Shown: positions 1-64,000 of the stretch, piece by piece
Layout: every line of letters starts with the position of its first letter
Numbering within the stretch: the first letter of the stretch is position 1
Source: Kofleriaceae bacterium
Lineage (GTDB): Bacteria; Myxococcota_A; Polyangia; Haliangiales; Haliangiaceae
Reading direction: 5' to 3'
Assembly: GCA_020633495.1 (NCBI GenBank)
Contig: JACKDR010000001.1
Location: 310,105 to 374,104, forward strand
DNA length: 64,000 nucleotides
Program-made: the position numbers and the translations under genes
Notes under the pieces: generated by a model
What the model was told of the DNA's origin: nothing
Databases searched by the model: none
What the model saw: only the letters and a program-made list of their open reading frames with translations

Positions 1-605
1 CCAGCCGCGCCGCGCCGCGCGCCGTCAGCGACGAGTCGTACACGACGAGCCGGACCAGCGACGCCAGCCAGACCGCGTCGAGCACGCGCGCGAGGCCGTC
101 GTCGCCGAGGCCGGTCCATCCCATCGTCAGGGCCTGGAGGCGAGGGAACGAGGAGGCCAGCGCGCGGGCGCACGCGGGACCGACGCGGTTGTTGACGATG
201 CTGACCGCTCGCACCGACCGGTGCTGCGGCGCGGCGATCACCTGGGCGAGCAGCTCGTCCGGGAGCGCGTTGCTGGACAGGTGGAGCTCCTCGACGTGCG
301 TCGCGTCGCGAGCGCCCACGACCGCCTCGACGTCCGAGGAGCCCAGGGCGCCACCGAGCGCGAGCGTGTTGCACAGGCGCCAGCTCCGCAGGTCCGCGAC
401 CACCACCCGGGGCCCGCGCGCGCCGTGGTCGTCCAGCCACGGCGTCGGCGCGCGGCGCGGCACGTCCGGAGGCCACGCCGCGAGCGCGTGCTCCAGCGCC
501 GTCCATTGCGCCTCGGTGAGGTCGACCTCCTCGGCCAGCGCCAGCAGCGTGCGGAAGCTGTCCTCGGTCGGCGTCGCGGCGAGCGTCAGGATGCGGTCGA
601 ACATG
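1..605 (-). CDS. Leucine-rich-repeat (ribonuclease-inhibitor-like LRR) protein, truncated by the window edge (ATG at 605, runs off position 1)
   Basis: Own translation of the minus strand from ATG 603-605: MFDRILTLAATPTEDSFRTLLALAEEVDLTEAQWTALEHALAAWPPDVPRRAPTPW...LHLSSNALPDELLAQ...LTMGWTGLGDDGLARVLDAVWLASLVRLVVYD, showing periodic L-x-x-L-x-L-x-x-N motifs. A GGAGGA Shine-Dalgarno lies about 7 nt upstream (612-617). Not in the supplied ORF list because it is truncated. Lies directly downstream of the kinase gene on the same strand. Confidence 0.55.
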
Positions 606-659
606 GGGCAGGTCCTCCAGGCAGGGTCGAGATCGCGACGGTGGCGGCGGCGGGCGGCC

Positions 660-4304
<3,645 letters not shown>

Positions 4305-4433
4305 CCGCCCATCATATAGGATGCCTCCGTGGCCCACCTGGACCGCGCGCCGCCGGCGACGGAGGGCGCGCGACGAGGGGACCGGGGCCCATCGCCGCGA
4401 GCCAGCGCGCCGCCGCCATGCTTGAATCCGACC

Positions 4434-6377
4434 ATGTTCGAGGTCGACGCCGAGCCCGCGCGCGCCCGCGCCCTGCCCCCGCGCCTGTACCTCGACCCGG
4501 CGGTCGCCGAGGTCGAGGCCCGCGAGCTGTTCGCCCGCACCTGGCAGCTGGTCGGCCACGCCGGCCAGCTCGCCGAGGTCGGCGACCAGGTCGCGGTCGA
4601 GGTCGCCGGCGAGCCGCTGGTGATCGTCCGCGCCGACGCCGGCCTGCGCGGCTGGTTCAACGTCTGTCCGCACCGCGCCGGCCCGCTGCTGGCCGGCTGC
4701 GCCCGCCGGCGAACCCTGCAGTGCGGCTACCACGGCTGGACCTTCGACCTCGACGGCCGGCTCCGGCGCGCGCCCGGCGCCGACGCCGACGCCGCGACGC
4801 TCGCCGACGTCGCGCTGGCCCCGGTCGAGGTCGCGGCCTGGGGCCCGCTGGTGTTCGCCGCGATCGCGCCCCGGCTGACCCTCGACGACCAGCTCGCCGG
4901 CATCACGCCGCCGGCGGCGTCGCTGCGGTGGGTGATGCGCCGCGACTACGAGCTGGCGTGCAACTGGAAGGTCTACGTCGACAACTACCTCGAGGGCTAC
5001 CACATCCCGATCGTCCACCCCGAGCTGCACGAGGAGCTCGACCCCGACGGCTACCGCACCGAGGTGGCCCGGTGGTCGTCGCGCCAGCACGCGCCGCTGC
5101 GCGCCACCGACGGCGACGGCAGCGACGGCCGCCGCTACCGCCCCGACGACCAGCCCGACGGCGCCGACGCCGAGTACCACTGGGTCTTCCCCAACCTGAT
5201 GCTCAACGCCTACCAGGGCCAGCTCCAGACCAACGTCGTCGTGCCGCTGGCCCCGGATCGAACCCGCGTCACGTTCGAGTGGTTCGCCGAGGTCGCGCCC
5301 GCCGAACCTTTGGTCGATGAACGCTGGCGCCGGCTGGTCGACTTCAGCGACCTTCTCCAGGTGCAGGACACCACCATCTGCGAGCAGGTCCACCGCAACC
5401 TCGGCTCCCGCGGCGCCCGGCGCGGCCGCTACGTGCCGCGCCACGAGGCCGGGGTCCACCACTTCCACCGGCTGCTCGCCGAGCTGCTGGCGCCCGCGCT
5501 GGTCGCGGCGGCCTGCCTGCTCGCCGCCTGCGGCGGCGGCGGCGGCGGCGACGACGCGGCGGCCACGCCCGACGCCATGCCGACCCGCGTCTTCGGCGGC
5601 GATCGCCCGGTCGAGCTCGAGGTCCCGGCCGGCTACGACCCGTCGCAGCAGTACCCGCTGGTGCTCGTCCTCCACGGCTACAGCGCCAACGGCCTGCTGC
5701 AGGAGGCGTACATGCAGCTCGCCGAGCTGTCGACCAGCGGCACCGCGTTCGTGCTCGCCCCCGACGGCCTGGTCGACAGCGACGGCAACCACTGCTGGAA
5801 CGCCAGCCCGGCGTGCTGCGACTTCGACCACCGCGGCGTCGACGACGTCGCCTACCTCGGCGGCCTGATCGACGACGTCATGGCGTCGTGGTCGATCGAT
5901 CCGGCGCGGGTCTACGTCATCGGCCACTCCAACGGCGCCTACATGGCGTACCGGATGGCGTGCGACCGCGCCGACGTGATCACCGCGATCGCCGGCCTGG
6001 CCGGCTTGATGATCTCGGTCGACGGCTCCGGCTGCAACCCGGCGCGGCCGGTCAGCATCCTGCACCTGCACGGCGACGCCGACGACACCGTGCCCTACGA
6101 CGGCGACGGCGGCCCCGGCGGCGCCGGCGCCAGCCCGGGCGCCGTGGCCTCGACGGCGATCTGGGCCGCGCTCGACGGCTGCGGCACGACCACCACGGCC
6201 GGCGCGCCGCTCGACCTGGTCCGCGACATCGACGGCGCCGAGACCCAGGTGGCGAGCTACGACGACTGCCCGTCCGGCCTCGGCGTCGAGCTGTGGACGC
6301 TGACCGGCGCCGGCCACATCCCCAACTGGCAGCCCGACTTCGACGAGACGGTCTGGGCCTGGCTGACCTCGCACTGA
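4434..6377 (+). CDS. Rieske [2Fe-2S] non-heme-iron oxygenase alpha subunit (residues to about 5490) continuing in frame, with no stop, into a lipoprotein-like alpha/beta-hydrolase esterase (PHB depolymerase/feruloyl-esterase family) domain (5490-6377)
   Basis: Start ATG 4434 (MFEVDAEP...). Rieske motif CPHRAG...CGYHGW and mononuclear-iron motif EGYHIPIVHPELHEELD. After ...GVHHFHRLLAELL the same frame reads APALVAAACLLAACGGGGGG, a lipobox-like signal sequence, followed by LVLVLHGYSANG...VIGHSNGAYMAYRMAC (a GxSxG esterase motif). There is no ATG, GTG or TTG start immediately upstream of the signal-like segment. Stop TGA is at 6375-6377. Confidence 0.7.
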   Translation: MFEVDAEPARARALPPRLYLDPAVAEVEARELFARTWQLVGHAGQLAEVGDQVAVEVAGEPLVIVRADAGLRGWFNVCPHRAGPLLAGCARRRTLQCGYHGWTFDLDGRLRRAPGADADAATLADVALAPVEVAAWGPLVFAAIAPRLTLDDQLAGITPPAASLRWVMRRDYELACNWKVYVDNYLEGYHIPIVHPELHEELDPDGYRTEVARWSSRQHAPLRATDGDGSDGRRYRPDDQPDGADAEYHWVFPNLMLNAYQGQLQTNVVVPLAPDRTRVTFEWFAEVAPAEPLVDERWRRLVDFSDLLQVQDTTICEQVHRNLGSRGARRGRYVPRHEAGVHHFHRLLAELLAPALVAAACLLAACGGGGGGDDAAATPDAMPTRVFGGDRPVELEVPAGYDPSQQYPLVLVLHGYSANGLLQEAYMQLAELSTSGTAFVLAPDGLVDSDGNHCWNASPACCDFDHRGVDDVAYLGGLIDDVMASWSIDPARVYVIGHSNGAYMAYRMACDRADVITAIAGLAGLMISVDGSGCNPARPVSILHLHGDADDTVPYDGDGGPGGAGASPGAVASTAIWAALDGCGTTTTAGAPLDLVRDIDGAETQVASYDDCPSGLGVELWTLTGAGHIPNWQPDFDETVWAWLTSH

Positions 6378-6399
6378 TCGCCCTCGCCGCGCAGGTCCC

Positions 6400-8244
<1,845 letters not shown>

Positions 8245-8261
8245 CGCCCGGTCGCCGCGGC

Positions 8262-10127
8262 CTACGGCTGCACGGTGTCGACGGTGACGGCGTGGTCGCC
8301 GTTCCAGTCGACGGTGATCGCGTAGTGATCGCCGCTGGCGCCCTCGACCTCGAACCGGCTGGCCGGCAGCGTCACCAGCCCGACCGGCTCGCGGAACTGC
8401 TCGAGCAGCGGGCTCTGCGGCGCCTCGCGGGTCGCGGTGTCCATGATGCCGATCGCCCGCGCCGGGGCCGGGCCGCCGGCGACGTCGAGCACGACCGGAT
8501 CGAGGGCGAGCGCCAGCCGCTCGGCGGGCAGCGTCGTCAGATCGTCGCCCAGCGAGTACGCCGGCCCGGCCAGCGCGGTGACGACGGCGCCGGCGCGGGC
8601 CTCGGCGAGCGTGTACGGGGCGCGGACCTGGACCTGGTCGGCGTCGAGCCAGATCCGCGGCCACAGCCAGGCGCGCCCGGCCAGCGCGCGCGCCGCCCAG
8701 CCCACCATCGTGAACTTGAGGTCGAAGGCCTCGAAGGCGGTGTCGGAGCCGATGCGCAGGACGTCGGCGCGACCGATCACCGGCAGGATCGGCGCGCCGC
8801 AGGCCTCGATCACGGCGTCGGGGCCGGCGGCGTCGCGGATCGCGGCGAGGCCGCGGCGCAGCGCCTCGACCCCGGTGACGGCGTCGGCGCGGTCGCCGGC
8901 GAACGCGCCGGCGTAGAGGAAGTCGAGCTTGAAGTAGGTGAAGCCGGCGGCGGCCAGGGTCGCGATCGGCGCGGTCGCGATCGCCAGGCCGTCGGGATCG
9001 GTGGCGTCGACGACGTAGAAGCTGCGCGGGTTGCCGGTGAGCCGGTGGACCAGGGGTTGACCGTCCGGTCCCCGGACGAAGCGCGTGGGGTCGCCCTGGG
9101 CCGCCGCCGCCGTGGTGTCGACCAGGAACGGCGCCAGCCACACGCCGGCGACCAGGCCGCGATCGGTGATCGTCGCGCCGATCGCCTCCATGCCGCCGGG
9201 GAAGCGGGCCTCGTCGGCGACCCAGTCGCCCCACGCCGGCTCCCAGCCGTCGTCGATCTCGACCAGCGGCATGCCCAGCGGCGCCAGCGTGGTCGCGACC
9301 GCGTCGACGTGGGCCTCGATCAGCGCGGCGTCGATGTCGGGGAAGTGCTCGTTCCACGAGAACCACCCGGCCGGCGGCCGGGCCGGCGCCGGCTCGGCCG
9401 CGTGCTCGGCGGCGAACGCCGCGGCCAGGCGATCCATCGCGGCCTCCGGGGTCGCCGCGGCGGCGACCAGGATCGGCTCGCTGCGGACCTCGCCGCCGGC
9501 CCCGGTCAGCGGCTCGCGCGCCGCGCCCCACGCCACCGTGACGTCGGCGCCGTCGCCGGCGCGCACCGCCGCCAGCCCGGTGACCGCGACGTCGGCGCGC
9601 AGCGCGCCGACCACCAGCGCCGGGCCGTCGGTGCCGCGCCGGAACAGCGCGGCGTGGTAGCCGGCGCCCAGCTCCTCGTCGACCGGGTCGCCCGACGCCG
9701 GCACCGGCCACGCCGGCAGGCCGTCGGCGGCCAGCGTCACCGCCGCCGGGATCTCGACGGTGCCGACGAACGACCACGACTGGTAGCCCTGCTGCAGCAT
9801 GCGATCGGCGGGCACGCCGGGCAGCTCGAGGGCGACGCCGAGGACGTCGCCAGGCGCGGCCAGCGTCACGACGACGCCGCCGTCGACGTCGGTCGTGGCG
9901 ATCGTGGCCGCGACGTCCCAGGTCGCGCCGTCGACGGCGCGGGCGTGGGCGGTGACGCCGCGCAGGCACAGGCCGTCGAGCGCCAGCGTGTAGGTGCCGT
10001 CGTCCGCGGCGCCGGTGACGCAGGCGTCGCCGCCGCCGTCGTCGCCGCAGCCGGCCAGCGCGGTCGCGATCAGCAGGGCCGCGGTCGCGGTGAGGTGTGC
10101 GGCGAGATCGTCGAGGGAGCGAGCCAC
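8262..10127 (-). CDS. Lipoprotein alpha-galactosidase / melibiase-like glycoside hydrolase (GH27/GH36-like)
   Basis: Signal peptide plus lipobox LIATALAGCGDDG. Catalytic region LVEIDDGWEPAWGDW (the DDGW motif typical of alpha-galactosidases) and YFKLDFLYAG. 621 aa with good amino-acid composition. Confidence 0.8.
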   Translation of the reverse strand: MARSLDDLAAHLTATAALLIATALAGCGDDGGGDACVTGAADDGTYTLALDGLCLRGVTAHARAVDGATWDVAATIATTDVDGGVVVTLAAPGDVLGVALELPGVPADRMLQQGYQSWSFVGTVEIPAAVTLAADGLPAWPVPASGDPVDEELGAGYHAALFRRGTDGPALVVGALRADVAVTGLAAVRAGDGADVTVAWGAAREPLTGAGGEVRSEPILVAAAATPEAAMDRLAAAFAAEHAAEPAPARPPAGWFSWNEHFPDIDAALIEAHVDAVATTLAPLGMPLVEIDDGWEPAWGDWVADEARFPGGMEAIGATITDRGLVAGVWLAPFLVDTTAAAAQGDPTRFVRGPDGQPLVHRLTGNPRSFYVVDATDPDGLAIATAPIATLAAAGFTYFKLDFLYAGAFAGDRADAVTGVEALRRGLAAIRDAAGPDAVIEACGAPILPVIGRADVLRIGSDTAFEAFDLKFTMVGWAARALAGRAWLWPRIWLDADQVQVRAPYTLAEARAGAVVTALAGPAYSLGDDLTTLPAERLALALDPVVLDVAGGPAPARAIGIMDTATREAPQSPLLEQFREPVGLVTLPASRFEVEGASGDHYAITVDWNGDHAVTVDTVQP

Positions 10128-10168
10128 CGCGGCAGCCTACACCGGCCGCCGGCGGCGCCGGCGCGCGA

Positions 10169-11134
10169 TCACGGCGGCGCCGCCTCGGCCGCGTCGGCGT
10201 TGGCCTCGGTGCGCAGCTCGAGGTAGCCGCGGGCCGCGTAGGTGGCGGTCTGCACCACCGCCTCGGACCGGGGCGCACGCTCCCCGGCGGCCATGTAGAT
10301 CCGCTCGAGCCAGCCGATCCACGGCCGCGCCCGCCGGGACAGGCGGGCCCGGGCCTCCTCGGTGCCGGCCCGGCACGCGATCCGCGCCGCGCGCACCTGC
10401 TCGGCCGACGGCCGGCCCTCGAGCAGGTCGGCGAGGCCGCCGCACGCCCGCCACGCCCGATCGATCACGGCGCGGGGCGAGCCCTCGGCGCGGCGTTGCA
10501 GGTCGTCGACCAGCGCCTGCCAGGGGCCGGCCAGGGCCGCGCGCACCTCGGCCGAGCGCTCGGCCAGGGTCTGGAACCACGGCGTCAGGAGCTCGTCGGC
10601 GGTGCGGGCCTCGGCCCAGGCGTCGTCGCGGTAGGCGCCGTGCTCGACGTAGCGCGCGATCCGGCCCAGGGTCGGCGCCCCGGCGGCGAGGTGATCGGCG
10701 TAGCGGGCGACCGCGGCGTCGAGGTCGGCGGGGCCCGGGGATCTGGAGACCCAGTCGCGGGCCCCGGCGACCCAGTCCTCGATCTCGTCGTCGCCGAGGA
10801 AGCCGGTGTCCCACCGGACCTGGCGCGGCGGCGACGCCGCGTGGCTCGCCGCCGCCACCGCCGGGTAGCCGGCGGCGGCGAAGCGCAGGTTGCGGTCGAT
10901 GACGTCGACCAGGTAGCGGTAGCCGGCCAGGACCTCGTCGGCGGAGAGCCGGGGCGCGGCGTCGGGCGCGGGCGCGGCGTCGACCGGCGCCGCCGGCGCG
11001 GGCGACGGGGTCGCGTCGCGCGGCGGTGGCGCGGTCGCGACCGCGGCGTCGGGCGTCGACCGCTTGCGGCCGGCGCAGAACGCCAGGACCAGCCCGCCCC
11101 CGGCCAGCACCGTGACGACGACCACCATCACCAT
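10169..11134 (-). CDS. Hypothetical single-pass membrane protein (Pro/Ala-rich linker plus a helical C-terminal domain)
   Basis: The minus ORF 10169..11302 has a TM segment MVMVVVVTVLAGGGLVLAFCAG followed by a well-composed about 290 aa domain (YRYLVDVIDRNLRFAAAGYP...WFQTLAERSAEVRAAL...). The start is uncertain: ATG 11134 or 11128 at the TM segment, or the upstream ATG 11302 with an Arg-rich N-terminus. Confidence 0.5.
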   Translation of the reverse strand: MVMVVVVTVLAGGGLVLAFCAGRKRSTPDAAVATAPPPRDATPSPAPAAPVDAAPAPDAAPRLSADEVLAGYRYLVDVIDRNLRFAAAGYPAVAAASHAASPPRQVRWDTGFLGDDEIEDWVAGARDWVSRSPGPADLDAAVARYADHLAAGAPTLGRIARYVEHGAYRDDAWAEARTADELLTPWFQTLAERSAEVRAALAGPWQALVDDLQRRAEGSPRAVIDRAWRACGGLADLLEGRPSAEQVRAARIACRAGTEEARARLSRRARPWIGWLERIYMAAGERAPRSEAVVQTATYAARGYLELRTEANADAAEAAPP

Positions 11135-11346
11135 CGCGAACGCCTTGCCGTCGCTCGGCCCGCCGTCGCGGCGCCGGCCGCGCCGGCCCCGCCGACGGCG
11201 GCCGCTGCCGTCGCTCGCGGCGCTGCCGCCGCGGCGGTCACGCTCCTCGGCGGCGCGCAGCGCGTCCTGCACCTGTGGATCGAGCTCCCGGGGCACCGCC
11301 ACCGAGGGTACACCACGACGTCAGAGGCGGACCGTAGGGTCGGGCC

Positions 11347-11943
11347 GTGGCCAAGCTCTACTTCCGCTACGGCACCATGGACAGCGCCAAGACGCTCAAC
11401 CTGCTGGCGGTCGCCCACAACTACCGCAAGCAGGGCAAGCGGGTGATGCTGCTCAAGCCCCGCATCGACACCCGCTTCGGCGCCACCACGATCGCGTCGC
11501 GCTCCGGCCTGTCGGCCGAGGCCGACCTGGTGCTCGACGCCGGCGACCGCCTCGACCCCGCCGACTTCGAGGGCGTCGACTGCATCCTGGTCGACGAGGC
11601 CCAGTTCCTGTCGCCGGAGCTGGTCGTCGACCTGCGCCGCATCTCGGTCCGCCCCGGCGTCCCGGTGATCTGCTACGGCCTGCGCACCGACTTCCAGACC
11701 CGGCTGTTCCCGGGCGCTGCGCGCCTGATGGAGCTGGCCGACCGCATCGAGGAGGTCAAGGTCACCTGCCAGTACTGCGGCCGCAAGGCGACCTGCAACC
11801 TGCGCCTGGTCGACGGCCGCGCCGCCATCGACGGCCCGTCCGTGATGATCGGCGGCGACGAGCAGTACGTGCCGGTGTGCTGGCAGCACTGGGACGACGC
11901 CGTCACCGCCGCCGAACGGGAGCGGCTGCGCGCCGTCGGCTAG
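11347..11943 (+). CDS. tdk: Thymidine kinase
   Basis: GTG start at 11347. The protein MAKLYFRYGTMDSAKTLNLL...VDEAQF...CYGLRTDFQTRLFPGA...VTCQYCGRKATCNLRL...CWQHW matches the bacterial Tdk P-loop-like motif and zinc-ribbon cysteines. Confidence 0.9.
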   Translation: MAKLYFRYGTMDSAKTLNLLAVAHNYRKQGKRVMLLKPRIDTRFGATTIASRSGLSAEADLVLDAGDRLDPADFEGVDCILVDEAQFLSPELVVDLRRISVRPGVPVICYGLRTDFQTRLFPGAARLMELADRIEEVKVTCQYCGRKATCNLRLVDGRAAIDGPSVMIGGDEQYVPVCWQHWDDAVTAAERERLRAVG

Positions 11944-11969
11944 GCCGCGGACGGAGGTACATTCGCACC

Positions 11970-12713
11970 ATGGAGCTCGAACGACGCGACGACGTGGCGG
12001 TCCTGCGCCTGCGGGCCGGCAAGGCCAACGCCATGAACACGGCCATGCTGGGCGAGCTGAACCGGCTGGTCGACGAGGCCGGGCGGACCGCCCGGGGCCT
12101 GGTGCTGGTCGGCGACGGCAAGGCGTTCAGCGCCGGCCTCGACCTGCCGGCGCTGGTCGACCTCGAACGCCCGGCGATGCGCGAGTTCATCGACATGTTC
12201 GCGCGGGCGATGATCCGGGTGCTGCGCCTCGACATCCCGGTGGTCGCCGCGATCGACGGCCACGCCATCGCCGGCGGCTGCGTCCTGGCCCTGCAGGCCG
12301 ACGTCCGGCTCGCCGCGCGCGGCGCCGCGCGCATCGGGCTGACCGAGACCCAGCTCGGCATCGGCCTGCCCGCGGTGGTCACCGAGGTCCTGCGCATCCG
12401 GGTGCCGCCGTCGTCGCTGGTGCCGATCGCGCTCGAGGGCCGGCTGCTGTCGCCCGACGAGGCCCACGCCCTCGGCCTGGTCCACGACCTCGTCGAGCCC
12501 GACGCCCTGCTCGACGCCGCGGTCGCGCGCGCCGCCACCCTCGCCGCGCTGCCGTCGCCGGGCGTCGCGCACGTCAAGGCCCAGCTGCGGCGCCCCGCCC
12601 TCGACGCGATGGTCCTGCACGGCGTCGCCGAGCGCGAGCGCTGGCTCGACACCTGGTTCACCGCCGAGGCCCGCGAGCGCATCACCGCCGCGGCCGCCCG
12701 CCTGCGCGGCTGA
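11970..12713 (+). CDS. Enoyl-CoA hydratase/isomerase (crotonase) family protein
   Basis: ATG 11970 (MELERRDDVAVLRLRAGKANAMN...GDGKAFSAGLDL...AAIDGHAIAGGCVLALQADVRLAA), the crotonase fold signature. In frame with the longer ORF starting at 11064, whose upstream part is Arg-rich junk. Confidence 0.8.
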   Translation: MELERRDDVAVLRLRAGKANAMNTAMLGELNRLVDEAGRTARGLVLVGDGKAFSAGLDLPALVDLERPAMREFIDMFARAMIRVLRLDIPVVAAIDGHAIAGGCVLALQADVRLAARGAARIGLTETQLGIGLPAVVTEVLRIRVPPSSLVPIALEGRLLSPDEAHALGLVHDLVEPDALLDAAVARAATLAALPSPGVAHVKAQLRRPALDAMVLHGVAERERWLDTWFTAEARERITAAAARLRG

Positions 12714-12715
12714 GG

Positions 12716-13480
12716 TCAGTCGACGACGACCAGGCAGTCGATCGAGGTCTCGATGCGGAAGTTCGACATCGAGGTGTGGCGCTCGGCGTGGAAGACGTCG
12801 AGCGCGTAGACGTTGCCGACGGTGATGCCCAGCGCGCCGGCCTGGGCGTCGAAGTCGATCGTGCCGCCCTCGGGGCCGTGGACGCCGCCGAGGTCGAGGG
12901 CGAGGCTGCCGTTGACGAAGACGAAGACGTCGTCGTCGCCGGTGAAGGTGAAGACCTCGCCGCCGCGGTACCGGAAAGTGCCGTGGATCTCGGTCGTGAA
13001 GTGGAAGTTGTGGCCCAGCGTCTCCTCGCCGGGCCAGCCGACGCCGTCGAGCGGGAAGAAGTCGAGATCCTCGAAGACGAACGTCCCCGGGGTCGGCTCG
13101 TCGAGCACCAGCGGCTGCTCGAAGCGCATGTTGACGTCGGCGACGTCGCGGTACCACTGGTCGAACGACGCCGGGCCCGACACCGTCGCGGTGGCCCCGG
13201 CGGGCGCGTAGACCGGCTTGCCGTCGCCGCCGAGGGTGGCCGCGACCAGGCCGCGGTCGTCGCCGATCGCGCCCTCCATGTCGGGGTGGTCGGCGCGGAA
13301 GTCGCGCAGCACCGCGGTCAGCGCGCCGCACTGCTCGACGCGGCCGTCGCCACCGGCGCCGCCGTCACCACCGCCGCCGCCGTCGCCACCGCCGTTGCCG
13401 CCGTTGCCGCCGTCGTCGCCGCAGCCGGCCAGAACCAGCGTCACCACCAGCGCGAGCGACCGCCAGGCCGTGGGCCACAT
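12716..13480 (-). CDS. Lipoprotein with a PA14-like 'fibro-slime' domain
   Basis: Signal peptide plus lipobox LVLAGCGDDGG, then a Gly-rich linker, then HNFHFTTEIHGTFRYRGGEVFTFTGDDDVFVFVNGSLALDLGGVHG, which matches the fibro-slime domain consensus known from Myxococcus and Fibrobacter. Confidence 0.75.
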   Translation of the reverse strand: MWPTAWRSLALVVTLVLAGCGDDGGNGGNGGGDGGGGGDGGAGGDGRVEQCGALTAVLRDFRADHPDMEGAIGDDRGLVAATLGGDGKPVYAPAGATATVSGPASFDQWYRDVADVNMRFEQPLVLDEPTPGTFVFEDLDFFPLDGVGWPGEETLGHNFHFTTEIHGTFRYRGGEVFTFTGDDDVFVFVNGSLALDLGGVHGPEGGTIDFDAQAGALGITVGNVYALDVFHAERHTSMSNFRIETSIDCLVVVD

Positions 13481-13510
13481 GCCTCGAGGCTATCACGTAG
13501 GATGCGCGCG

Positions 13511-14368
13511 ATGAGCGCCGATCTCGCCACCCTCCTGGTCAGCTGCCCCGACAAGAAGGGCATCGTCGCGTCGCTGGCGCAGACCCTGTACGGCCACGGC
13601 GCCAACATCCTCGACGCCGACCAGCACACCGACGCGGTCGCGCAGCTGTTCTTCCAGCGCATCCGCTTCGACCTGTCGACGCTCACCACCGACCGGGTCG
13701 CGCTCGAGGCCGGCATCCGCGAGGTCGCGGCCCGCTTCGGCATGGCGTGGCGCCTCGCCTACGGCGGCACGCCGCGGCGCGTCGCGATCTTCGTGTCGCG
13801 CTACGACCACTGCCTGTACGACCTGCTGCTGCGCCACCGCGCCGGCGAGCTGCCGTGCGAGGTCGCGATGGTGGTCTCGAACCACCCCGATCTGGCCGGC
13901 GCCGCGGCCCAGTTCGACGTCCCGTTCCACCACCTGCCGGTCACCGCCGCGACCCGCGACGCCCAGGAGGCGGCGGCGCGGGCGCTGCTCGACGACGCCG
14001 GCGTCGACACCGTGGTCCTCGCCCGCTACATGCAGATCCTCGGCCCCGGCTTCGTCGCGGCGATGCCGGCGCGGATCATCAACATCCACCACTCGTTCCT
14101 GCCCGCGTTCGTCGGCGCCAGCCCGTACCGGCAGGCCTACGAGCGCGGCGTCAAGCTGATCGGGGCGACCGCCCACTACGTCACCGCCGACCTCGACCAG
14201 GGCCCGATCATCGAGCAGGCGGTGGTGCGCTGCTCGCACCGCGACACCGTCGAGGATCTGGCCCGCAAGGGGCGCGACCTCGAGAAGGTCGTGCTCGCCG
14301 CGGCCCTGCGCTGGCACCTCGAGGACCGCGTCCTGGCCTACGCCGGCAAGACCGTCGTCTTCGACTGA
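13511..14368 (+). CDS. purU: Formyltetrahydrofolate deformylase
   Basis: ATG 13511 (MSADLATLLVSCPDKKGIVASLAQTLYGHGANILDADQH..., the ACT domain) followed by a formyl-transferase domain INIHHSFLPAFVGASPY. Confidence 0.9.
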   Translation: MSADLATLLVSCPDKKGIVASLAQTLYGHGANILDADQHTDAVAQLFFQRIRFDLSTLTTDRVALEAGIREVAARFGMAWRLAYGGTPRRVAIFVSRYDHCLYDLLLRHRAGELPCEVAMVVSNHPDLAGAAAQFDVPFHHLPVTAATRDAQEAAARALLDDAGVDTVVLARYMQILGPGFVAAMPARIINIHHSFLPAFVGASPYRQAYERGVKLIGATAHYVTADLDQGPIIEQAVVRCSHRDTVEDLARKGRDLEKVVLAAALRWHLEDRVLAYAGKTVVFD

Positions 14369-14476
14369 GCGGCCCCGGGGCGGCTGGGATGACGCCGCCA
14401 CGCTGACCCCGGCTCGGCACGCCGCGACGATCCACGGCTTGCGCCGCGGCCCCGACGCCCCGAGAATCCATGGGGC

Positions 14477-15709
14477 GTGGCCGAGACGCGCCAGACGCCG
14501 GGTCGCCCGTGGAGGGTGCGGCTGGGCAACCCGCTGTCGTGGTCGCTCGCCGACCGGTGCCTGACCGCGTCCATCATCGTGACCGTGGCGTCGGCGATCT
14601 TCGTCGCGTCGCTGTACCTCGGCGACGGCTGGCCGTTCGTCGCCTTCGACCTCGAGCACGCGCCGCTGGTGCCGGTGGTGTCGCTGGTGCACCTGACCCC
14701 GTGGCTGGTGCTGCTCGGGCTGTCGCTGCGGGCGCGGCGCCGGACCCGCGGCCGGCCCGGCGAGCCCGCGCGCGGCGCCGGCCTGGCGGTCGCGACCGTG
14801 CTGCTGTTCGCCGAGACCCTGGCGCTGTTCACGCTGGTCACCGGGCCGTTCGCCAGCCCGGGGTGGATCGGCTTCCTGGGCGGCGCGGTCGTCGGCTACC
14901 TGATGTTCGACCGCCGGCTCGCGCGCGCCGGCGTCGTGCTGTACGTCAGCCTGGTCACCGTCGGCGCGCTGCTCGAGAAGGCGCGGCCGTGGCGGTGGAT
15001 CGACGACGTCCTGCCCGGGCACGACTACCCGCGGTGGTCGACGTCGGCGATCGTCGGCCACGCGATCGCCTCGACCGCTCTGCTGGCGCTGGTGCTGACG
15101 CTGATCGCGTTCGTGATCGACCGCTGGCGCGATCGCGAGGCTCGCTACCAGCACCTGGCCCGCACCGACCACCTTACCGCGCTGACCAACCGGCGCACGT
15201 TCCTCGAGCTCGCCGGCCGCGAGCTGGCGCGGGCCCGCCGCTACGACGAGGCGATCGCGATCGTGATCGTCGACCTCGATCACTTCAAGCGCGTCAACGA
15301 CCAGCACGGCCACCTGGTCGGCGACCGGGTGCTGGCTCGCGCCGCCGAGATCTTCGCCGCCACGGTCCGCGACGTCGACGTCGTCGCCCGCTACGGCGGC
15401 GAGGAGTTCGGCATCCTGCTGCCTGCGACCGACGCCGCCGGCGCCCACGAGGTCGCCGAGCGCTGCCGGCGGCGCCTCGCCACCACCGCGATCGAGCTCG
15501 ACACCGGCGGCGCGCCGGTCCACATCACCGCCAGCCTGGGCGTCGCCTCGGCCCGGGGCGCCAGCGCCCAGCTCGAGGATCTGCTGCGCCGCGCCGACCA
15601 GGCTCTGTACCGGGCCAAGGCGGCGGGCCGCGACTGCACCGCGGTCGACGGCGACCAGCCCGGCGCCGGCGCCGACGACGCCGCCGCCGCCGCGCCGGCG
15701 ACGACCTGA
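14477..15709 (+). CDS. Membrane-anchored diguanylate cyclase (5-6 TM helices plus a GGDEF domain)
   Basis: GTG 14477. N-terminal hydrophobic helices, then RTDHLTALTNRRTFLE...VDLDHFKRVNDQHGHLVGD...RYGGEEFGILLP (GGEEF active site). Confidence 0.85.
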   Translation: MAETRQTPGRPWRVRLGNPLSWSLADRCLTASIIVTVASAIFVASLYLGDGWPFVAFDLEHAPLVPVVSLVHLTPWLVLLGLSLRARRRTRGRPGEPARGAGLAVATVLLFAETLALFTLVTGPFASPGWIGFLGGAVVGYLMFDRRLARAGVVLYVSLVTVGALLEKARPWRWIDDVLPGHDYPRWSTSAIVGHAIASTALLALVLTLIAFVIDRWRDREARYQHLARTDHLTALTNRRTFLELAGRELARARRYDEAIAIVIVDLDHFKRVNDQHGHLVGDRVLARAAEIFAATVRDVDVVARYGGEEFGILLPATDAAGAHEVAERCRRRLATTAIELDTGGAPVHITASLGVASARGASAQLEDLLRRADQALYRAKAAGRDCTAVDGDQPGAGADDAAAAAPATT

Positions 15710-15728
15710 GAGGTTGTGATCTTTTCGG

Positions 15729-15754
15729 GCGGTCCGGATCGACATCCGGACCGC
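15729..15754. other. Perfect hairpin GCGGTCCGGAT-CGAC-ATCCGGACCGC (11-bp stem, 4-nt loop) between the diguanylate cyclase stop and the IS element
   Basis: Read directly from the sequence. It is preceded (not followed) by a T-run on the plus strand, so it is not a canonical intrinsic terminator for the plus-strand gene. It may be the IS target or end structure. Confidence 0.6.
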
Positions 15755-17110
15755 CGGTTGATCTGCTCTCGGCATGAGCCAGCGTGATCTGTTCGACCAG
15801 GACGGCGGAACCTCGAACCCTGCCGGGGTAGAGCGTCGGCGCGGAAAGCCGCGGCTACGGACCGTGTTGCGTGAGCAGCTGGGCCTGGAGGTGGTCGACC
15901 TCGACACGCTGATCCCGGAGGACCATCCGGCCCGGACGCTGTGGGCGGCGGTGGAGCAGCTGGACCTGACGCTGTTCTACGAGCCGATCGAGGCCCGTGA
16001 AGGGGTCGCCGGGCGGTCGGCGACGGACCCGAAGATGCTGGTGTGCCTGTGGCTGTACGCCACCGCGGACGGGGTGGCGTCGGCGCGGGAGCTCGACGAG
16101 CTGTGCGTGCGGCACGCCGCGTACAAGTGGATCTGCGGCGGCGTGAGCGTGAACCACAACTTGCTGGCGAGGTTCCGAGTGGGGCACGAGCGAGCGCTGG
16201 ACGAGTTGCTCACGGAGGTGCTCGGCAAGCTGATGGCGGCGGGGCTGGTGACGCTGCGCCGCGTGGCGCACGACGGGATGCGCGTGCGGGCGTCTGCCGG
16301 GGCGGCGTCGTTCCGGCGGAAGCTTCGGTTGAAGGACTACGTCAAGGCGGCGCGCAAGCATCTCGCGGCGCTCAAGGCGGAGGCCGCGGCTCCCGGGCAT
16401 CGCGATCGCCACGAGGCGGCGCAGCTGCGCGGCGCCGAGGACCGTCGACGGCGCGTCGAAGAGGCGCTGGCGAAGATGCCCGAGGCGGAAGCGATCAAGC
16501 GTCGACAGAACGACCCGAAGGACCGCAAGAAGGAGCCGCGCGTGTCGACGACGGACCCGCAGGCGCGGGTGATGAAGATGGGAGATGGCGGGTTTCGGCC
16601 CGCGTACAATCTGCAGATCTCGACCGACGTCGATAGCCGACTCATCGTCGGCGTGGGCGTGAGTACGGCGGGCAGCGACGCGCGCCTGGCGCGACCGGCC
16701 TCGACGACATCGAGCGCCGCACCGGCGACCTGCCCGAGGAGCTGTTGATCGACGGCGGCTTCGTGTCGATCGAGCAGATCGACGCCGCCGAGGGCCGCGG
16801 CGCGTGACCGTGTTCGCACCGGTACCCACACCGCGCAAATCGACCGCGGATCCGCACGCGCGCAAGAAAGAGGACACCGACCGGACGGCCGCGTGGCGAG
16901 CGCGGATGGAAACCGACGAGGCCAAGGAGATCTACAAGCAGCGCGCAGCGACCGCGGAGACCACGAACGCTGACCTCCGCTGCCGCCGCGGGCTGGACCG
17001 ACTGCTGGTTCGCGGGCCCCACAAGGTCACCAGCGTCCTGCTGTGGGGCGCCCTCGCCTACAACCTGCTCCGGGTGCCGCTGGCCACTCTGCTCGGGTAG
17101 TCACCACCCC
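15755..17110 (+). mobile_element. IS5/IS1182-family insertion sequence with a degraded transposase; boundaries approximate
   Basis: One transposase reading frame is split over three frames (see the pseudogene entry). The element is flanked on the left by an 11-bp-stem hairpin (15729-15754) and on the right by the 107-bp tandem-repeat array. I could not identify terminal inverted repeats confidently by eye. Confidence 0.55.
15774..17100 (+). pseudogene. IS5/IS1182-family DDE transposase disrupted by two frameshifts (15774-about 16690 frame A; about 16690-16806 frame B; 16804-17100 frame C)
   Basis: Frame A: MSQRDLFDQDGG...DPKMLVCLWLYATADGVASARELDELC...ARVMKMGDGGFRPAYNLQISTDVDSRLIVGVGVSTAGSD (the N-terminal transposase domain and start of the DDE region). 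Frame B (own translation): ...GLDDIERRTGDLPEELLIDGGFVSIEQIDAAEGRGA*. Frame C: MTVFAPVPTPRKSTADPHARKKEDTDRTAAWRARMETDEAKEIYKQRAATAETTNADLRCRRGLDRLLVRGPHKVTSVLLWGALAYNLLR, the typical IS5/IS1182 C-terminus. The combined length of about 440 aa fits an intact transposase of this family. Confidence 0.7.
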
Positions 17111-17198
17111 TCGTGGGCACCGTGGCGGCGAAGCGCCGCCGGCGGACCACCGGTCGCGCGCTCGCCCGTGCCATCCGATCGATAGGATTACAGGCTCT

Positions 17199-17661
17199 GA
17201 GCCGAGCGTCTGCGCGAGGCGGTCTCGGTGCAGGCGCCGCGAGCCCGTCTGCGGGCGAGCGCGCCGATCGACAGCGCGTGTGACGATGGAATCCTCACAC
17301 GCGCTGAGCCGAGCGTCTGCGCGAGGCGGTCTCGGTGCAGGCGCCGCGAGCCCGTCTGCGGGCGCGCGCGCCGATCGACAGAGGCGCGTCTGCGCGAGGC
17401 GGTCTCGGTGCAGGCGCCGCGAGCCCGTCTGCGGGCGAGCGCGCCGATCGACAGCGCGTGTGACGATGGAATCCTCACACGCGCTGCGCCGAGCGTCTGC
17501 GCGAGGCGATCTCGGCGCAGGCGCCGCGAGCCCGTCTGCGGGCGAGCGCGCCGATCGACAGCGCGTGTGAGGATGGAATCCTCACACGCGCTGCGCCGAG
17601 CGTCTGCGCGAGGCGGTCTCGGTGCAGGCGCCGCGAGCCCGTCTGCGGGCGAGCGCGCCGA
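17199..17661. repeat. Tandem array of a 107-bp unit (about 4.3 copies: copy 1 17199-17305, truncated copy 2 17306-17381, copy 3 about 17382-17485, copy 4 17486-about 17592, partial copy 5 to 17661); each full unit contains the hairpin GCGTGTGA-(C/G)GATGGAATCC-TCACACGC
   Basis: Copies are about 95% identical by direct comparison. Unit: GAGCCGAGCGTCTGCGCGAGGCGGTCTCGGTGCAGGCGCCGCGAGCCCGTCTGCGGGCGAGCGCGCCGATCGACAGCGCGTGTGACGATGGAATCCTCACACGCGCT. There are no unique spacers. ORFs across the array in either direction are low-complexity. Confidence 0.9.
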
Positions 17662-17662
17662 C

Positions 17663-17707
17663 GTGGTGGACGTGGTGGACGTGGTGGACGTGGTGGACGT
17701 GCTGGAC
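17663..17707. repeat. 9-bp microsatellite (GTGGTGGAC)x4 plus one degenerate unit, immediately 3' of the 107-bp array
   Basis: Read directly: gtggtggacgtggtggacgtggtggacgtggtggacgtgctggac. Confidence 0.9.
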
Positions 17708-18328
17708 GGACGTCGCGTCGGTGCTGGCTCCCGGAGGCCCGGAGAGGGCGGCGGGGATGGTCGGGGTGGTGCGCGGCGCGGCCGGCTGGCCGGCCGGCGC
17801 GGTTGGACGGGGACGCGGGGACGGGGGGGCCGCGGGGCCGTGGGGTGCGGCGCGGTCGGGGCGTGGCTGCGCGGGCTGAGGCTCCGGCCCAGCTGGTCGC
17901 TGGCTCCCCGATGAGCGTGGTGCTGGCGCCGGCGTGGGTGCAGCACACCACCACCGGCGCCGGGCCCGAAGACGGGGGCCCGGCGCCTCGGCGCGGGGCG
18001 CGAGCGTTGCGGGCGCGCGCCGGGCATCGGGATCGCGACGGCCGTGCGAGCCGTGATCGACGCTGTCCGGCAACCGGACAAGAAAGACACGACCCGGGAC
18101 GATCGCGGTCGATTGTCCTTGACGGCGTTCGCGGCCGACGACGACACGCCGACGCGATGCCGCGGCCGATCGTCGACGAGACGCGCAGCGGGGCCCGCTG
18201 CGCCGCGAAGCGGACCGCGACGACGACGCAGAGGGTCGAGAGCGGTCTCGGGGCGCCACGGCGACGACAGGAGGTCCGAGATCGTCGTGGTAGAGAAGGA
18301 ATGCGCGCGTGCGCAGGGAGGAGTGGAG

Positions 18329-19546
18329 ATGTTCGATCGCGAGGACGACGAGGGTGTGGTGTCCAGTGGGCTCGACGGTGCCGGTCTCGGAGACCGAGAC
18401 GCAGCCCCCGACTGGCGCCAGCTCGATCGCCAGCTGCGCGGCGTCGCCCGACGGCGCGCCGCGCTCGACGCCGAGGAGGCGCGCTGGCTGGTGCTGGCGC
18501 AGCAGGTCGAGCTGCACCGCCGGTTCGGCTACGCCAGCCTGCACGAGTACCTCGAGCGCACGCTGGGCTACGGGCCGCGGGCGGCGCGCGAGCGGCTGCG
18601 CGTGGCCAGCGCGCTGCAGGTCCTGCCGCGGACCGCGGCGGCGCTGGCCCGCGGCGAGCAGTCGTACTCGGCGGTGCGCGAGCTGACGCGGGTCGTTCGC
18701 GAGGACACCGAGCGGGTGTGGCTCGACGCGGCGGCCGGCAAGACGGTGCACGAGATCGAGACCCTGGTCGCGGGCCGCAAGCCGGGTGACCTGCCCGGTG
18801 ATCGGGTGGATCCGGCCGAGGTCCGGCGCGTGGTGTCGCTGGAGGTCAGCGCCGAGACGTACGCGCTGTGGCGCGACGCGAGGCTGGCGCTGGAGCTCGA
18901 GCGCGGCGAGGCCGTGCCCGACGACGAGCTGCTGCGGGTGCTGTGCCTCGGCATGCTCGCCGGCGCGCCGGGCCCATCGAGCGGAGCCGGCAAGCGCGGG
19001 CGCGCGGCGTACCAGATCGCCTTGATGCAGTGCCCCGACTGCGAGCGCGTGACCCAGGACGGCGGCGGCCGCGCCGTCGAGGTGCCGGCGACCGTCGTCG
19101 AGCGCGCGCGCTGCGACGCGCGCGTGCTCGGCCGGGTCGATCGCGACGTTCACCTGGGCGCGACGCCGACCCAGACCATCCCGGCGCCGGTGCGCGCGGC
19201 GGTGGTCGCGCGTGACCACGGCCGCTGCCGGGTGCCGGGCTGCCGGGCGTCGCGATGGGTCGAGGTCCACCACGTGCAGCCGCGGGCGCAGGGCGGTCGG
19301 CACACGCTGGCGAACCTGATCTCGCTGTGCGGCGGCCACCACGATGCGGTCCATGTGGGCCGCTTGAGAATCGCGCGATCGGCGTCGGGGGAGGTCGTCT
19401 TCGCGCACGCCGATGGCACACCGTACGGCGCGTCGCCGGGGACCAGGGACGAACCGCCGACGGCCGTGGCCCGTGGGGGCCGCGCCGACGCGGCCCCCAT
19501 GACCGGTCGCTGGCGCCGCGGATCGACCGATCGATGCGGCCGGTGA
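18329..19546 (+). CDS. HNH endonuclease with an N-terminal DUF222-like domain (REP13E12-type selfish-element protein)
   Basis: ATG 18329 with a GGAGG RBS (about 18318-18322). N-terminal domain: ...LDAEEARWLVLAQQVELHRRFGYASLHEYLERTLGYGPRAARERLRVASALQVLPRT. C-terminal HNH: CRVPGCRASRWVEVHHVQPRAQGGRHTLANLISLCGGHHDAVH. The 5' part of the supplied ORF (18044-18328) is lower GC and is probably leader sequence, not coding. Confidence 0.8.
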   Translation: MFDREDDEGVVSSGLDGAGLGDRDAAPDWRQLDRQLRGVARRRAALDAEEARWLVLAQQVELHRRFGYASLHEYLERTLGYGPRAARERLRVASALQVLPRTAAALARGEQSYSAVRELTRVVREDTERVWLDAAAGKTVHEIETLVAGRKPGDLPGDRVDPAEVRRVVSLEVSAETYALWRDARLALELERGEAVPDDELLRVLCLGMLAGAPGPSSGAGKRGRAAYQIALMQCPDCERVTQDGGGRAVEVPATVVERARCDARVLGRVDRDVHLGATPTQTIPAPVRAAVVARDHGRCRVPGCRASRWVEVHHVQPRAQGGRHTLANLISLCGGHHDAVHVGRLRIARSASGEVVFAHADGTPYGASPGTRDEPPTAVARGGRADAAPMTGRWRRGSTDRCGR

Positions 19547-19714
19547 CGCGACGATGAGCGGGCGCCGCGCGGTCGACGCGCGCGACAACGATCTTGACAC
19601 CCCACGGAGGATGAAGTCCTCGCACGCCCTGAGCGGATCGTCCGAGATGGCGTCCTGTCGACAAGCTCGCGAAGAACCCCATGCGGACACCGCCTTCGCG
19701 CTACTATCGACGCG

Positions 19715-20506
19715 ATGGGGTCACCCGAGGAGCCGCCGCTCACGTCCCAGCAGGCCGAGTCGTTTCTGTCCACGCTCCGCCGCTCGGTCGAGGTCGTGCA
19801 GGAGCTGCTCCAGGCCACCGCCCACCAGGACGAGCGCATCCGCTCGCTCGACGCCGAGCTCGACAGCGCGCGGGCGCGGATCGCCTTCCTCGAGCGCGAG
19901 ACCACGCAGCTGCGCGAGCGGCTGTCGACCGGCATCGCGCCGATCTCGATGCAGCAGATCGAGGATCTGATCGAGGAGCAGAACGCCTTCGCCCACATGT
20001 TCGTGACCAGCGACCGCCTGGCCCGCGCGCGCAGCCCTGGCGAGGCCCTGCAGATCGCGGTCGAGGTCATGCACAACCTGGTCGGCGCCCATCGCTTCGG
20101 CATCTGGCTGCGCTGGGACGACGTCGCGCCGCAGATGGTGGCGCCGCCCGACCCGCGCTACCAGATCGAGCCGGGTCGGCACCGCGCCCTGCTCGAGCGC
20201 GCCCTGGCGACCGGTGAGATCTCGCGCGACGACGGCGCCGACGACGACGCCGTCCCGGTGGCGCTGCCGCTGGTCCTCGACGGCGCCGCGGTGGGCGCGC
20301 TGGTCATCGACGGCCTGGTGCCGCAGGTCGGCACCCGCATGGGTCGGCTGCAGGACGACCTGTCGCGGTTCCTGATCGATCGCCTGCCCCTGACCCTGTG
20401 CGCCGCCGCGCAGCACGTCGCCCGCGGCGGCGATCGCGCGGCCTGGGACCTGGTGCGCGTCCACGTCGCGCCGGTGCCCGCCCCCGCCGCGGAGAAGACG
20501 CCATGA
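19715..20506 (+). CDS. Coiled-coil plus GAF-domain protein
   Basis: ATG 19715. N-terminal heptad-like region (RIRSLDAELDSARARIAFLERETTQLRERL) then a GAF-like region (ALQIAVEVMHNLVGAHRFGIWLRWDD...ALPLVLDGAAVGALVIDGL). Its stop overlaps the response-regulator start (ATGA at 20503-20506). Confidence 0.7.
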   Translation: MGSPEEPPLTSQQAESFLSTLRRSVEVVQELLQATAHQDERIRSLDAELDSARARIAFLERETTQLRERLSTGIAPISMQQIEDLIEEQNAFAHMFVTSDRLARARSPGEALQIAVEVMHNLVGAHRFGIWLRWDDVAPQMVAPPDPRYQIEPGRHRALLERALATGEISRDDGADDDAVPVALPLVLDGAAVGALVIDGLVPQVGTRMGRLQDDLSRFLIDRLPLTLCAAAQHVARGGDRAAWDLVRVHVAPVPAPAAEKTP

Positions 20507-20889
20507 CCGCGACCCGACGAGCGCTGGTGATCGAGGACTCCCCGACGATGCGCCAGCTGATCACGCTGGCGCTGCGCCGTATCCCGGGGCTGTCGTTCGT
20601 CGAGGCCGCCGACGGCGCCCAGGCGCTCGAGCACCTCGAGCACGACCGCTTCGACGTCGTCCTGCTCGATCTCAACATGCCGGTGATGAACGGCTTCGCG
20701 TTCCTCGAGGCGATGGTCGCCGCGCACCCGCCCGAGGCGCGGCCGCCGGTGATCGTCGTGTCGACCGAGAGCGGCCGCGGCGACGTCCAGCGCGCCACCG
20801 CGCTCGGCGTCGTCGAGTACGTGACCAAGCCGGTCCGGGGTCCGGACCTCGCCGCCGCGGTCAACCGGGTGCTGGCCGCGCGGGCTTGA
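20503..20889 (+). CDS. Single-domain CheY-like response regulator
   Basis: ATG 20503. ALVIEDSPTMRQL...DVVLLDLNMPVMNGFAFLEAM...PVIVVSTE...YVTKP, with the canonical receiver residues D-D...D...T...K. Confidence 0.85.
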   Translation: MTATRRALVIEDSPTMRQLITLALRRIPGLSFVEAADGAQALEHLEHDRFDVVLLDLNMPVMNGFAFLEAMVAAHPPEARPPVIVVSTESGRGDVQRATALGVVEYVTKPVRGPDLAAAVNRVLAARA

Positions 20890-22408
20890 CCACGCCCAGC
20901 GGCACGGCCAGCTCGAAGACGACGCCCTGCCCGGGCGTCGACCGGACCTCGAGGCGGCCGCCCAGGGCCTCGATGTCGGCGCGGGCCGCGGCGTTGCCGT
21001 AGCCGCGGCCCGCGTCCATCGTGACGCCGGCGGCGGTCGACAGCCCGGGGTGGAAGATCAGCTGGTCGAGCGCGGCCGGGGTCGCGGCGGCGGCGGCGGG
21101 GAGGACACCGAGCTCGACCGCGCGCGCCGCCAGCGCGGCGTGGTCGAGGCCGCGGCCGTCGTCCTCGAGGCGGACCCGCAGCTCGCCGCCGTCCTCGCGG
21201 GCCTCGAGCCGGATCGTCCCGGCGGCGGGCTTGCCGGCGGCGATCCGCGCCGCCGCCGGCTCGAGCCCGTGCACGACCGCGTTGCGGACCAGGTGGGGCA
21301 GCGCCTGGGCCAGCGCGGCGTGGACGCTGGGCGGCACCGCGATCGCGCCGCCGACGTGCTCGACGTCGGGGACCTCGCGCGCCGCGGCCTCGGCGGCGGT
21401 CCTCGCGGTGACCCGCAGGTACTCGAAGAGCTGGCCCAGCGGGACCCGGCCCAGCGGATCGATCGCCGCGAGGGCGTCGCGGACGTGGCGCCGCGCCGGG
21501 TGATCGGGCGCCAGCTCGGCGAGCGCGTCCTCGAGCCGTCCCGCCGCGTCGGCGATCGTCGTGGTCAGCTCGAGGCCGCCGCCGCCGTCGCCGACCTCGG
21601 TGAGCCGGCCGCGCAGGACCACCGCGCGCTCGACCGCGCGGCGGAGATCCTCGACCGCGCCGTCGGCGTCGACCCGGTCGGCGAAGCGCCCGGCGGCGCG
21701 GGCCCGGCCCAGCAGCTCCTCGACCGCGTGGGCGCGCCCCGCGATCGAGTTGAGGCCGAGGCCGCGGGCGTTGCCCTTGAGGGTGTGGGTGGCGCGCATG
21801 CCGACGTCGGCGGCGGCGGCGCTGAGGGTGTCGCCGCCGACCAGGGCCGCGACCTCGGCCACCGCCTCGCGCGCCTCGGCCACGAACGACGCGAAGATCG
21901 CGGGCGCGATCGCCAGCAGCTCGTCGAACTGGGCGAGGTCGTCCTCGTGCTCGCGCAGGACCTCGGCGATGCGCCGGCGCAGCCCCTGGTTGGCGGCCTC
22001 GAGCTGGGCCAGCGCGTCCTTGTAGCGCGCGTGCATCCCGACCTCGGCCGAGACGTCGAACAGCGACACCAGCACGCCGACCCGGCCGTCGGCCTGGGTC
22101 ACCGCGGTGGAGCGCGCCGCGACCAGCAGCTCGTCGCCGTCGTCGGCGCCGGGCGCGCGCAGCTCGCGCCAGCGCCCGCCCGGAGACCGCCCGGCGATGA
22201 CGTCGTCGACCAGCGCCGGCCAGGCGTCACCGAGCACCTCCGCGACCCGCGCGATGCGGGCCCGCCGGCCCAGCATCCGGCGCGCGATGTAGGAGAGGTG
22301 CACCAGACTCCCGGCCGGGTCGATCAGAACGAACCCGAGCTGGAGCTGGTCGAGGAAGGGGAGCACCCCGAGGGTGTGCTCCCAGCTGATCGCGTCGTCG
22401 CGCGACAT
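20861..22408 (-). CDS. CheA-like histidine kinase lacking a CheW-like P5 domain (N-terminal PAS-like region, Hpt, HATPase_c)
   Basis: Hpt motif MRATHTLKGNARGLGL. Kinase core HLVRNAVVHGLE...DDGRGLD...GRGYG...GQGVVFEL. Start ATG 22408 (MSRDDAISWEHTL); an alternative upstream ATG exists at 22450. The 3' end overlaps the convergent response-regulator gene by about 29 bp. Confidence 0.75.
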   Translation of the reverse strand: MSRDDAISWEHTLGVLPFLDQLQLGFVLIDPAGSLVHLSYIARRMLGRRARIARVAEVLGDAWPALVDDVIAGRSPGGRWRELRAPGADDGDELLVAARSTAVTQADGRVGVLVSLFDVSAEVGMHARYKDALAQLEAANQGLRRRIAEVLREHEDDLAQFDELLAIAPAIFASFVAEAREAVAEVAALVGGDTLSAAAADVGMRATHTLKGNARGLGLNSIAGRAHAVEELLGRARAAGRFADRVDADGAVEDLRRAVERAVVLRGRLTEVGDGGGGLELTTTIADAAGRLEDALAELAPDHPARRHVRDALAAIDPLGRVPLGQLFEYLRVTARTAAEAAAREVPDVEHVGGAIAVPPSVHAALAQALPHLVRNAVVHGLEPAAARIAAGKPAAGTIRLEAREDGGELRVRLEDDGRGLDHAALAARAVELGVLPAAAAATPAALDQLIFHPGLSTAAGVTMDAGRGYGNAAARADIEALGGRLEVRSTPGQGVVFELAVPLGVVKPARPAPG

Positions 22409-22432
22409 GGACCCCGACGGTTTGTCTGGGCG

Positions 22433-23359
22433 ATGGTACCATGGCGTCACCTCGCAAGGGGGAGCTCAAGGGTGCCGGTCCAGCACGTCCTCGTCTGTCA
22501 GGAGCATCGCATCCCCCTTCCCGAGGGGGTCACCGTCGTCGGGCGTGCGATCGGCTGTGGCATCCGCTTCAACACCGCGACGGTGTCGCGCCAGCACCTG
22601 ATCCTCACCGTGCGCGGCGACCGCCTCACCGCGGAGAGCCTGAGCACGACCACCGGCACGCTGATCAACGGGCGCCGCATGAGCGAGCCCGCGGAGCTCC
22701 GCCACGGCGATCGGATCAGCGTCGGACCGCATCTGCTGGTGATCGACGTCGTCGAGGGCGCGGTCGCCGGGCGCCTGGCGGCGCGCCGCGCGACGTCGTC
22801 GCCGGACGCCGACGACTACGACGAGGACACGATCGCCGGCGAGCCGGCCGAGGTCCTGTCGCTGGACGAGCTCGCCGATCAGCTGCCGCCGACCAAGGCG
22901 ATCCGCACTCACACCTGCCCGAGCTGTCGGGCCCGCGTCGCCTTCACCGAGGCGGTGTGCCGGTCGTGCGGCCACGCCTGGGGCGCCACCGACCCCAGCG
23001 CGATCACCGGCCGGATCACGATGCGCCACATCGTCAACGACGTCCGCCAGGCCACCGAGCCGGCCGCCGCGGTGCCGGTCATCTACGCCAGCGACGAGAT
23101 GACGATCGACGTCACCGTGTCGGAGATGGATCAGGACGGCCTGTTCGTGCCGACCGAGCTGCTCGATCCGGTGGGCACGACCTGCGAGCTGACGGTGCTC
23201 CCCGACGGCCACCCGGCGGTGACGTTCCACGGCCAGGTGCGGCGGGTCCGCGCCAGCGCCGACACCCACGGCCCCGCCGGCCTGTTCATCCACTTCACCG
23301 AGGTCTCCGAGGACGCCGGGCTGTGGCTGGTGCGGCGCCTGCGCCAGCTCGACCGCTGA
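22433..23359 (+). CDS. FHA-domain protein with a C-terminal PilZ-like domain
   Basis: FHA: VQHVLVCQEHRIPLPEGVTVVGRAIGCGIRFNTATVSRQHLILTVRGDRLTAESLSTTTGTLINGRRMSEPAELRHGDRISVGPHLLV. C-terminus: RHIVNDVRQATE...DEMTIDVTVSEMDQDGLFVPT...GLFIHFTE (PilZ-like). The start is either ATG 22433 or GTG 22472 (MPVQHVLV). Confidence 0.75.
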   Translation: MVPWRHLARGSSRVPVQHVLVCQEHRIPLPEGVTVVGRAIGCGIRFNTATVSRQHLILTVRGDRLTAESLSTTTGTLINGRRMSEPAELRHGDRISVGPHLLVIDVVEGAVAGRLAARRATSSPDADDYDEDTIAGEPAEVLSLDELADQLPPTKAIRTHTCPSCRARVAFTEAVCRSCGHAWGATDPSAITGRITMRHIVNDVRQATEPAAAVPVIYASDEMTIDVTVSEMDQDGLFVPTELLDPVGTTCELTVLPDGHPAVTFHGQVRRVRASADTHGPAGLFIHFTEVSEDAGLWLVRRLRQLDR

Positions 23360-33232: not shown

Positions 33233-34633
33233 TCAGTTCGCCGGGACCGCGGTGCCGGTCGTCGTCGGGTCGAGCAGGTCGCCGATGTTGTTGACCTGGC
33301 CGTCGCGGGTGCCGAGCTGGCCGGTCTGCCCGCCGAGCCAGTTCCACTCCATGAACTTGACGATCGACGAGTGCTCCATCGTCACGTGCGAGATGTGGTT
33401 GGTCTTGGCGAACGGGCCCAGCGCCATGAACGGCACGCGCACGCCGTAGGGCTGGCAGTCGGCGGTGCTGGTCGGCGGCGGCGGCACGTGGTCGAAGTAG
33501 CCGCCGCCCTCGTCGTAGGTCAGCAGGATCAGCGTGTCGTCGGCGTACGTCGCGCTGTTGGAGATCGCGTCGACGACCTGCTGGGTCGCGGCGACGCCCG
33601 ACGAGATGTCGACCTGGAAGCCCGAGTGCTCGGTGAGGAACCCGATCTGCTTGATGTACGAGATCGCCGGCAGCGTGCCGTCGGTGACGTCGGTGTAGAA
33701 CTGGGTCAGGTCCTGGAAGTGGGCCGGGTCGTTCTGCAGCGTCGGGTAGTACTGGAACGGCACGTCGGTGGGGTCGTAGATGCACGGGTAGAACGCGAAG
33801 TTCACCGGGCACGCCGGATCCGCCAGCGGGCAGGTGCCGTTGGCGACCGCGTCGAGCATCACCTGGTAGCCGCCGCCGTACCACGTCCACGGCACGTCGC
33901 ACTGCTCGAGCAGATCGCCGATCGTCGGGTCGTCGTAGTCCTGCGGGTTCGACGAGCCGACGCCGCAGTTGCTGCCGATCGACGTGGTCTGGACCTCGTT
34001 GTCCTTGAAGACGAAGCCGGCGCGGGCGAAGTACATGTCGTTCGACGAGCTGGCGCCGAGCACCGGCTGGAAGTAGCGGTCGGCCAGGGCGCCGGTGCCG
34101 GCGAGCGTGTGGTACGGGGCCACCGGGCCGGACGTCGTCGCGATCGCGAAGTTGTTGGGCGACGCGCACAGGGCCTCGCCGGTGACGAAGCCGTCCATGA
34201 GGCCGCCGTTGACCTCGAGGATGTTGCAGTCGTAGTTGTGGTTGGGATCGAAGCCGCGGTGCTGGGCGTCGTCGAGGACCAGCGGCGACGCGCCCATCGG
34301 CTCGGTCGCCGGCGCCGCCTCGCAGCACGACGGCCCGGTCGTGCACGTCGGCTCCGAGCCGGGCGCCGCGGTGCAGTAGTTGCCGAAGTAGGTGTCGAAC
34401 GACTGGTTCTCCTGGATGATGACCACCAGGTGGGCGATGTTCGACGACGTCGCGCCGGCCACCCCCGGGCAGGTCAGCGGCGTCGGGGTCGGCGTCTCGA
34501 CCACGCACGGCCCGGGCGGCGCGTCCGCGACGGTCGCGTCGGGCCGGGGCGCGGCGTCGGGGCTCGCGGCGTCGTCGCCGCCGCAGCCGCAGATCACGAG
34601 GGCGAGCAGGACCGGACAGGCCAGGCGCTTCAT
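33233..34633 (-). CDS. Lipoprotein of the phosphoesterase (non-haemolytic phospholipase C / AcpA acid phosphatase) family
   Basis: Signal peptide plus lipobox LVICGCGGDD. Family hallmark HLVVIIQENQSFDTYFGNY; later TYDEGGGYFDHVPPP. Last gene of the lipase-TPR-PLC operon. Confidence 0.85.
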   Translation of the reverse strand: MKRLACPVLLALVICGCGGDDAASPDAAPRPDATVADAPPGPCVVETPTPTPLTCPGVAGATSSNIAHLVVIIQENQSFDTYFGNYCTAAPGSEPTCTTGPSCCEAAPATEPMGASPLVLDDAQHRGFDPNHNYDCNILEVNGGLMDGFVTGEALCASPNNFAIATTSGPVAPYHTLAGTGALADRYFQPVLGASSSNDMYFARAGFVFKDNEVQTTSIGSNCGVGSSNPQDYDDPTIGDLLEQCDVPWTWYGGGYQVMLDAVANGTCPLADPACPVNFAFYPCIYDPTDVPFQYYPTLQNDPAHFQDLTQFYTDVTDGTLPAISYIKQIGFLTEHSGFQVDISSGVAATQQVVDAISNSATYADDTLILLTYDEGGGYFDHVPPPPTSTADCQPYGVRVPFMALGPFAKTNHISHVTMEHSSIVKFMEWNWLGGQTGQLGTRDGQVNNIGDLLDPTTTGTAVPAN

Positions 34634-34687
34634 CCCACCATCCTATGCGAGCCCGGCGCCCTTGTCGCGGTAGGGCATGGTGGGGGG

Positions 34688-35794
34688 TCAGTCCCCCGGC
34701 GCGTCGGCGTCGATCGTCAGCGGCCGGGCCGCCTGCAGGTCGCCGGCGCGGCCGGTGTGGTCGAGGGCGTCGCGCAGCGGCCGCAGCTCGGCGTCGCCGT
34801 CGAACCGCTCGAGCATGCGGTCGCGATCGAGCCGGCTCGACGCCTCGACCAGCAGCGTCGCGACGTCGGCCTCGCTGGCGCCGCCGCGCAGCGCCAGCAG
34901 CGCGTCGCGGTAGACCGGATCGCCGAACCACTTGGCGCCGCCCTGGGCCCGCGCGTAGGCGTCGCGCGCGCCGTCGAGGTCGCCGGCGCGCTCGAGCACC
35001 TCGCCCTGGTAGTAGCGCGACATGCCCTGGACGTAGTCGCCGCCGGCGTCCCAGGCGCGCAGCGCCGCCTCGTCGTCGCCGAGGAAGAACGCGACGTCGC
35101 CGTAGCGGGCCTGGTAGCCACGGTACTTGGAGTCGCCGGGCAGCCGCCCGGCCAGCAGCTCGTCCCACACCGCGCGCGCGTCCTCGTAGCGGCCGAGCTG
35201 GGCGTAGACGTCGGCCAGCTCCTCGAGCGCGGCCTGGGCGTGCAGGCGATCCTCGATCGAGTCGCGCTGCGCCGCGGTGGCGCGCAGCGCCGCGATCCGG
35301 CGCTCGAGCTCGGCGAGGTCGGCGACCGCGTCGCGATCCCGGGCCGCCAGATCCTTCATCAGCCCCGCCAGGTCCGCGGCCTCCTCGAGCGACGGCAGGC
35401 GGACCTCCATCGTGACCTGGGCCCGGGCCCGCCCGCCCCCGTCCTCGACCACGACGCCGACCGCGAAGCGCCCCGGCTTGCCGGGCGCGACCCAGGTCGC
35501 GGCGCCGCCGCCGTCGTCGGTGAGCCGGCCGCGGGTGGCCACCCAGCTCCACCGGACCGCGCCGGCGCGGCCGGTGCCGCGCCGGACCTCGGCGGTCAGC
35601 GCCACCGGCTGGCCGACGACGACGTGCAGCGGCGCGGCGCGCAGCGCGACCTCGAGGCCGGCGCCGGCGACCGGCTGGACCCGCGCCGGCGCGCGTGGCG
35701 CCGCGGCCTGGCCGCCGGCGCGGTGGCGCCACAAGACGACCAGGGCGATCGCCGCGGCGATCACCGCGGCGCCGACCGCGAGGCGACGCGCCAT
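34688..35794 (-). CDS. Membrane-anchored TPR-repeat protein
   Basis: ATG 35792-35794 (MARRLAVGAAVIAAAIALVVL, a TM anchor). C-terminal TPR-like helices (LADVYAQLGRYEDARAVWDELL...YYQGEVLERAGDLDGARDAYARA). Its ATG overlaps the stop of the upstream lipase gene (ATGA at 35792-35796). Confidence 0.75.
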   Translation of the reverse strand: MARRLAVGAAVIAAAIALVVLWRHRAGGQAAAPRAPARVQPVAGAGLEVALRAAPLHVVVGQPVALTAEVRRGTGRAGAVRWSWVATRGRLTDDGGGAATWVAPGKPGRFAVGVVVEDGGGRARAQVTMEVRLPSLEEAADLAGLMKDLAARDRDAVADLAELERRIAALRATAAQRDSIEDRLHAQAALEELADVYAQLGRYEDARAVWDELLAGRLPGDSKYRGYQARYGDVAFFLGDDEAALRAWDAGGDYVQGMSRYYQGEVLERAGDLDGARDAYARAQGGAKWFGDPVYRDALLALRGGASEADVATLLVEASSRLDRDRMLERFDGDAELRPLRDALDHTGRAGDLQAARPLTIDADAPGD

Positions 35795-37830
35795 CAGGAA
35801 CCGGCGGGCGTGTTGGCGTGGATCCAGGTGACGAACGTGTTCTTGAGCGAGCTCGACAGCACCGTGTGCAGCTCGTTGTAGTCGTTCGAGGCCCAGCCGT
35901 TCCAGTACGTCGGCGCCAGCGTCGGGTAGTTCGAGCTGCAGCTGCCGTCCTCGGCGTTGGAGCTGAGGCCGGTCGCGACGCCGAGCGCCGAGTCGGTGTT
36001 GATGAACGACGGGCTGTACTTGAGGCGCAGCTTGAACGTGCCGCACAGCGAGGCATCCTCGTCGGTGTTGACGTCGGCGGCGACCATGTAGCGCGAGCCG
36101 GCGTTGCAGTCGCGCTGGCCGCCGTTCCAGTCGCGATCCTCGGAGCAGAACAGGCCGGTGTACTCGAAGTCGAAGAGCTTGCCCGAGCCCTGCTTGGCGT
36201 AGCCGCCGCTGGCGTTGGCGTCGCCGAACGCGACCGCGTAGCGGGGCAGCACGGTCGGCCAGCCGACGCTGTTGTAGTAGCCGTCGTGGTACGCGGTCGT
36301 GACCGAGCACGACGAGTTCTCGGGCTCCCAGCTGCAGTCGCAGCTCGACACCCGCAGCGTCATCATGTCGGCCGCCGGGTTCGAGAACAGCTGCTTGTAC
36401 TGCGGGTCGCTCGCGTCCTTGTTGCACAGCACCAGGTTCTGGATGCCGCGGTCGCCGCGGCCCAGGTTGGCGCCGGTCTGCGGCGAGTCGACCGAGTACC
36501 AGGCGGTCAGCTTCGACTGCACGCTCCAGTTGTTGTTGGCGATCGTGCTGCGGACGACGACGCCGCCCATCGAGACCCCGGCGAGCTGCAGCCGCCGGTT
36601 GCCCTGGCGCCCGTAGGCGTCGTTGACCCAGCGGCCGACCTCGTCGTTGAACGACGGCAGCCGCTGGTTGCCGTCGCCGAACTTGCCGATCGCGATCGTG
36701 CGGCCCTCGGCGAGCAGCTGCCGGGCCAGGTCCCCGAGCAGGACCATGTACTCGGCGGTCGACGACTCGTTGAGCGGATCGAAGCCGGTGACCAGCAGCG
36801 TCGTGTCGGCGACCGCGCCGCTGGCCGACCAGTAGTCGAGCTTCGAGGTGCCGACGCCGTAGTACGGCGTGAAGCGGGTCGCCACCGCCGGCGCCGGGGT
36901 CAGGTCGGCGCGGCGGATGAAGTGGTAGGTGCCGTGGGTGACGTCGGTGATCGACGACAGCGGGATCGATGCGACGTCGTAGCCCTGGGTGTCGCCCATG
37001 AACGAGGCCGCGCCGTACAGCGAGGCGCCGGCGCAGTTGTTGACGCCCCAGCTCCAGTCGCCGGCGCCGGTGGTGACCTCGACCCACGACCACGCGCCGC
37101 TCGACGCGCAGTACACCGACTGGCCGTACTTGATGTGCTGCCGGACCCGGGCCGGGCTGTAGAAGCCGTCCTTGGCGTTGACGTAGATCGCCGAGGCGCC
37201 GGGCCGATAGAAGCTGCGCGCCGAGCTCGACGCCACGGTCGCGTTGTAGCTGACCTGCTGGGCGACGGTGTCGACGTCCTCCTGCAGGCCGATGGTCGCC
37301 GACAGCCCCATGTTCGAGGCGTAGCCGGTGGCCATGTTGCCGTAGTGGGTCTCGAAGTGACCGTCGGCGAACAGCTTGAGCTCGAACGACGCGCCGGCGC
37401 CGCTGGTCTGGCCGTAGTGGTAGACGCCGTACCACTCGATCACGAACGCGCTGCCCGAAACGCCGGTGTAGATCGACCCGCCGGCGCTGGGGTTCCAGTC
37501 GTCCCACAGGACCGCGATCGACGGCCCCGGCAGCGCGCCGCCGTTGGGCCCGAGCGCGCCGTTGGAGAACGGCGCCGCGGTGTTGCTGCCGAACGTGACG
37601 GTGCCGTTGCTCGACACCGAGACCTGCGTGAAGCTGCGCCCCCAGTACGGGAACGCCCACGGCAGGTTGACCACCGCGGCGCAGTCGTCACAGGTCGACA
37701 CCGCGGCCAGCTGGGTCGGCGCGTAGCTGTACGCGTACGCCGGCGTGCCGGTCGAGTAGCTCGCGTGCGCGACCCCCGTCGCCCCCACCCCGATCCCCAC
37801 GATGATGGCCAGGTTCAGCAGGTGACGCAT
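35794..37830 (-). CDS. Secreted alpha/beta-hydrolase (lipase/esterase-like, GxSxG in LAGVSMGGVVV) with a large Ser/Thr/Asn/Tyr/Gly-rich N-terminal region; 678 aa
   Basis: ATG 37830. Signal peptide MRHLLNLAIIVGIGVGATGVAHA. Composition is noticeably different from neighbouring proteins (few Arg/Ala, many S/T/N/Y/G/W) and local GC looks lower (about 65%). Multiple Cys pairs. First gene of a three-gene minus-strand operon. Confidence 0.8.
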   Translation of the reverse strand: MRHLLNLAIIVGIGVGATGVAHASYSTGTPAYAYSYAPTQLAAVSTCDDCAAVVNLPWAFPYWGRSFTQVSVSSNGTVTFGSNTAAPFSNGALGPNGGALPGPSIAVLWDDWNPSAGGSIYTGVSGSAFVIEWYGVYHYGQTSGAGASFELKLFADGHFETHYGNMATGYASNMGLSATIGLQEDVDTVAQQVSYNATVASSSARSFYRPGASAIYVNAKDGFYSPARVRQHIKYGQSVYCASSGAWSWVEVTTGAGDWSWGVNNCAGASLYGAASFMGDTQGYDVASIPLSSITDVTHGTYHFIRRADLTPAPAVATRFTPYYGVGTSKLDYWSASGAVADTTLLVTGFDPLNESSTAEYMVLLGDLARQLLAEGRTIAIGKFGDGNQRLPSFNDEVGRWVNDAYGRQGNRRLQLAGVSMGGVVVRSTIANNNWSVQSKLTAWYSVDSPQTGANLGRGDRGIQNLVLCNKDASDPQYKQLFSNPAADMMTLRVSSCDCSWEPENSSCSVTTAYHDGYYNSVGWPTVLPRYAVAFGDANASGGYAKQGSGKLFDFEYTGLFCSEDRDWNGGQRDCNAGSRYMVAADVNTDEDASLCGTFKLRLKYSPSFINTDSALGVATGLSSNAEDGSCSSNYPTLAPTYWNGWASNDYNELHTVLSSSLKNTFVTWIHANTPAGS

Positions 37831-37922
37831 GGGTCAGTCCCCATCGCAACTGCTGTTCCGGATTCGCAAATACTGGTGTTCACCTCACAATCTTCACGGC
37901 CGCGGCCGCGGCTCGTGGCAAG

Positions 37923-37954
37923 GCTGTTCAAGTACTGCACAGATCTTGAACAGC
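37923..37954. promoter_or_regulatory. Perfect 10-bp inverted repeat GCTGTTCAAG-N12-CTTGAACAGC in the 148-bp region upstream of the lipase operon; a third half-site (ATGAACAGC) lies at 37968-37976
   Basis: Read directly. The region 37831-37978 is the least GC-rich stretch in the window. The palindrome geometry (10-12-10) fits a dimeric transcription-factor operator. It could alternatively be a terminator for the upstream FMN-reductase gene. Confidence 0.5.
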
Positions 37955-37978
37955 CGCGATCAAGTCATGAACAGCTCG

Positions 37979-38572
37979 TCACCCGGGCTGGACAGCGCGC
38001 TGACCCGCGCGCAAGGCCGCCAGCGCCCCGGTCCAGCGCCCCAGCTCGTCGAGCATGCCCGCCGCCGCCTTGGCCTGGACCTCGCCGGGATCGAAGCGGC
38101 CCTCGGCGTCGAGGTGCTGGCTGAAGAACGGCACCGCCACCGCCTCGGGCACCGGCATCATCTTGAGCGAGGTCACCACCGCCTTGGTCATCTGCACCGA
38201 GCGGGTCCCGGCGGACACGCCGCCGTAGGACACGAACCCGACCGGCAGGTACGCCCACTCGTGGGACAGGTAGTCGAGGGCGTTGAGCAGCGCCGGCGGC
38301 ATCGCGAAGTTGTACTCGGGCGTGACCAGGACCAGCGCGTCGGCGGCCAGGACCGTCTCGCTCCACGCCCGGGTGTGCGCGTGCTCGTACTTCTTCAGGC
38401 GCGGGTGGTGCGGCTCGTCGTAGGCGGGCAGCGCGACCTCGGCGAGATCGACGAGGCGCGGGGTGAAGTGGCCGTGGGCGCGGACCTGATCGAGGACCCA
38501 GGCAGCGACCGCGGGCCCCTTGCGGCCCGGCCGGGTGCTGGTGACGACGACGTGGAGGCTGGGAGCTGGCAT
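37979..38572 (-). CDS. NAD(P)H-dependent FMN reductase (flavodoxin-like fold)
   Basis: MPAPSLHVVVTSTRPGRKGPAVAAWV...ALVLVTPEYNFAMPPALLNALDYLSHEWAYLPVGFVSYGGVSAGTRS, the NADPH-dependent FMN reductase family signature. Confidence 0.85.
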   Translation of the reverse strand: MPAPSLHVVVTSTRPGRKGPAVAAWVLDQVRAHGHFTPRLVDLAEVALPAYDEPHHPRLKKYEHAHTRAWSETVLAADALVLVTPEYNFAMPPALLNALDYLSHEWAYLPVGFVSYGGVSAGTRSVQMTKAVVTSLKMMPVPEAVAVPFFSQHLDAEGRFDPGEVQAKAAAGMLDELGRWTGALAALRAGQRAVQPG

Positions 38573-38672
38573 GCGCTCAACCTAGTGCCGCCGGCCGGCC
38601 ACCGACAGGCCGCGCCCGTGAACACACCGTTCCACCCCCCGCTCCCGCCCACCAGCGGCCCGGCGCCTCCGG

Positions 38673-39872
<1,200 letters not shown>

Positions 39873-39894
39873 CTACACCGACCCGGCCGGCGAC

Positions 39895-39986
39895 GTGACC
39901 GGGGCGTGACCGAGCTGACCGGCGCGTGACCGCGCCGCGACCGCGCCGGCGCCGACCGTGGCCGAGACCGCGCGCCGCGGTGACCG
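39895..39986. promoter_or_regulatory. Array of about 8 direct repeats of (G/C)TGACCG spaced about 9-16 bp apart (roughly helical phasing) in the divergent intergenic region between adhC and the B12-radical-SAM gene
   Basis: Read directly. Repeat starts are at about 39895, 39906, 39915, 39926, 39937, 39952, 39964 and 39980. Candidate multi-site regulator binding region; function inferred only. Confidence 0.4.
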
Positions 39987-40017
39987 ACCACGGTGCCGCG
40001 GCCGCCTAGGGTTGGCC

Positions 40018-41547
40018 ATGCGCATCCTGCTGGTCCACGCCGAGTTCCCGCGCACCTACTGGGGCTTCCAGTACGCGCTCTCGATCACCGGTCGCCGCGC
40101 CACGATGCCGCCGCTGGGGCTGTGCACCGTCGCCGCCCACCTGCCGGCGGCGTGGCCGGTGCGCCTGGTCGACGTCAACGTCGAGCCGCTGCGCGACGAC
40201 GACCTGCGCTGGGCCGAGGCCGTGCTGATCGGCGGCATGCTGATCCAGGCGCCGTCGATGCAGGCCATCGTGGCGCGGGCCCGGCGCCACGGCCGGCGCA
40301 CGATCGTCGGTGGCCCGGCGGCGACGACCTCGCCGGAGCTGTTCGACGACGCCGACGTCGTCTTCGTCGGCGAGGTCGAGGGCCGCGACGCCGAGCTGCG
40401 CGCCGCGATCGAGGGCCGCCAGCGCGGCGAGCTCGCGGCGGCGGCGCGGCCGTCGCTGGCGGGGTCGCGGCCGCCGCGGCTCGACCTGCTGCGCCGCGAC
40501 CGCTACACGACGATGGCGCTGCAGACCTCGCGCGGCTGCCCGCACGCGTGCGAGTTCTGCGACGTCGTCGAGATCTTCGGCCGCACGCCGCGGGTCAAGG
40601 ACACCGCGGCGGTGCTCGCCGAGCTCGACCAGCTCGACCAGCTCGGCTGGCGCGGCACGGTCTTCGTCGTCGACGACAACTTCATCGGCAACCTCAAGGC
40701 CGCGCGCCAGCTGTTGCCGGCGATCGCGACCTGGCAGCGCGACCACGGCCACCCGTTCGAGTTCTACACCGAGGCCAGCGTCAACCTGGCGCGCGAGCCC
40801 GCGCTGCTGGCGACGATGGTCGACGCCGGCTTCACCAGCGTCTTCGTCGGCATCGAGACCCCGTCGCTGGCGGCGCTGCGCGAGGTCGGCAAGATGCAGA
40901 ACCTGCGGCTCGACCTCCGCGACGCCGTCGACCGCATCACCGCGGCTGGCGTCGAGGTCATGGGCGGCTTCATCGTCGGCTTCGACAGCGACGACGAGAC
41001 CTGCTTCGCCGCCCAGCGCGCGTTCCTCGCCGACGCGCCGATCCCGCTGGCGATGGTCGGCCTGCTCACCGCGCTGCCCGGCACCGCGCTGTGGCGCCGG
41101 CTCGACGGCGAGCGGCGCCTGCGCCACCGCTCCAGCGGCGACCAGTTCGATCGCCCCAACTTCGCGCCGGCCATGGACGAGCGGGCCCTGCTCGACGGCC
41201 ACGCCGACCTGCTGGCCGAGCTGTACTCGCCCGAGGCCTACCTGCGCCGGTGTCAGGCCGTGCTCGCCGGCGCGCCGCGGCCGCCGACCGGGCGCCGCCT
41301 CCGCCCCGGCGGGCTGCGCATCGCGGCGCGGGCGATCTGGGCGCTCGGCGTGGTGGGGCCCCGGCGCGCGATGTTCTGGCGCCTGGTCGCGCCGGCGCTG
41401 CTGCGCTCCCCCGCGGCGGTGACCTGGACCATCAGCCACGCGGTCCAGGGCGAGCACCTGATCCGCTACACCCACGAGCACGTCGTGCCGGCGCTGCGCC
41501 GCGCCGCCGCGGCGTGCGCGCCGACGGCGACCGACGCCGCGGCGTGA
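40018..41547 (+). CDS. B12-binding-domain radical SAM protein with a C-terminal DUF4070-like region
   Basis: ATG 40018 (MRILLVHAEFPRTYWGF...LGLCTVAAHLP, the B12-binding domain). Radical SAM CxxxCxxC in MALQTSRGCPHACEFCDV. Conserved C-terminal extension typical of this class. Confidence 0.85.
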   Translation: MRILLVHAEFPRTYWGFQYALSITGRRATMPPLGLCTVAAHLPAAWPVRLVDVNVEPLRDDDLRWAEAVLIGGMLIQAPSMQAIVARARRHGRRTIVGGPAATTSPELFDDADVVFVGEVEGRDAELRAAIEGRQRGELAAAARPSLAGSRPPRLDLLRRDRYTTMALQTSRGCPHACEFCDVVEIFGRTPRVKDTAAVLAELDQLDQLGWRGTVFVVDDNFIGNLKAARQLLPAIATWQRDHGHPFEFYTEASVNLAREPALLATMVDAGFTSVFVGIETPSLAALREVGKMQNLRLDLRDAVDRITAAGVEVMGGFIVGFDSDDETCFAAQRAFLADAPIPLAMVGLLTALPGTALWRRLDGERRLRHRSSGDQFDRPNFAPAMDERALLDGHADLLAELYSPEAYLRRCQAVLAGAPRPPTGRRLRPGGLRIAARAIWALGVVGPRRAMFWRLVAPALLRSPAAVTWTISHAVQGEHLIRYTHEHVVPALRRAAAACAPTATDAAA

Positions 41548-41594
41548 TCGGCGGCGCGGACGACCGGCGCGGCGCGCGCGACCTCGCCGCCCTG

Positions 41595-42746
41595 TCAGTC
41601 GGCGCCGAGCTCGCGGCCGATCGCGCAGCCGCTGACCACGACCAGATCGGTGACGCTGCCGCTGCGCAGGTCGTCGCAGGCGGCGCCGTAGAAGGTGATC
41701 TGCCCGGCCGCGGGGTCGTAGTCCCAGCCGTCGCCGTGGCTGGGGTCGCGGGGCACGTCGAGGCTGTCGAAGAAGACGTGCAGCGTGCTCGAGTCCGGGT
41801 TGCCGGACAGCGCGTACGTGCACGACAGCACCGCGGCGCCGATGCTGTCGAAGGCGGCCTGCAGCGACGCGGCGTCGTCGGCCTGGTAGTAGTACGGCGG
41901 GCCGCCGGGCAGCGCGGTGCCGCCGGCGGTGGCCATGTCGTCGAGCTGGTTGGCGTCGACGCCGCTGCCGAAGCCGACGACGAAGGTCTTGACCTCCGGG
42001 GTCTGGGCGCGCAGGTCGGTGACCGCGGTGACGCCGTCGCCGCCGCAGGTCTCGGAGCCGTCGGTGAGCAGCAGGATGTAGTTCTCGCGCGTGGTGTCGG
42101 CGAGGCCGGCGTAGCCGATCAGCCCGTCGAGGGTGTCGCCGATGGGGGTGCGGCCGCCGGGTCCGGTGTTGCCGAGCGCGGTGTTGATCATGCCGGCGGT
42201 GCCGGCGCCGACGTCGACCTCGATCTGGCCGGGCGCGCACTGGCTGGCGCCCTCGTAGAGCACCAGGCCCCAGCGGACCTGATCGCCGTAGGTGGTCAAG
42301 AGCTGGCCGAGCGCGTCGACCGCGACCTCCCACTTGGTCGAGTTGCCGAGCGCCTCGTCCATGCTGCCCGAGCGGTCGAGCACGATGAGGACGTTGGGCG
42401 GCACGCCCTCGGCCGAGAACTCGTCGCCGGTGCAGCCGCAGAAGCCGCCGGTGCAGACCTCACCGTTGGAGCAGTTGTCGTCGCCGGCGCACGGCCCGCC
42501 GGTGGTGTTGCCGGCGCAGGTGCCGCTGTCCGCGCAGTACGAGCCGCCGTGGCAGTCGGTGTTGCTCGTGCACGGCGTCGGCTCGCACGTGCCGGTGCCG
42601 AGGTTGCACTGCTGCCCGGTCGGACAGTCGTCGGTCGTCGTGCAGTCGGTGACGCCACCGTCGCCGCCGCCGCCACCGCCACCACCGCCGCCGCCGCACC
42701 CCAGGGCGAACGCTCCGAACAGCGCACAGGCGAGCAGGCTCTTCAT
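41595..42746 (-). CDS. Lipoprotein with a Cys-rich EGF/disintegrin-like N-terminal region and a von Willebrand factor A (VWA) domain
   Basis: Signal peptide plus lipobox GAFALGCGGGGG. Repeated C-x-x-x-x-C patterns (DCPTGQQCNLGTGTCEPTPCTSNTDCHGGSYCADSGTCAG). VWA MIDAS motif LIVLDRSGSM...LTDGSE. Confidence 0.8.
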   Translation of the reverse strand: MKSLLACALFGAFALGCGGGGGGGGGGGDGGVTDCTTTDDCPTGQQCNLGTGTCEPTPCTSNTDCHGGSYCADSGTCAGNTTGGPCAGDDNCSNGEVCTGGFCGCTGDEFSAEGVPPNVLIVLDRSGSMDEALGNSTKWEVAVDALGQLLTTYGDQVRWGLVLYEGASQCAPGQIEVDVGAGTAGMINTALGNTGPGGRTPIGDTLDGLIGYAGLADTTRENYILLLTDGSETCGGDGVTAVTDLRAQTPEVKTFVVGFGSGVDANQLDDMATAGGTALPGGPPYYYQADDAASLQAAFDSIGAAVLSCTYALSGNPDSSTLHVFFDSLDVPRDPSHGDGWDYDPAAGQITFYGAACDDLRSGSVTDLVVVSGCAIGRELGAD

Positions 42747-42950
42747 GATCTCAGGTTCCTCCCCTGGGTGGCGAGAAGCAAGCGTCGTTCCGGGGGACGC
42801 GCGCGGTCAGCGACGACGGTTCGGCCCGGCGCTGTGCAAGACGCGGACAGGGTGTGCCGAGTTGTCGTGGCGGACATCGGCGTCGCGGCAGGTGGAGGTC
42901 GCAGGTGCGCGCACAGGGCGCGGCGCCGCCGCGGCGACGCGCGCCACGGG

Positions 42951-44003
42951 TCAGCGGGCGTAGGTCAGGATCGACACGCCCTTCATCCCCGGGCTCGGGG
43001 TCAGGCGCAGCGCGGCCAGCGCGGTGGCCGCGGTGTCGACGGTCGTGATCGGCCGGTCGAGGACGGTGTCGGCGGTGACGCCCGGGCCGCGGGCGATCCA
43101 CGGGATCTCGCGGTCGACCTCGAGGTGGCCGCCGGAGTGGTGGCGCGAGTGGCCGCCGTGGTCGGCGGTGACGATCACCAGGGTGTCGGCGCCGGCGGCG
43201 CTGGCGTCGATGGCGTCGAGGACGGTGGCCAGGCAGCGATCGCTGTGGTGGACCGCGGCGAGGTAGGCGTCCGACATCCAGCCGTGGCTGTGGCCGAACT
43301 CGTCGGGATCGGAGAAGTGGACGAACAGCAGGGCCGGCTGCTCCTCGGTGAAGTACGCGGCGGCGCGCCGCGCCACCCCGCCGCACAGGTAGCTGGGGCG
43401 CTCGAAGTGGTCGACGCTGCCGGGCCGCGCGATGTGGCGGAGCTTGGGCTTGCCGACGATCATCGCGGTCGACAGGCCGTGGGCGTGGGCGATCGAGAAC
43501 ACGGTCGGGACCCGGATGTAGCCCCGATCGCGCTGGTAGCTGTTCCACCACAGGCCGTGCTCCTCGGCGCCGAAGCCCGACAGCATGGCCGCGTGCGACG
43601 GCAGGGTGTCGCTCTGCGGGATCGTGTCGGCCTGGAGCGCCGCCATGCCCTCGCGCATCAGCGCCATGTGGGCGGGGGTCAGCTCCTCGGTGAGCGAGTC
43701 GGGCCGCAGCCCGTCCTCGCTGATGATGACGACGTGGGTCGGGCGCCGCGGCGCGGGCGCGGGCGGCGCCGCCGCGGTGGACGACGACGCCGGCGCGGCG
43801 CTGCCGCGGGCGGCCATCGCCGGTCGCGACAGGATCTCGTCGACGACCTCGGCGACGGCGTCGGCGGTGACCGCGCGCGGGCGGGCGCGGCGGCGGCGGC
43901 GACGACTGGCGCCAGCGCGCGCGCGGCGCGGCCGGCACCGGCCGGCACAGCATCGCGCCGGCGCCGAGGGCCAGGCCGGCGAGCACCGCCAGCCGAGGAT
44001 CAC
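42951..44003 (-). CDS. Type I phosphodiesterase / nucleotide pyrophosphatase (alkaline-phosphatase superfamily, ENPP-like); N-terminus uncertain
   Basis: HVVIISEDGLRPD...GKPKLRHIA...HFSDPDEFGHSHGW...VIVTADHGGHSRHHSGGH are metal-site motifs of PF01663. A signal-peptide-like sequence (RLAVLAGLALGAGAML) is encoded in the adjacent frame (ORF 42751..44034) upstream of a (GCC)n tract, suggesting a frameshift near 43900-43960. Confidence 0.7.
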   Translation of the reverse strand: MILGWRCSPAWPSAPARCCAGRCRPRRARAGASRRRRRRARPRAVTADAVAEVVDEILSRPAMAARGSAAPASSSTAAAPPAPAPRRPTHVVIISEDGLRPDSLTEELTPAHMALMREGMAALQADTIPQSDTLPSHAAMLSGFGAEEHGLWWNSYQRDRGYIRVPTVFSIAHAHGLSTAMIVGKPKLRHIARPGSVDHFERPSYLCGGVARRAAAYFTEEQPALLFVHFSDPDEFGHSHGWMSDAYLAAVHHSDRCLATVLDAIDASAAGADTLVIVTADHGGHSRHHSGGHLEVDREIPWIARGPGVTADTVLDRPITTVDTAATALAALRLTPSPGMKGVSILTYAR

Positions 44004-44106
44004 GAGGGGACGCCACCAGCCGACAGGGTAGCAAACCTCGGCGCCGGGCCGAAGAAACCGGCCCGCGCTCCCGCGCGGATGGCGCCGCCGGCGCGGCTCG
44101 ACGCGC

Positions 44107-44646
44107 TCAGGCGCGCCGGAACAGGCGGTGCAGCCAGCGCACGACCTTGCCGCGGTGCTCGGCGGCGACGCCGGCGCCCAGCTCGCGGCTCAGCGCGTGC
44201 TCCTGGTCGCGATCGGCGCCCATCACGATCGCCTCGACGTAGCGGGCGATCAGGCCGATCTGCCCCGACTCGATGTCGAGGGCACGGCCCAGCCGCGAGA
44301 TGTCGCGCGACTCCGCCGGCGCGACCTTGCCGTCGGCGAACGCGACCGTGATGACGTCGGTGAGCAGCGGCACGCGCAGCGCCACGTCGGCCTTGAGGCG
44401 CGTGACGATCGCGTCGGTCGCCGCCGCGTCGGCCCCGGCCGCCGCCGCCAGGACCTGGTCGCGGCCGGCGTCGGACAGCCCGAGCGCCTCGCACATGGCG
44501 CGGAGGTTGCCGAGCTCGGCCTCGTCGGTCTCCTGGTCGGCGAACGCGACCGAGGCCACCACCTTCAGGTAGTCGACGCGATCGGCGTCGGACAACCCGA
44601 GCGCGACGTGACCGTCGTGCCCGGACTCGGAGCTGGGAGTCGTCAT
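44107..44646 (-). CDS. TerB-like (tellurite-resistance TerB family) protein
   Basis: ATG 44644-44646 (MTTPSSESGHDGHVALGLSDADRVDYLKVVASVAFADQETDEAELGNLRAMCEALGLSDAGRDQVL...), a two-repeat TerB-N-like helical fold. The rest of the 847-aa ORF upstream is a wrong-frame artefact. Confidence 0.7.
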   Translation of the reverse strand: MTTPSSESGHDGHVALGLSDADRVDYLKVVASVAFADQETDEAELGNLRAMCEALGLSDAGRDQVLAAAAGADAAATDAIVTRLKADVALRVPLLTDVITVAFADGKVAPAESRDISRLGRALDIESGQIGLIARYVEAIVMGADRDQEHALSRELGAGVAAEHRGKVVRWLHRLFRRA

Positions 44647-44778
44647 GGACGGGACCATACCGGGCGGCCGATCGGTTCGCACCTGGCCGCGGCCGGCGAT
44701 CCGCGACCTTCCGCCGCTTGCCAGGATGCCGCCGCCGGCGTTCATTTCGGGGTCGGGCGCCCTGCCCCCCTGGATCCC

Positions 44779-45666
44779 ATGCCCCCTGTCGACGAAGCCG
44801 AGTCCACCGCGCCGCGCGAGCTGCGCGCCATCCGGGTCGCGATCGCGTGCGCCGTGGTCGGCGCCGCCACCAAGCTGACCGCCGGCGTCATCACCGGCAG
44901 CATGTCGATGATCTCGTCGGCGATCGACTCGCTGGGCGACCTGGTGGTGTCGCTGGTCAACGTCGCCGTGATCCGCATGTCGGACGCGCCACCCGACGAC
45001 GAGCACAACTACGGCCACGCCCGGGTCGAGGGGCTCGGCGCCATGTTCGAGGGCGCGTTCATCTTCGCCGCCGGCGTCTTCATCATCTACGAGGCCGGCC
45101 ACAAGATGTGGATCGGCGAGCTCAGCCACGACTCGACGCTCGGCATCCTGGTCATGCTGCCGATCCTGGCGATGACGATCGCGACGGTGCTGTACCTGCG
45201 GCGCGTCGCCCGCGCCACCGGCAGCCTGGTGATCAAGGCCGACGCGCTGCACTACCTCACCGACGTCTGGGTCAACGTCGGCGTCCTGGTGTCGCTGATC
45301 CTGGTCAAGGTCACCGGCGTGCCGATCATCGACCCGCTGATCTCGATCGGCATCGCGCTGTACATGCTGGTGTCGGCGCTCCACATCGTGCGCGACGGCT
45401 TCGGGGTCGTGATGGACCGGCGCCTCGATCAGGCGCTGATCGACCAGCTCCAGGCCCTGCTGCGCGCGACGCCCGGCATCGCGTCGTTCCACGACTTCAA
45501 GACCCGCGCCGGCAAGATCCCGCACGTCGACTTCCACGTCGTGGTCGCGCCCGAGACCACGACCAAGGAGGTCCACGACCTGTTCCTCGACCTGCAGGCC
45601 CGCATCCGCGACCTGGTCGGCCCGACCACCAAGGTCCTCATGCACGCCGACCCGCTGGGCGGGTGA
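44779..45666 (+). CDS. Cation diffusion facilitator (CDF) family metal-efflux transporter
   Basis: ATG 44779. TM helices with the CDF motifs SAIDSLGDLVVS and HYLTDVWVNVGVL, plus a cytoplasmic C-terminal domain (ASFHDFKTRAGKIPHVDFHVVV). Confidence 0.85.
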   Translation: MPPVDEAESTAPRELRAIRVAIACAVVGAATKLTAGVITGSMSMISSAIDSLGDLVVSLVNVAVIRMSDAPPDDEHNYGHARVEGLGAMFEGAFIFAAGVFIIYEAGHKMWIGELSHDSTLGILVMLPILAMTIATVLYLRRVARATGSLVIKADALHYLTDVWVNVGVLVSLILVKVTGVPIIDPLISIGIALYMLVSALHIVRDGFGVVMDRRLDQALIDQLQALLRATPGIASFHDFKTRAGKIPHVDFHVVVAPETTTKEVHDLFLDLQARIRDLVGPTTKVLMHADPLGG

Positions 45667-45735
45667 GCGACCGGGCGGCGCACATGGGCCACCTGGCCCA
45701 TGGTCAGCGGCCGGGTTCGGCGGCACGCTCGGTCC

Positions 45736-46725
45736 ATGCCCGATCCCAGCACGGCGTGGCGCGAGCGCGTCGCCGACGACGAAGAGGCGCGGTTCGGCCG
45801 CTACGGCGAGCAGCTCGCCGAGCTGCAGCGGCGCGCCGCCGCCCGGCACGGCCCCGGCCGCGCCCTCCACCGCAAGCAGCACCTGGGGCTGCGCGCCACC
45901 GTCGAGGTCCTGCCCGAGCTGCCGGCGCACGCGCGCCACGGCCTGTTCGCGACGCCGGGCCCGCACGAGGCCCAGCTGCGCCTGTCCAACGGCAGCGGCG
46001 AGCGTGCGCCCGATCGCCGCCCCGACATCCGCGGCTTCGCGCTGCGGGTGCTCGGCGTCGACGGCGACGGCGCGCTGGGCGGTCCGGCGACCGCGCAGTG
46101 CTTCGTCCTGATCAACAGCGAGGCGTTCGCGTTCCCCACCGTCGACGACTTCATGGGCGTCGTGGTGGCCGCGGCGCGCAGCCCGTTCGCGGTGCTGCGC
46201 CACCTGCAGCGCCGGCACGGCTTCTTCGGCGGGCTCGGCAAGGCCCGCGCCCTCGGCAAGGCCCTGGGCAAGCCGTTCGGCGGCTTCGCGCACGAGCCGT
46301 TCTACTCGGCGGCGCCGATCGCGTGCGGGCCGTACGCCGCCAAGGTCCGGCTGTGGCCGACCAGCGGCGACGCGCCGCCGCCGCCGTCGAAGCGCGACTG
46401 GTCGGCCGACGTGGTCGCGCGGCTCGGCCACGGCGCGCTGACCTGGGACCTGCAGCTGCAGTTCTTCGTCGACGAGGCGACCACGCCGATCGAGGATCCG
46501 ACGGTGGCCTGGCCCGCGGCGGTGGCGCCGTTCGTGACCGTGGCGAGGGTGACGGCGCCGGCCCAGGACCCGGCCAGCGACGACGGCCGCGCCGTCGCCG
46601 CCGCCGCCGAGGCCGGCGTCTTCGATCCGTGGCAGGCGCTGGCCGCGCACCGGCCGCTCGGCGAGATCATGCGCGCCCGCAAGGTGGCCTACTTCGCCAG
46701 CCAGCAGGGCCGCGGCGCGGCGTAG
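45736..46725 (+). CDS. Catalase-related haem protein (small catalase-like / catalase-related peroxidase family)
   Basis: ATG 45736. LHRKQHLGLRATVEV...FATPGPHEAQLRLSNG...DIRGFALRV...FPTVDDFMG...DLQLQFF...EIMRARKVAYFASQQGR, the catalase core-like motif pattern at about 330 aa. Confidence 0.75.
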   Translation: MPDPSTAWRERVADDEEARFGRYGEQLAELQRRAAARHGPGRALHRKQHLGLRATVEVLPELPAHARHGLFATPGPHEAQLRLSNGSGERAPDRRPDIRGFALRVLGVDGDGALGGPATAQCFVLINSEAFAFPTVDDFMGVVVAAARSPFAVLRHLQRRHGFFGGLGKARALGKALGKPFGGFAHEPFYSAAPIACGPYAAKVRLWPTSGDAPPPPSKRDWSADVVARLGHGALTWDLQLQFFVDEATTPIEDPTVAWPAAVAPFVTVARVTAPAQDPASDDGRAVAAAAEAGVFDPWQALAAHRPLGEIMRARKVAYFASQQGRGAA

Positions 46726-46795
46726 CGCGGCTCGGCCCCGCGCCCGCCGCGCCCGCCGCGCCCGCCGGGCGCGCGATCGGTGCTATCCCTGGGCG

Positions 46796-48724
46796 GTGGC
46801 GAACCCGGGCGAGGAGACGCACGACCACACGGTCTACCTGCGGGCGCTGGCGCGCCGCTACCCCAACCCGGCGGCGGTGCTCGCCGAGCTGACCAACCTC
46901 GAGTCGATCCTGACCCTGCCCAAGCCGACGGTGCACGTGGTCAGCGACGTCCACGGCGAGCACGTCAAGCTGCGCCAGGTCGTCAACAACGCCTCGGGCA
47001 GCCTGCGGCCGCTGCTGGCCCGGCTGTTCGGCGACCGGCTCGACGCCGGCGAGCTCGACGATCTGCTGACGATGCTCTACTACCCGCGCGAGACCTACCA
47101 GGCGCTGCCCGACGGCGAGCCGCGGCGGGCCGCGGTCCGCCGCTTCGTCGGCCACGCCGTGACCGTCATCCGCGAGCTGGCCCGGCGCTACACGCTCAAG
47201 CACGTCGAGCGCATCGTCCCCGATCCGTTCGACGCCACGGTCCGCGAGCTCCTGTTCGGCGGCGAGCTGGCGCGCGAGCCCGCGTTCCTCGACGGGCTGA
47301 TCGCGCCGTTCTTCCGCCACGACCGCGACCTCGAGCTGGTGCGCATGGTGGCGCGGATCGTCCGCAACCTGTCGGTCGGCGAGCTGGTGGTCGCCGGCGA
47401 CCTCGGCGACCGTGGCCCGCGCCTCGACCGGGTCATCGAGATCCTCGAGCAGCAGCCCAGCGTCGCGATCACCTGGGGCAACCACGACGCCAGCTGGATG
47501 GCGGCGTGCCTGGGCCACCCGGCCGCGATCGCGACGGTGGTGCGGCTGTCGCTGCGCTACCAGCGGCTCGGCCAGCTCGAGGAGGGCTACGGCATCTCGC
47601 TGGCGCCGCTCGAGCGCCTGGCGCGCGACGTCTACGGCGACGACCCGGCGAGCCGCTTCGAGGTCAAGGGCGAGCCGGCCGGCGACCCGCGGCTGCTGGC
47701 CCGGATGCACAAGGCGATCGCGATCATCCAGTTCAAGCTCGACGGCGCGCTGTTCCGGCGCCACCCCGCCTGGGAGCTCGAGGGCCGGGACCTGCTGCGC
47801 CGGATCGATCCCGCGACCATGACCGTCGACGTCGACGGCCAGCGCCACCCGCTGCTCGACGACCGCTGGCCGACGCTGACCTGGGACGATCCCGACGCGC
47901 TGTCGGCGGACGAGCAGCGCTGCCTCGACGAGCTGCGCCGCGGCTTCGTGGCGTCGAGCACGCTGTGGCGCCAGATGTCGTTCGTGGCGTCGCACGGCAA
48001 GATGATGCTGCGCCGTGATCGCTGCGCGATCTTCCACGGCTGCGTCCCGGTCGACGCCGACGGCGCGCTACTGCCGCTGGTCGTCGACGGCGCGCCGCGC
48101 CGGGGCAAGGCCCTGTTCGACGCCCTCGAGGTCGTCGTCCAGCGCGCGTTCCGCAAGCGCCGCCCCGACGATCTCGACACCCTGTACTACCTGTGGACCG
48201 GGCCGCGGTCGCCGTGCTTCGGCAAGGACCGCATGGCGACCTTCGAGGGCCACTTCGTCGCCGACCCGGCGACCCACCACGAGACCAAGAACCCGTACTT
48301 CGCGCTGCTCCACGACGCCGGGTTCTGCGATCGCATCCTGCGCGAGCTCGGCGTCGACGATCCCGCCGGGTTCATCGTCAACGGCCACGTCCCGGTCAAG
48401 CTCGACGCCGGCGAGACCCCGGTCAAGCGCTCGGGCCGCGCCGTGACGATCGACGGCGCGTTCTCGGCGGCCTACGGCGACAAGGGCTTCTCGCTGGTGC
48501 TCGACGCCACCCGCATGTACCTGGCCCAGCACTACCACTTCGACGGCGCGGCGGCGGCGGTCGCGACCGGCGCCGACATCATCCCGACCGTCGCCGACCT
48601 CGAGATCTACCCGCGGCCGCGCACGGTCGCCGACACCGAGCGCGGCGACGAGCTGCGCGCCGAGATCGCGGCGCTCGAGGAGCTGATAGCCGCGTTCGAG
48701 ACCAACCTGATCCGCCCGGCGTGA
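46796..48724 (+). CDS. fbp: Fructose-1,6-bisphosphatase class 3 (Bacillus Fbp type)
   Basis: GTG 46796. 642 aa. VHVVSDVHGEH...GDLGDRGPRLD...WGNHDASWM...NGHVPV (metallophosphatase motifs) across a length typical of FBPase III. Confidence 0.85.
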   Translation: MANPGEETHDHTVYLRALARRYPNPAAVLAELTNLESILTLPKPTVHVVSDVHGEHVKLRQVVNNASGSLRPLLARLFGDRLDAGELDDLLTMLYYPRETYQALPDGEPRRAAVRRFVGHAVTVIRELARRYTLKHVERIVPDPFDATVRELLFGGELAREPAFLDGLIAPFFRHDRDLELVRMVARIVRNLSVGELVVAGDLGDRGPRLDRVIEILEQQPSVAITWGNHDASWMAACLGHPAAIATVVRLSLRYQRLGQLEEGYGISLAPLERLARDVYGDDPASRFEVKGEPAGDPRLLARMHKAIAIIQFKLDGALFRRHPAWELEGRDLLRRIDPATMTVDVDGQRHPLLDDRWPTLTWDDPDALSADEQRCLDELRRGFVASSTLWRQMSFVASHGKMMLRRDRCAIFHGCVPVDADGALLPLVVDGAPRRGKALFDALEVVVQRAFRKRRPDDLDTLYYLWTGPRSPCFGKDRMATFEGHFVADPATHHETKNPYFALLHDAGFCDRILRELGVDDPAGFIVNGHVPVKLDAGETPVKRSGRAVTIDGAFSAAYGDKGFSLVLDATRMYLAQHYHFDGAAAAVATGADIIPTVADLEIYPRPRTVADTERGDELRAEIAALEELIAAFETNLIRPA

Positions 48725-48752
48725 GCGCGAGCCCGCGCCGGGCTGGCGCCTG

Positions 48753-48983
48753 CTAGCGCTCGGCGTCCTTGCTGCCGACGATCGTCATGTTCATGCCGAT
48801 CTGCACCGACAGCGGCTTGCCGTCGACCTGGATCGTGGTCTTGGCGTTGATGTTCCAGCCGAACGAGCCGGTCGAGAACGACTTCACGTCGGCGACCATC
48901 TCCTGGCCGTTGATCACGACCGTGAGCGGCTCGGCCTTGTCGAGGAACTGGGTGAGCGAGACGGGGCAAGGGGACTTGGCCAT
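48753..48983 (-). CDS. Small hypothetical protein (76 aa), lower GC and unusual composition
   Basis: ATG 48981-48983 (MAKSPCPVSLTQFLDKAEPLTVVINGQEMVADVKSFSTGSFGWNINAKTTIQVDGKPLSVQIGMNMTIVGSKDAER). Clean composition (K/N/T/S-rich). I recognise no family. Confidence 0.5.
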   Translation of the reverse strand: MAKSPCPVSLTQFLDKAEPLTVVINGQEMVADVKSFSTGSFGWNINAKTTIQVDGKPLSVQIGMNMTIVGSKDAER

Positions 48984-49099
48984 GGCGACGCAGGGTAACA
49001 CGCGGTCACGCGGTCACGCGGTCGACCGGCGGCGCGCCCGCCGTGCCGGCGACCGGGTACAGTCGCCGGGTTCGCTGCCCCCGCCCGAGGAGTCCGGTC

Positions 49100-49699
49100 G
49101 TGATCACGTTCTACGGTGCCCCGATGTCGAACGCTGGCCGCAGCCGCTGGATGCTGGAGGAGTGCGGCGTCCCCTACGCGTACGAGATCGTCGACCTGCG
49201 CGACGACGCCCAGCGCGCCGCGTTCGCCGAGGTCTTCCCCGGCTGCAAGATCCCCTACCTGATCGACGGCGACGTCCGCCTGTCCGAGTCGATGGCGATC
49301 AACTTCTACCTGGCCGAGACCTACCAGCCCGAGCTGGTGCCGGCGGACCGGGCCGGCCGCGCCCTGGCCTACCAGTGGTCGTTCTGGGCCATCACCAACC
49401 TTCAGCCCGAGGCCCTCGCGGTCATGCGCAACACCACGATCCTGCCGCCCGAGCAGCGCAGCGCCGCGGCCGCCGACGCCGGACGCACCGGCAGCCAGCG
49501 GTTCGTCGATCAGCTCGAGGCCGCGCTGGCCGGCGACTGGCTGATCGGCGATCACTTCACGATCGCCGACCTCAACGCCGGCTCGGTGGTCGGCACCGCG
49601 ACCCGGATCGGCGCCGCCAAGGCCGGCCCGCGGGTCGCCGCGTGGCTCGACTACCTCCGGGCCCGGCCGGCGTACCAGAAGGCGTTCGCCCCGACGTGA
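49100..49699 (+). CDS. Glutathione S-transferase
   Basis: GTG 49100 with a GAGGAG RBS 8 nt upstream. ITFYGAPMSNAGRSRWMLEECGVPYAYEIVDL...KIPYLIDGDVRLSESMAINFYLAE (N-terminal thioredoxin-like domain) and a helical C-terminal domain. Confidence 0.85.
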   Translation: MITFYGAPMSNAGRSRWMLEECGVPYAYEIVDLRDDAQRAAFAEVFPGCKIPYLIDGDVRLSESMAINFYLAETYQPELVPADRAGRALAYQWSFWAITNLQPEALAVMRNTTILPPEQRSAAAADAGRTGSQRFVDQLEAALAGDWLIGDHFTIADLNAGSVVGTATRIGAAKAGPRVAAWLDYLRARPAYQKAFAPT

Positions 49700-50196
49700 G
49701 CGGGCGCGTGGGTGGTCGCGTCGTCGCGCGGACGGCCGCGGCGGCGGTCGCGCTGGCCCTGATCGGGTGCGGGCCGGCGGCCCGCCTCGACGCGCCACCG
49801 CCCCACGACCTCGACGACGAGGCGCTGCCGGGCGCCCGTCGCGCCGCGGCGCCCGCCGCGCCCGCGGCCACCGACGACGTCCGCGACGACGCCGTGGCGT
49901 CGGGTGGCGAGGTGGCCGCCGCGGGCGCCGCTGGCGGCCCGCGACCGGCACCGGCGCGGCGGGCCGCCACGATCACGCTGACCGTGCGCGACGCCGACGT
50001 CCACGACGTCCTGCGCCTGATCGCGACCGTCGCCCGGCGCAGCCTCGTGGTCGCCGACGACGTCGCCGGCGCCGTCACCGTCGAGCTGCACGACGTGCCG
50101 TGGCCGGCCGCGCTCGACGCGATCGCCGGGCTGCTCGGGCTCGCCGTCGTCGACCGCGACGGCATCCTGCGGGTCGGCCGGGCGCCGCCGCGCTGA
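49696..50196 (+). CDS. Small lipoprotein with a secretin/TonB N-terminal (STN)-like domain
   Basis: GTG 49696 overlapping the GST stop (GTGA). Lipobox LALIGCGP. C-terminal ITLTVRDADVHDVLRLIATVARRSLVVADDVAGAVTVELHDVPWPAALDAIAGLLGLAVVDRDGILRV. Confidence 0.6.
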   Translation: MSGRVGGRVVARTAAAAVALALIGCGPAARLDAPPPHDLDDEALPGARRAAAPAAPAATDDVRDDAVASGGEVAAAGAAGGPRPAPARRAATITLTVRDADVHDVLRLIATVARRSLVVADDVAGAVTVELHDVPWPAALDAIAGLLGLAVVDRDGILRVGRAPPR

Positions 50197-50202
50197 CCGT
50201 CG

Positions 50203-50782
50203 CTACGAGACCGTCGGCTCGTCGTCGACCGCGACGCCGTCGATCGGGGTGTCGACGTCGTCGATCGCGATCGGGACCGCCGCCGACGCCGACGCGGCCA
50301 CGACCGGCGCGGTCGCCGGGCGCGTGCCGCGCGCCAGCCGGCCCGCGGCGCGGACCCGCCAGAACGCCTGTAGCAGCTCGCGGCACCCCGACATCGCGTG
50401 CAGCTCGTCGGTGTCGAGGTCGTAGCGGACCAGCAGCAGCCCCGGCGACCGGTGGTAGTGGAAGGTGCCCTCGACCACGCCGTCGCGCGCGACCACGACG
50501 CGGAACCGCGACTCGAGCTCGTCGACCGCCGCCAGGTGCGGCGCGGGCCGGACCGCCGCGCCCTGGACCCGGTGCGCGTCGATGACCAGGACCCAGCGCC
50601 CGTTGTCGCGCTGACACAGGCGCTCCTCGCGCCAGAAGCCGTGGTCGCTGCCCGCGACCATCCAGATGCGACGATGGCCGCGCTCCGCCAGCTTCTGGGC
50701 GAGCGTCTTCCGCAGCGCGCTGACGTCCCCCGAGACGATCGCGCTCAGCGTCCACGGTCGCTGATGAGAGGCCATCCACATC
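50203..50782 (-). CDS. Hypothetical protein
   Basis: MWMASHQRPWTLSAIVSGDVSALRKTLAQKLAERGHRRIWMVAGSDHGFWREERLCQRDNGRWVLVIDAHRV... has good composition. Start ATG 50782 (alternatives 50776 or 50862). I recognise no family. Confidence 0.5.
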
Positions 50783-50929
50783 GTGGGGCGGGCAGAGGAT
50801 ACCCATCCCGGGTGACGTGGGGGAGAAAACTGCCTTACAGGACCTGTTTCCGCCTCGACCACGGCGCGCCGCCGGCGGCGCGCGCGGCGCGGCGTCGCAG
50901 GGTCGGACCGGTCGGTCGCGACCGACCGG

Positions 50930-51904
50930 TCACGGCGGCGTCAGCACCGCGACCGTGGCCTGGGGCTCCCAGGCCAGCTTGTAGGCGCCGCCCGGGATCC
51001 ACAGCGCGCCCGCGATCGCGGCGCCGTGGGTGCCGGCGCGGGCGACCGGGAGCGCCGCCTCGGCACGCCAGGCGTCGCCGCCGAGGTCGTAGACCTCGAC
51101 CACGTGGAGCGCGGCGACGCCGGCCTCGCCACCGGCGCACCACAGCTCACCGGCGAGGACGTCGGCGGCGCAGCCGCCGCGCGCCGTCGGCATCGCGGCC
51201 CGCGCGGTCCACGCCGACGCGCCGGGCGCCAGGGCCAGGACGTCGGCCAGCGGCGCCAGGGCGTCGAGGCCGACGGTGCCGCCGATCACCAGCGCCGCGC
51301 CGTCGGGCGCCCGCGCGCCGACCGCGTGCGACCGCGGCGACGGCAGATCGGGCCGGCGCGACCAGGCGTCGCCGACGGTGTCGTAGGCGAGCACGGTCGC
51401 GACCGAGGCGTCGACGGTCGAGCCGCCGGCGAGGACGACGGTATCGCCGTCGACGATCACCGCGGCGGCGCCGACCTCGGCGCCGGCCGGCATCGCGGCC
51501 AGCGGCCGCCACGCCGTCGCGCCGGGATCGAGGGCCCAGGCGCGGCCATCGGGGACGAAGTCCCGGGTCACCAGGCCGCCGAGCAGGTACAGGGTGTCGC
51601 CGACCGCGGCCAGGTTGGCGTGGGTCAGCGCCACCGGGGTCGCCGGGCCGGGGCGCCAGGCGGCGGCCCCGGGGTCGAGGATCCACGTGTCGGTGACGAC
51701 CTCGAGGCCGTCGTCGAGGCCGCCGACCACCCACAGCGCGTCACCGACCGCCGCGACCGCCGGCTCGAGGCGGCCGCCGGGCAGCGGCGGGCCCTCGGTC
51801 CACGGCGCCGGCTCGGCGTCGGGCGCGGTCGCCGCGTCGCCGCAGCCCGCGGCGGTCAACGCGACCGCACCGGTCACCGACAGCAAGGCGAGGGCGCGGC
51901 GCAC
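50930..51904 (-). CDS. Kelch-repeat (beta-propeller) lipoprotein
   Basis: GTG 51902-51904 (VRRALALLSVTGAVALTAAGCGD, signal plus lipobox). Six repeats with the Kelch pattern (AAVGDALWVVGG, AAVGDTLYLLGG, AAVIVDGDTVVLAGG, RAPDGAALVIGG, ADVLAGELWCAGG, AAIAGALWIPGG). Confidence 0.75.
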   Translation of the reverse strand: MRRALALLSVTGAVALTAAGCGDAATAPDAEPAPWTEGPPLPGGRLEPAVAAVGDALWVVGGLDDGLEVVTDTWILDPGAAAWRPGPATPVALTHANLAAVGDTLYLLGGLVTRDFVPDGRAWALDPGATAWRPLAAMPAGAEVGAAAVIVDGDTVVLAGGSTVDASVATVLAYDTVGDAWSRRPDLPSPRSHAVGARAPDGAALVIGGTVGLDALAPLADVLALAPGASAWTARAAMPTARGGCAADVLAGELWCAGGEAGVAALHVVEVYDLGGDAWRAEAALPVARAGTHGAAIAGALWIPGGAYKLAWEPQATVAVLTPP

Positions 51905-52145
51905 CCCGCCAGGGTAGCGGGGACCGTCGACGAGCGCGAGCCGGCGCGACGCGCGGTGACCGACCGACCGGCCACGATCGGTCGCGGGGGACAGCCCTCC
52001 CCGGGTGCCCACCGCGGTGCGCAGCACGCCGGCGCGCGGCGCGCGTCGACGCCGGCCAACCAGGCGCGGCGGCAGGGTTCGAACCGGGGTTGCGCGACGA
52101 CGCGCGACGCGGCGCCCTGGTCCGCGGTTTGCGAAGCAGCGGCGC

Positions 52146-52943
52146 ATGCATCTCCCCTCCCCCGCCCGCCGGATCCTGCTGGTCGCCACCCTCGCCGCCA
52201 CCCTCCCGCTCGCCGCGTGCGTCGGCGACGCCGGCGGCCCCTTCGAGGACCACGAGGAGGCCAGCGACTACGATCCGGTCCCCGCCGACGACGGCAAGGC
52301 CGACGCGCTGTCCGCCACCTTCGACGATCGCCTGGTCATCCCCGACGACTTCTTCGTCGACGTCGACGCGATCGACGGCGACGGCCTGCAGCAGTTCTTC
52401 GAGACCTCGCCGTACGGCCGCCGGTCGTGGCTCGCCGACGCCAAGGTCGGCGACCTCCGGGCCGCCGATGCGATCGTCGCCGGCGCCCGCGCCGAGGGCA
52501 TCAACCCGCTGGTCATGGTGGCGCGCATGCAGGTCGAGCAGTCGCTGGTCAGCAAGAGCGCGCCGCCGAGCCAGAAGAAGATCGACTACGCGTTCGGCTG
52601 TGGCTGTCCGGACAACCGGCCGTGCAACGAGGCCTACCGCGGCCTCGACAAGCAGATCCAGTGCTCGGCCCACACCCTGGCGCGGTGGTACCAGGGCTCG
52701 ATCGACGGCGACGCCGAGTGGGTCGCGGGCCGCGGCCGCCGCACGCTCGACAAGATCTGGGTCGTGCCCGGCAACCACGCCACCGCGTCGCTGTACGCGT
52801 ACACGCCGTGGGTGCTGCGCGGCAGCGGCGGCAACTGGCTGGTGTGGAACGTGACCCGCAAGATGGAGCGTCACGCCCGCGCCCTCGGCGTCCTCGTCGA
52901 GCCGGCCGTGGATCCGGCGACCGATCCGACCGGCGACCAGTGA
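52146..52943 (+). CDS. Hypothetical lipoprotein (possible cell-wall hydrolase-like domain)
   Basis: ATG 52146 (MHLPSPARRILLVATLAATLPLAACVGD). The conserved-looking region AIVAGARAEGINPLVMVARMQVEQSLVSKS...YAFGCGCPDN is not assigned to a family with confidence. Confidence 0.55.
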   Translation: MHLPSPARRILLVATLAATLPLAACVGDAGGPFEDHEEASDYDPVPADDGKADALSATFDDRLVIPDDFFVDVDAIDGDGLQQFFETSPYGRRSWLADAKVGDLRAADAIVAGARAEGINPLVMVARMQVEQSLVSKSAPPSQKKIDYAFGCGCPDNRPCNEAYRGLDKQIQCSAHTLARWYQGSIDGDAEWVAGRGRRTLDKIWVVPGNHATASLYAYTPWVLRGSGGNWLVWNVTRKMERHARALGVLVEPAVDPATDPTGDQ

Positions 52944-53001
52944 GCCGGCGCCGCGGCGCCCCGCGTCGCCACGACCGACGTCGCCGCGCGCGGCCCGAGC
53001 G

Positions 53002-53973
<972 letters not shown>

Positions 53974-54026
53974 CGGGAAACCTCCGCGCCCGGCTTACCA
54001 CGAAGCCGGCGACGCGCCCGTCCCGG

Positions 54027-55082
54027 CTACAGGAACCGCAGCCGCGCCGCCAGCTCGTCGAGGGGCGCGACCTCGTCGATCGCGCCGGCCTCGATCGCCG
54101 CCTTCGGCATGCCGAAGATCACGCTGCTCTGCTGGTCCTGGGCCAGGGTCTTGCCGTCGGCGCGCTTGATCGCCAGGGCCCCGGCGGCGCCGTCCTTGCC
54201 CATGCCGGTCATGACCACGCCGATGGCGCGGCGGCCGTAGACCCGGGCCGCCGAGATCATCGTGACGTCGGCGGCCGGCCGGCAGCCGTGGACCAGCTCG
54301 CCGTCGGTGAGGACGACCGCGCCGCGCTCGTCGAACTCGACGTGGCGATCGCCGGGGGCGATCAGCGCCAGGCCCGGCGTCGGGCGATCGCCGGCGGCGG
54401 CCTCGCGCACGGTCAGCTGGCTGATCGCGTCGAGCCGCTCGGCCAGCGCCGCGGTGAAGTGCGCCGGCATGTGCTGGACGATCACGACCGCGAAGCGGCT
54501 GTCGCCGGGCAGCGCCGGCACCAGCTCCGACAGCGCCGCCGGCCCCCCGGTCGACACCGCGATCACGCACAGCCGTGGCAGGCCGCCCGGCATCGTCGTG
54601 CTGCCGATCCCGGCCAGGCTGGCCCGGCGCGCGCTCGCCGCCGGCGCCGCCGCGGCGCGCGGCCGCGACGCCGCGGCGATCGTCAGCTTGCGGGTCAGCT
54701 CGACGGCGATCTTGCTGAGGTCGGCCGAGACCTCGCCGGCGGGCTTGGTGACGAAGTCGACCGCGCCGGCGGCCAGCGCCTCGAAGGTCTCGCGCGCGCC
54801 CTGCCGGGTGTGGGCCGAGAACATCAGCACCGGCGTCGGCCGCCGCTGCATGATCGCGCGCACCGCCTCGGCGCCGTTCATCTCGGGCATGTTGAAGTCC
54901 ATCGTGACGACGTCGGGGCCCAGCGCGACCACCTGGTCGACCGCCTCGCGGCCGTTGCGGGCCTGGCCGACGACCTCGAACGGCCCGGCCGCCAGGGTCT
55001 TGGCGATCGCGGCGCGCATGAACAGCGAGTCGTCGACGATCAGGACCCGGATCTTCCTCGCGCTCGGCTGCGACGGTCTCAC
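54027..55082 (-). CDS. cheB: Chemotaxis response regulator protein-glutamate methylesterase
   Basis: GTG 55080-55082 overlapping the upstream cyclase stop (GTGA). REC: IRVLIVDDSLFMRAAIAKTL...VVTMDFNMPEMNGAEA. Methylesterase: VIAVSTGGPAAL...VVIVQHMPAHFT...GVVMTGMGKDGAAG...SSVIFGMPKAA (catalytic S-H-D). Confidence 0.9.
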   Translation of the reverse strand: MRPSQPSARKIRVLIVDDSLFMRAAIAKTLAAGPFEVVGQARNGREAVDQVVALGPDVVTMDFNMPEMNGAEAVRAIMQRRPTPVLMFSAHTRQGARETFEALAAGAVDFVTKPAGEVSADLSKIAVELTRKLTIAAASRPRAAAAPAASARRASLAGIGSTTMPGGLPRLCVIAVSTGGPAALSELVPALPGDSRFAVVIVQHMPAHFTAALAERLDAISQLTVREAAAGDRPTPGLALIAPGDRHVEFDERGAVVLTDGELVHGCRPAADVTMISAARVYGRRAIGVVMTGMGKDGAAGALAIKRADGKTLAQDQQSSVIFGMPKAAIEAGAIDEVAPLDELAARLRFL

Positions 55083-56848
55083 GACGGCTCCTCCGGCGGT
55101 GGCGGCAGCCGCTCGACCACCCAGCCGGTGACCGGGATCGCGACGCCCTTGAGCTCGAGCCCGGGCACCGCCCGGACCACCGCGCCGTCGCCGAGGAAGG
55201 CGCGGGTCGACTCGCTGACCAGGACCTCGCCGGGCGGGCACCGGGTCTCGTAGCGGTTGGCACGGTTGACGGTGTCGCCGATCACCGTGTAGTCGCGGCG
55301 CACCACCCGCGACCCCAGGTCGCCGCGCACGACCGGCCCGGTGTTGACGCCGATCCGCATCTGCAGCGTGATCGGCCGGCCCTGGTTGAACGCGGGCATC
55401 GCGGCCTGCATCGCCAGCGCGGCGCGGGTGGCGCGGACCGCGGCGGGCTCGCGGCCCCGGCGCTCCTCGAAGATCGCCATGATCGCGTCGCCGATGAACT
55501 TGTCGATGTCCCCGCCGAGGTCCTTGATCAGCGGACACATGACGTCGAAGTAGGCGTTGAGCAGCTCGATGACGCCGCGCGGATCGAGGCGCTGCGACAT
55601 GGGCGTGAACCCGACCAGGTCGCTGAACATGACCGTGACCTCGCGCTCGTCGGCGCGCACCGCGTGCAGCGCGCCGACCGCGGCGCGCTCCTCGGCGGCG
55701 TGGCGCGCGCCCTCGGAGATGAACAGCGACGACGCCTCCTTGTAGGCGAGCAACCGGCGCTCGGCCAGCGTGCGCTCGACCATCGCCACGCACTTGTCCT
55801 GCGAGAACGGCTTGACCAGGTACGCCGACGCGCCGGCGGCGCGCATCTGGGCCATGTCGCGCTTGGAGTCGCGCGCGGTCAGCATGATCACCGGGGTCTG
55901 GCGCAGCTCGGGATCGCGGCGCACCGCGTGGACCAGCTCGAAGCCGGTCATCTCCGGCATCTCGTAGTCGCTGACGATCAGCGCCGGGCGCAGCGCCTGG
56001 GCCTTGTCGAGCGCGACCCGGCCGTTCTCGGCGGTCGCGACGTCGAAGCCCTGGCGGCTGAGGCAGTCGGCGACGTAGTGGCGCTGCGCGGGCGAGTCAT
56101 CGACCACCAGGATCCGCTCGCGCGACGACGGCGTCGCGCCGATCGCCAGGGCCCGGACCCGGGTCGCCAGCTCCTCGGGGACGACCGGCTTGACCAGGTA
56201 GTCGTCGGCGCCGGCGTCGAAGCCGCGCTCGAGATCGGCGGCCTCGCCGAGGCTCGAGCAGATCAGCACCGGGACGTGGGCGGTCGCGGGGTCGGCCTTG
56301 AGCCCCTTGCACACGCCGTAGCCGTCGAGCTGCGGCATCTCGACGTCGGTGATCACCAGGTCGGGCTGGCGGGCGCGGGCCAGGGCCAGGGCCTCGGCGC
56401 CGTCGTAGGCCGACACGACCTCGTAGCCCTCGTCCTCGAGGATCGGCACGGTGTGGCGGTGGATCAGCGGCGAGTCGTCGGCCAGCAGCACCAGCTTCCT
56501 GGCCCGGGTGCCGGCGCCGAGGACGTCGACGACCTCGGCGTCGGAGAACGGCACCAGCAGGAAGCCGTCGGCGTCGAGGTCGCGGGCGATCGCGCGATCG
56601 GCGGCGGCGACGCCGACGACGATCGCCGCGACCGGGGTCGGGCCGTCGCGCAGCGCGGCGACGACGTCGGCGAGGACGCCGTCGGGCAGGCGGCGCGGCA
56701 GCAGCGCGGCGCGCGGCGTCAGCTCGCCGAGGCGATCGAGCAGCTCGGCCGCGGACGCGACCCGGCTGACCTGGTGGCCGAGCGGCGTCAGCGGCCGCGC
56801 GATCAGCTCGGCCAGGACCGGCTCGTCGGAGACGACGACGACGTTCAC
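55079..56848 (-). CDS. Triple-receiver (one degenerate REC plus two canonical REC) adenylate/guanylate cyclase (class III CHD)
   Basis: GTG 56846-56848 with a GGAGG RBS 6 nt upstream; overlaps the cheA stop (GTGA). REC2: KLVLLADDSPLIHRHTVPILEDEGYEVVSAYDG...DLVITDVEMPQLDG...YLVKP. REC3: RILVVDDSPAQRHYVAD...IVSDYEMPEMTG...YLVKP. CHD: VTVMFSDLVGFTP...KFIGDAIMAIF...RIGVNTGPVVRGDLG. The 5' 2/3 of the supplied 1323-aa ORF is a wrong-frame artefact opposite cheA. Confidence 0.85.
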   Translation of the reverse strand: MNVVVVSDEPVLAELIARPLTPLGHQVSRVASAAELLDRLGELTPRAALLPRRLPDGVLADVVAALRDGPTPVAAIVVGVAAADRAIARDLDADGFLLVPFSDAEVVDVLGAGTRARKLVLLADDSPLIHRHTVPILEDEGYEVVSAYDGAEALALARARQPDLVITDVEMPQLDGYGVCKGLKADPATAHVPVLICSSLGEAADLERGFDAGADDYLVKPVVPEELATRVRALAIGATPSSRERILVVDDSPAQRHYVADCLSRQGFDVATAENGRVALDKAQALRPALIVSDYEMPEMTGFELVHAVRRDPELRQTPVIMLTARDSKRDMAQMRAAGASAYLVKPFSQDKCVAMVERTLAERRLLAYKEASSLFISEGARHAAEERAAVGALHAVRADEREVTVMFSDLVGFTPMSQRLDPRGVIELLNAYFDVMCPLIKDLGGDIDKFIGDAIMAIFEERRGREPAAVRATRAALAMQAAMPAFNQGRPITLQMRIGVNTGPVVRGDLGSRVVRRDYTVIGDTVNRANRYETRCPPGEVLVSESTRAFLGDGAVVRAVPGLELKGVAIPVTGWVVERLPPPPEEPS

Positions 56849-59025
56849 GTCGCCTCCGGGTCGCCGTGGCCGAGCAGGCGCCGCACCGCGCGCAGCAGGA
56901 GCTGCCGGTCGTGGGGCTTGGTGATGTACTCGTCGACGCCGGCGTCGAAGCCGCGGACCCGGTCGATGCGCTCGCCGCGCGACGTCACCATGACGATCGG
57001 CGTGTCGGCGTACTCGGGCAGCGCGCGCAGCGCGCGGGTCAGCTCGTAGCCGTCCATCCGCGGCATCATGACGTCGGTCGAGATCAGATCGAAGGCGCGG
57101 CTGCGGGCCAGCTCGAGGCCGTGGACGCCGTCGACCGCGACGGTCACCAGGTAGCCGGCGTCGACCAGCAGGCGGCGCAGCGACTCGCGCACGGTGTCGG
57201 AGTCCTCGACCAGGAGGACGTGCGAGCCCGACGGCGCCGCCGGGCGGGCGCCGGCGCGGCGCGGCCCGACCGGGCCGCTGAGCGCGCGCGCGACGATCGC
57301 CGGGACGTCGAGGATCAGCGCGCAGCGATCGCCGAGCAGCGTGGCGCCGGCGACGCACGGCGCCGCCGCCAGCAGCGGGCCCAGCGACTTGATGACGATC
57401 TCCTTCTTGCCCAGCAGGTGGTCGCAGACCAGGCCGTAGGTGGTGCCGGCGTGCTCGGTGAGGATCAGGTGCAGGACGTCGGCGTGGGCGCCGCCCGCGA
57501 GGTCGAGGTCGAGGACGTGGTCGAGGCGGATCAGCGGGACGTGGCGGCCGCGGACCTCGACCACCTCGCGGTCGCCGATCAGCCGGACGTCGCCGGGCGC
57601 GATCGTCAGGACGCGGAGGACGACGTCGAGCGGCACCGCGAAGGTCTCGCCGCCGGCGCGGGCCACGATGACCTGGATGATCGCGAGGGTGAGGGGCATG
57701 CGCAGCACGAAGGTGCTCCCTTGGCCGGGGGTGGACTCGACGTCGATCGTGCCCTTGAGCCGGGTCACGATGGTCTGGCGGACGACGTCCATCCCGACGC
57801 CGCGCCCCGACACCTGGCTGATCGTCGCCGCGGTCGAGAACCCGGCGGAGAAGATCAGCTCGAGCGAGCCGCGCTCGTCGAGGTCGGCGGCGGCCGCCGC
57901 GGTCAAGAGGCCCTTGTCGACCGCCTTGGCGCGCAGCCGCGCCGGATCCATGCCGCGGCCGTCGTCGGCGATCCGGATCTCGACGGTGTTGCCGCGGTGC
58001 GACGCCTCGAGCCGGACCACGCCCTCGGGCGGCTTGCCGGCGGCGGCGCGGCCCTCGGGGTCCTCGAGGCCGTGGTCGACGGCGTTGCGCACCAGGTGCA
58101 TCAGCGGCTCGTCGAGGGCCTCGACCAGCAGCTTGTCGAGCTCGGTGTCGTCGCCGATCAGCTCGAGGCGAGCGCGCTTGCCCAGCGATCCGGCGAGGTC
58201 GCGCACGGTGCGGACGTGCTTGCGGAAGACGCCGCCGACCGGGACCAGGCGCAGCCGCATGACCTGCTCGCGCAGCTCGCCGGAGATCAGATCGAGCCGG
58301 TCGGTGCCGTGATCGAGGTCGTGGGCGATCTCGCCCAGCACGCGCTCGATGCGGTCGAGCTCGTCGCCGAGCGCGCTGACGCTGGCGGCGGCGCCCGCGC
58401 CGCCACCGCCGCCGCCGCGCGCGACCGCGGCCCGCCGCGCCATGACCCGATCGCCGGCGAGCTCGTGGCCGATCGCGGTGAGCGACCCGACCGCGACCCG
58501 CAGGTCGTCGCGCCCGAGCACCAGCTCGCCGACCAGGTTGAGCAGGCGGTCGAGCTTGTCGAAGTCGACGCGGATGGTCTGGCGCGACGGGTCGTGGGCG
58601 GCGGGGCGCGCGGACTCGACGCCGGCCGCCGCCGGCGTGACCGCGACCGGCGGCGAGGCCGCCGCCGCGGCCGGGTTGCGTAGCCGCTGCACCACCGGCG
58701 CCGGATCGACCGTGACCGGCGCACCGTCGCGGGCCTGCGCCAGCATCGCGCGCAGCGCGTCGAGCGCGGCCAGCAGCGCGTCGATCACCGGGGCGTCGGC
58801 GGCGCGGCCGGCGTCGCGGATCTGGCCGACCAGATCCTCGGCGGCGTGGGCGAGCTGGTTGACCGGGGCCAGGCCGACCATCGCCGAGCTGCCCTTGACG
58901 GTGTGGAGGTCGCGGAAGACGTCGCGCAGCAGCTCGACGTCGCCGGGCCGGCGCTCGACCTCGACCAGCTTGCCGGCCAGGGCCTCGAGCCGCTCGCCGG
59001 CCTCGTCGAAGAACAGCTCGATCAT
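56845..59025 (-). CDS. cheA: Chemotaxis histidine kinase CheA with a C-terminal receiver domain (CheA-CheY hybrid, FrzE-like)
   Basis: ATG 59023-59025 (MIELFFDEAGERLEAL...LHTVKGSSAMVG, Hpt P1). P3/P4: LVRNAVDHGLE...DDGRGMD...GRGVGMDVV. P5 CheW-like: AIIQVIVARAGGETFAVPLDVV. REC: VLLVEDSDTVRESL...LISTDVMMPRMDGYEL...YITKP. The supplied ORF extends in frame to 59559, but the 59026-59559 segment is a three-frame mosaic (see findings). Confidence 0.85.
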   Translation of the reverse strand: MIELFFDEAGERLEALAGKLVEVERRPGDVELLRDVFRDLHTVKGSSAMVGLAPVNQLAHAAEDLVGQIRDAGRAADAPVIDALLAALDALRAMLAQARDGAPVTVDPAPVVQRLRNPAAAAASPPVAVTPAAAGVESARPAAHDPSRQTIRVDFDKLDRLLNLVGELVLGRDDLRVAVGSLTAIGHELAGDRVMARRAAVARGGGGGGAGAAASVSALGDELDRIERVLGEIAHDLDHGTDRLDLISGELREQVMRLRLVPVGGVFRKHVRTVRDLAGSLGKRARLELIGDDTELDKLLVEALDEPLMHLVRNAVDHGLEDPEGRAAAGKPPEGVVRLEASHRGNTVEIRIADDGRGMDPARLRAKAVDKGLLTAAAAADLDERGSLELIFSAGFSTAATISQVSGRGVGMDVVRQTIVTRLKGTIDVESTPGQGSTFVLRMPLTLAIIQVIVARAGGETFAVPLDVVLRVLTIAPGDVRLIGDREVVEVRGRHVPLIRLDHVLDLDLAGGAHADVLHLILTEHAGTTYGLVCDHLLGKKEIVIKSLGPLLAAAPCVAGATLLGDRCALILDVPAIVARALSGPVGPRRAGARPAAPSGSHVLLVEDSDTVRESLRRLLVDAGYLVTVAVDGVHGLELARSRAFDLISTDVMMPRMDGYELTRALRALPEYADTPIVMVTSRGERIDRVRGFDAGVDEYITKPHDRQLLLRAVRRLLGHGDPEAT

Positions 59026-59555
59026 GTCGTCGTCGACGGTGGGGGTCCACGCGAACCCGGCCGCCGCGGCGCCGGCGGGGACGGCCGCGGCGACCGGCGC
59101 GGCGACGTCGCGAGGCGCCGCCGTCGGGGCCGGCGGCGGCACGGCCCGGTGCCGCGCGCGGGCGCGCGCGGCGTGGCCGCTGCGGTCAGGGGCGTCGAGC
59201 GCGGCGCAGCGGTCGTCGAGGGCAGGCCCTCGACCCGGGCCCCCTGACCGGTCGGGCTGGCCAGCTGCGCGATGGCCTGGCGCAGGGTCGCGGCGGCCGC
59301 GATCACCGCCGGCGCCGCGGCCGCGACCTCGACGGCGCCGCCGTCGATCGCGTCGAGGCCGCGCTCGAGCGCGAGCGCGAGCCGGCCGACGTCCTCGGCG
59401 CCGACCAGCAGGCTCGACAGCCTGGAGCCGGAACGCGACGTGGGCGAGGCCGCCGCAGGCGCTGGCGCCGAGCGCGCCCGCGACGTCGTCGTCGAGCAGC
59501 GCCGCGTCGTGGACCGCGGCGGCGACGAACGTGTCCCACAGCGACACGCCCTCGC

Positions 59556-59822
59556 TCATGGCGCCTCCCCGGCGTCGCCGAGGCCGTGGCGGCGCAGCCA
59601 GCGCCGGGCGCCGGCCCGGGTCGCGCGCAGCGACAGCGTGACGCCGGCGGCCGCGGCGGCGGCGCGGGCGCGGCGCAGGATCGGCGCGACCTCGTCGGGG
59701 ACCAGCTCGGCGTCGTCGAGATCGACCGCCAGCCGGTGCAGCCTGGGCGCGGCCAGCAGCGCGGTGAGGTCGGCGGTGAGGCGCTCGGGATCACAGCGGC
59801 CACGCACGCGCAGCTCGCGCGC
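59556..59822 (-). CDS. STAS-like (anti-sigma-factor-antagonist-like) domain ORF; either a separate small gene lacking an obvious start or the frameshifted C-terminus of cheR
   Basis: Own translation: ...AAAGPEARELRVRGRCDPERLTADLTALLAAPRLHRLAVDLDDAELVPDEVAPILRRARAAAAAAGVTLSLRATRAGARRWLRRHGLGDAGEAP*. The frame is -1 relative to cheR. The stop overlaps the next ATG (ATGA at 59556-59559). The only in-frame start candidate is an internal GTG, which would truncate the fold. Confidence 0.35.
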   Translation of the reverse strand, partial: ARELRVRGRCDPERLTADLTALLAAPRLHRLAVDLDDAELVPDEVAPILRRARAAAAAAGVTLSLRATRAGARRWLRRHGLGDAGEAP

Positions 59823-60019
59823 CTCCGGGCCTGCCGCCGCGGGCGGCGTCGCGGCCGCCGGGGGCGTCGTCGCGGCCGCCGGCCGCGCCGCGACCGCCGC
59901 GCCGCGCGCCGGCCCAGGCCGGGGCCGGCCGGCGCGCGCGTCGCCGGCGTCGCGGCCACCGCGATCCTGGCCGCCGGCGTCCGCCGCGCGCCCGCGACCG
60001 TCGTTGGCGCGACCGCGCC

Positions 60020-60802
60020 GGGGGCGCGGCGCACGTAGACCGTGGCGTCGCCGGCGCGGCGGGGCTCGAGGTCGGCGACGTCGCGCAGGCTCTCGCTGTA
60101 GCCGACGAACAGGAAGCCGCCGGGATCGAGCGCCGCGACCAGCCGATCGACGACGCGGCGCCGGGCCTCGGCCTCGAAGTAGATGAGGACGTTGCGGCAC
60201 CACACCAGATCGAAGCCGCGCGGCTGATCGTCGTCGGCGAGGTTCTTGCGCTCGAAGCGGACCAGGCGGCGGGCCTCCGGGCGGACCCGCACGACCTCGT
60301 CGTCGACCTCGAAGCCGTCGCGCCAGGCCTCCGGCACGTGCTCGAGCGCCGCCGCCGGGTAGGTGGCCGCGGTCGCGACCTCGAGCGCGCCGGCGCTGAC
60401 GTCGGTGGCGAGGATCGTCACCGCGTGCTGCGGCAGCAGCCGGGCCAGCACGACCGCCAGCGTGTACGGCTCCTCGCCGGTGGCGCAGCCGGCGCTCCAC
60501 ACCTTGACCGGCCGGCGCCCGCGCGCCCTCAGCGCCGGCGCGACGACGTCGACCAGCGCCGCGACCTGCGGCAGGTGGCGGAACAGCCGGGTCTCGCCGA
60601 CCCGCACCGCCTCGACCAGGACGCCGAGCTCGGCGGCGCCGCGCGGCGCGCTGACCAGCTCGAGGTACGCCGCCGGGGTCGCGCCGAGCGCGGCGATCCG
60701 CGCCTGCGCCCGCGACGCCACCACCCACGCCGGCAGCTCGAGCCCGGCGTGAGCGGCGAGCCGTCGCGACAGCCCCGCCACGATGTCGGCGGGCAGCGTC
60801 AC
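60020..60802 (-). CDS. cheR: Chemotaxis protein methyltransferase CheR (catalytic portion; 3' end unresolved, since the in-frame ORF runs on to 59303 as low-complexity sequence)
   Basis: GTG 60800-60802 directly abutting the MCP stop. LFRHLPQVAALVDVV...VKVWSAGCATGEEPYTLAVVL...ILATDVSAGAL...LVWCRNVLIYFEAE...GGFLFVGYSESL, the SAM-dependent MTase CheR motifs. Good sequence ends at about ...DATVYVRRAPGAVAPTTVAG. Confidence 0.75.
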
Positions 60803-62959
60803 CTACCCGCGTCCGCCCGGCGGCCGACCGTCGGATCCGGCGCCGCCGCCGGGCCCGGCGGCGCGGGCCGGCAACCGGCGCGCCTCGCCGCGGCCGGCGA
60901 GCTGGCGATCGCCGGCGGCGCCGCCGCCGGCGGGCGCGCCGCCCGGTGCCCAGGTGTTGCCGTCGAGGTTGAAGCCGCCGATCGACGCCTCGAGCTGGAA
61001 CGCCAGCTCGTGCAGCCGCTCGGCCTGCACGACCGACTCCTCGGAGCCGGTCAGGATCTCGTTGGCGATGTGCTGGACCGCGTCCATGTTGCGCGCGATG
61101 TCGTCGGACACCACCGCCTGCTCCTGGACCGCGTGGGCGGTGTCCTTGACCACGCCGATGAGCTGGGTCAGCCCGGTCAGGGTCGAGGTCACCAGCTGGG
61201 TGCCGTTCTCGACCTCGCGGGTGCCGGTCTCCATCGACGCCACCGCCTCCTGGGTCTGCTCCTTGATCGTCTGGATCAGCGCCTCGATGTCCTTGGCCGA
61301 CTGGCCGACCCGGCGCGCCAGCGACGACACCTCGTCGGCGACCACCGCGAAGCCGCGGCCCTGCTCGCCGGCGTGCGCCGCCTCGATCGACGCGTTGAGC
61401 GCCAGCATCGAGGTCTGCTCGCTGATCTGCCGGATGACCTCGACGATGTTGCCGATGCGCTTGCTGCTCTCGCCGAGCTCCTTCATCTTGCGCGCGGCGT
61501 CCTCGACGGCGCCGCGGATCTCCTGCATCCGCTGCACCGCGGAGCCGACCGCGACGTTGGACTGCTCGGCGACGTCGGTGGCCTCGGCGGCGTTGCCGGC
61601 GACCTGCTGGATCGACGCCGACAGCTCGGTGATCGCCGCGGTCGAGCCCTCGATCTTGAGGGTCTGATCCTTGAGCCCGCCCAGGGTCTGGCGCGACGCC
61701 GCGCTGATCTCGGCGCTCGAGGCGCCGACCTGGAACGACGCCGCCTGGACCTCGGTGGCCAGGCTGTGGACCCGCGCGAACACCTGGTTGATGTTGTCGG
61801 CGAGGTCGGCGGTCTCGTCGCGCGACTCGACCACGATGCGCTGGTTGAGATCGGTCTCGCCGGCCAGCAGGTCGCGCGACTGCTTGACGAACTGCTTGAT
61901 CGGCCGCGTGATCCAGAACGCCATCAGCGACGCGATCCCCACCGACAGGCCGATGCCGACCAGGATCTCCCGCCACGGGACCTTCGACGGGTCGACGATG
62001 CTGGCCCGGCTGCGGGTGATGAACAGCTGGCCGACGACCTGGGGATCGAGGCCGACGTAGCCCTCGAGATCCTCGGCGTAGAAGTCGTGGTCGCCGCTCT
62101 TGAGGCGCACGACCTTGCGGGTGTCCTCGCCGATCGTCACGGTCGCGAACCGCTCGGGCTGCATCGCCTTGCCCAGCTCGCCCCAGCTGTCGGCCGGGAA
62201 CGCCGACGCCAGCACGGTGGTGCCGGCGAGCAGCGTCGGCCGCATCCGCATGTCCTGGTTGTCGTCGCTCTGCTCGGCGTACTCGTCGAAGTAGCGCTGC
62301 AGCTTGACGCCGATCAGCAGGCCGCCGACCACGGTCTCGCCGTCGGCGGCGTGGACCGGCAGCGCCGAGACCTGGTACGGCACGCCGCCGATGACGACGA
62401 CCCGGTGGGCGAAGACGTTGCCGGCGCGGGCCTTGTCGACCGGCGCCAGCTCGGCGAGGTCGCCCTGCTTGATCGGCGAGCCCGGGATCGCCCAGACCAG
62501 GCGGTTGCCGGCGGTGAACGCCGCGAACAGATCGGGCTGCAGGCCGTTCTTCGAGGCCAGCCGGGTGTACATGCCCTGGACGATGCGCGCCGCGGCGGCG
62601 AAGCGGTCGCCGGGCCGGGTCGGCGTGGCGGTGGCGCCCGCGCCGTCGGCCGCGGCCGCGCCGTCGCCGGCCGGGCCCGACGGCGGCTCCGGCGCCGGGC
62701 CCGCGCCCGGCGCCGCGAGCGCGGCGGCCAGCGTCGGATCGTCGGCGAGGATCTCCAGCGTCCCGGTCATGCCGCGGCCGACCCGCTCCTGGTAGCCCAG
62801 GTAGCGGCGCTCGTGCTTGGCCAGCCAGTTGCCCCGGGCGCGGTAGCGGGTCTCGCTCTGCAGCCACAGCGTGCCGCCGGCGATCAGCAGCGCGGCCAGG
62901 GTCAGGCAGGCGACCAGGAACTTGAAGAACATGGGGAAGCGGAGCTTCCGCTTGCTCAT
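60803..62959 (-). CDS. Methyl-accepting chemotaxis protein (2 TM, periplasmic sensor about 300 aa, HAMP, MCP signalling domain)
   Basis: ATG 62957-62959 overlapping the cheW stop (ATGA). TM1 FFKFLVACLTLAALLIAGGTLWL. TM2 ILVGIGLSVGIASLMAFWI. HAMP. Highly conserved signalling domain: EQTSMLALNASIEAAHAGEQGRGFAVVADEVSSLARRVGQSAKDI. Stop TAG at 60803-60805. The Gly/Pro-rich C-terminal tail may reflect an over-extended ORF. Confidence 0.85.
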   Translation of the reverse strand: MSKRKLRFPMFFKFLVACLTLAALLIAGGTLWLQSETRYRARGNWLAKHERRYLGYQERVGRGMTGTLEILADDPTLAAALAAPGAGPAPEPPSGPAGDGAAAADGAGATATPTRPGDRFAAAARIVQGMYTRLASKNGLQPDLFAAFTAGNRLVWAIPGSPIKQGDLAELAPVDKARAGNVFAHRVVVIGGVPYQVSALPVHAADGETVVGGLLIGVKLQRYFDEYAEQSDDNQDMRMRPTLLAGTTVLASAFPADSWGELGKAMQPERFATVTIGEDTRKVVRLKSGDHDFYAEDLEGYVGLDPQVVGQLFITRSRASIVDPSKVPWREILVGIGLSVGIASLMAFWITRPIKQFVKQSRDLLAGETDLNQRIVVESRDETADLADNINQVFARVHSLATEVQAASFQVGASSAEISAASRQTLGGLKDQTLKIEGSTAAITELSASIQQVAGNAAEATDVAEQSNVAVGSAVQRMQEIRGAVEDAARKMKELGESSKRIGNIVEVIRQISEQTSMLALNASIEAAHAGEQGRGFAVVADEVSSLARRVGQSAKDIEALIQTIKEQTQEAVASMETGTREVENGTQLVTSTLTGLTQLIGVVKDTAHAVQEQAVVSDDIARNMDAVQHIANEILTGSEESVVQAERLHELAFQLEASIGGFNLDGNTWAPGGAPAGGGAAGDRQLAGRGEARRLPARAAGPGGGAGSDGRPPGGRG

Positions 62960-63447
62960 GGCGATGCACCTTCCTCTCGGGCCAGGGCGCCGAGACGTTG
63001 CGACGAGAACAGGGCGTCGCCGTCGAGCACGCGCACGGTGCCGGTCGGCGTGGCGATCACGCCGGCGAGCAGGCTCGCGACCTCGGGCGCCAGGTTGGCG
63101 GGCGCGGCCTCGACGGCGTCGGCGTCGACGGTGCGCAGCTCGCGCAGGCGCTCGACCAGGATGCCGACGACCCGGGCGCCGTGCTCGACGACGACGAGCC
63201 GGCCGTCGTCGCCGGGGACGGTCCGGGGCAGGCCGAGCAGGACCCCGAGGTCGACCGCCGGCACGATGTCGCCGCGCAGGCTGAAGATGCCGGCCAGCCA
63301 CGGCGGGCTCAGGAACACCCGCGTGATGGGCCGCAGGGTCAGGGTCTCGCGGACGTCCTCGATCGGGAGCGCGAGCTCCTGGCCGCGCAGCTCGAAGCAG
63401 ACCAGGCGCAGCGAGCCCGAGGCGACACCGGTGGAGCCCTCGACCAT
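62956..63447 (-). CDS. cheW: Chemotaxis coupling protein CheW
   Basis: ATG 63445-63447 (MVEGSTGVASGSLRLVCFELRGQELALPIEDVRETLTLRPITRV...LAGIFSLRGDIVPAVDLG...VVVEHGARVVGILVERLRELRTVD), the CheW-like domain. Confidence 0.85.
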   Translation of the reverse strand: MVEGSTGVASGSLRLVCFELRGQELALPIEDVRETLTLRPITRVFLSPPWLAGIFSLRGDIVPAVDLGVLLGLPRTVPGDDGRLVVVEHGARVVGILVERLRELRTVDADAVEAAPANLAPEVASLLAGVIATPTGTVRVLDGDALFSSQRLGALAREEGASP

Positions 63448-63458
63448 GCGCCCCGAGG

Positions 63459-64000
63459 CTATCCCGGCTCGCGCAGCACCGTCCAGCGGCGCGCCCGGAC
63501 GGTTTCGACGAGGCCCTTGACGTCGAGATCGACGTCCTCGAGCGCCGCGCCCTGCCCGGCCAGCCACGCCGCCACCCCGGGGGCGGCCAGCGTGGCCTCG
63601 CTGACAGCCACCTGCCAGGCCTCGGCGGCGGCCTGCAGCTTGGCGGCCACGTTGACGGCGTTGCCGAAGTAGTCGATCGCGGCGTTGAGGCGGACCGCGA
63701 TGCACGGGCCGGTGTTGATCGAGATGCGCAGCCGGATCGCGGCGGCGCCGCGGCCGGGCGGGAACGCGGCGTGGATCGCGGCGGCGGCCCGGACCGCGTC
63801 GAGCGGATCGTTGAACGCGCCCATCGCGGCGTCGCCGATGGTCTTGACGACGGCGCCGCGGTGGGCGCCGATGATGCGGAAGACCTCGTCGAAGTGGCGC
63901 TTGACCTCGACGAACGCGGCCGGATCGCCGCGCTCGGCGTACATCGCGGTCGAGCCGACGACGTCGGTGAACAGGATCGTCTGCTCGCCGACCGCGAGCT
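63459..64000 (-). CDS. Adenylate/guanylate cyclase catalytic-domain protein, C-terminal part only (gene continues beyond the window end)
   Basis: Minus-strand ORF 63459..63944 continues past 64000: ...FVEVKRHFDEVFRIIGAHRGAVVKTIGDAAMGAFNDPLDAVRAAAAIHAAF...RISINTGPCIAVRLNAAIDYFGNAVNVAAKL, the class III cyclase core motifs. Confidence 0.7.
   Translation of the reverse strand, partial: LAVGEQTILFTDVVGSTAMYAERGDPAAFVEVKRHFDEVFRIIGAHRGAVVKTIGDAAMGAFNDPLDAVRAAAAIHAAFPPGRGAAAIRLRISINTGPCIAVRLNAAIDYFGNAVNVAAKLQAAAEAWQVAVSEATLAAPGVAAWLAGQGAALEDVDLDVKGLVETVRARRWTVLREPG

Follow-up and report, generated by a model that had tools for sequence, protein, structure and literature searches.

Three genes on the minus strand of this 64-kb stretch of DNA (the window, whose coordinates are used throughout) raise the question of which of them belong together and what switches them on. 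They encode a secreted multi-domain serine hydrolase of 678 aa (35794-37830), a membrane-anchored partner of 368 aa (34688-35794), and a PF04185 phosphoesterase of 466 aa (33233-34633). The original prediction described a three-gene operon of a lipase, a TPR membrane protein and a phospholipase C, placed under a palindromic operator. Our best reading, to which we assign a probability of about 0.5 from sequence comparison, is instead an esterase-plus-partner cassette that would be controlled by σ54 and an activator, with the phosphoesterase as an incidental neighbor.

A conserved pair of genes

The hydrolase and partner genes lie side by side in the same orientation at all related loci recovered, 20 fetched loci (including some duplicate assemblies) from Kofleriaceae-like and Polyangia MAGs and from Archangium. 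This bears out the tight coupling proposed for the first two genes; their junction, ggttccTGATGgcg, reads TGATG, where TGA (stop) and ATG (start) share the single base 35794, rather than the ATGA originally described. All non-Archangium loci with called genes show an overlap or a gap of no more than 11 nt at this junction, and the identities of the two proteins to those of the window co-vary across 18 loci (r = 0.94). Both families are rare, with 16 clusters for the hydrolase and 8 for the partner among 5.8 billion proteins. In the flanking sequence retrieved around the orthologous pairs, up to 8 kb, the phosphoesterase gene was never found, so the conserved unit comprises two genes and not three.

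By these comparisons, two genes form the core of the locus, a cassette found only in Myxococcota and a rare, uncharacterized combination of a secreted multi-domain serine hydrolase with a membrane-anchored helical-repeat partner. Its description would provide a name and a model for a protein family covered by no Pfam or NCBIfam model, and the presence of the family in cultivable Archangium species makes experiments feasible.

The secreted hydrolase

The first gene encodes a Sec-exported, disulfide-rich enzyme composed, in minus-strand order, of a signal peptide (37762-37830), a RemA/NIDO-like beta domain (37195-37761), a second beta domain (36826-37194), and a divergent α/β-hydrolase with a Cys-rich cap (35797-36825). 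The GVSMGG motif reported earlier is present, with Ser420 (codon 36571-36573) as the putative nucleophile; Asp448 (36487-36489) and His655 (35866-35868) would complete the candidate triad. Across 16 sequences Ser420, Gly418, and Gly422 do not vary, and the three triad residues and eight cap cysteines are invariant in the homologs. The reported Cys-rich and S/T/N/Y/G-rich character of the protein also holds: its 12 cysteines are all invariant or nearly so across 16 homologs, and the mature form contains 11.5% S, 11.1% A, 10.7% G, 7.3% T, 5.8% Y, and 5.8% N.

The AlphaFold model (pLDDT 71.9) places strand-Ser420-helix, strand-Asp448, and strand-His655-helix in the canonical order. A GxSxG nucleophile elbow is formed between strand 414-419 and helix 422-431, Asp448 follows strand 441-447, and His655 lies after strand 645-649 and before the last helix, with pLDDT below 50 around the latter two residues (segments 449-458, 537-639, and 651-656). 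Foldseek relates the model to solved α/β-hydrolases, at E about 1e-6 for CALB, BlEst2, and feruloyl esterases, and the best structural neighbors are a mixture of feruloyl esterases, monoacylglycerol lipases, CALB, and PET hydrolases.

The label “lipase” is not established, since the structural neighbors are mixed and no Pfam or NCBIfam family, curated lipase families included, matched the hydrolase at threshold; these searches likewise give no support to a true (interfacial) triacylglycerol lipase. A profile of the C-terminal domain reached 820 representatives, of which the distant ones sampled were PGAP1, Palm_thioest, or DUF676 proteins, and the direct match to PGAP1 (E 0.13) is far below the gathering score. 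We regard the protein as a candidate esterase or lipase-like serine hydrolase, a divergent α/β-hydrolase that, judging from the model and profiles, appears remotely PGAP1-like. It resembles the PGAP1-like/DUF676/palmitoyl-thioesterase branch in its GxSxG elbow, its Ser-Asp-His order, and the Pfam domains of its distant relatives, but differs in the insert of about 190 residues of Cys-rich cap, with the eight invariant cysteines, between Asp448 and His655, and in an architecture (RemA/NIDO-like domain, beta domain, hydrolase) confined to about 16 clusters.

For the N-terminal region, a profile of residues 5-221 matched residues 6-225 of RemA, the Flavobacterium johnsoniae gliding adhesin (PDB 8gl6, PMC10994853), with an E of 4e-16. 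RemA itself, a type IX secretion adhesin, carries a lectin domain but lacks a hydrolase domain; in the window protein the domain is joined to an enzyme, and the phylum has no type IX secretion. Pfam gives the same region a weak NIDO match (PF06119, E 0.0085) that falls short of the gathering score; two homologs were already tagged NIDO. We propose that the hydrolase cleaves an acyl ester, its substrate being surface-bound or polymeric and of the lipid, lipoprotein, or polyester type, and that the N-terminal domains would hold the target.

The membrane partner

The partner contains an N-terminal transmembrane helix (35720-35791), a PKD/Ig-like domain (35399-35677), and, after a long helix, a TPR-like solenoid (34754-35257), all on the minus strand. 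Its model (pLDDT 82) shows the transmembrane helix at residues 2-25, the Ig/PKD domain, and the helical solenoid at 143-347. PKD and TPR are its only Pfam matches, and Foldseek relates it to TPR proteins, among them YfgM, a membrane-anchored chaperone. Translationally coupled to the hydrolase, the protein is anchored in the inner membrane, with its PKD and TPR parts predicted to face the periplasm.

This layout recalls the LipA-Lif systems of Pseudomonas and Burkholderia, in which the gene of a secreted α/β-hydrolase is directly followed by that of an all-helical protein anchored to the inner membrane by one N-terminal helix, with tight coupling and invariable co-inheritance of the two genes. 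The pair described here shares each of these traits: an N-terminal anchor, a helical body, a gene directly 3' of its hydrolase, tight coupling, and constant joint inheritance. The likeness does not extend to sequence or fold. No resemblance to Lif appeared in the Pfam search, the Foldseek top 50, or the PDB profile search of the partner, so that homology to Lif (PF03280, Lipase_chap) was rejected in favor of PKD/TPR and generic TPR matches; the lipase families are likewise unmatched. An additional PKD domain sets the partner apart from Lif, and two additional N-terminal beta domains and a Cys-rich cap set the hydrolase apart from LipA. By analogy, then, and not by homology with the lipase-specific foldase, the partner may be a chaperone, escort, or inhibitor dedicated to the hydrolase, binding it while it is in transit. 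The pair would add a second, non-homologous case in which an obligate helical partner, anchored in the membrane, accompanies a secreted hydrolase.

A predicted σ54-type promoter near the start codon

Alignment of the orthologous upstream regions reveals a σ54-type -24/-12 element, which in the window is GGAACagcagTTGC (GG-N10-GC; GGAAC-N5-TTGC) at 37846-37859 on the minus strand. The columns GG..A......TTGC are invariant in six aligned upstream regions, and in nine loci (the window, L002, L003, L015, L018, L020, L021, L013, and L014) GG-N10-GC precedes the start codon by 27-30 nt. The window copy, CGGAACAGCAGTTGCG, has its GG and GC exactly 10 nt apart and scores 8/12 against TGGCACG-N4-TTGCW; orthologs at the same position score 8-10/12, reaching 10/12 in L002, L015, L018, L020, and L022, the last with the canonical TGGCAAttgagTTGCA. 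Because about 159 sites in the window are as good as 8/12, the window element is convincing only through its orthologous position. The window has just three matches of at least 10/12 over its 128 kb (both strands), versus five orthologs carrying one.

Transcription would start near 37834, 3-5 nt before the start codon, leaving a leader of about 4 nt and therefore a nearly leaderless mRNA. If true, a σ54 promoter conserved so close to the start codon would be an unusual arrangement. Sequences resembling Shine-Dalgarno sites, GGGGA in the window and GAGGTGA in L003, lie downstream of GG-N10-GC; they would sit upstream of the predicted transcript, a hint of a further promoter upstream.

The pair appears to be switched on from this σ54 promoter through upstream TTGAACAG activator sites, to which an enhancer-binding protein would bind; promoter, start site, and activator are all predictions from comparative sequence. 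In L003, a GAF / σ54-activator / HTH_8 gene lies directly upstream of the pair, and the 64-kb window holds no enhancer-binding-protein gene. Targets of M. xanthus enhancer-binding proteins such as Nla28 are reported to carry multiple 8-bp half-sites, two to five upstream at variable spacing, and the σ54 element listed in that work is CGGCATG-N4-TTGCG (PMC9765219). The cassette resembles these promoters in its degenerate TGGCACG-N4-TTGCW element, in half-sites of variable number, orientation, and spacing, and in having an adjacent activator gene, here in L003. It differs in that TTGAACAG is not the Nla28 site CT(C/G)CG(C/G)AG, in that the putative activator is encoded outside the window, and in a promoter so near the ATG. 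Myxobacteria have many orphan enhancer-binding proteins, and for one of them the arrays would offer a candidate recognition sequence. A further block, TGTGAG...CCAnTAnTTGC (37864-37885, minus strand, family D3), is common to the window, L002, and L015 and contains another TTGC, located 20 nt upstream of the one at -12; that it serves an architectural protein is only a guess.

Half-sites upstream of the promoter

The perfect palindrome and third half-site of the original prediction are indeed present. On the plus strand, GCTGTTCAAG (37923-37932) and CTTGAACAGC (37945-37954) flank N12, in an exact match that is unique in the window. The symmetry reaches 16-nt arms (37922-37937 and 37940-37955, 88% complementary), so that the whole is a near-perfect 34-bp palindrome without strand, GGCTGTTCAAG-N12-CTTGAACAGCC (37922-37955), consisting of two inverted TTGAACAG half-sites, which we propose as an activator (enhancer-binding protein) site. 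The third half-site, TGAACAGC on the plus strand and GCTGTTCA on the minus strand (37968-37975, assigned to the minus strand; family D4, an 11-nt direct repeat), is spaced 21 bp from the next one, lies 3 nt past the stop of the FMN-reductase gene, and falls at about -134 to -141 from the predicted transcription start.

The half-site also occurs upstream of orthologs L002, L003, L015, L018, L020, L013, and L014. In nine orthologous upstream regions we counted 18 TTGAAC/TGAACA sites, where about 1.5 are expected (P < 1/2000), and the TTGAAC(AG) half-sites differ among orthologs in number, orientation, and spacing. By this comparison the half-site is a real conserved cis element. Such variable arrays, 60-140 nt upstream of GG-N10-GC, fit σ54 activator sites better than the operator of a one-dimer repressor. 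The Archangium clade lacks both the σ54 element and TTGAAC and has tandem TGGACT repeats instead.

The original model, an operator for a dimeric repressor or classical σ70 activator at a σ70 promoter, with GG-N10-GC as an unrelated conserved leader, is the strongest competitor, though an unlikely one. It accommodates the perfect 10-bp arms and the Shine-Dalgarno-like sequences 3' of GG-N10-GC, which suggest that some transcripts start further upstream. It also draws on L018, where an OmpR-type two-component pair with a divergent regulator, and no enhancer-binding protein, adjoins the half-site array, in which an 11-bp-phased CTGTTCAAgtcCTGTTCAA resembles a response-regulator box. However, the promoter scan of 33000-38700 found no σ70-like -35/-10 pair, the 22 bp between the arm centers is an unusual spacing for a single dimer, and the orthologous upstream regions conserve GG, TTGC, and the distance of both to the ATG, but neither the intervening sequence nor any -10-like element.

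Somewhat less probable still is a palindrome that acts mainly as an RNA hairpin, a terminator without U-tract or a stabilizer of the FMN-reductase transcript, its likeness to other loci being incidental. The FMN-reductase gene lies upstream of the hydrolase gene on the same strand, and the palindrome begins about 25 nt past its stop and folds more stably than expected by chance (dG -18.9 kcal/mol, z = -3.25 versus shuffles); similarly, GCTGTTCAG in L020 directly follows the stop codon of the upstream gene. Yet the stem is AT-rich against a 75% GC genome and is followed by CUUGCCACGAG, with no U-tract, and the scan for intrinsic terminators reports no site at the palindrome. The half-site is also found where the upstream gene is divergent (L002, L015, and L018), occurs in L003 and L015 as direct repeats unable to form a hairpin, and shows the enrichment given above. 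Its recurrence upstream of orthologs in varying arrangement argues for DNA sites rather than a terminator hairpin.

Possible roles of the pair

Extending the σ54-controlled cassette to a function is tentative. The pair could be an undescribed Myxococcota-specific enzyme with a dedicated helper or immunity protein, acting on ester-linked surfaces of prey or the environment and expressed from a nearly leaderless σ54 mRNA through a putative activator at TTGAACAG arrays.

A toxin-immunity module proper, in which an exported antibacterial lipase or esterase would serve predation or competition and the TPR protein would protect the cell's own envelope during transit through the periplasm, seems improbable to us. 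The adjacency is obligate and coupled, the partner evolves faster (40% identity versus 50% for the hydrolase in Archangium), the hydrolase has a GxSxG motif as in lipase effectors, and the organisms are predatory. Against this, each genome yielded a single locus, which seems to have been passed on vertically; the C-termini are not polymorphic, neither secretion-system nor rhs/vgrG genes adjoin the pair, and PADLOC and Pfam gave no toxin or immunity matches; and the smooth co-variation of the two proteins is that of housekeeping co-inheritance.

The neighboring phosphoesterase

The third gene encodes a protein of the AcpA / non-hemolytic phospholipase C family with a lipoprotein-type signal peptide, a trait that sets it apart from AcpA and the phospholipases C. 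Like Francisella AcpA and the PlcH/PlcN-type enzymes, it matches PF04185 over the whole domain (186 bits versus a cut-off of 23, profile positions 1-353 of 356, E 1e-54). Its nearest solved relative is AcpA (2d1g, E 2e-30), solved phospholipases C following at 1e-18 or weaker, and its 466 aa are fewer than those of the solved bacterial phospholipases C matched (666-744 aa). It stays below both NCBIfam cut-offs (TIGR03396, 102 versus 580 bits; TIGR03397, 122 versus 363 bits). The low score and partial coverage of TIGR03396 (positions 40-351 of 688) argue against a phosphocholine-specific phospholipase C, and the name “phospholipase C” in the original prediction is not supported. JGI applies that label to relatives of the gene.

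The predicted 54-bp gap between the partner and phosphoesterase genes is confirmed (34634-34687); its fold is no more stable than shuffles, with no strong terminator evident, and the terminator scan found no terminator-like site in it. Co-transcription with the cassette may occur. Orthologs of the phosphoesterase at 66% and 63% identity lie in unrelated neighborhoods, after a lipoate-ligase or a trypsin-like protease gene, and the family is very common (>1381 matches). A three-gene operon for membrane or prey-lipid degradation (lipase, helper, and phospholipase C) is a poor candidate: the shared strand, the short gap lacking a terminator-like site, and the JGI name speak for it, but the absence of the phosphoesterase from the flanks of every orthologous pair, the other settings of its close orthologs, its proximity to AcpA, the missed TIGR03396 cut-off, and its commonness speak against it. 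By the loci compared, the phosphoesterase is a lineage-specific neighbor outside the conserved cassette: a common AcpA-like enzyme that would have landed beside the cassette in this lineage and may be read through from its promoter. This corrects an easy misreading of an incidental AcpA-like neighbor as a phospholipase C.

Base composition

The hydrolase gene does have a lower GC content than the window (0.692 versus 0.751), as originally noted, but not a foreign-type composition. Its GC3 (0.984) equals that of its neighbors and the drop sits in GC1 (0.563), and is therefore due to amino-acid composition; given this GC3, the low GC does not point to foreign DNA and should not be misread in that way. 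GC is 0.568 in the 148-bp intergenic region (37831-37978), and the window minimum for stretches of this length falls at 37829-37976 (0.554, the next lowest being 0.601), in agreement with the claim that the upstream region is the lowest-GC 148 bp in the window.

A coupled hydrolase/partner gene pair

Our analysis identifies a coupled gene pair on the minus strand, a secreted hydrolase of 678 aa (35794-37830) followed by a membrane-anchored partner of 368 aa (34688-35794). The original prediction, whose observations are sound and whose interpretation is right only in part, joined both to a 466-aa phosphoesterase gene (33233-34633, also minus strand) in one translationally coupled operon. It described an ATGA overlap between hydrolase and partner genes; an overlap is present, but the junction, ggttccTGATGgcg, is of the TGATG type, with 1 nt common to stop and start. 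The expected 54-bp gap between the partner and phosphoesterase genes was borne out; it folds no better than shuffles (z = 0.28), and a convergent gene lies 27 bp beyond the end of the phosphoesterase gene.

Related loci (20, duplicate assemblies among them, with flanks of up to 8 kb) were fetched from Kofleriaceae-like and Polyangia MAGs, an uncultured “delta proteobacterium,” Archangium gephyra, A. violaceum and A. lansingense. The hydrolase gene precedes the partner gene on the same strand in all 20. Outside Archangium, in loci with called genes, the two overlap by 1-4 nt or lie 0-11 nt apart; L001, the “delta proteobacterium” MAG and sole locus with called genes in the 49-51 % identity group, has a gap of 57 nt. 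The identities of hydrolase and partner to the window copies co-vary (r = 0.94).

The operon had also been credited with atypical composition. The GC content of the hydrolase gene is indeed lower (69.2 %, against 75.1 % for the window), but nothing indicates foreign origin: its GC3 of 0.984 equals that of all neighbours, and the deficit sits in GC1 (0.563) because the protein is rich in Ser, Ala, Gly, Thr, Tyr and Asn. A horizontal-transfer island was ruled out, since GC3 in the hydrolase and phosphoesterase genes (0.984-0.989) is like that of core genes and GC1 alone is low. The 148 bp upstream of the hydrolase gene (56.8 % GC) had been called the most AT-rich stretch of the window, and the minimum for stretches of that length does lie there, at 37829-37976 (55.4 %; second lowest, 60.1 %).

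A candidate sigma-54 promoter upstream of the pair

A GG-N10-GC element of sigma-54 type sits 27-30 nt before the hydrolase start codon in nine loci: CGGAACagcagTTGCG in the window (37846-37859, minus strand), CGGAAC-N5-TTGC in L002, L015 and L020, TGGAATgacccTTGC in L018, CGGCATtcgacTTGCG in L003, AGGCGCcctgcTTGCA in L021, and CGGACC-N5-xTGCA in L013 and L014. L022 carries the canonical TGGCAAttgagTTGCA 40 nt before the ATG, and L023 carries TGGAATgagaaGTGCT about 100 nt before it (GG at -118). The columns GG..A......TTGC are invariant in a six-way upstream alignment and the intervening sequence is not. Matches of at least 10/12 number 3 in 128 kb of window sequence and are present in five orthologues; the window's own match is 8/12, a score reached by about 159 sites in the window, and this candidate stands solely through its orthologous position. 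An ECF-type reading, with GGAAC as the -35 box, was rejected; no conserved -10 follows, and TTGC at fixed spacing is invariant instead. A 12-nt direct repeat, CAGyAkTTGCGA on the minus strand (37844-37875 in plus coordinates, copies 20 bp apart), places a second TTGC just upstream of the -24 box; five of the six loci in the alignment share this upstream TTGC.

Enhancer-binding-protein targets in M. xanthus combine degenerate -24 boxes with 8-bp half-sites, two to five in number and variably spaced (PMC9765219), an architecture like that of the hydrolase upstream regions, where, at the level of sequence, both half-site arrays and the GG-N10-GC element are conserved. Control by sigma-54 and an enhancer-binding protein acting through the palindrome is proposed as a model and would make the pair's mRNA near-leaderless. 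With the C of GC set at -12 (37846), transcription is predicted to start near 37834, which gives a leader of about 4 nt; a similar leader is predicted in seven more of the nine loci (GC-N13-16-start codon), the GC of L013 and L014 lying one base further upstream. A literature search for transcription start sites or leaderless mRNAs in M. xanthus returned no such data. SD-like sequences follow the element both in L003 and in the window, and suggest that there may be a further promoter upstream.

Candidate regulators adjoin some of the related loci, with a GAF/sigma-54-activator/HTH_8 gene directly upstream in L003 and an OmpR-type pair next to the half-site array of L018. The window holds no enhancer-binding-protein gene, and tblastn of the L003 and L018 regulators against it gave generic receiver-domain matches only, with no orthologue.

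The best-surviving alternative, that the palindrome is a repressor operator at a sigma-70 promoter, would still account for a symmetrical site upstream of the gene, but we consider it improbable, as a scan of 33000-38700 found no promoter-like sigma-70 site.

Strict copies of GGNA[CT]-N5-TTGC number just two in the window. The second, CGGAACgacgcTTGCT at 42778-42791 (minus strand), precedes a gene (41595-42746, minus strand) for a VWA-domain lipoprotein with a poly-Gly linker; this copy has a normal leader and SD. A one-mismatch half-site, CTTGCACAGC, is found 39 nt upstream of the element (42831-42840, minus strand). The lipoprotein gene may belong to the same regulon as the pair, a suggestive link only.

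Half-sites and palindrome

The palindrome at 37922-37955 consists of two inverted TTGAAC-type half-sites (TTGAACAG). Its arms, read on the plus strand as GCTGTTCAAG (37923-37932) and CTTGAACAGC (37945-37954), match exactly as predicted and are unique in the window, and the third half-site, TGAACAGC, was located at 37968-37975 (minus strand), 21 bp from its neighbour. The symmetry continues into arms of 16 nt, which are 88 % complementary. The suggested search for further copies, meant to define a regulon, found no second palindrome in the window; the other TGAACAGC matches inspected (55019 and 55720) fall within coding sequence. A metagenome scan for CTGTTCAAG-N12-CTTGAACAG returned at least 120 stretches, and among the matches listed none exceeded a GC of 0.64, most being repeats from gut or plant-associated samples. 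LexA boxes are of the type CTGAAC-N4-GTTCAG, and this identity was rejected for the half-site on orientation and spacing.

The half-site TTGAAC(AG) recurs in orthologous upstream regions, with six copies in L018 (CTGTTCAAgtcCTGTTCAA and GGTTCAATTATTGAACA among them), three direct copies in 10-bp phase in L003, two each in L002 and L020, one exact copy plus two CTTGGAC variants in L015, and one or two in L013 and L014. Altogether, nine 200-nt regions contain 18 half-sites, versus about 1.5 in dinucleotide shuffles (P < 1/2000).

The inverted arms could instead form the terminator hairpin of the same-strand FMN-reductase gene upstream. This seems rather unlikely, given that an intrinsic terminator scan of 33000-38700 found nothing at the palindrome, and that half-site orientation and spacing differ among loci, several of which have a divergent upstream gene. 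The same variation argues that the half-site probably acts as DNA and not merely as such a hairpin. Rfam gave no match in the window at the gathering score, nor in 33100-38100 at E up to 1.

The Archangium clade has neither the sigma-54 element nor TTGAAC. Its loci (L004, L005 and L007-L012) carry instead two to four tandem TGGACT-like units in 9-bp phase, such as TGGACTcccTGGACTctcTGGAACTtcTGGTTCT in L007, about 50-110 nt before the hydrolase start; because L015 has CTTGGAC variants, this unit may be a diverged form of the half-site.

Hydrolase and partner proteins

The 678-aa protein matches no Pfam or NCBIfam model. Scanned domain by domain, it yields sub-threshold NIDO (E 0.0085) and PGAP1 (E 0.13) only. 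Full-length homologues form just 16 clusters among 5.8 billion proteins (49-70 % identity), all from Myxococcota-type sources; G-x-S420-x-G, Asp448 and His655 are invariant in their alignment and all 12 Cys are conserved, eight of them between Asp448 and His655. In the AlphaFold model (pLDDT 71.9, unreliable at residues 537-639), a signal peptide is followed by confidently modelled beta domains at about 25-210 and 213-310 and by an alpha/beta core in which a strand precedes each of Ser420, Asp448 and His655 in canonical order. Foldseek against the PDB retrieved CALB, BlEst2 and feruloyl esterases (E about 1e-6 to 1e-5).

Searching 1.84 billion representatives with a C-terminal domain profile gave 13 matches below 1e-30 and 820 below 1e-3. 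Of ten sampled, the four closest have no Pfam match and the other six have PGAP1-like domains, palmitoyl-thioesterase domains or both, with DUF676 as well in one. The family profile also matches RemA, a Flavobacterium gliding adhesin, over its first 225 residues (E 4e-16); the RemA sequence is that of the entry described in PMC10994853. Profile, alignment, model and Foldseek matches combined point to a secreted serine ester hydrolase that is rich in disulfides and has putative binding domains, and whose activity we infer. The earlier label of secreted lipase thus holds for secretion and the nucleophile motif, and is plausible as to lipase identity. A literature search on myxobacterial lipolytic enzymes found no earlier description of the family.

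The partner has a PKD domain and weak TPR matches in Pfam. Its model (pLDDT 82) comprises a transmembrane helix (2-25), an Ig-like domain (40-132), a long helix and a TPR-like solenoid (180-347), and by fold it matches TPR proteins of a generic kind, among them the membrane-anchored chaperone YfgM. The hydrolase would cleave an ester of a surface-bound lipid-like or polyester substrate held by its N-terminal domains, and the partner, as chaperone, escort or inhibitor of the hydrolase, would act on it in the periplasm. This proposed action resembles that of the lipase-specific foldase Lif, but the partner lies outside that family, which is absent from its fold and PDB profile matches. The region is uncharacterised, not exotic, and its themes, a secreted hydrolase that has its own partner and sigma-54 regulation in myxobacteria, are known.

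The phosphoesterase gene

The third protein, a PF04185 phosphoesterase of full length (E 1e-54), carries a lipoprotein-type signal and is 100 % identical to a Kofleriaceae MAG protein. Its family is very common and labelled “phospholipase C” or “alkaline phosphatase family protein” in the sources. The former label, used in the original prediction, is not supported: the protein scores below the cut-offs of TIGR03396 (PLC) and TIGR03397 (acid phosphatase), and is nearer the Francisella acid phosphatase AcpA (2d1g, E 2e-30) than solved PLCs (1e-18 or weaker).

A true operon of all three genes for degrading lipids would fit the close spacing in the window, but it is a doubtful reading, as the phosphoesterase is absent from the fetched flanks (up to 8 kb) of the 20 related loci, as are the FMN reductase, class III alcohol dehydrogenase and vault-like genes. 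Its orthologues (66 % and 63 % identity) lie in unrelated neighbourhoods. Together with the retention of the pair in every locus, this argues for a functional unit that probably comprises two genes, hydrolase and partner; the phosphoesterase gene would be a lineage-specific neighbour that may receive read-through. That the pair is a toxin-immunity module is similarly unlikely, PADLOC defence-system models giving nothing meaningful.

L003 (11194-11823) and L021 (4770-5369), of the clade at ~55 % identity, have a third gene of ~200 aa after the partner, with a 4-nt overlap, an N-terminal hydrophobic helix, no Pfam match and no window counterpart.

Other genes in the window

Converging on the phosphoesterase gene, directly after a CHASE-domain Ser/Thr protein kinase gene (28490-30649, plus strand), is a gene for an 831-aa protein (30710-33205, plus strand) with the major-vault-protein shoulder domain PF11978 (E 2e-26) and vault repeat PF17795, by sequence a bacterial homologue of a eukaryotic vault component. 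A type I phosphodiesterase/nucleotide pyrophosphatase (PF01663; 42951-44003, minus strand) is encoded about 9 kb away from the PF04185 gene, and the two together hint that phosphate scavenging may be a local theme.

A B12-binding radical SAM protein with DUF4070 (39958-41547, plus strand) is divergent from the alcohol-dehydrogenase/FMN-reductase genes, and an 847-aa protein with TerB domains (44107-46650, minus strand) is encoded nearby. A full-length “Firmicute-type” class III fructose-1,6-bisphosphatase (PF06874, E 1e-187; 46796-48724, plus strand) occurs in this myxobacterial window of 75 % GC, and a Rieske/ring-hydroxylating oxygenase alpha subunit (4329-6377, plus strand) is seemingly fused to a C-terminal Abhydrolase_2 (phospholipase/carboxylesterase) domain. 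CheA-like histidine kinases (Hpt/HATPase) are encoded twice, at 20861-22450 and 54700-59559 (both minus strand), the second also with CheW and receiver domains; with several stand-alone receiver-domain matches at 54.7-57.2 kb, the arrangement looks like a chemosensory-type cluster.

Follow-up and report, generated by a model that had tools for sequence, protein, structure and literature searches.

[quoted passage not shown] The Pil-Chp pathway of Pseudomonas aeruginosa, of the Tfp class, raises cAMP, although indirectly, with the single-domain PilG influencing a separate cyclase, CyaB. In CyaC of Spirulina and Anabaena and in other receiver-fused class IIIb cyclases, including myxobacterial ones, a receiver lies immediately N-terminal to a cyclase domain with a Lys-Thr pair; CyaC itself contains histidine kinase and GAF domains, is encoded away from che genes, and is activated by phosphorylation of its receiver. 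PleD of Caulobacter (REC-REC'-GGDEF), served by the kinases DivJ and PleC, places tandem receivers, the active one first and a non-phosphorylatable adaptor second, before a palm-fold cyclase that needs dimerization.

The pairing of a receiver-cyclase with a che cluster is a concept already catalogued in 2012: Munoz-Martinez et al. (PMC3447774, Table S2) list a REC-CHD “mononucleotidyl cyclase” regulator of the delta proteobacterium NaphS2 (D8FCI6) in a cheR-TPR che cluster, without residue, conservation, or functional analysis. An earlier sequence-only reading of the locus described here had named no well-characterized example. The literature searched likewise yielded no characterized che cluster with a REC-adenylate cyclase, and no experimental demonstration of phosphotransfer to, or cyclase regulation in, such a system, although the architecture itself had been tabulated.

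Here, we describe a chemotaxis-type cluster on the minus strand at positions 54027-64000 of a 64,000-nucleotide stretch of DNA (the window) from a Kofleriaceae soil myxobacterium, delimited by GC3 frame analysis, open reading frame translation, and Pfam. The locus is probably a non-motility (“alternative function”) chemosensory operon with a class IIIb adenylate cyclase as its dedicated response regulator. It shares with Wsp the single MCP, CheR, CheB, the CheA-receiver hybrid, the lack of CheY and flagellar genes, and the plan of the response regulator; it differs in its output (a class III adenylate cyclase, with cAMP predicted), in having three receivers and one CheW, in gene order, in a 38H rather than 40H MCP, and in a STAS-like tail on CheR. 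Unlike in Pil-Chp, the cyclase is receiver-fused and encoded in the cluster, and pil genes and a multi-Hpt ChpA are absent. In contrast to CyaC, the protein combines two receivers with a pseudo-receiver and would depend on a separately encoded CheA. From PleD it differs in catalytic family and predicted product, in placing the degenerate receiver first, and in having CheA as its predicted kinase. The NaphS2 protein, likened here by its table entry, is listed with a single REC, and its cluster has a CheR-TPR fusion.

Gene content and order

Along the minus strand, the order is partial cyclase, CheW, MCP, CheR with a STAS-like segment, CheA-REC, REC-REC-REC-cyclase, and CheB.

63459-64000 (continues past 64000), minus strand: cyc2, 3' portion of the second class III cyclase gene (Pfam Guanylate_cyc, 2.2e-17)
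62956-63447, minus strand: cheW, 163 aa (Pfam CheW, 6e-32, profile positions 2-137 of 138)
60803-62959, minus strand: transmembrane chemoreceptor (MCP), 718 aa (Pfam HAMP and MCPsignal; two TM segments)
59921-60802, minus strand: cheR methyltransferase domain and start of a low-complexity linker (Pfam CheR, 3e-47, aa 70-244)
59556-59816, minus strand: STAS-like C-terminal domain of CheR, ~86 aa, in another frame than the methyltransferase part; its stop overlaps the cheA ATG
56845-59559, minus strand: cheA-receiver hybrid, annotated at 904 aa (Pfam Hpt, H-kinase_dim, HATPase_c, CheW-like, Response_reg)
56848-55079, minus strand: three-receiver Guanylate_cyc protein, 589 aa (Pfam Response_reg in three stretches, 1e-64; cyclase, 2.5e-28), comprising the next five features
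56510-56848, minus strand: REC1 (aa 1-113), pseudo-receiver (P51, G79, and V99 at the Asp, Thr, and Lys positions)
56144-56500, minus strand: REC2 (aa 117-235), canonical (Pfam Response_reg; D124, D125, D168, S198, K220)
55769-56122, minus strand: REC3 (aa 243-360), canonical, CheY-like (D250, D251, D294, T324, K346)
55655-55768, minus strand: helical linker and cyclase-transducer-like segment (aa 361-398; AF2 helices 350-374 and 379-391)
55079-55654, minus strand: class IIIb adenylate cyclase domain (aa 399-581), short tail, and stop (Guanylate_cyc, 2.5e-28; alignments to Cya2, CyaB, and CyaC)
54027-55082, minus strand: cheB, 351 aa, REC (Asp62) and methylesterase (Pfam CheB_methylest, 4.6e-63, and Response_reg)

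The che core is complete by Pfam, with MCP, CheW, CheA (Hpt, dimerization, ATPase, and CheW-like), CheR, and CheB well over thresholds; Pfam domains were found for every gene in the set listed by the sequence-only reading, and CheB also exceeds the NCBIfam CheB subfamily cutoff. That reading had the genes head-to-tail with overlaps at nearly every junction; gene set and order stand, and the overlaps amount to four of six junctions. They are ATGA at cheW/MCP and at the STAS-like segment/cheA, and GTGA at cheA/cyclase and cyclase/cheB, so that the cheA stop is, as first noted, directly coupled to the receiver-cyclase gene. At MCP/cheR, a TAG is followed at once by GTG, and an 11-nt gap separates cyc2 from cheW. 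The cluster has a CheA-REC hybrid and a multidomain response regulator and is without CheY, CheZ, CheC, CheD, CheX, and flagellar genes, the last already remarked on from the sequence. All of these traits are typical, not strictly defining, of the ACF class.

Receptor and class assignment

The MCP has TM segments at residues ~8-34 and ~331-351, with a periplasmic domain of ~295 aa followed by HAMP and the signaling domain. The periplasmic domain is probably Cache-type; by sequence it gives weak sCache matches only, and in a poor AF2 model of it (pLDDT 52) all Foldseek matches are Cache sensors. The signaling domain is 38H, with symmetric differences of +7/+7 residues relative to Tsr and -7/-7 relative to PcaY (one heptad per arm), which we take to be 36H and 40H, respectively. 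Published pairings assign 40H receptors to ACF systems and 38H receptors to F5 systems (PMC10746217, PMC8429497). The window MCP is not the 40H receptor expected for the ACF class, and for this reason formal ACF membership is not established. Membership in Wsp itself was rejected, with Guanylate_cyc in place of a WspR-type GGDEF and a single CheW gene; the cluster is Wsp-like in its working only.

Receiver and cyclase domains of the response regulator

The architecture proposed from the sequence, one degenerate and two canonical receivers joined to a class III cyclase domain, is correct. An AF2 model of the whole protein (pLDDT 89.5) contains the three receiver folds, a helix that leaves REC3 without interruption, and the cyclase domain; its closest whole-chain structural analogue is PleD (REC-REC-GGDEF; Foldseek E 4e-23). 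Conservation was assessed in 120 homologs at 75-81% identity and in 35 further relatives at 25-75% identity. Despite its P51/G79/V99, REC1 is modeled confidently as a receiver fold, and this non-canonical state is kept throughout the 120 homologs, with distant relatives varying at these positions. The closest PDB matches of REC2 are the PleD and RpaA receivers and those of REC3 are CheY proteins (E~1e-22 to 1e-18). Both phospho-acceptor sets, of five residues each, are invariant in the 120 homologs, including the acceptor aspartates D168 (REC2) and D294 (REC3), whose conservation had been proposed as a check. The last helix of REC3 runs on into the linker (AF2 helix 350-374). In the linker segment (aa 361-398), the family consensus has a YLS motif where the window protein reads FISEGA.

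The cyclase domain matches Guanylate_cyc (PF00211) at 99.4 bits against a cutoff of 21.9 and superposes by Foldseek on the Cya2, CyaC, and CyaB structures at TM 0.82-0.88; for CyaC (1WC0/1WC1), the values are 35-36% identity and TM 0.81-0.86. The sequence-only reading had named missing catalytic residues as grounds for giving up its claim. Instead, all six class IIIb adenylate cyclase residues (D410, K450, D454, T521, N528, and R532) are present and conserved, with R498 noted besides as part of the conserved set. The metal-binding pair D410 (FSD) and D454 (IGD) aligns with the metal Asp of CyaC, CyaB, and Cya2 and is invariant in the 120 homologs; the transition-state Asn and Arg, N528 and R532, lie within VNRANR, with R532 invariant and N528 altered in a single sequence among the 120. 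The catalytic and specificity residues and the REC2 and REC3 sets are largely conserved in the 35 relatives.

Proposed signaling route

The best reading of the locus keeps the Wsp-like logic first suggested for it, in which the second-messenger enzyme is the pathway's own response regulator, and it is supported by the che linkage in relatives described below. A ligand would act on the probably Cache-type periplasmic domain of the MCP, which, via CheW, would control CheA autophosphorylation at His219. CheA~P may then phosphorylate Asp294 of the CheY-like REC3, Asp168 of REC2, or both. Phosphorylation would rearrange the stacked receivers and the helical linker continuing from REC3 such that two cyclase domains form, or re-register into, a catalytic homodimer producing cAMP from ATP; we infer that it activates rather than inhibits. 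Receptor adaptation by methylation would fall to CheR and CheB (Asp62). The CheA REC (Asp829) may compete for phosphoryl groups as a sink or tuning element, and the non-phosphorylatable REC1 may be a structural or adaptor domain, comparable to the second receiver of PleD. The cAMP would pass to effectors of which the window encodes none, with neither a cAMP receptor nor a phosphodiesterase gene found in its 64 kb.

A rival reading takes the three-receiver cyclase chiefly as a sink for phosphoryl groups or as an adaptation module, with the output lying in the CheA REC or a regulator elsewhere and cAMP made constitutively or controlled otherwise. We consider this unlikely. The complete CheA receiver domain (Asp829) could be the main phospho-acceptor, and multiple receivers in one pathway often serve as sinks, as in multi-CheY systems; yet the cyclase catalytic residues show complete or almost complete invariance, which is unexpected for a mere sink, and in one relative (L083), CheA has no REC domain and no CheY gene was called on the contig, which leaves the cyclase protein as the sole regulator besides CheB. 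A candidate regulator elsewhere does exist. The statement that no stand-alone CheY is present holds for 54-64 kb, where no single-domain receiver gene was found, but a stand-alone receiver protein is encoded at 20500-20889, 33 kb from the che cluster. Its gene is convergent with that of an Hpt-HATPase kinase, to which it probably belongs as partner.

Apparent reading-frame breaks in cheR and cheA

The cheR frame as it stands continues as junk to 59303, and in tblastn the frame -1 match of the L002 CheR ends at 59921. The STAS-like segment is 47% identical to the C-terminus of that single 401-aa protein. What the sequence-only reading took as cheR plus a separate STAS-like unit corresponds in relatives to a single gene (product of 401-402 aa in L002 and L098), split here by an apparent frameshift around 59915-59960. 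The tail also occurs in the CheR proteins of L003 and L098. It matches STAS_2 weakly in the window (E=0.038; 14.6 bits against a cutoff of 29.2), its L003 ortholog falls just under the STAS cutoff (1.3e-4; 22.1 against 22.6 bits), and hhalign aligns it in register with SpoIIAA/RsbV at E=0.003 but with a probability of 10%; it is without the usual phosphorylatable Ser.

CheA comprises a P1 Hpt (His219), P3 dimerization, P4 ATPase, and P5 CheW-like domains without a P2, and the C-terminal REC (Asp829), with an N-terminal degenerate Hpt-like extension in which the frame changes twice (at ~59425 and at ~59200-59140). Roughly 95 aa near the N-terminus of the annotated protein are out of frame; the L002 and L097 CheA N-termini match frame -2 at 59423-59142, where GC3 also switches frame, and the L002 extension matches Hpt at E=0.006. 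Altogether, cheR and cheA show three apparent frame changes against intact relatives. If these are real, the window copy of the cluster may be impaired.

That the cluster is decaying or non-functional, with CheR split from its C-terminal domain and ~95 aa of CheA scrambled, is an unlikely explanation. Three frame changes do fall within ~830 nt (59140-59960), where the orthologs in L002, L003, L097, and L098 are intact. However, the CheR methyltransferase, CheA P1, P3-P5, and REC, the cyclase, and CheB are all intact, with the same codon bias (GC3 0.9-1.0), and the changes lie in low-complexity linkers within the 2-kb bin of highest GC content in the window (58001-60000, 79.9%), in a metagenome-assembled genome. 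The two in CheA restore the frame, as is typical of assembly indels, and an independent assembly, GCA_020431345.1, encodes an identical cyclase protein.

Relatives and linkage to che genes

The order cheW-MCP-cheR-cheA/REC-cyclase-cheB is common to L002, L003, and L098; L097 has MCP-cheR-cheA-cyclase-cheB, beginning at its contig start. In L002, the called cheA/cyclase/cheB genes have 4-nt coordinate overlaps, as do cheB/cyclase in L083, where the order is MCP-cheW-cheA-cheB-cyclase. L083, L100, L004, L006 (SAR324), and L086 are rearranged yet che-linked, and L096 and L099 have the cyclase-cheB pair alone. Because the cyclase stays adjacent to che genes in relatives as distant as about 30% identity, SAR324 and unclassified lineages included, and through at least five gene orders, a functional link between this receiver-cyclase family and che genes is strongly supported. 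By comparison, ~70 loci encoding REC-REC-CHD or other CHD proteins had no che genes as neighbors. The recurrence of the pairing in distant bacteria suggests, from genomic context, that a direct route from chemoreceptor to cAMP may exist.

Full-length family members without che linkage also occur (L084/85 and L088/89, with L005 uncertain), and therefore the family can work with kinases other than CheA. Together with the very many kinases and cyclases encoded by myxobacteria, these members are what would favor an unrelated histidine kinase as the partner of the window cyclase and an accident of neighborhood as the reason for its position, an explanation made very improbable by linkage kept through all those gene orders and that sequence divergence and by translational coupling at both sides of the cyclase gene.

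Predicted product and the second cyclase gene

The first reading had left the output as cAMP or cGMP. The specificity pair is Lys-Thr (K450 in 120/120 homologs, T521 in 119/120), which narrows the predicted product to cAMP. That it is cGMP or another nucleotide is highly unlikely: the Pfam family spans adenylate and guanylate cyclases and the closest PDB sequence match, Cya2 (2W01), is a guanylate cyclase, but Cya2 has Glu where the window protein has Lys450, and the near-invariant Lys450/Thr521 aligns with the adenylate cyclases CyaC (1WC0) and CyaB (3R5G).

The second cyclase gene had been reported as lying immediately upstream of cheW. Its position is borne out, but the gene does not belong to the conserved che system, being missing upstream of the cluster in L002. 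Its orthologs, of 360-415 aa, carry DUF5939 plus Guanylate_cyc (PF19363+PF00211), and in L173 and L174 they lie away from che genes.

Organization of the gene cluster

The G+C content of the window is ~75%, so raw ORF lists are swamped with spurious frames, and genes were instead resolved by third-position GC frame analysis, junction translation, and Pfam. These recovered one single series of genes, all on the minus strand, in which a cyclase gene sits between cheA and cheB, and the gene series described in the sequence-only reading proved accurate.

Genes of the cluster (window positions; identified with Pfam, except for the STAS-like segment)
>64000..63459, minus strand: cyc2, partial class III cyclase
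63447..62956, minus strand: cheW
62959..60803, minus strand: MCP
60802 onward, minus strand: cheR
59556-59816, ending at 59556, minus strand: short STAS-like segment in a separate frame from cheR
59559..56845, minus strand: cheA with C-terminal receiver
56848..55079, minus strand: cyclase protein, 589 aa (three receiver stretches, Guanylate_cyc domain)
55082..54027, minus strand: cheB

An aldo/keto reductase gene follows cheB after a gap of 53 nt. Overlapping ATGA or GTGA codons, initially described at nearly every junction, occur at four of the six; at the MCP/cheR junction, GTG directly follows TAG, and an 11-nt spacer separates cyc2 from cheW. A tblastn search with the second and third receivers (REC2 and REC3) of the cyclase protein detected no gene for a single-domain receiver in the 54-64 kb interval, in line with the proposed lack of a stand-alone CheY, but a single-domain, stand-alone receiver of 129 aa at 20500-20889 (+) weakens any claim that there is none nearby. 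That gene is overlapped convergently by the 3′ end of a gene for a CheA-like kinase with Hpt and HATPase_c domains (20861-22450, minus strand), in which dimerization and CheW-like domains were not detectable, and the receiver probably belongs to this kinase. Both lie in a separate phospho-signaling module (19715-23359), together with a protein with a weak GAF match (19715-20506) and one with FHA and weak PilZ matches (22478-23359, plus strand).

Linkage of the cyclase to che genes

A search of 1.84 billion representative proteins returned dozens of relatives of the cyclase protein, 570 to 640 aa long, that align end to end at 26 to 55% identity. Genomic context was checked wherever obtainable, and the taxonomic distribution among the matches listed is a sample rather than a census. 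The order cheW-MCP-cheR-cheA/REC-cyclase-cheB recurs at three loci on other contigs (L002, on a 2.7-Mb contig, with 75% cyclase identity to the window protein; L003, 69%; and L098, 55%), and a further locus (L097, 56%) reads MCP-cheR-cheA-cyclase-cheB from the contig start. On two short contigs (L093 and L095), cheA lies directly upstream of the cyclase gene. More divergent loci are rearranged: MCP-cheW-cheA-cheB-cyclase (L083, 41%), cyclase-cheA...MCP-cheR-cheB (L100, 41%), cheB-cheR-cyclase (L004, 39%), cheW-cheA-cyclase (L006, 31%, from SAR324), and MCP-cyclase (L086/87, 30%, marine). At L083, CheA has a P2 domain and lacks a receiver, no CheY gene was called on the contig, and the cyclase is the only candidate output. 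Because this linkage outlasts both rearrangement and divergence, and because the cyclase gene has 4-nt coordinate overlaps with its che neighbors at L002 and L083, the comparative evidence argues strongly that the cyclase belongs to the pathway. This family-wide synteny makes many orthologs available.

The linkage has limits. Cyclases at L084/85 (34%) and L088/89 (26%) were found without che linkage, the upstream sequence of a Gemmatimonadota locus (L005, 37%) is too short to show linkage either way, and at least ~70 loci for REC-REC-CHD or other proteins with a class III cyclase domain (CHD), from Bacteroidota, cyanobacteria, and other groups, have no che gene within 10 kb. Two loci carry the cyclase-cheB pair alone (L096, 59%; L099, 50%), which suggests either split clusters or a special relationship between the cyclase and CheB; the flanks available, which reach up to 10 kb, hold none of the other che genes (pairs at L096 9959-12855 and L099 7857-11718). 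Upstream of the L096 pair are genes for an aldehyde dehydrogenase and a GAF-GGDEF protein. In the region downstream of the L002 cluster (L002 13028-17709), a Kelch-repeat gene is syntenic with window positions 50930-52267; a pair of T2SSE (PilB/PilT-type) ATPase genes, absent from the window, comes after it.

The second cyclase gene, cyc2, does not belong to the conserved system. Its architecture was inferred from homologs, as the window holds only the 3′ part. Orthologs are 360 to 415 aa long with DUF5939 and Guanylate_cyc domains, a family common in Kofleriaceae-like metagenomes (window 63459-64000, minus strand; L090 2-715). The cyc2 product keeps the adenine pair Lys/Asp, and a Lys replaces the transition-state Arg (NVAAK). 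The gene does lie next to cheW, as originally noted, and the gap of only 11 nt makes cotranscription with the che genes probable in this genome. We nevertheless rejected cyc2 as a system member, since upstream of the L002 cluster there are sarcosine-oxidase-like genes and no cyc2, and orthologs in two genomes (L173 and L174, 69 to 71%) are far from any che gene.

CheR, CheA, and suspected assembly errors

The proposal that cheR is accompanied by a distinct STAS-like ORF did not hold. CheR is the product of one gene at L002 and L098 (401 to 402 aa) and at L003 (394 aa), and its C-terminal domain of ~85 aa in these relatives is 47% identical to the separate-frame segment of the window. A frame switch within the low-complexity linker of cheR (~59915-59960) yields a window “CheR” of 499 aa with a junk tail. 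The C-terminal domain (window 59556-59816, minus strand; L002 ~7060-7317; also L003 and L098) is a weakly supported, putative STAS domain, with sub-threshold similarity and without a phosphorylatable Ser, and it is lacking from CheR of the more distant L100 and L004 clusters. The known CheR fusion is CheR-TPR, and we know of no description of a CheR-STAS fusion.

In this cluster type, CheA carries an additional N-terminal, degenerate Hpt-like helical domain of ~110 aa ahead of the canonical P1 (window 59142-59559, minus strand; L002 7314-7640; the N terminus of L097 CheA), for which the L002 ortholog gives a Pfam Hpt match at E = 0.006. Its His occurs in both the window and L002, whereas L097 CheA has Ala there; a second phosphorelay His was rejected on this ground, and the extension is probably degenerate. 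In the window, the CheA N terminus passes from frame 1 to frame 2 (59423-59142) and back to frame 1, with changes at ~59425 and ~59200-59140, and the annotated 904-aa CheA consequently holds ~95 aa of Arg-rich, out-of-frame sequence. Relative to intact orthologs, there are three apparent frame changes within ~830 nt (59140-59960, minus strand). Gene decay could produce such changes, but we suspect assembly indels as the likelier cause, given that the changes lie close together in the most GC-rich 2-kb bin of the window (58001-60000, 79.9%) of a metagenome-assembled genome and that all catalytic domains are intact.

The cyclase protein and receptor

The catalytic domain of the cyclase protein is not degenerate, a possibility that the sequence-only reading had raised against itself. 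Aligned residue by residue with solved class III enzymes, the protein shows both metal-binding aspartates (D410 and D454), K450 and T521 for substrate specificity, and N528 and R532 for the transition state. CyaC (1WC0) and CyaB (3R5G), which are class IIIb adenylate cyclases, have the same Lys-Thr pair, whereas in the guanylate cyclase Cya2 (2W01) a Glu takes the place of the Lys; the predicted product is therefore cAMP, which narrows the suggested output of cAMP or cGMP. The description of one degenerate and two canonical receivers was borne out: phospho-acceptor sets are complete in REC2 (D124, D125, D168, S198, and K220) and REC3 (D250, D251, D294, T324, and K346), and in the first receiver, REC1, the places of Asp, Thr, and Lys are taken by P51, G79, and V99. 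Across 120 homologs (75 to 81% identity), the catalytic, REC2, and REC3 positions do not vary, except that a single sequence departs at T521 and one at N528, and the REC1 sites are noncanonical throughout, with G79 unvarying and a few substitutions at P51 and V99. Conservation of the cyclase residues, and of Asp and Lys in REC3, largely extends to 35 relatives with identities as low as 25%. The cyclase protein has 100% identity to an NCBI entry titled “response regulator [Kofleriaceae bacterium].”

An AlphaFold model built on a diverse alignment (mean pLDDT, 89.5) has three receiver folds followed by the cyclase domain; the last REC3 helix extends to residue 374, and a second helix (379-391) precedes the cyclase domain. 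Among PDB structures, PleD (REC-REC-GGDEF) matches the whole chain best. Considered separately, the cyclase domain matches Cya2, CyaC, and CyaB (TM, 0.82 to 0.88), REC3 is closest to CheY proteins, and REC2 is closest to PleD and RpaA-type receivers. Neither the cyclase protein family nor the che class has a specific model in NCBIfam.

Each arm of the MCP has one heptad more than that of Tsr and one fewer than that of PcaY, which, taking these as 36H and 40H, makes the MCP 38H. Its ligand-binding domain, with only six relatives in the homolog search and a poor AF2 model (pLDDT, 52.5), is a putative Cache-type domain, probably a double Cache.

Relation to known systems

To our knowledge, second-messenger output from a chemosensory pathway is understood in only two cases: c-di-GMP (Wsp/WspR) and, indirectly, cAMP (Pil-Chp/CyaB). 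The cluster resembles Wsp in that the response regulator is a second-messenger cyclase, but the two differ in the chemistry of the output, the numbers of receivers and of CheW proteins, gene order, and receptor class. Pil-Chp also raises cAMP, but by an indirect route that involves PilG and a separate CyaB. Class IIIb cyclases fused to a receiver, cyanobacterial CyaC among them, become active when the neighboring receiver is phosphorylated, but have a kinase of their own.

The earlier likening to Wsp-type “alternative function” systems stands at the level of function: published pairings join ACF with 40H and F5 with 38H (PMC10746217, PMC8429497), so that for a cluster with a 38H MCP, “ACF” is a functional description rather than a demonstrated class membership. 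A receiver-cyclase in a che cluster is already catalogued, as Table S2 of Munoz-Martinez et al. 2012 (PMC3447774) lists a REC-CHD “mononucleotidyl cyclase” regulator in a cheR-TPR che cluster of delta proteobacterium NaphS2, which also appears in the text and fused-domain legend of that study. For a characterized pathway from CheA to an adenylate cyclase, the literature gave only the Pil-Chp/CyaB work and this 2012 entry, and full-text searches turned up neither experiments on such a pathway nor a detailed comparative study of one. That the sequence-only reading knew of no well-characterized example agrees with the literature found, although the concept was tabulated in 2012. The cluster is a variant of an alternative-function chemosensory system with second-messenger output, not categorically new, and its existence was foreshadowed by a supplementary table.

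Proposed mechanism and implications

The cluster is real and well conserved, and a direct pathway from chemoreceptor to cAMP makes biochemical sense for it. In the model with the best support, the MCP (two transmembrane segments, a ~295-aa periplasmic domain, HAMP, and the 38H signaling domain) would act via CheW to control CheA autophosphorylation at His219, and the phosphoryl group would pass to Asp294 of the CheY-like REC3, Asp168 of REC2, or both. Class III cyclases are obligate dimers whose active sites lie at the interface, and the REC3 helix is continuous with the linker in the AlphaFold model; phosphorylation would most plausibly promote or re-register cyclase dimerization, as in PleD and WspR. 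REC1 may be an adaptor domain, the CheA receiver (Asp829) and CheB (Asp62) would vie for phosphoryl groups, and CheR and CheB would supply adaptation. We infer the phosphotransfer, receiver choice, sign of regulation, and product, and consider the mechanistic core of this chemoreceptor-to-cyclase model reasonably likely. The idea of a cAMP effector encoded in the window was dropped, as Pfam scans of the remaining ~35 genes in the 64 kb found no cNMP-binding, CRP-like, or phosphodiesterase gene. Kofleriaceae (Myxococcota, Haliangiales) are gliding and nonflagellated, which agrees with a nonflagellar role for the pathway.

A broader proposal, to which we give an even chance, is that REC-REC-REC-adenylate cyclases form a widespread, ancient, and unstudied chemosensory class in Kofleriaceae, other Myxococcota, SAR324, and other lineages. 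As a cAMP counterpart of Wsp, its adapting, methylation-dependent receptor array would set cAMP directly by cyclase phosphorylation; the presence of two receivers open to phosphorylation would permit signal integration or ultrasensitivity, and the CheR-STAS fusion would add new adaptation control. If true, direct CheA phosphorylation of an adenylate cyclase would be a third, mechanistically simple paradigm and an entry point to cAMP signaling in nonflagellated, gliding myxobacteria, for most of whose many che clusters and cyclases we know of no assigned function. The hypothesis of direct chemoreceptor control of cAMP is readily testable: the cyclase protein is soluble, 589 aa long, and confidently modeled, with key residues identified, so phosphotransfer and activity assays should be straightforward.

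Other genes in the window

Elsewhere in the window, a region at 14393-19546 (+) may be a mobile-element insertion; it encodes a GGDEF protein (14393-15709), an ORF with a DUF772 transposase domain (15762-16748), and a protein with an HNH-endonuclease domain (17915-19546), and GC skew is locally positive at 16-20 kb. At 28463-33205 (+), a 728-aa CHASE-domain Ser/Thr protein kinase gene is followed, with zero intergenic gap, by a gene for an 851-aa protein with a Major Vault Protein shoulder (2e-26), a Vault_3 repeat, and SPFH/Band_7 domains, a bacterial MVP-like protein apparently coupled to a receptor kinase.
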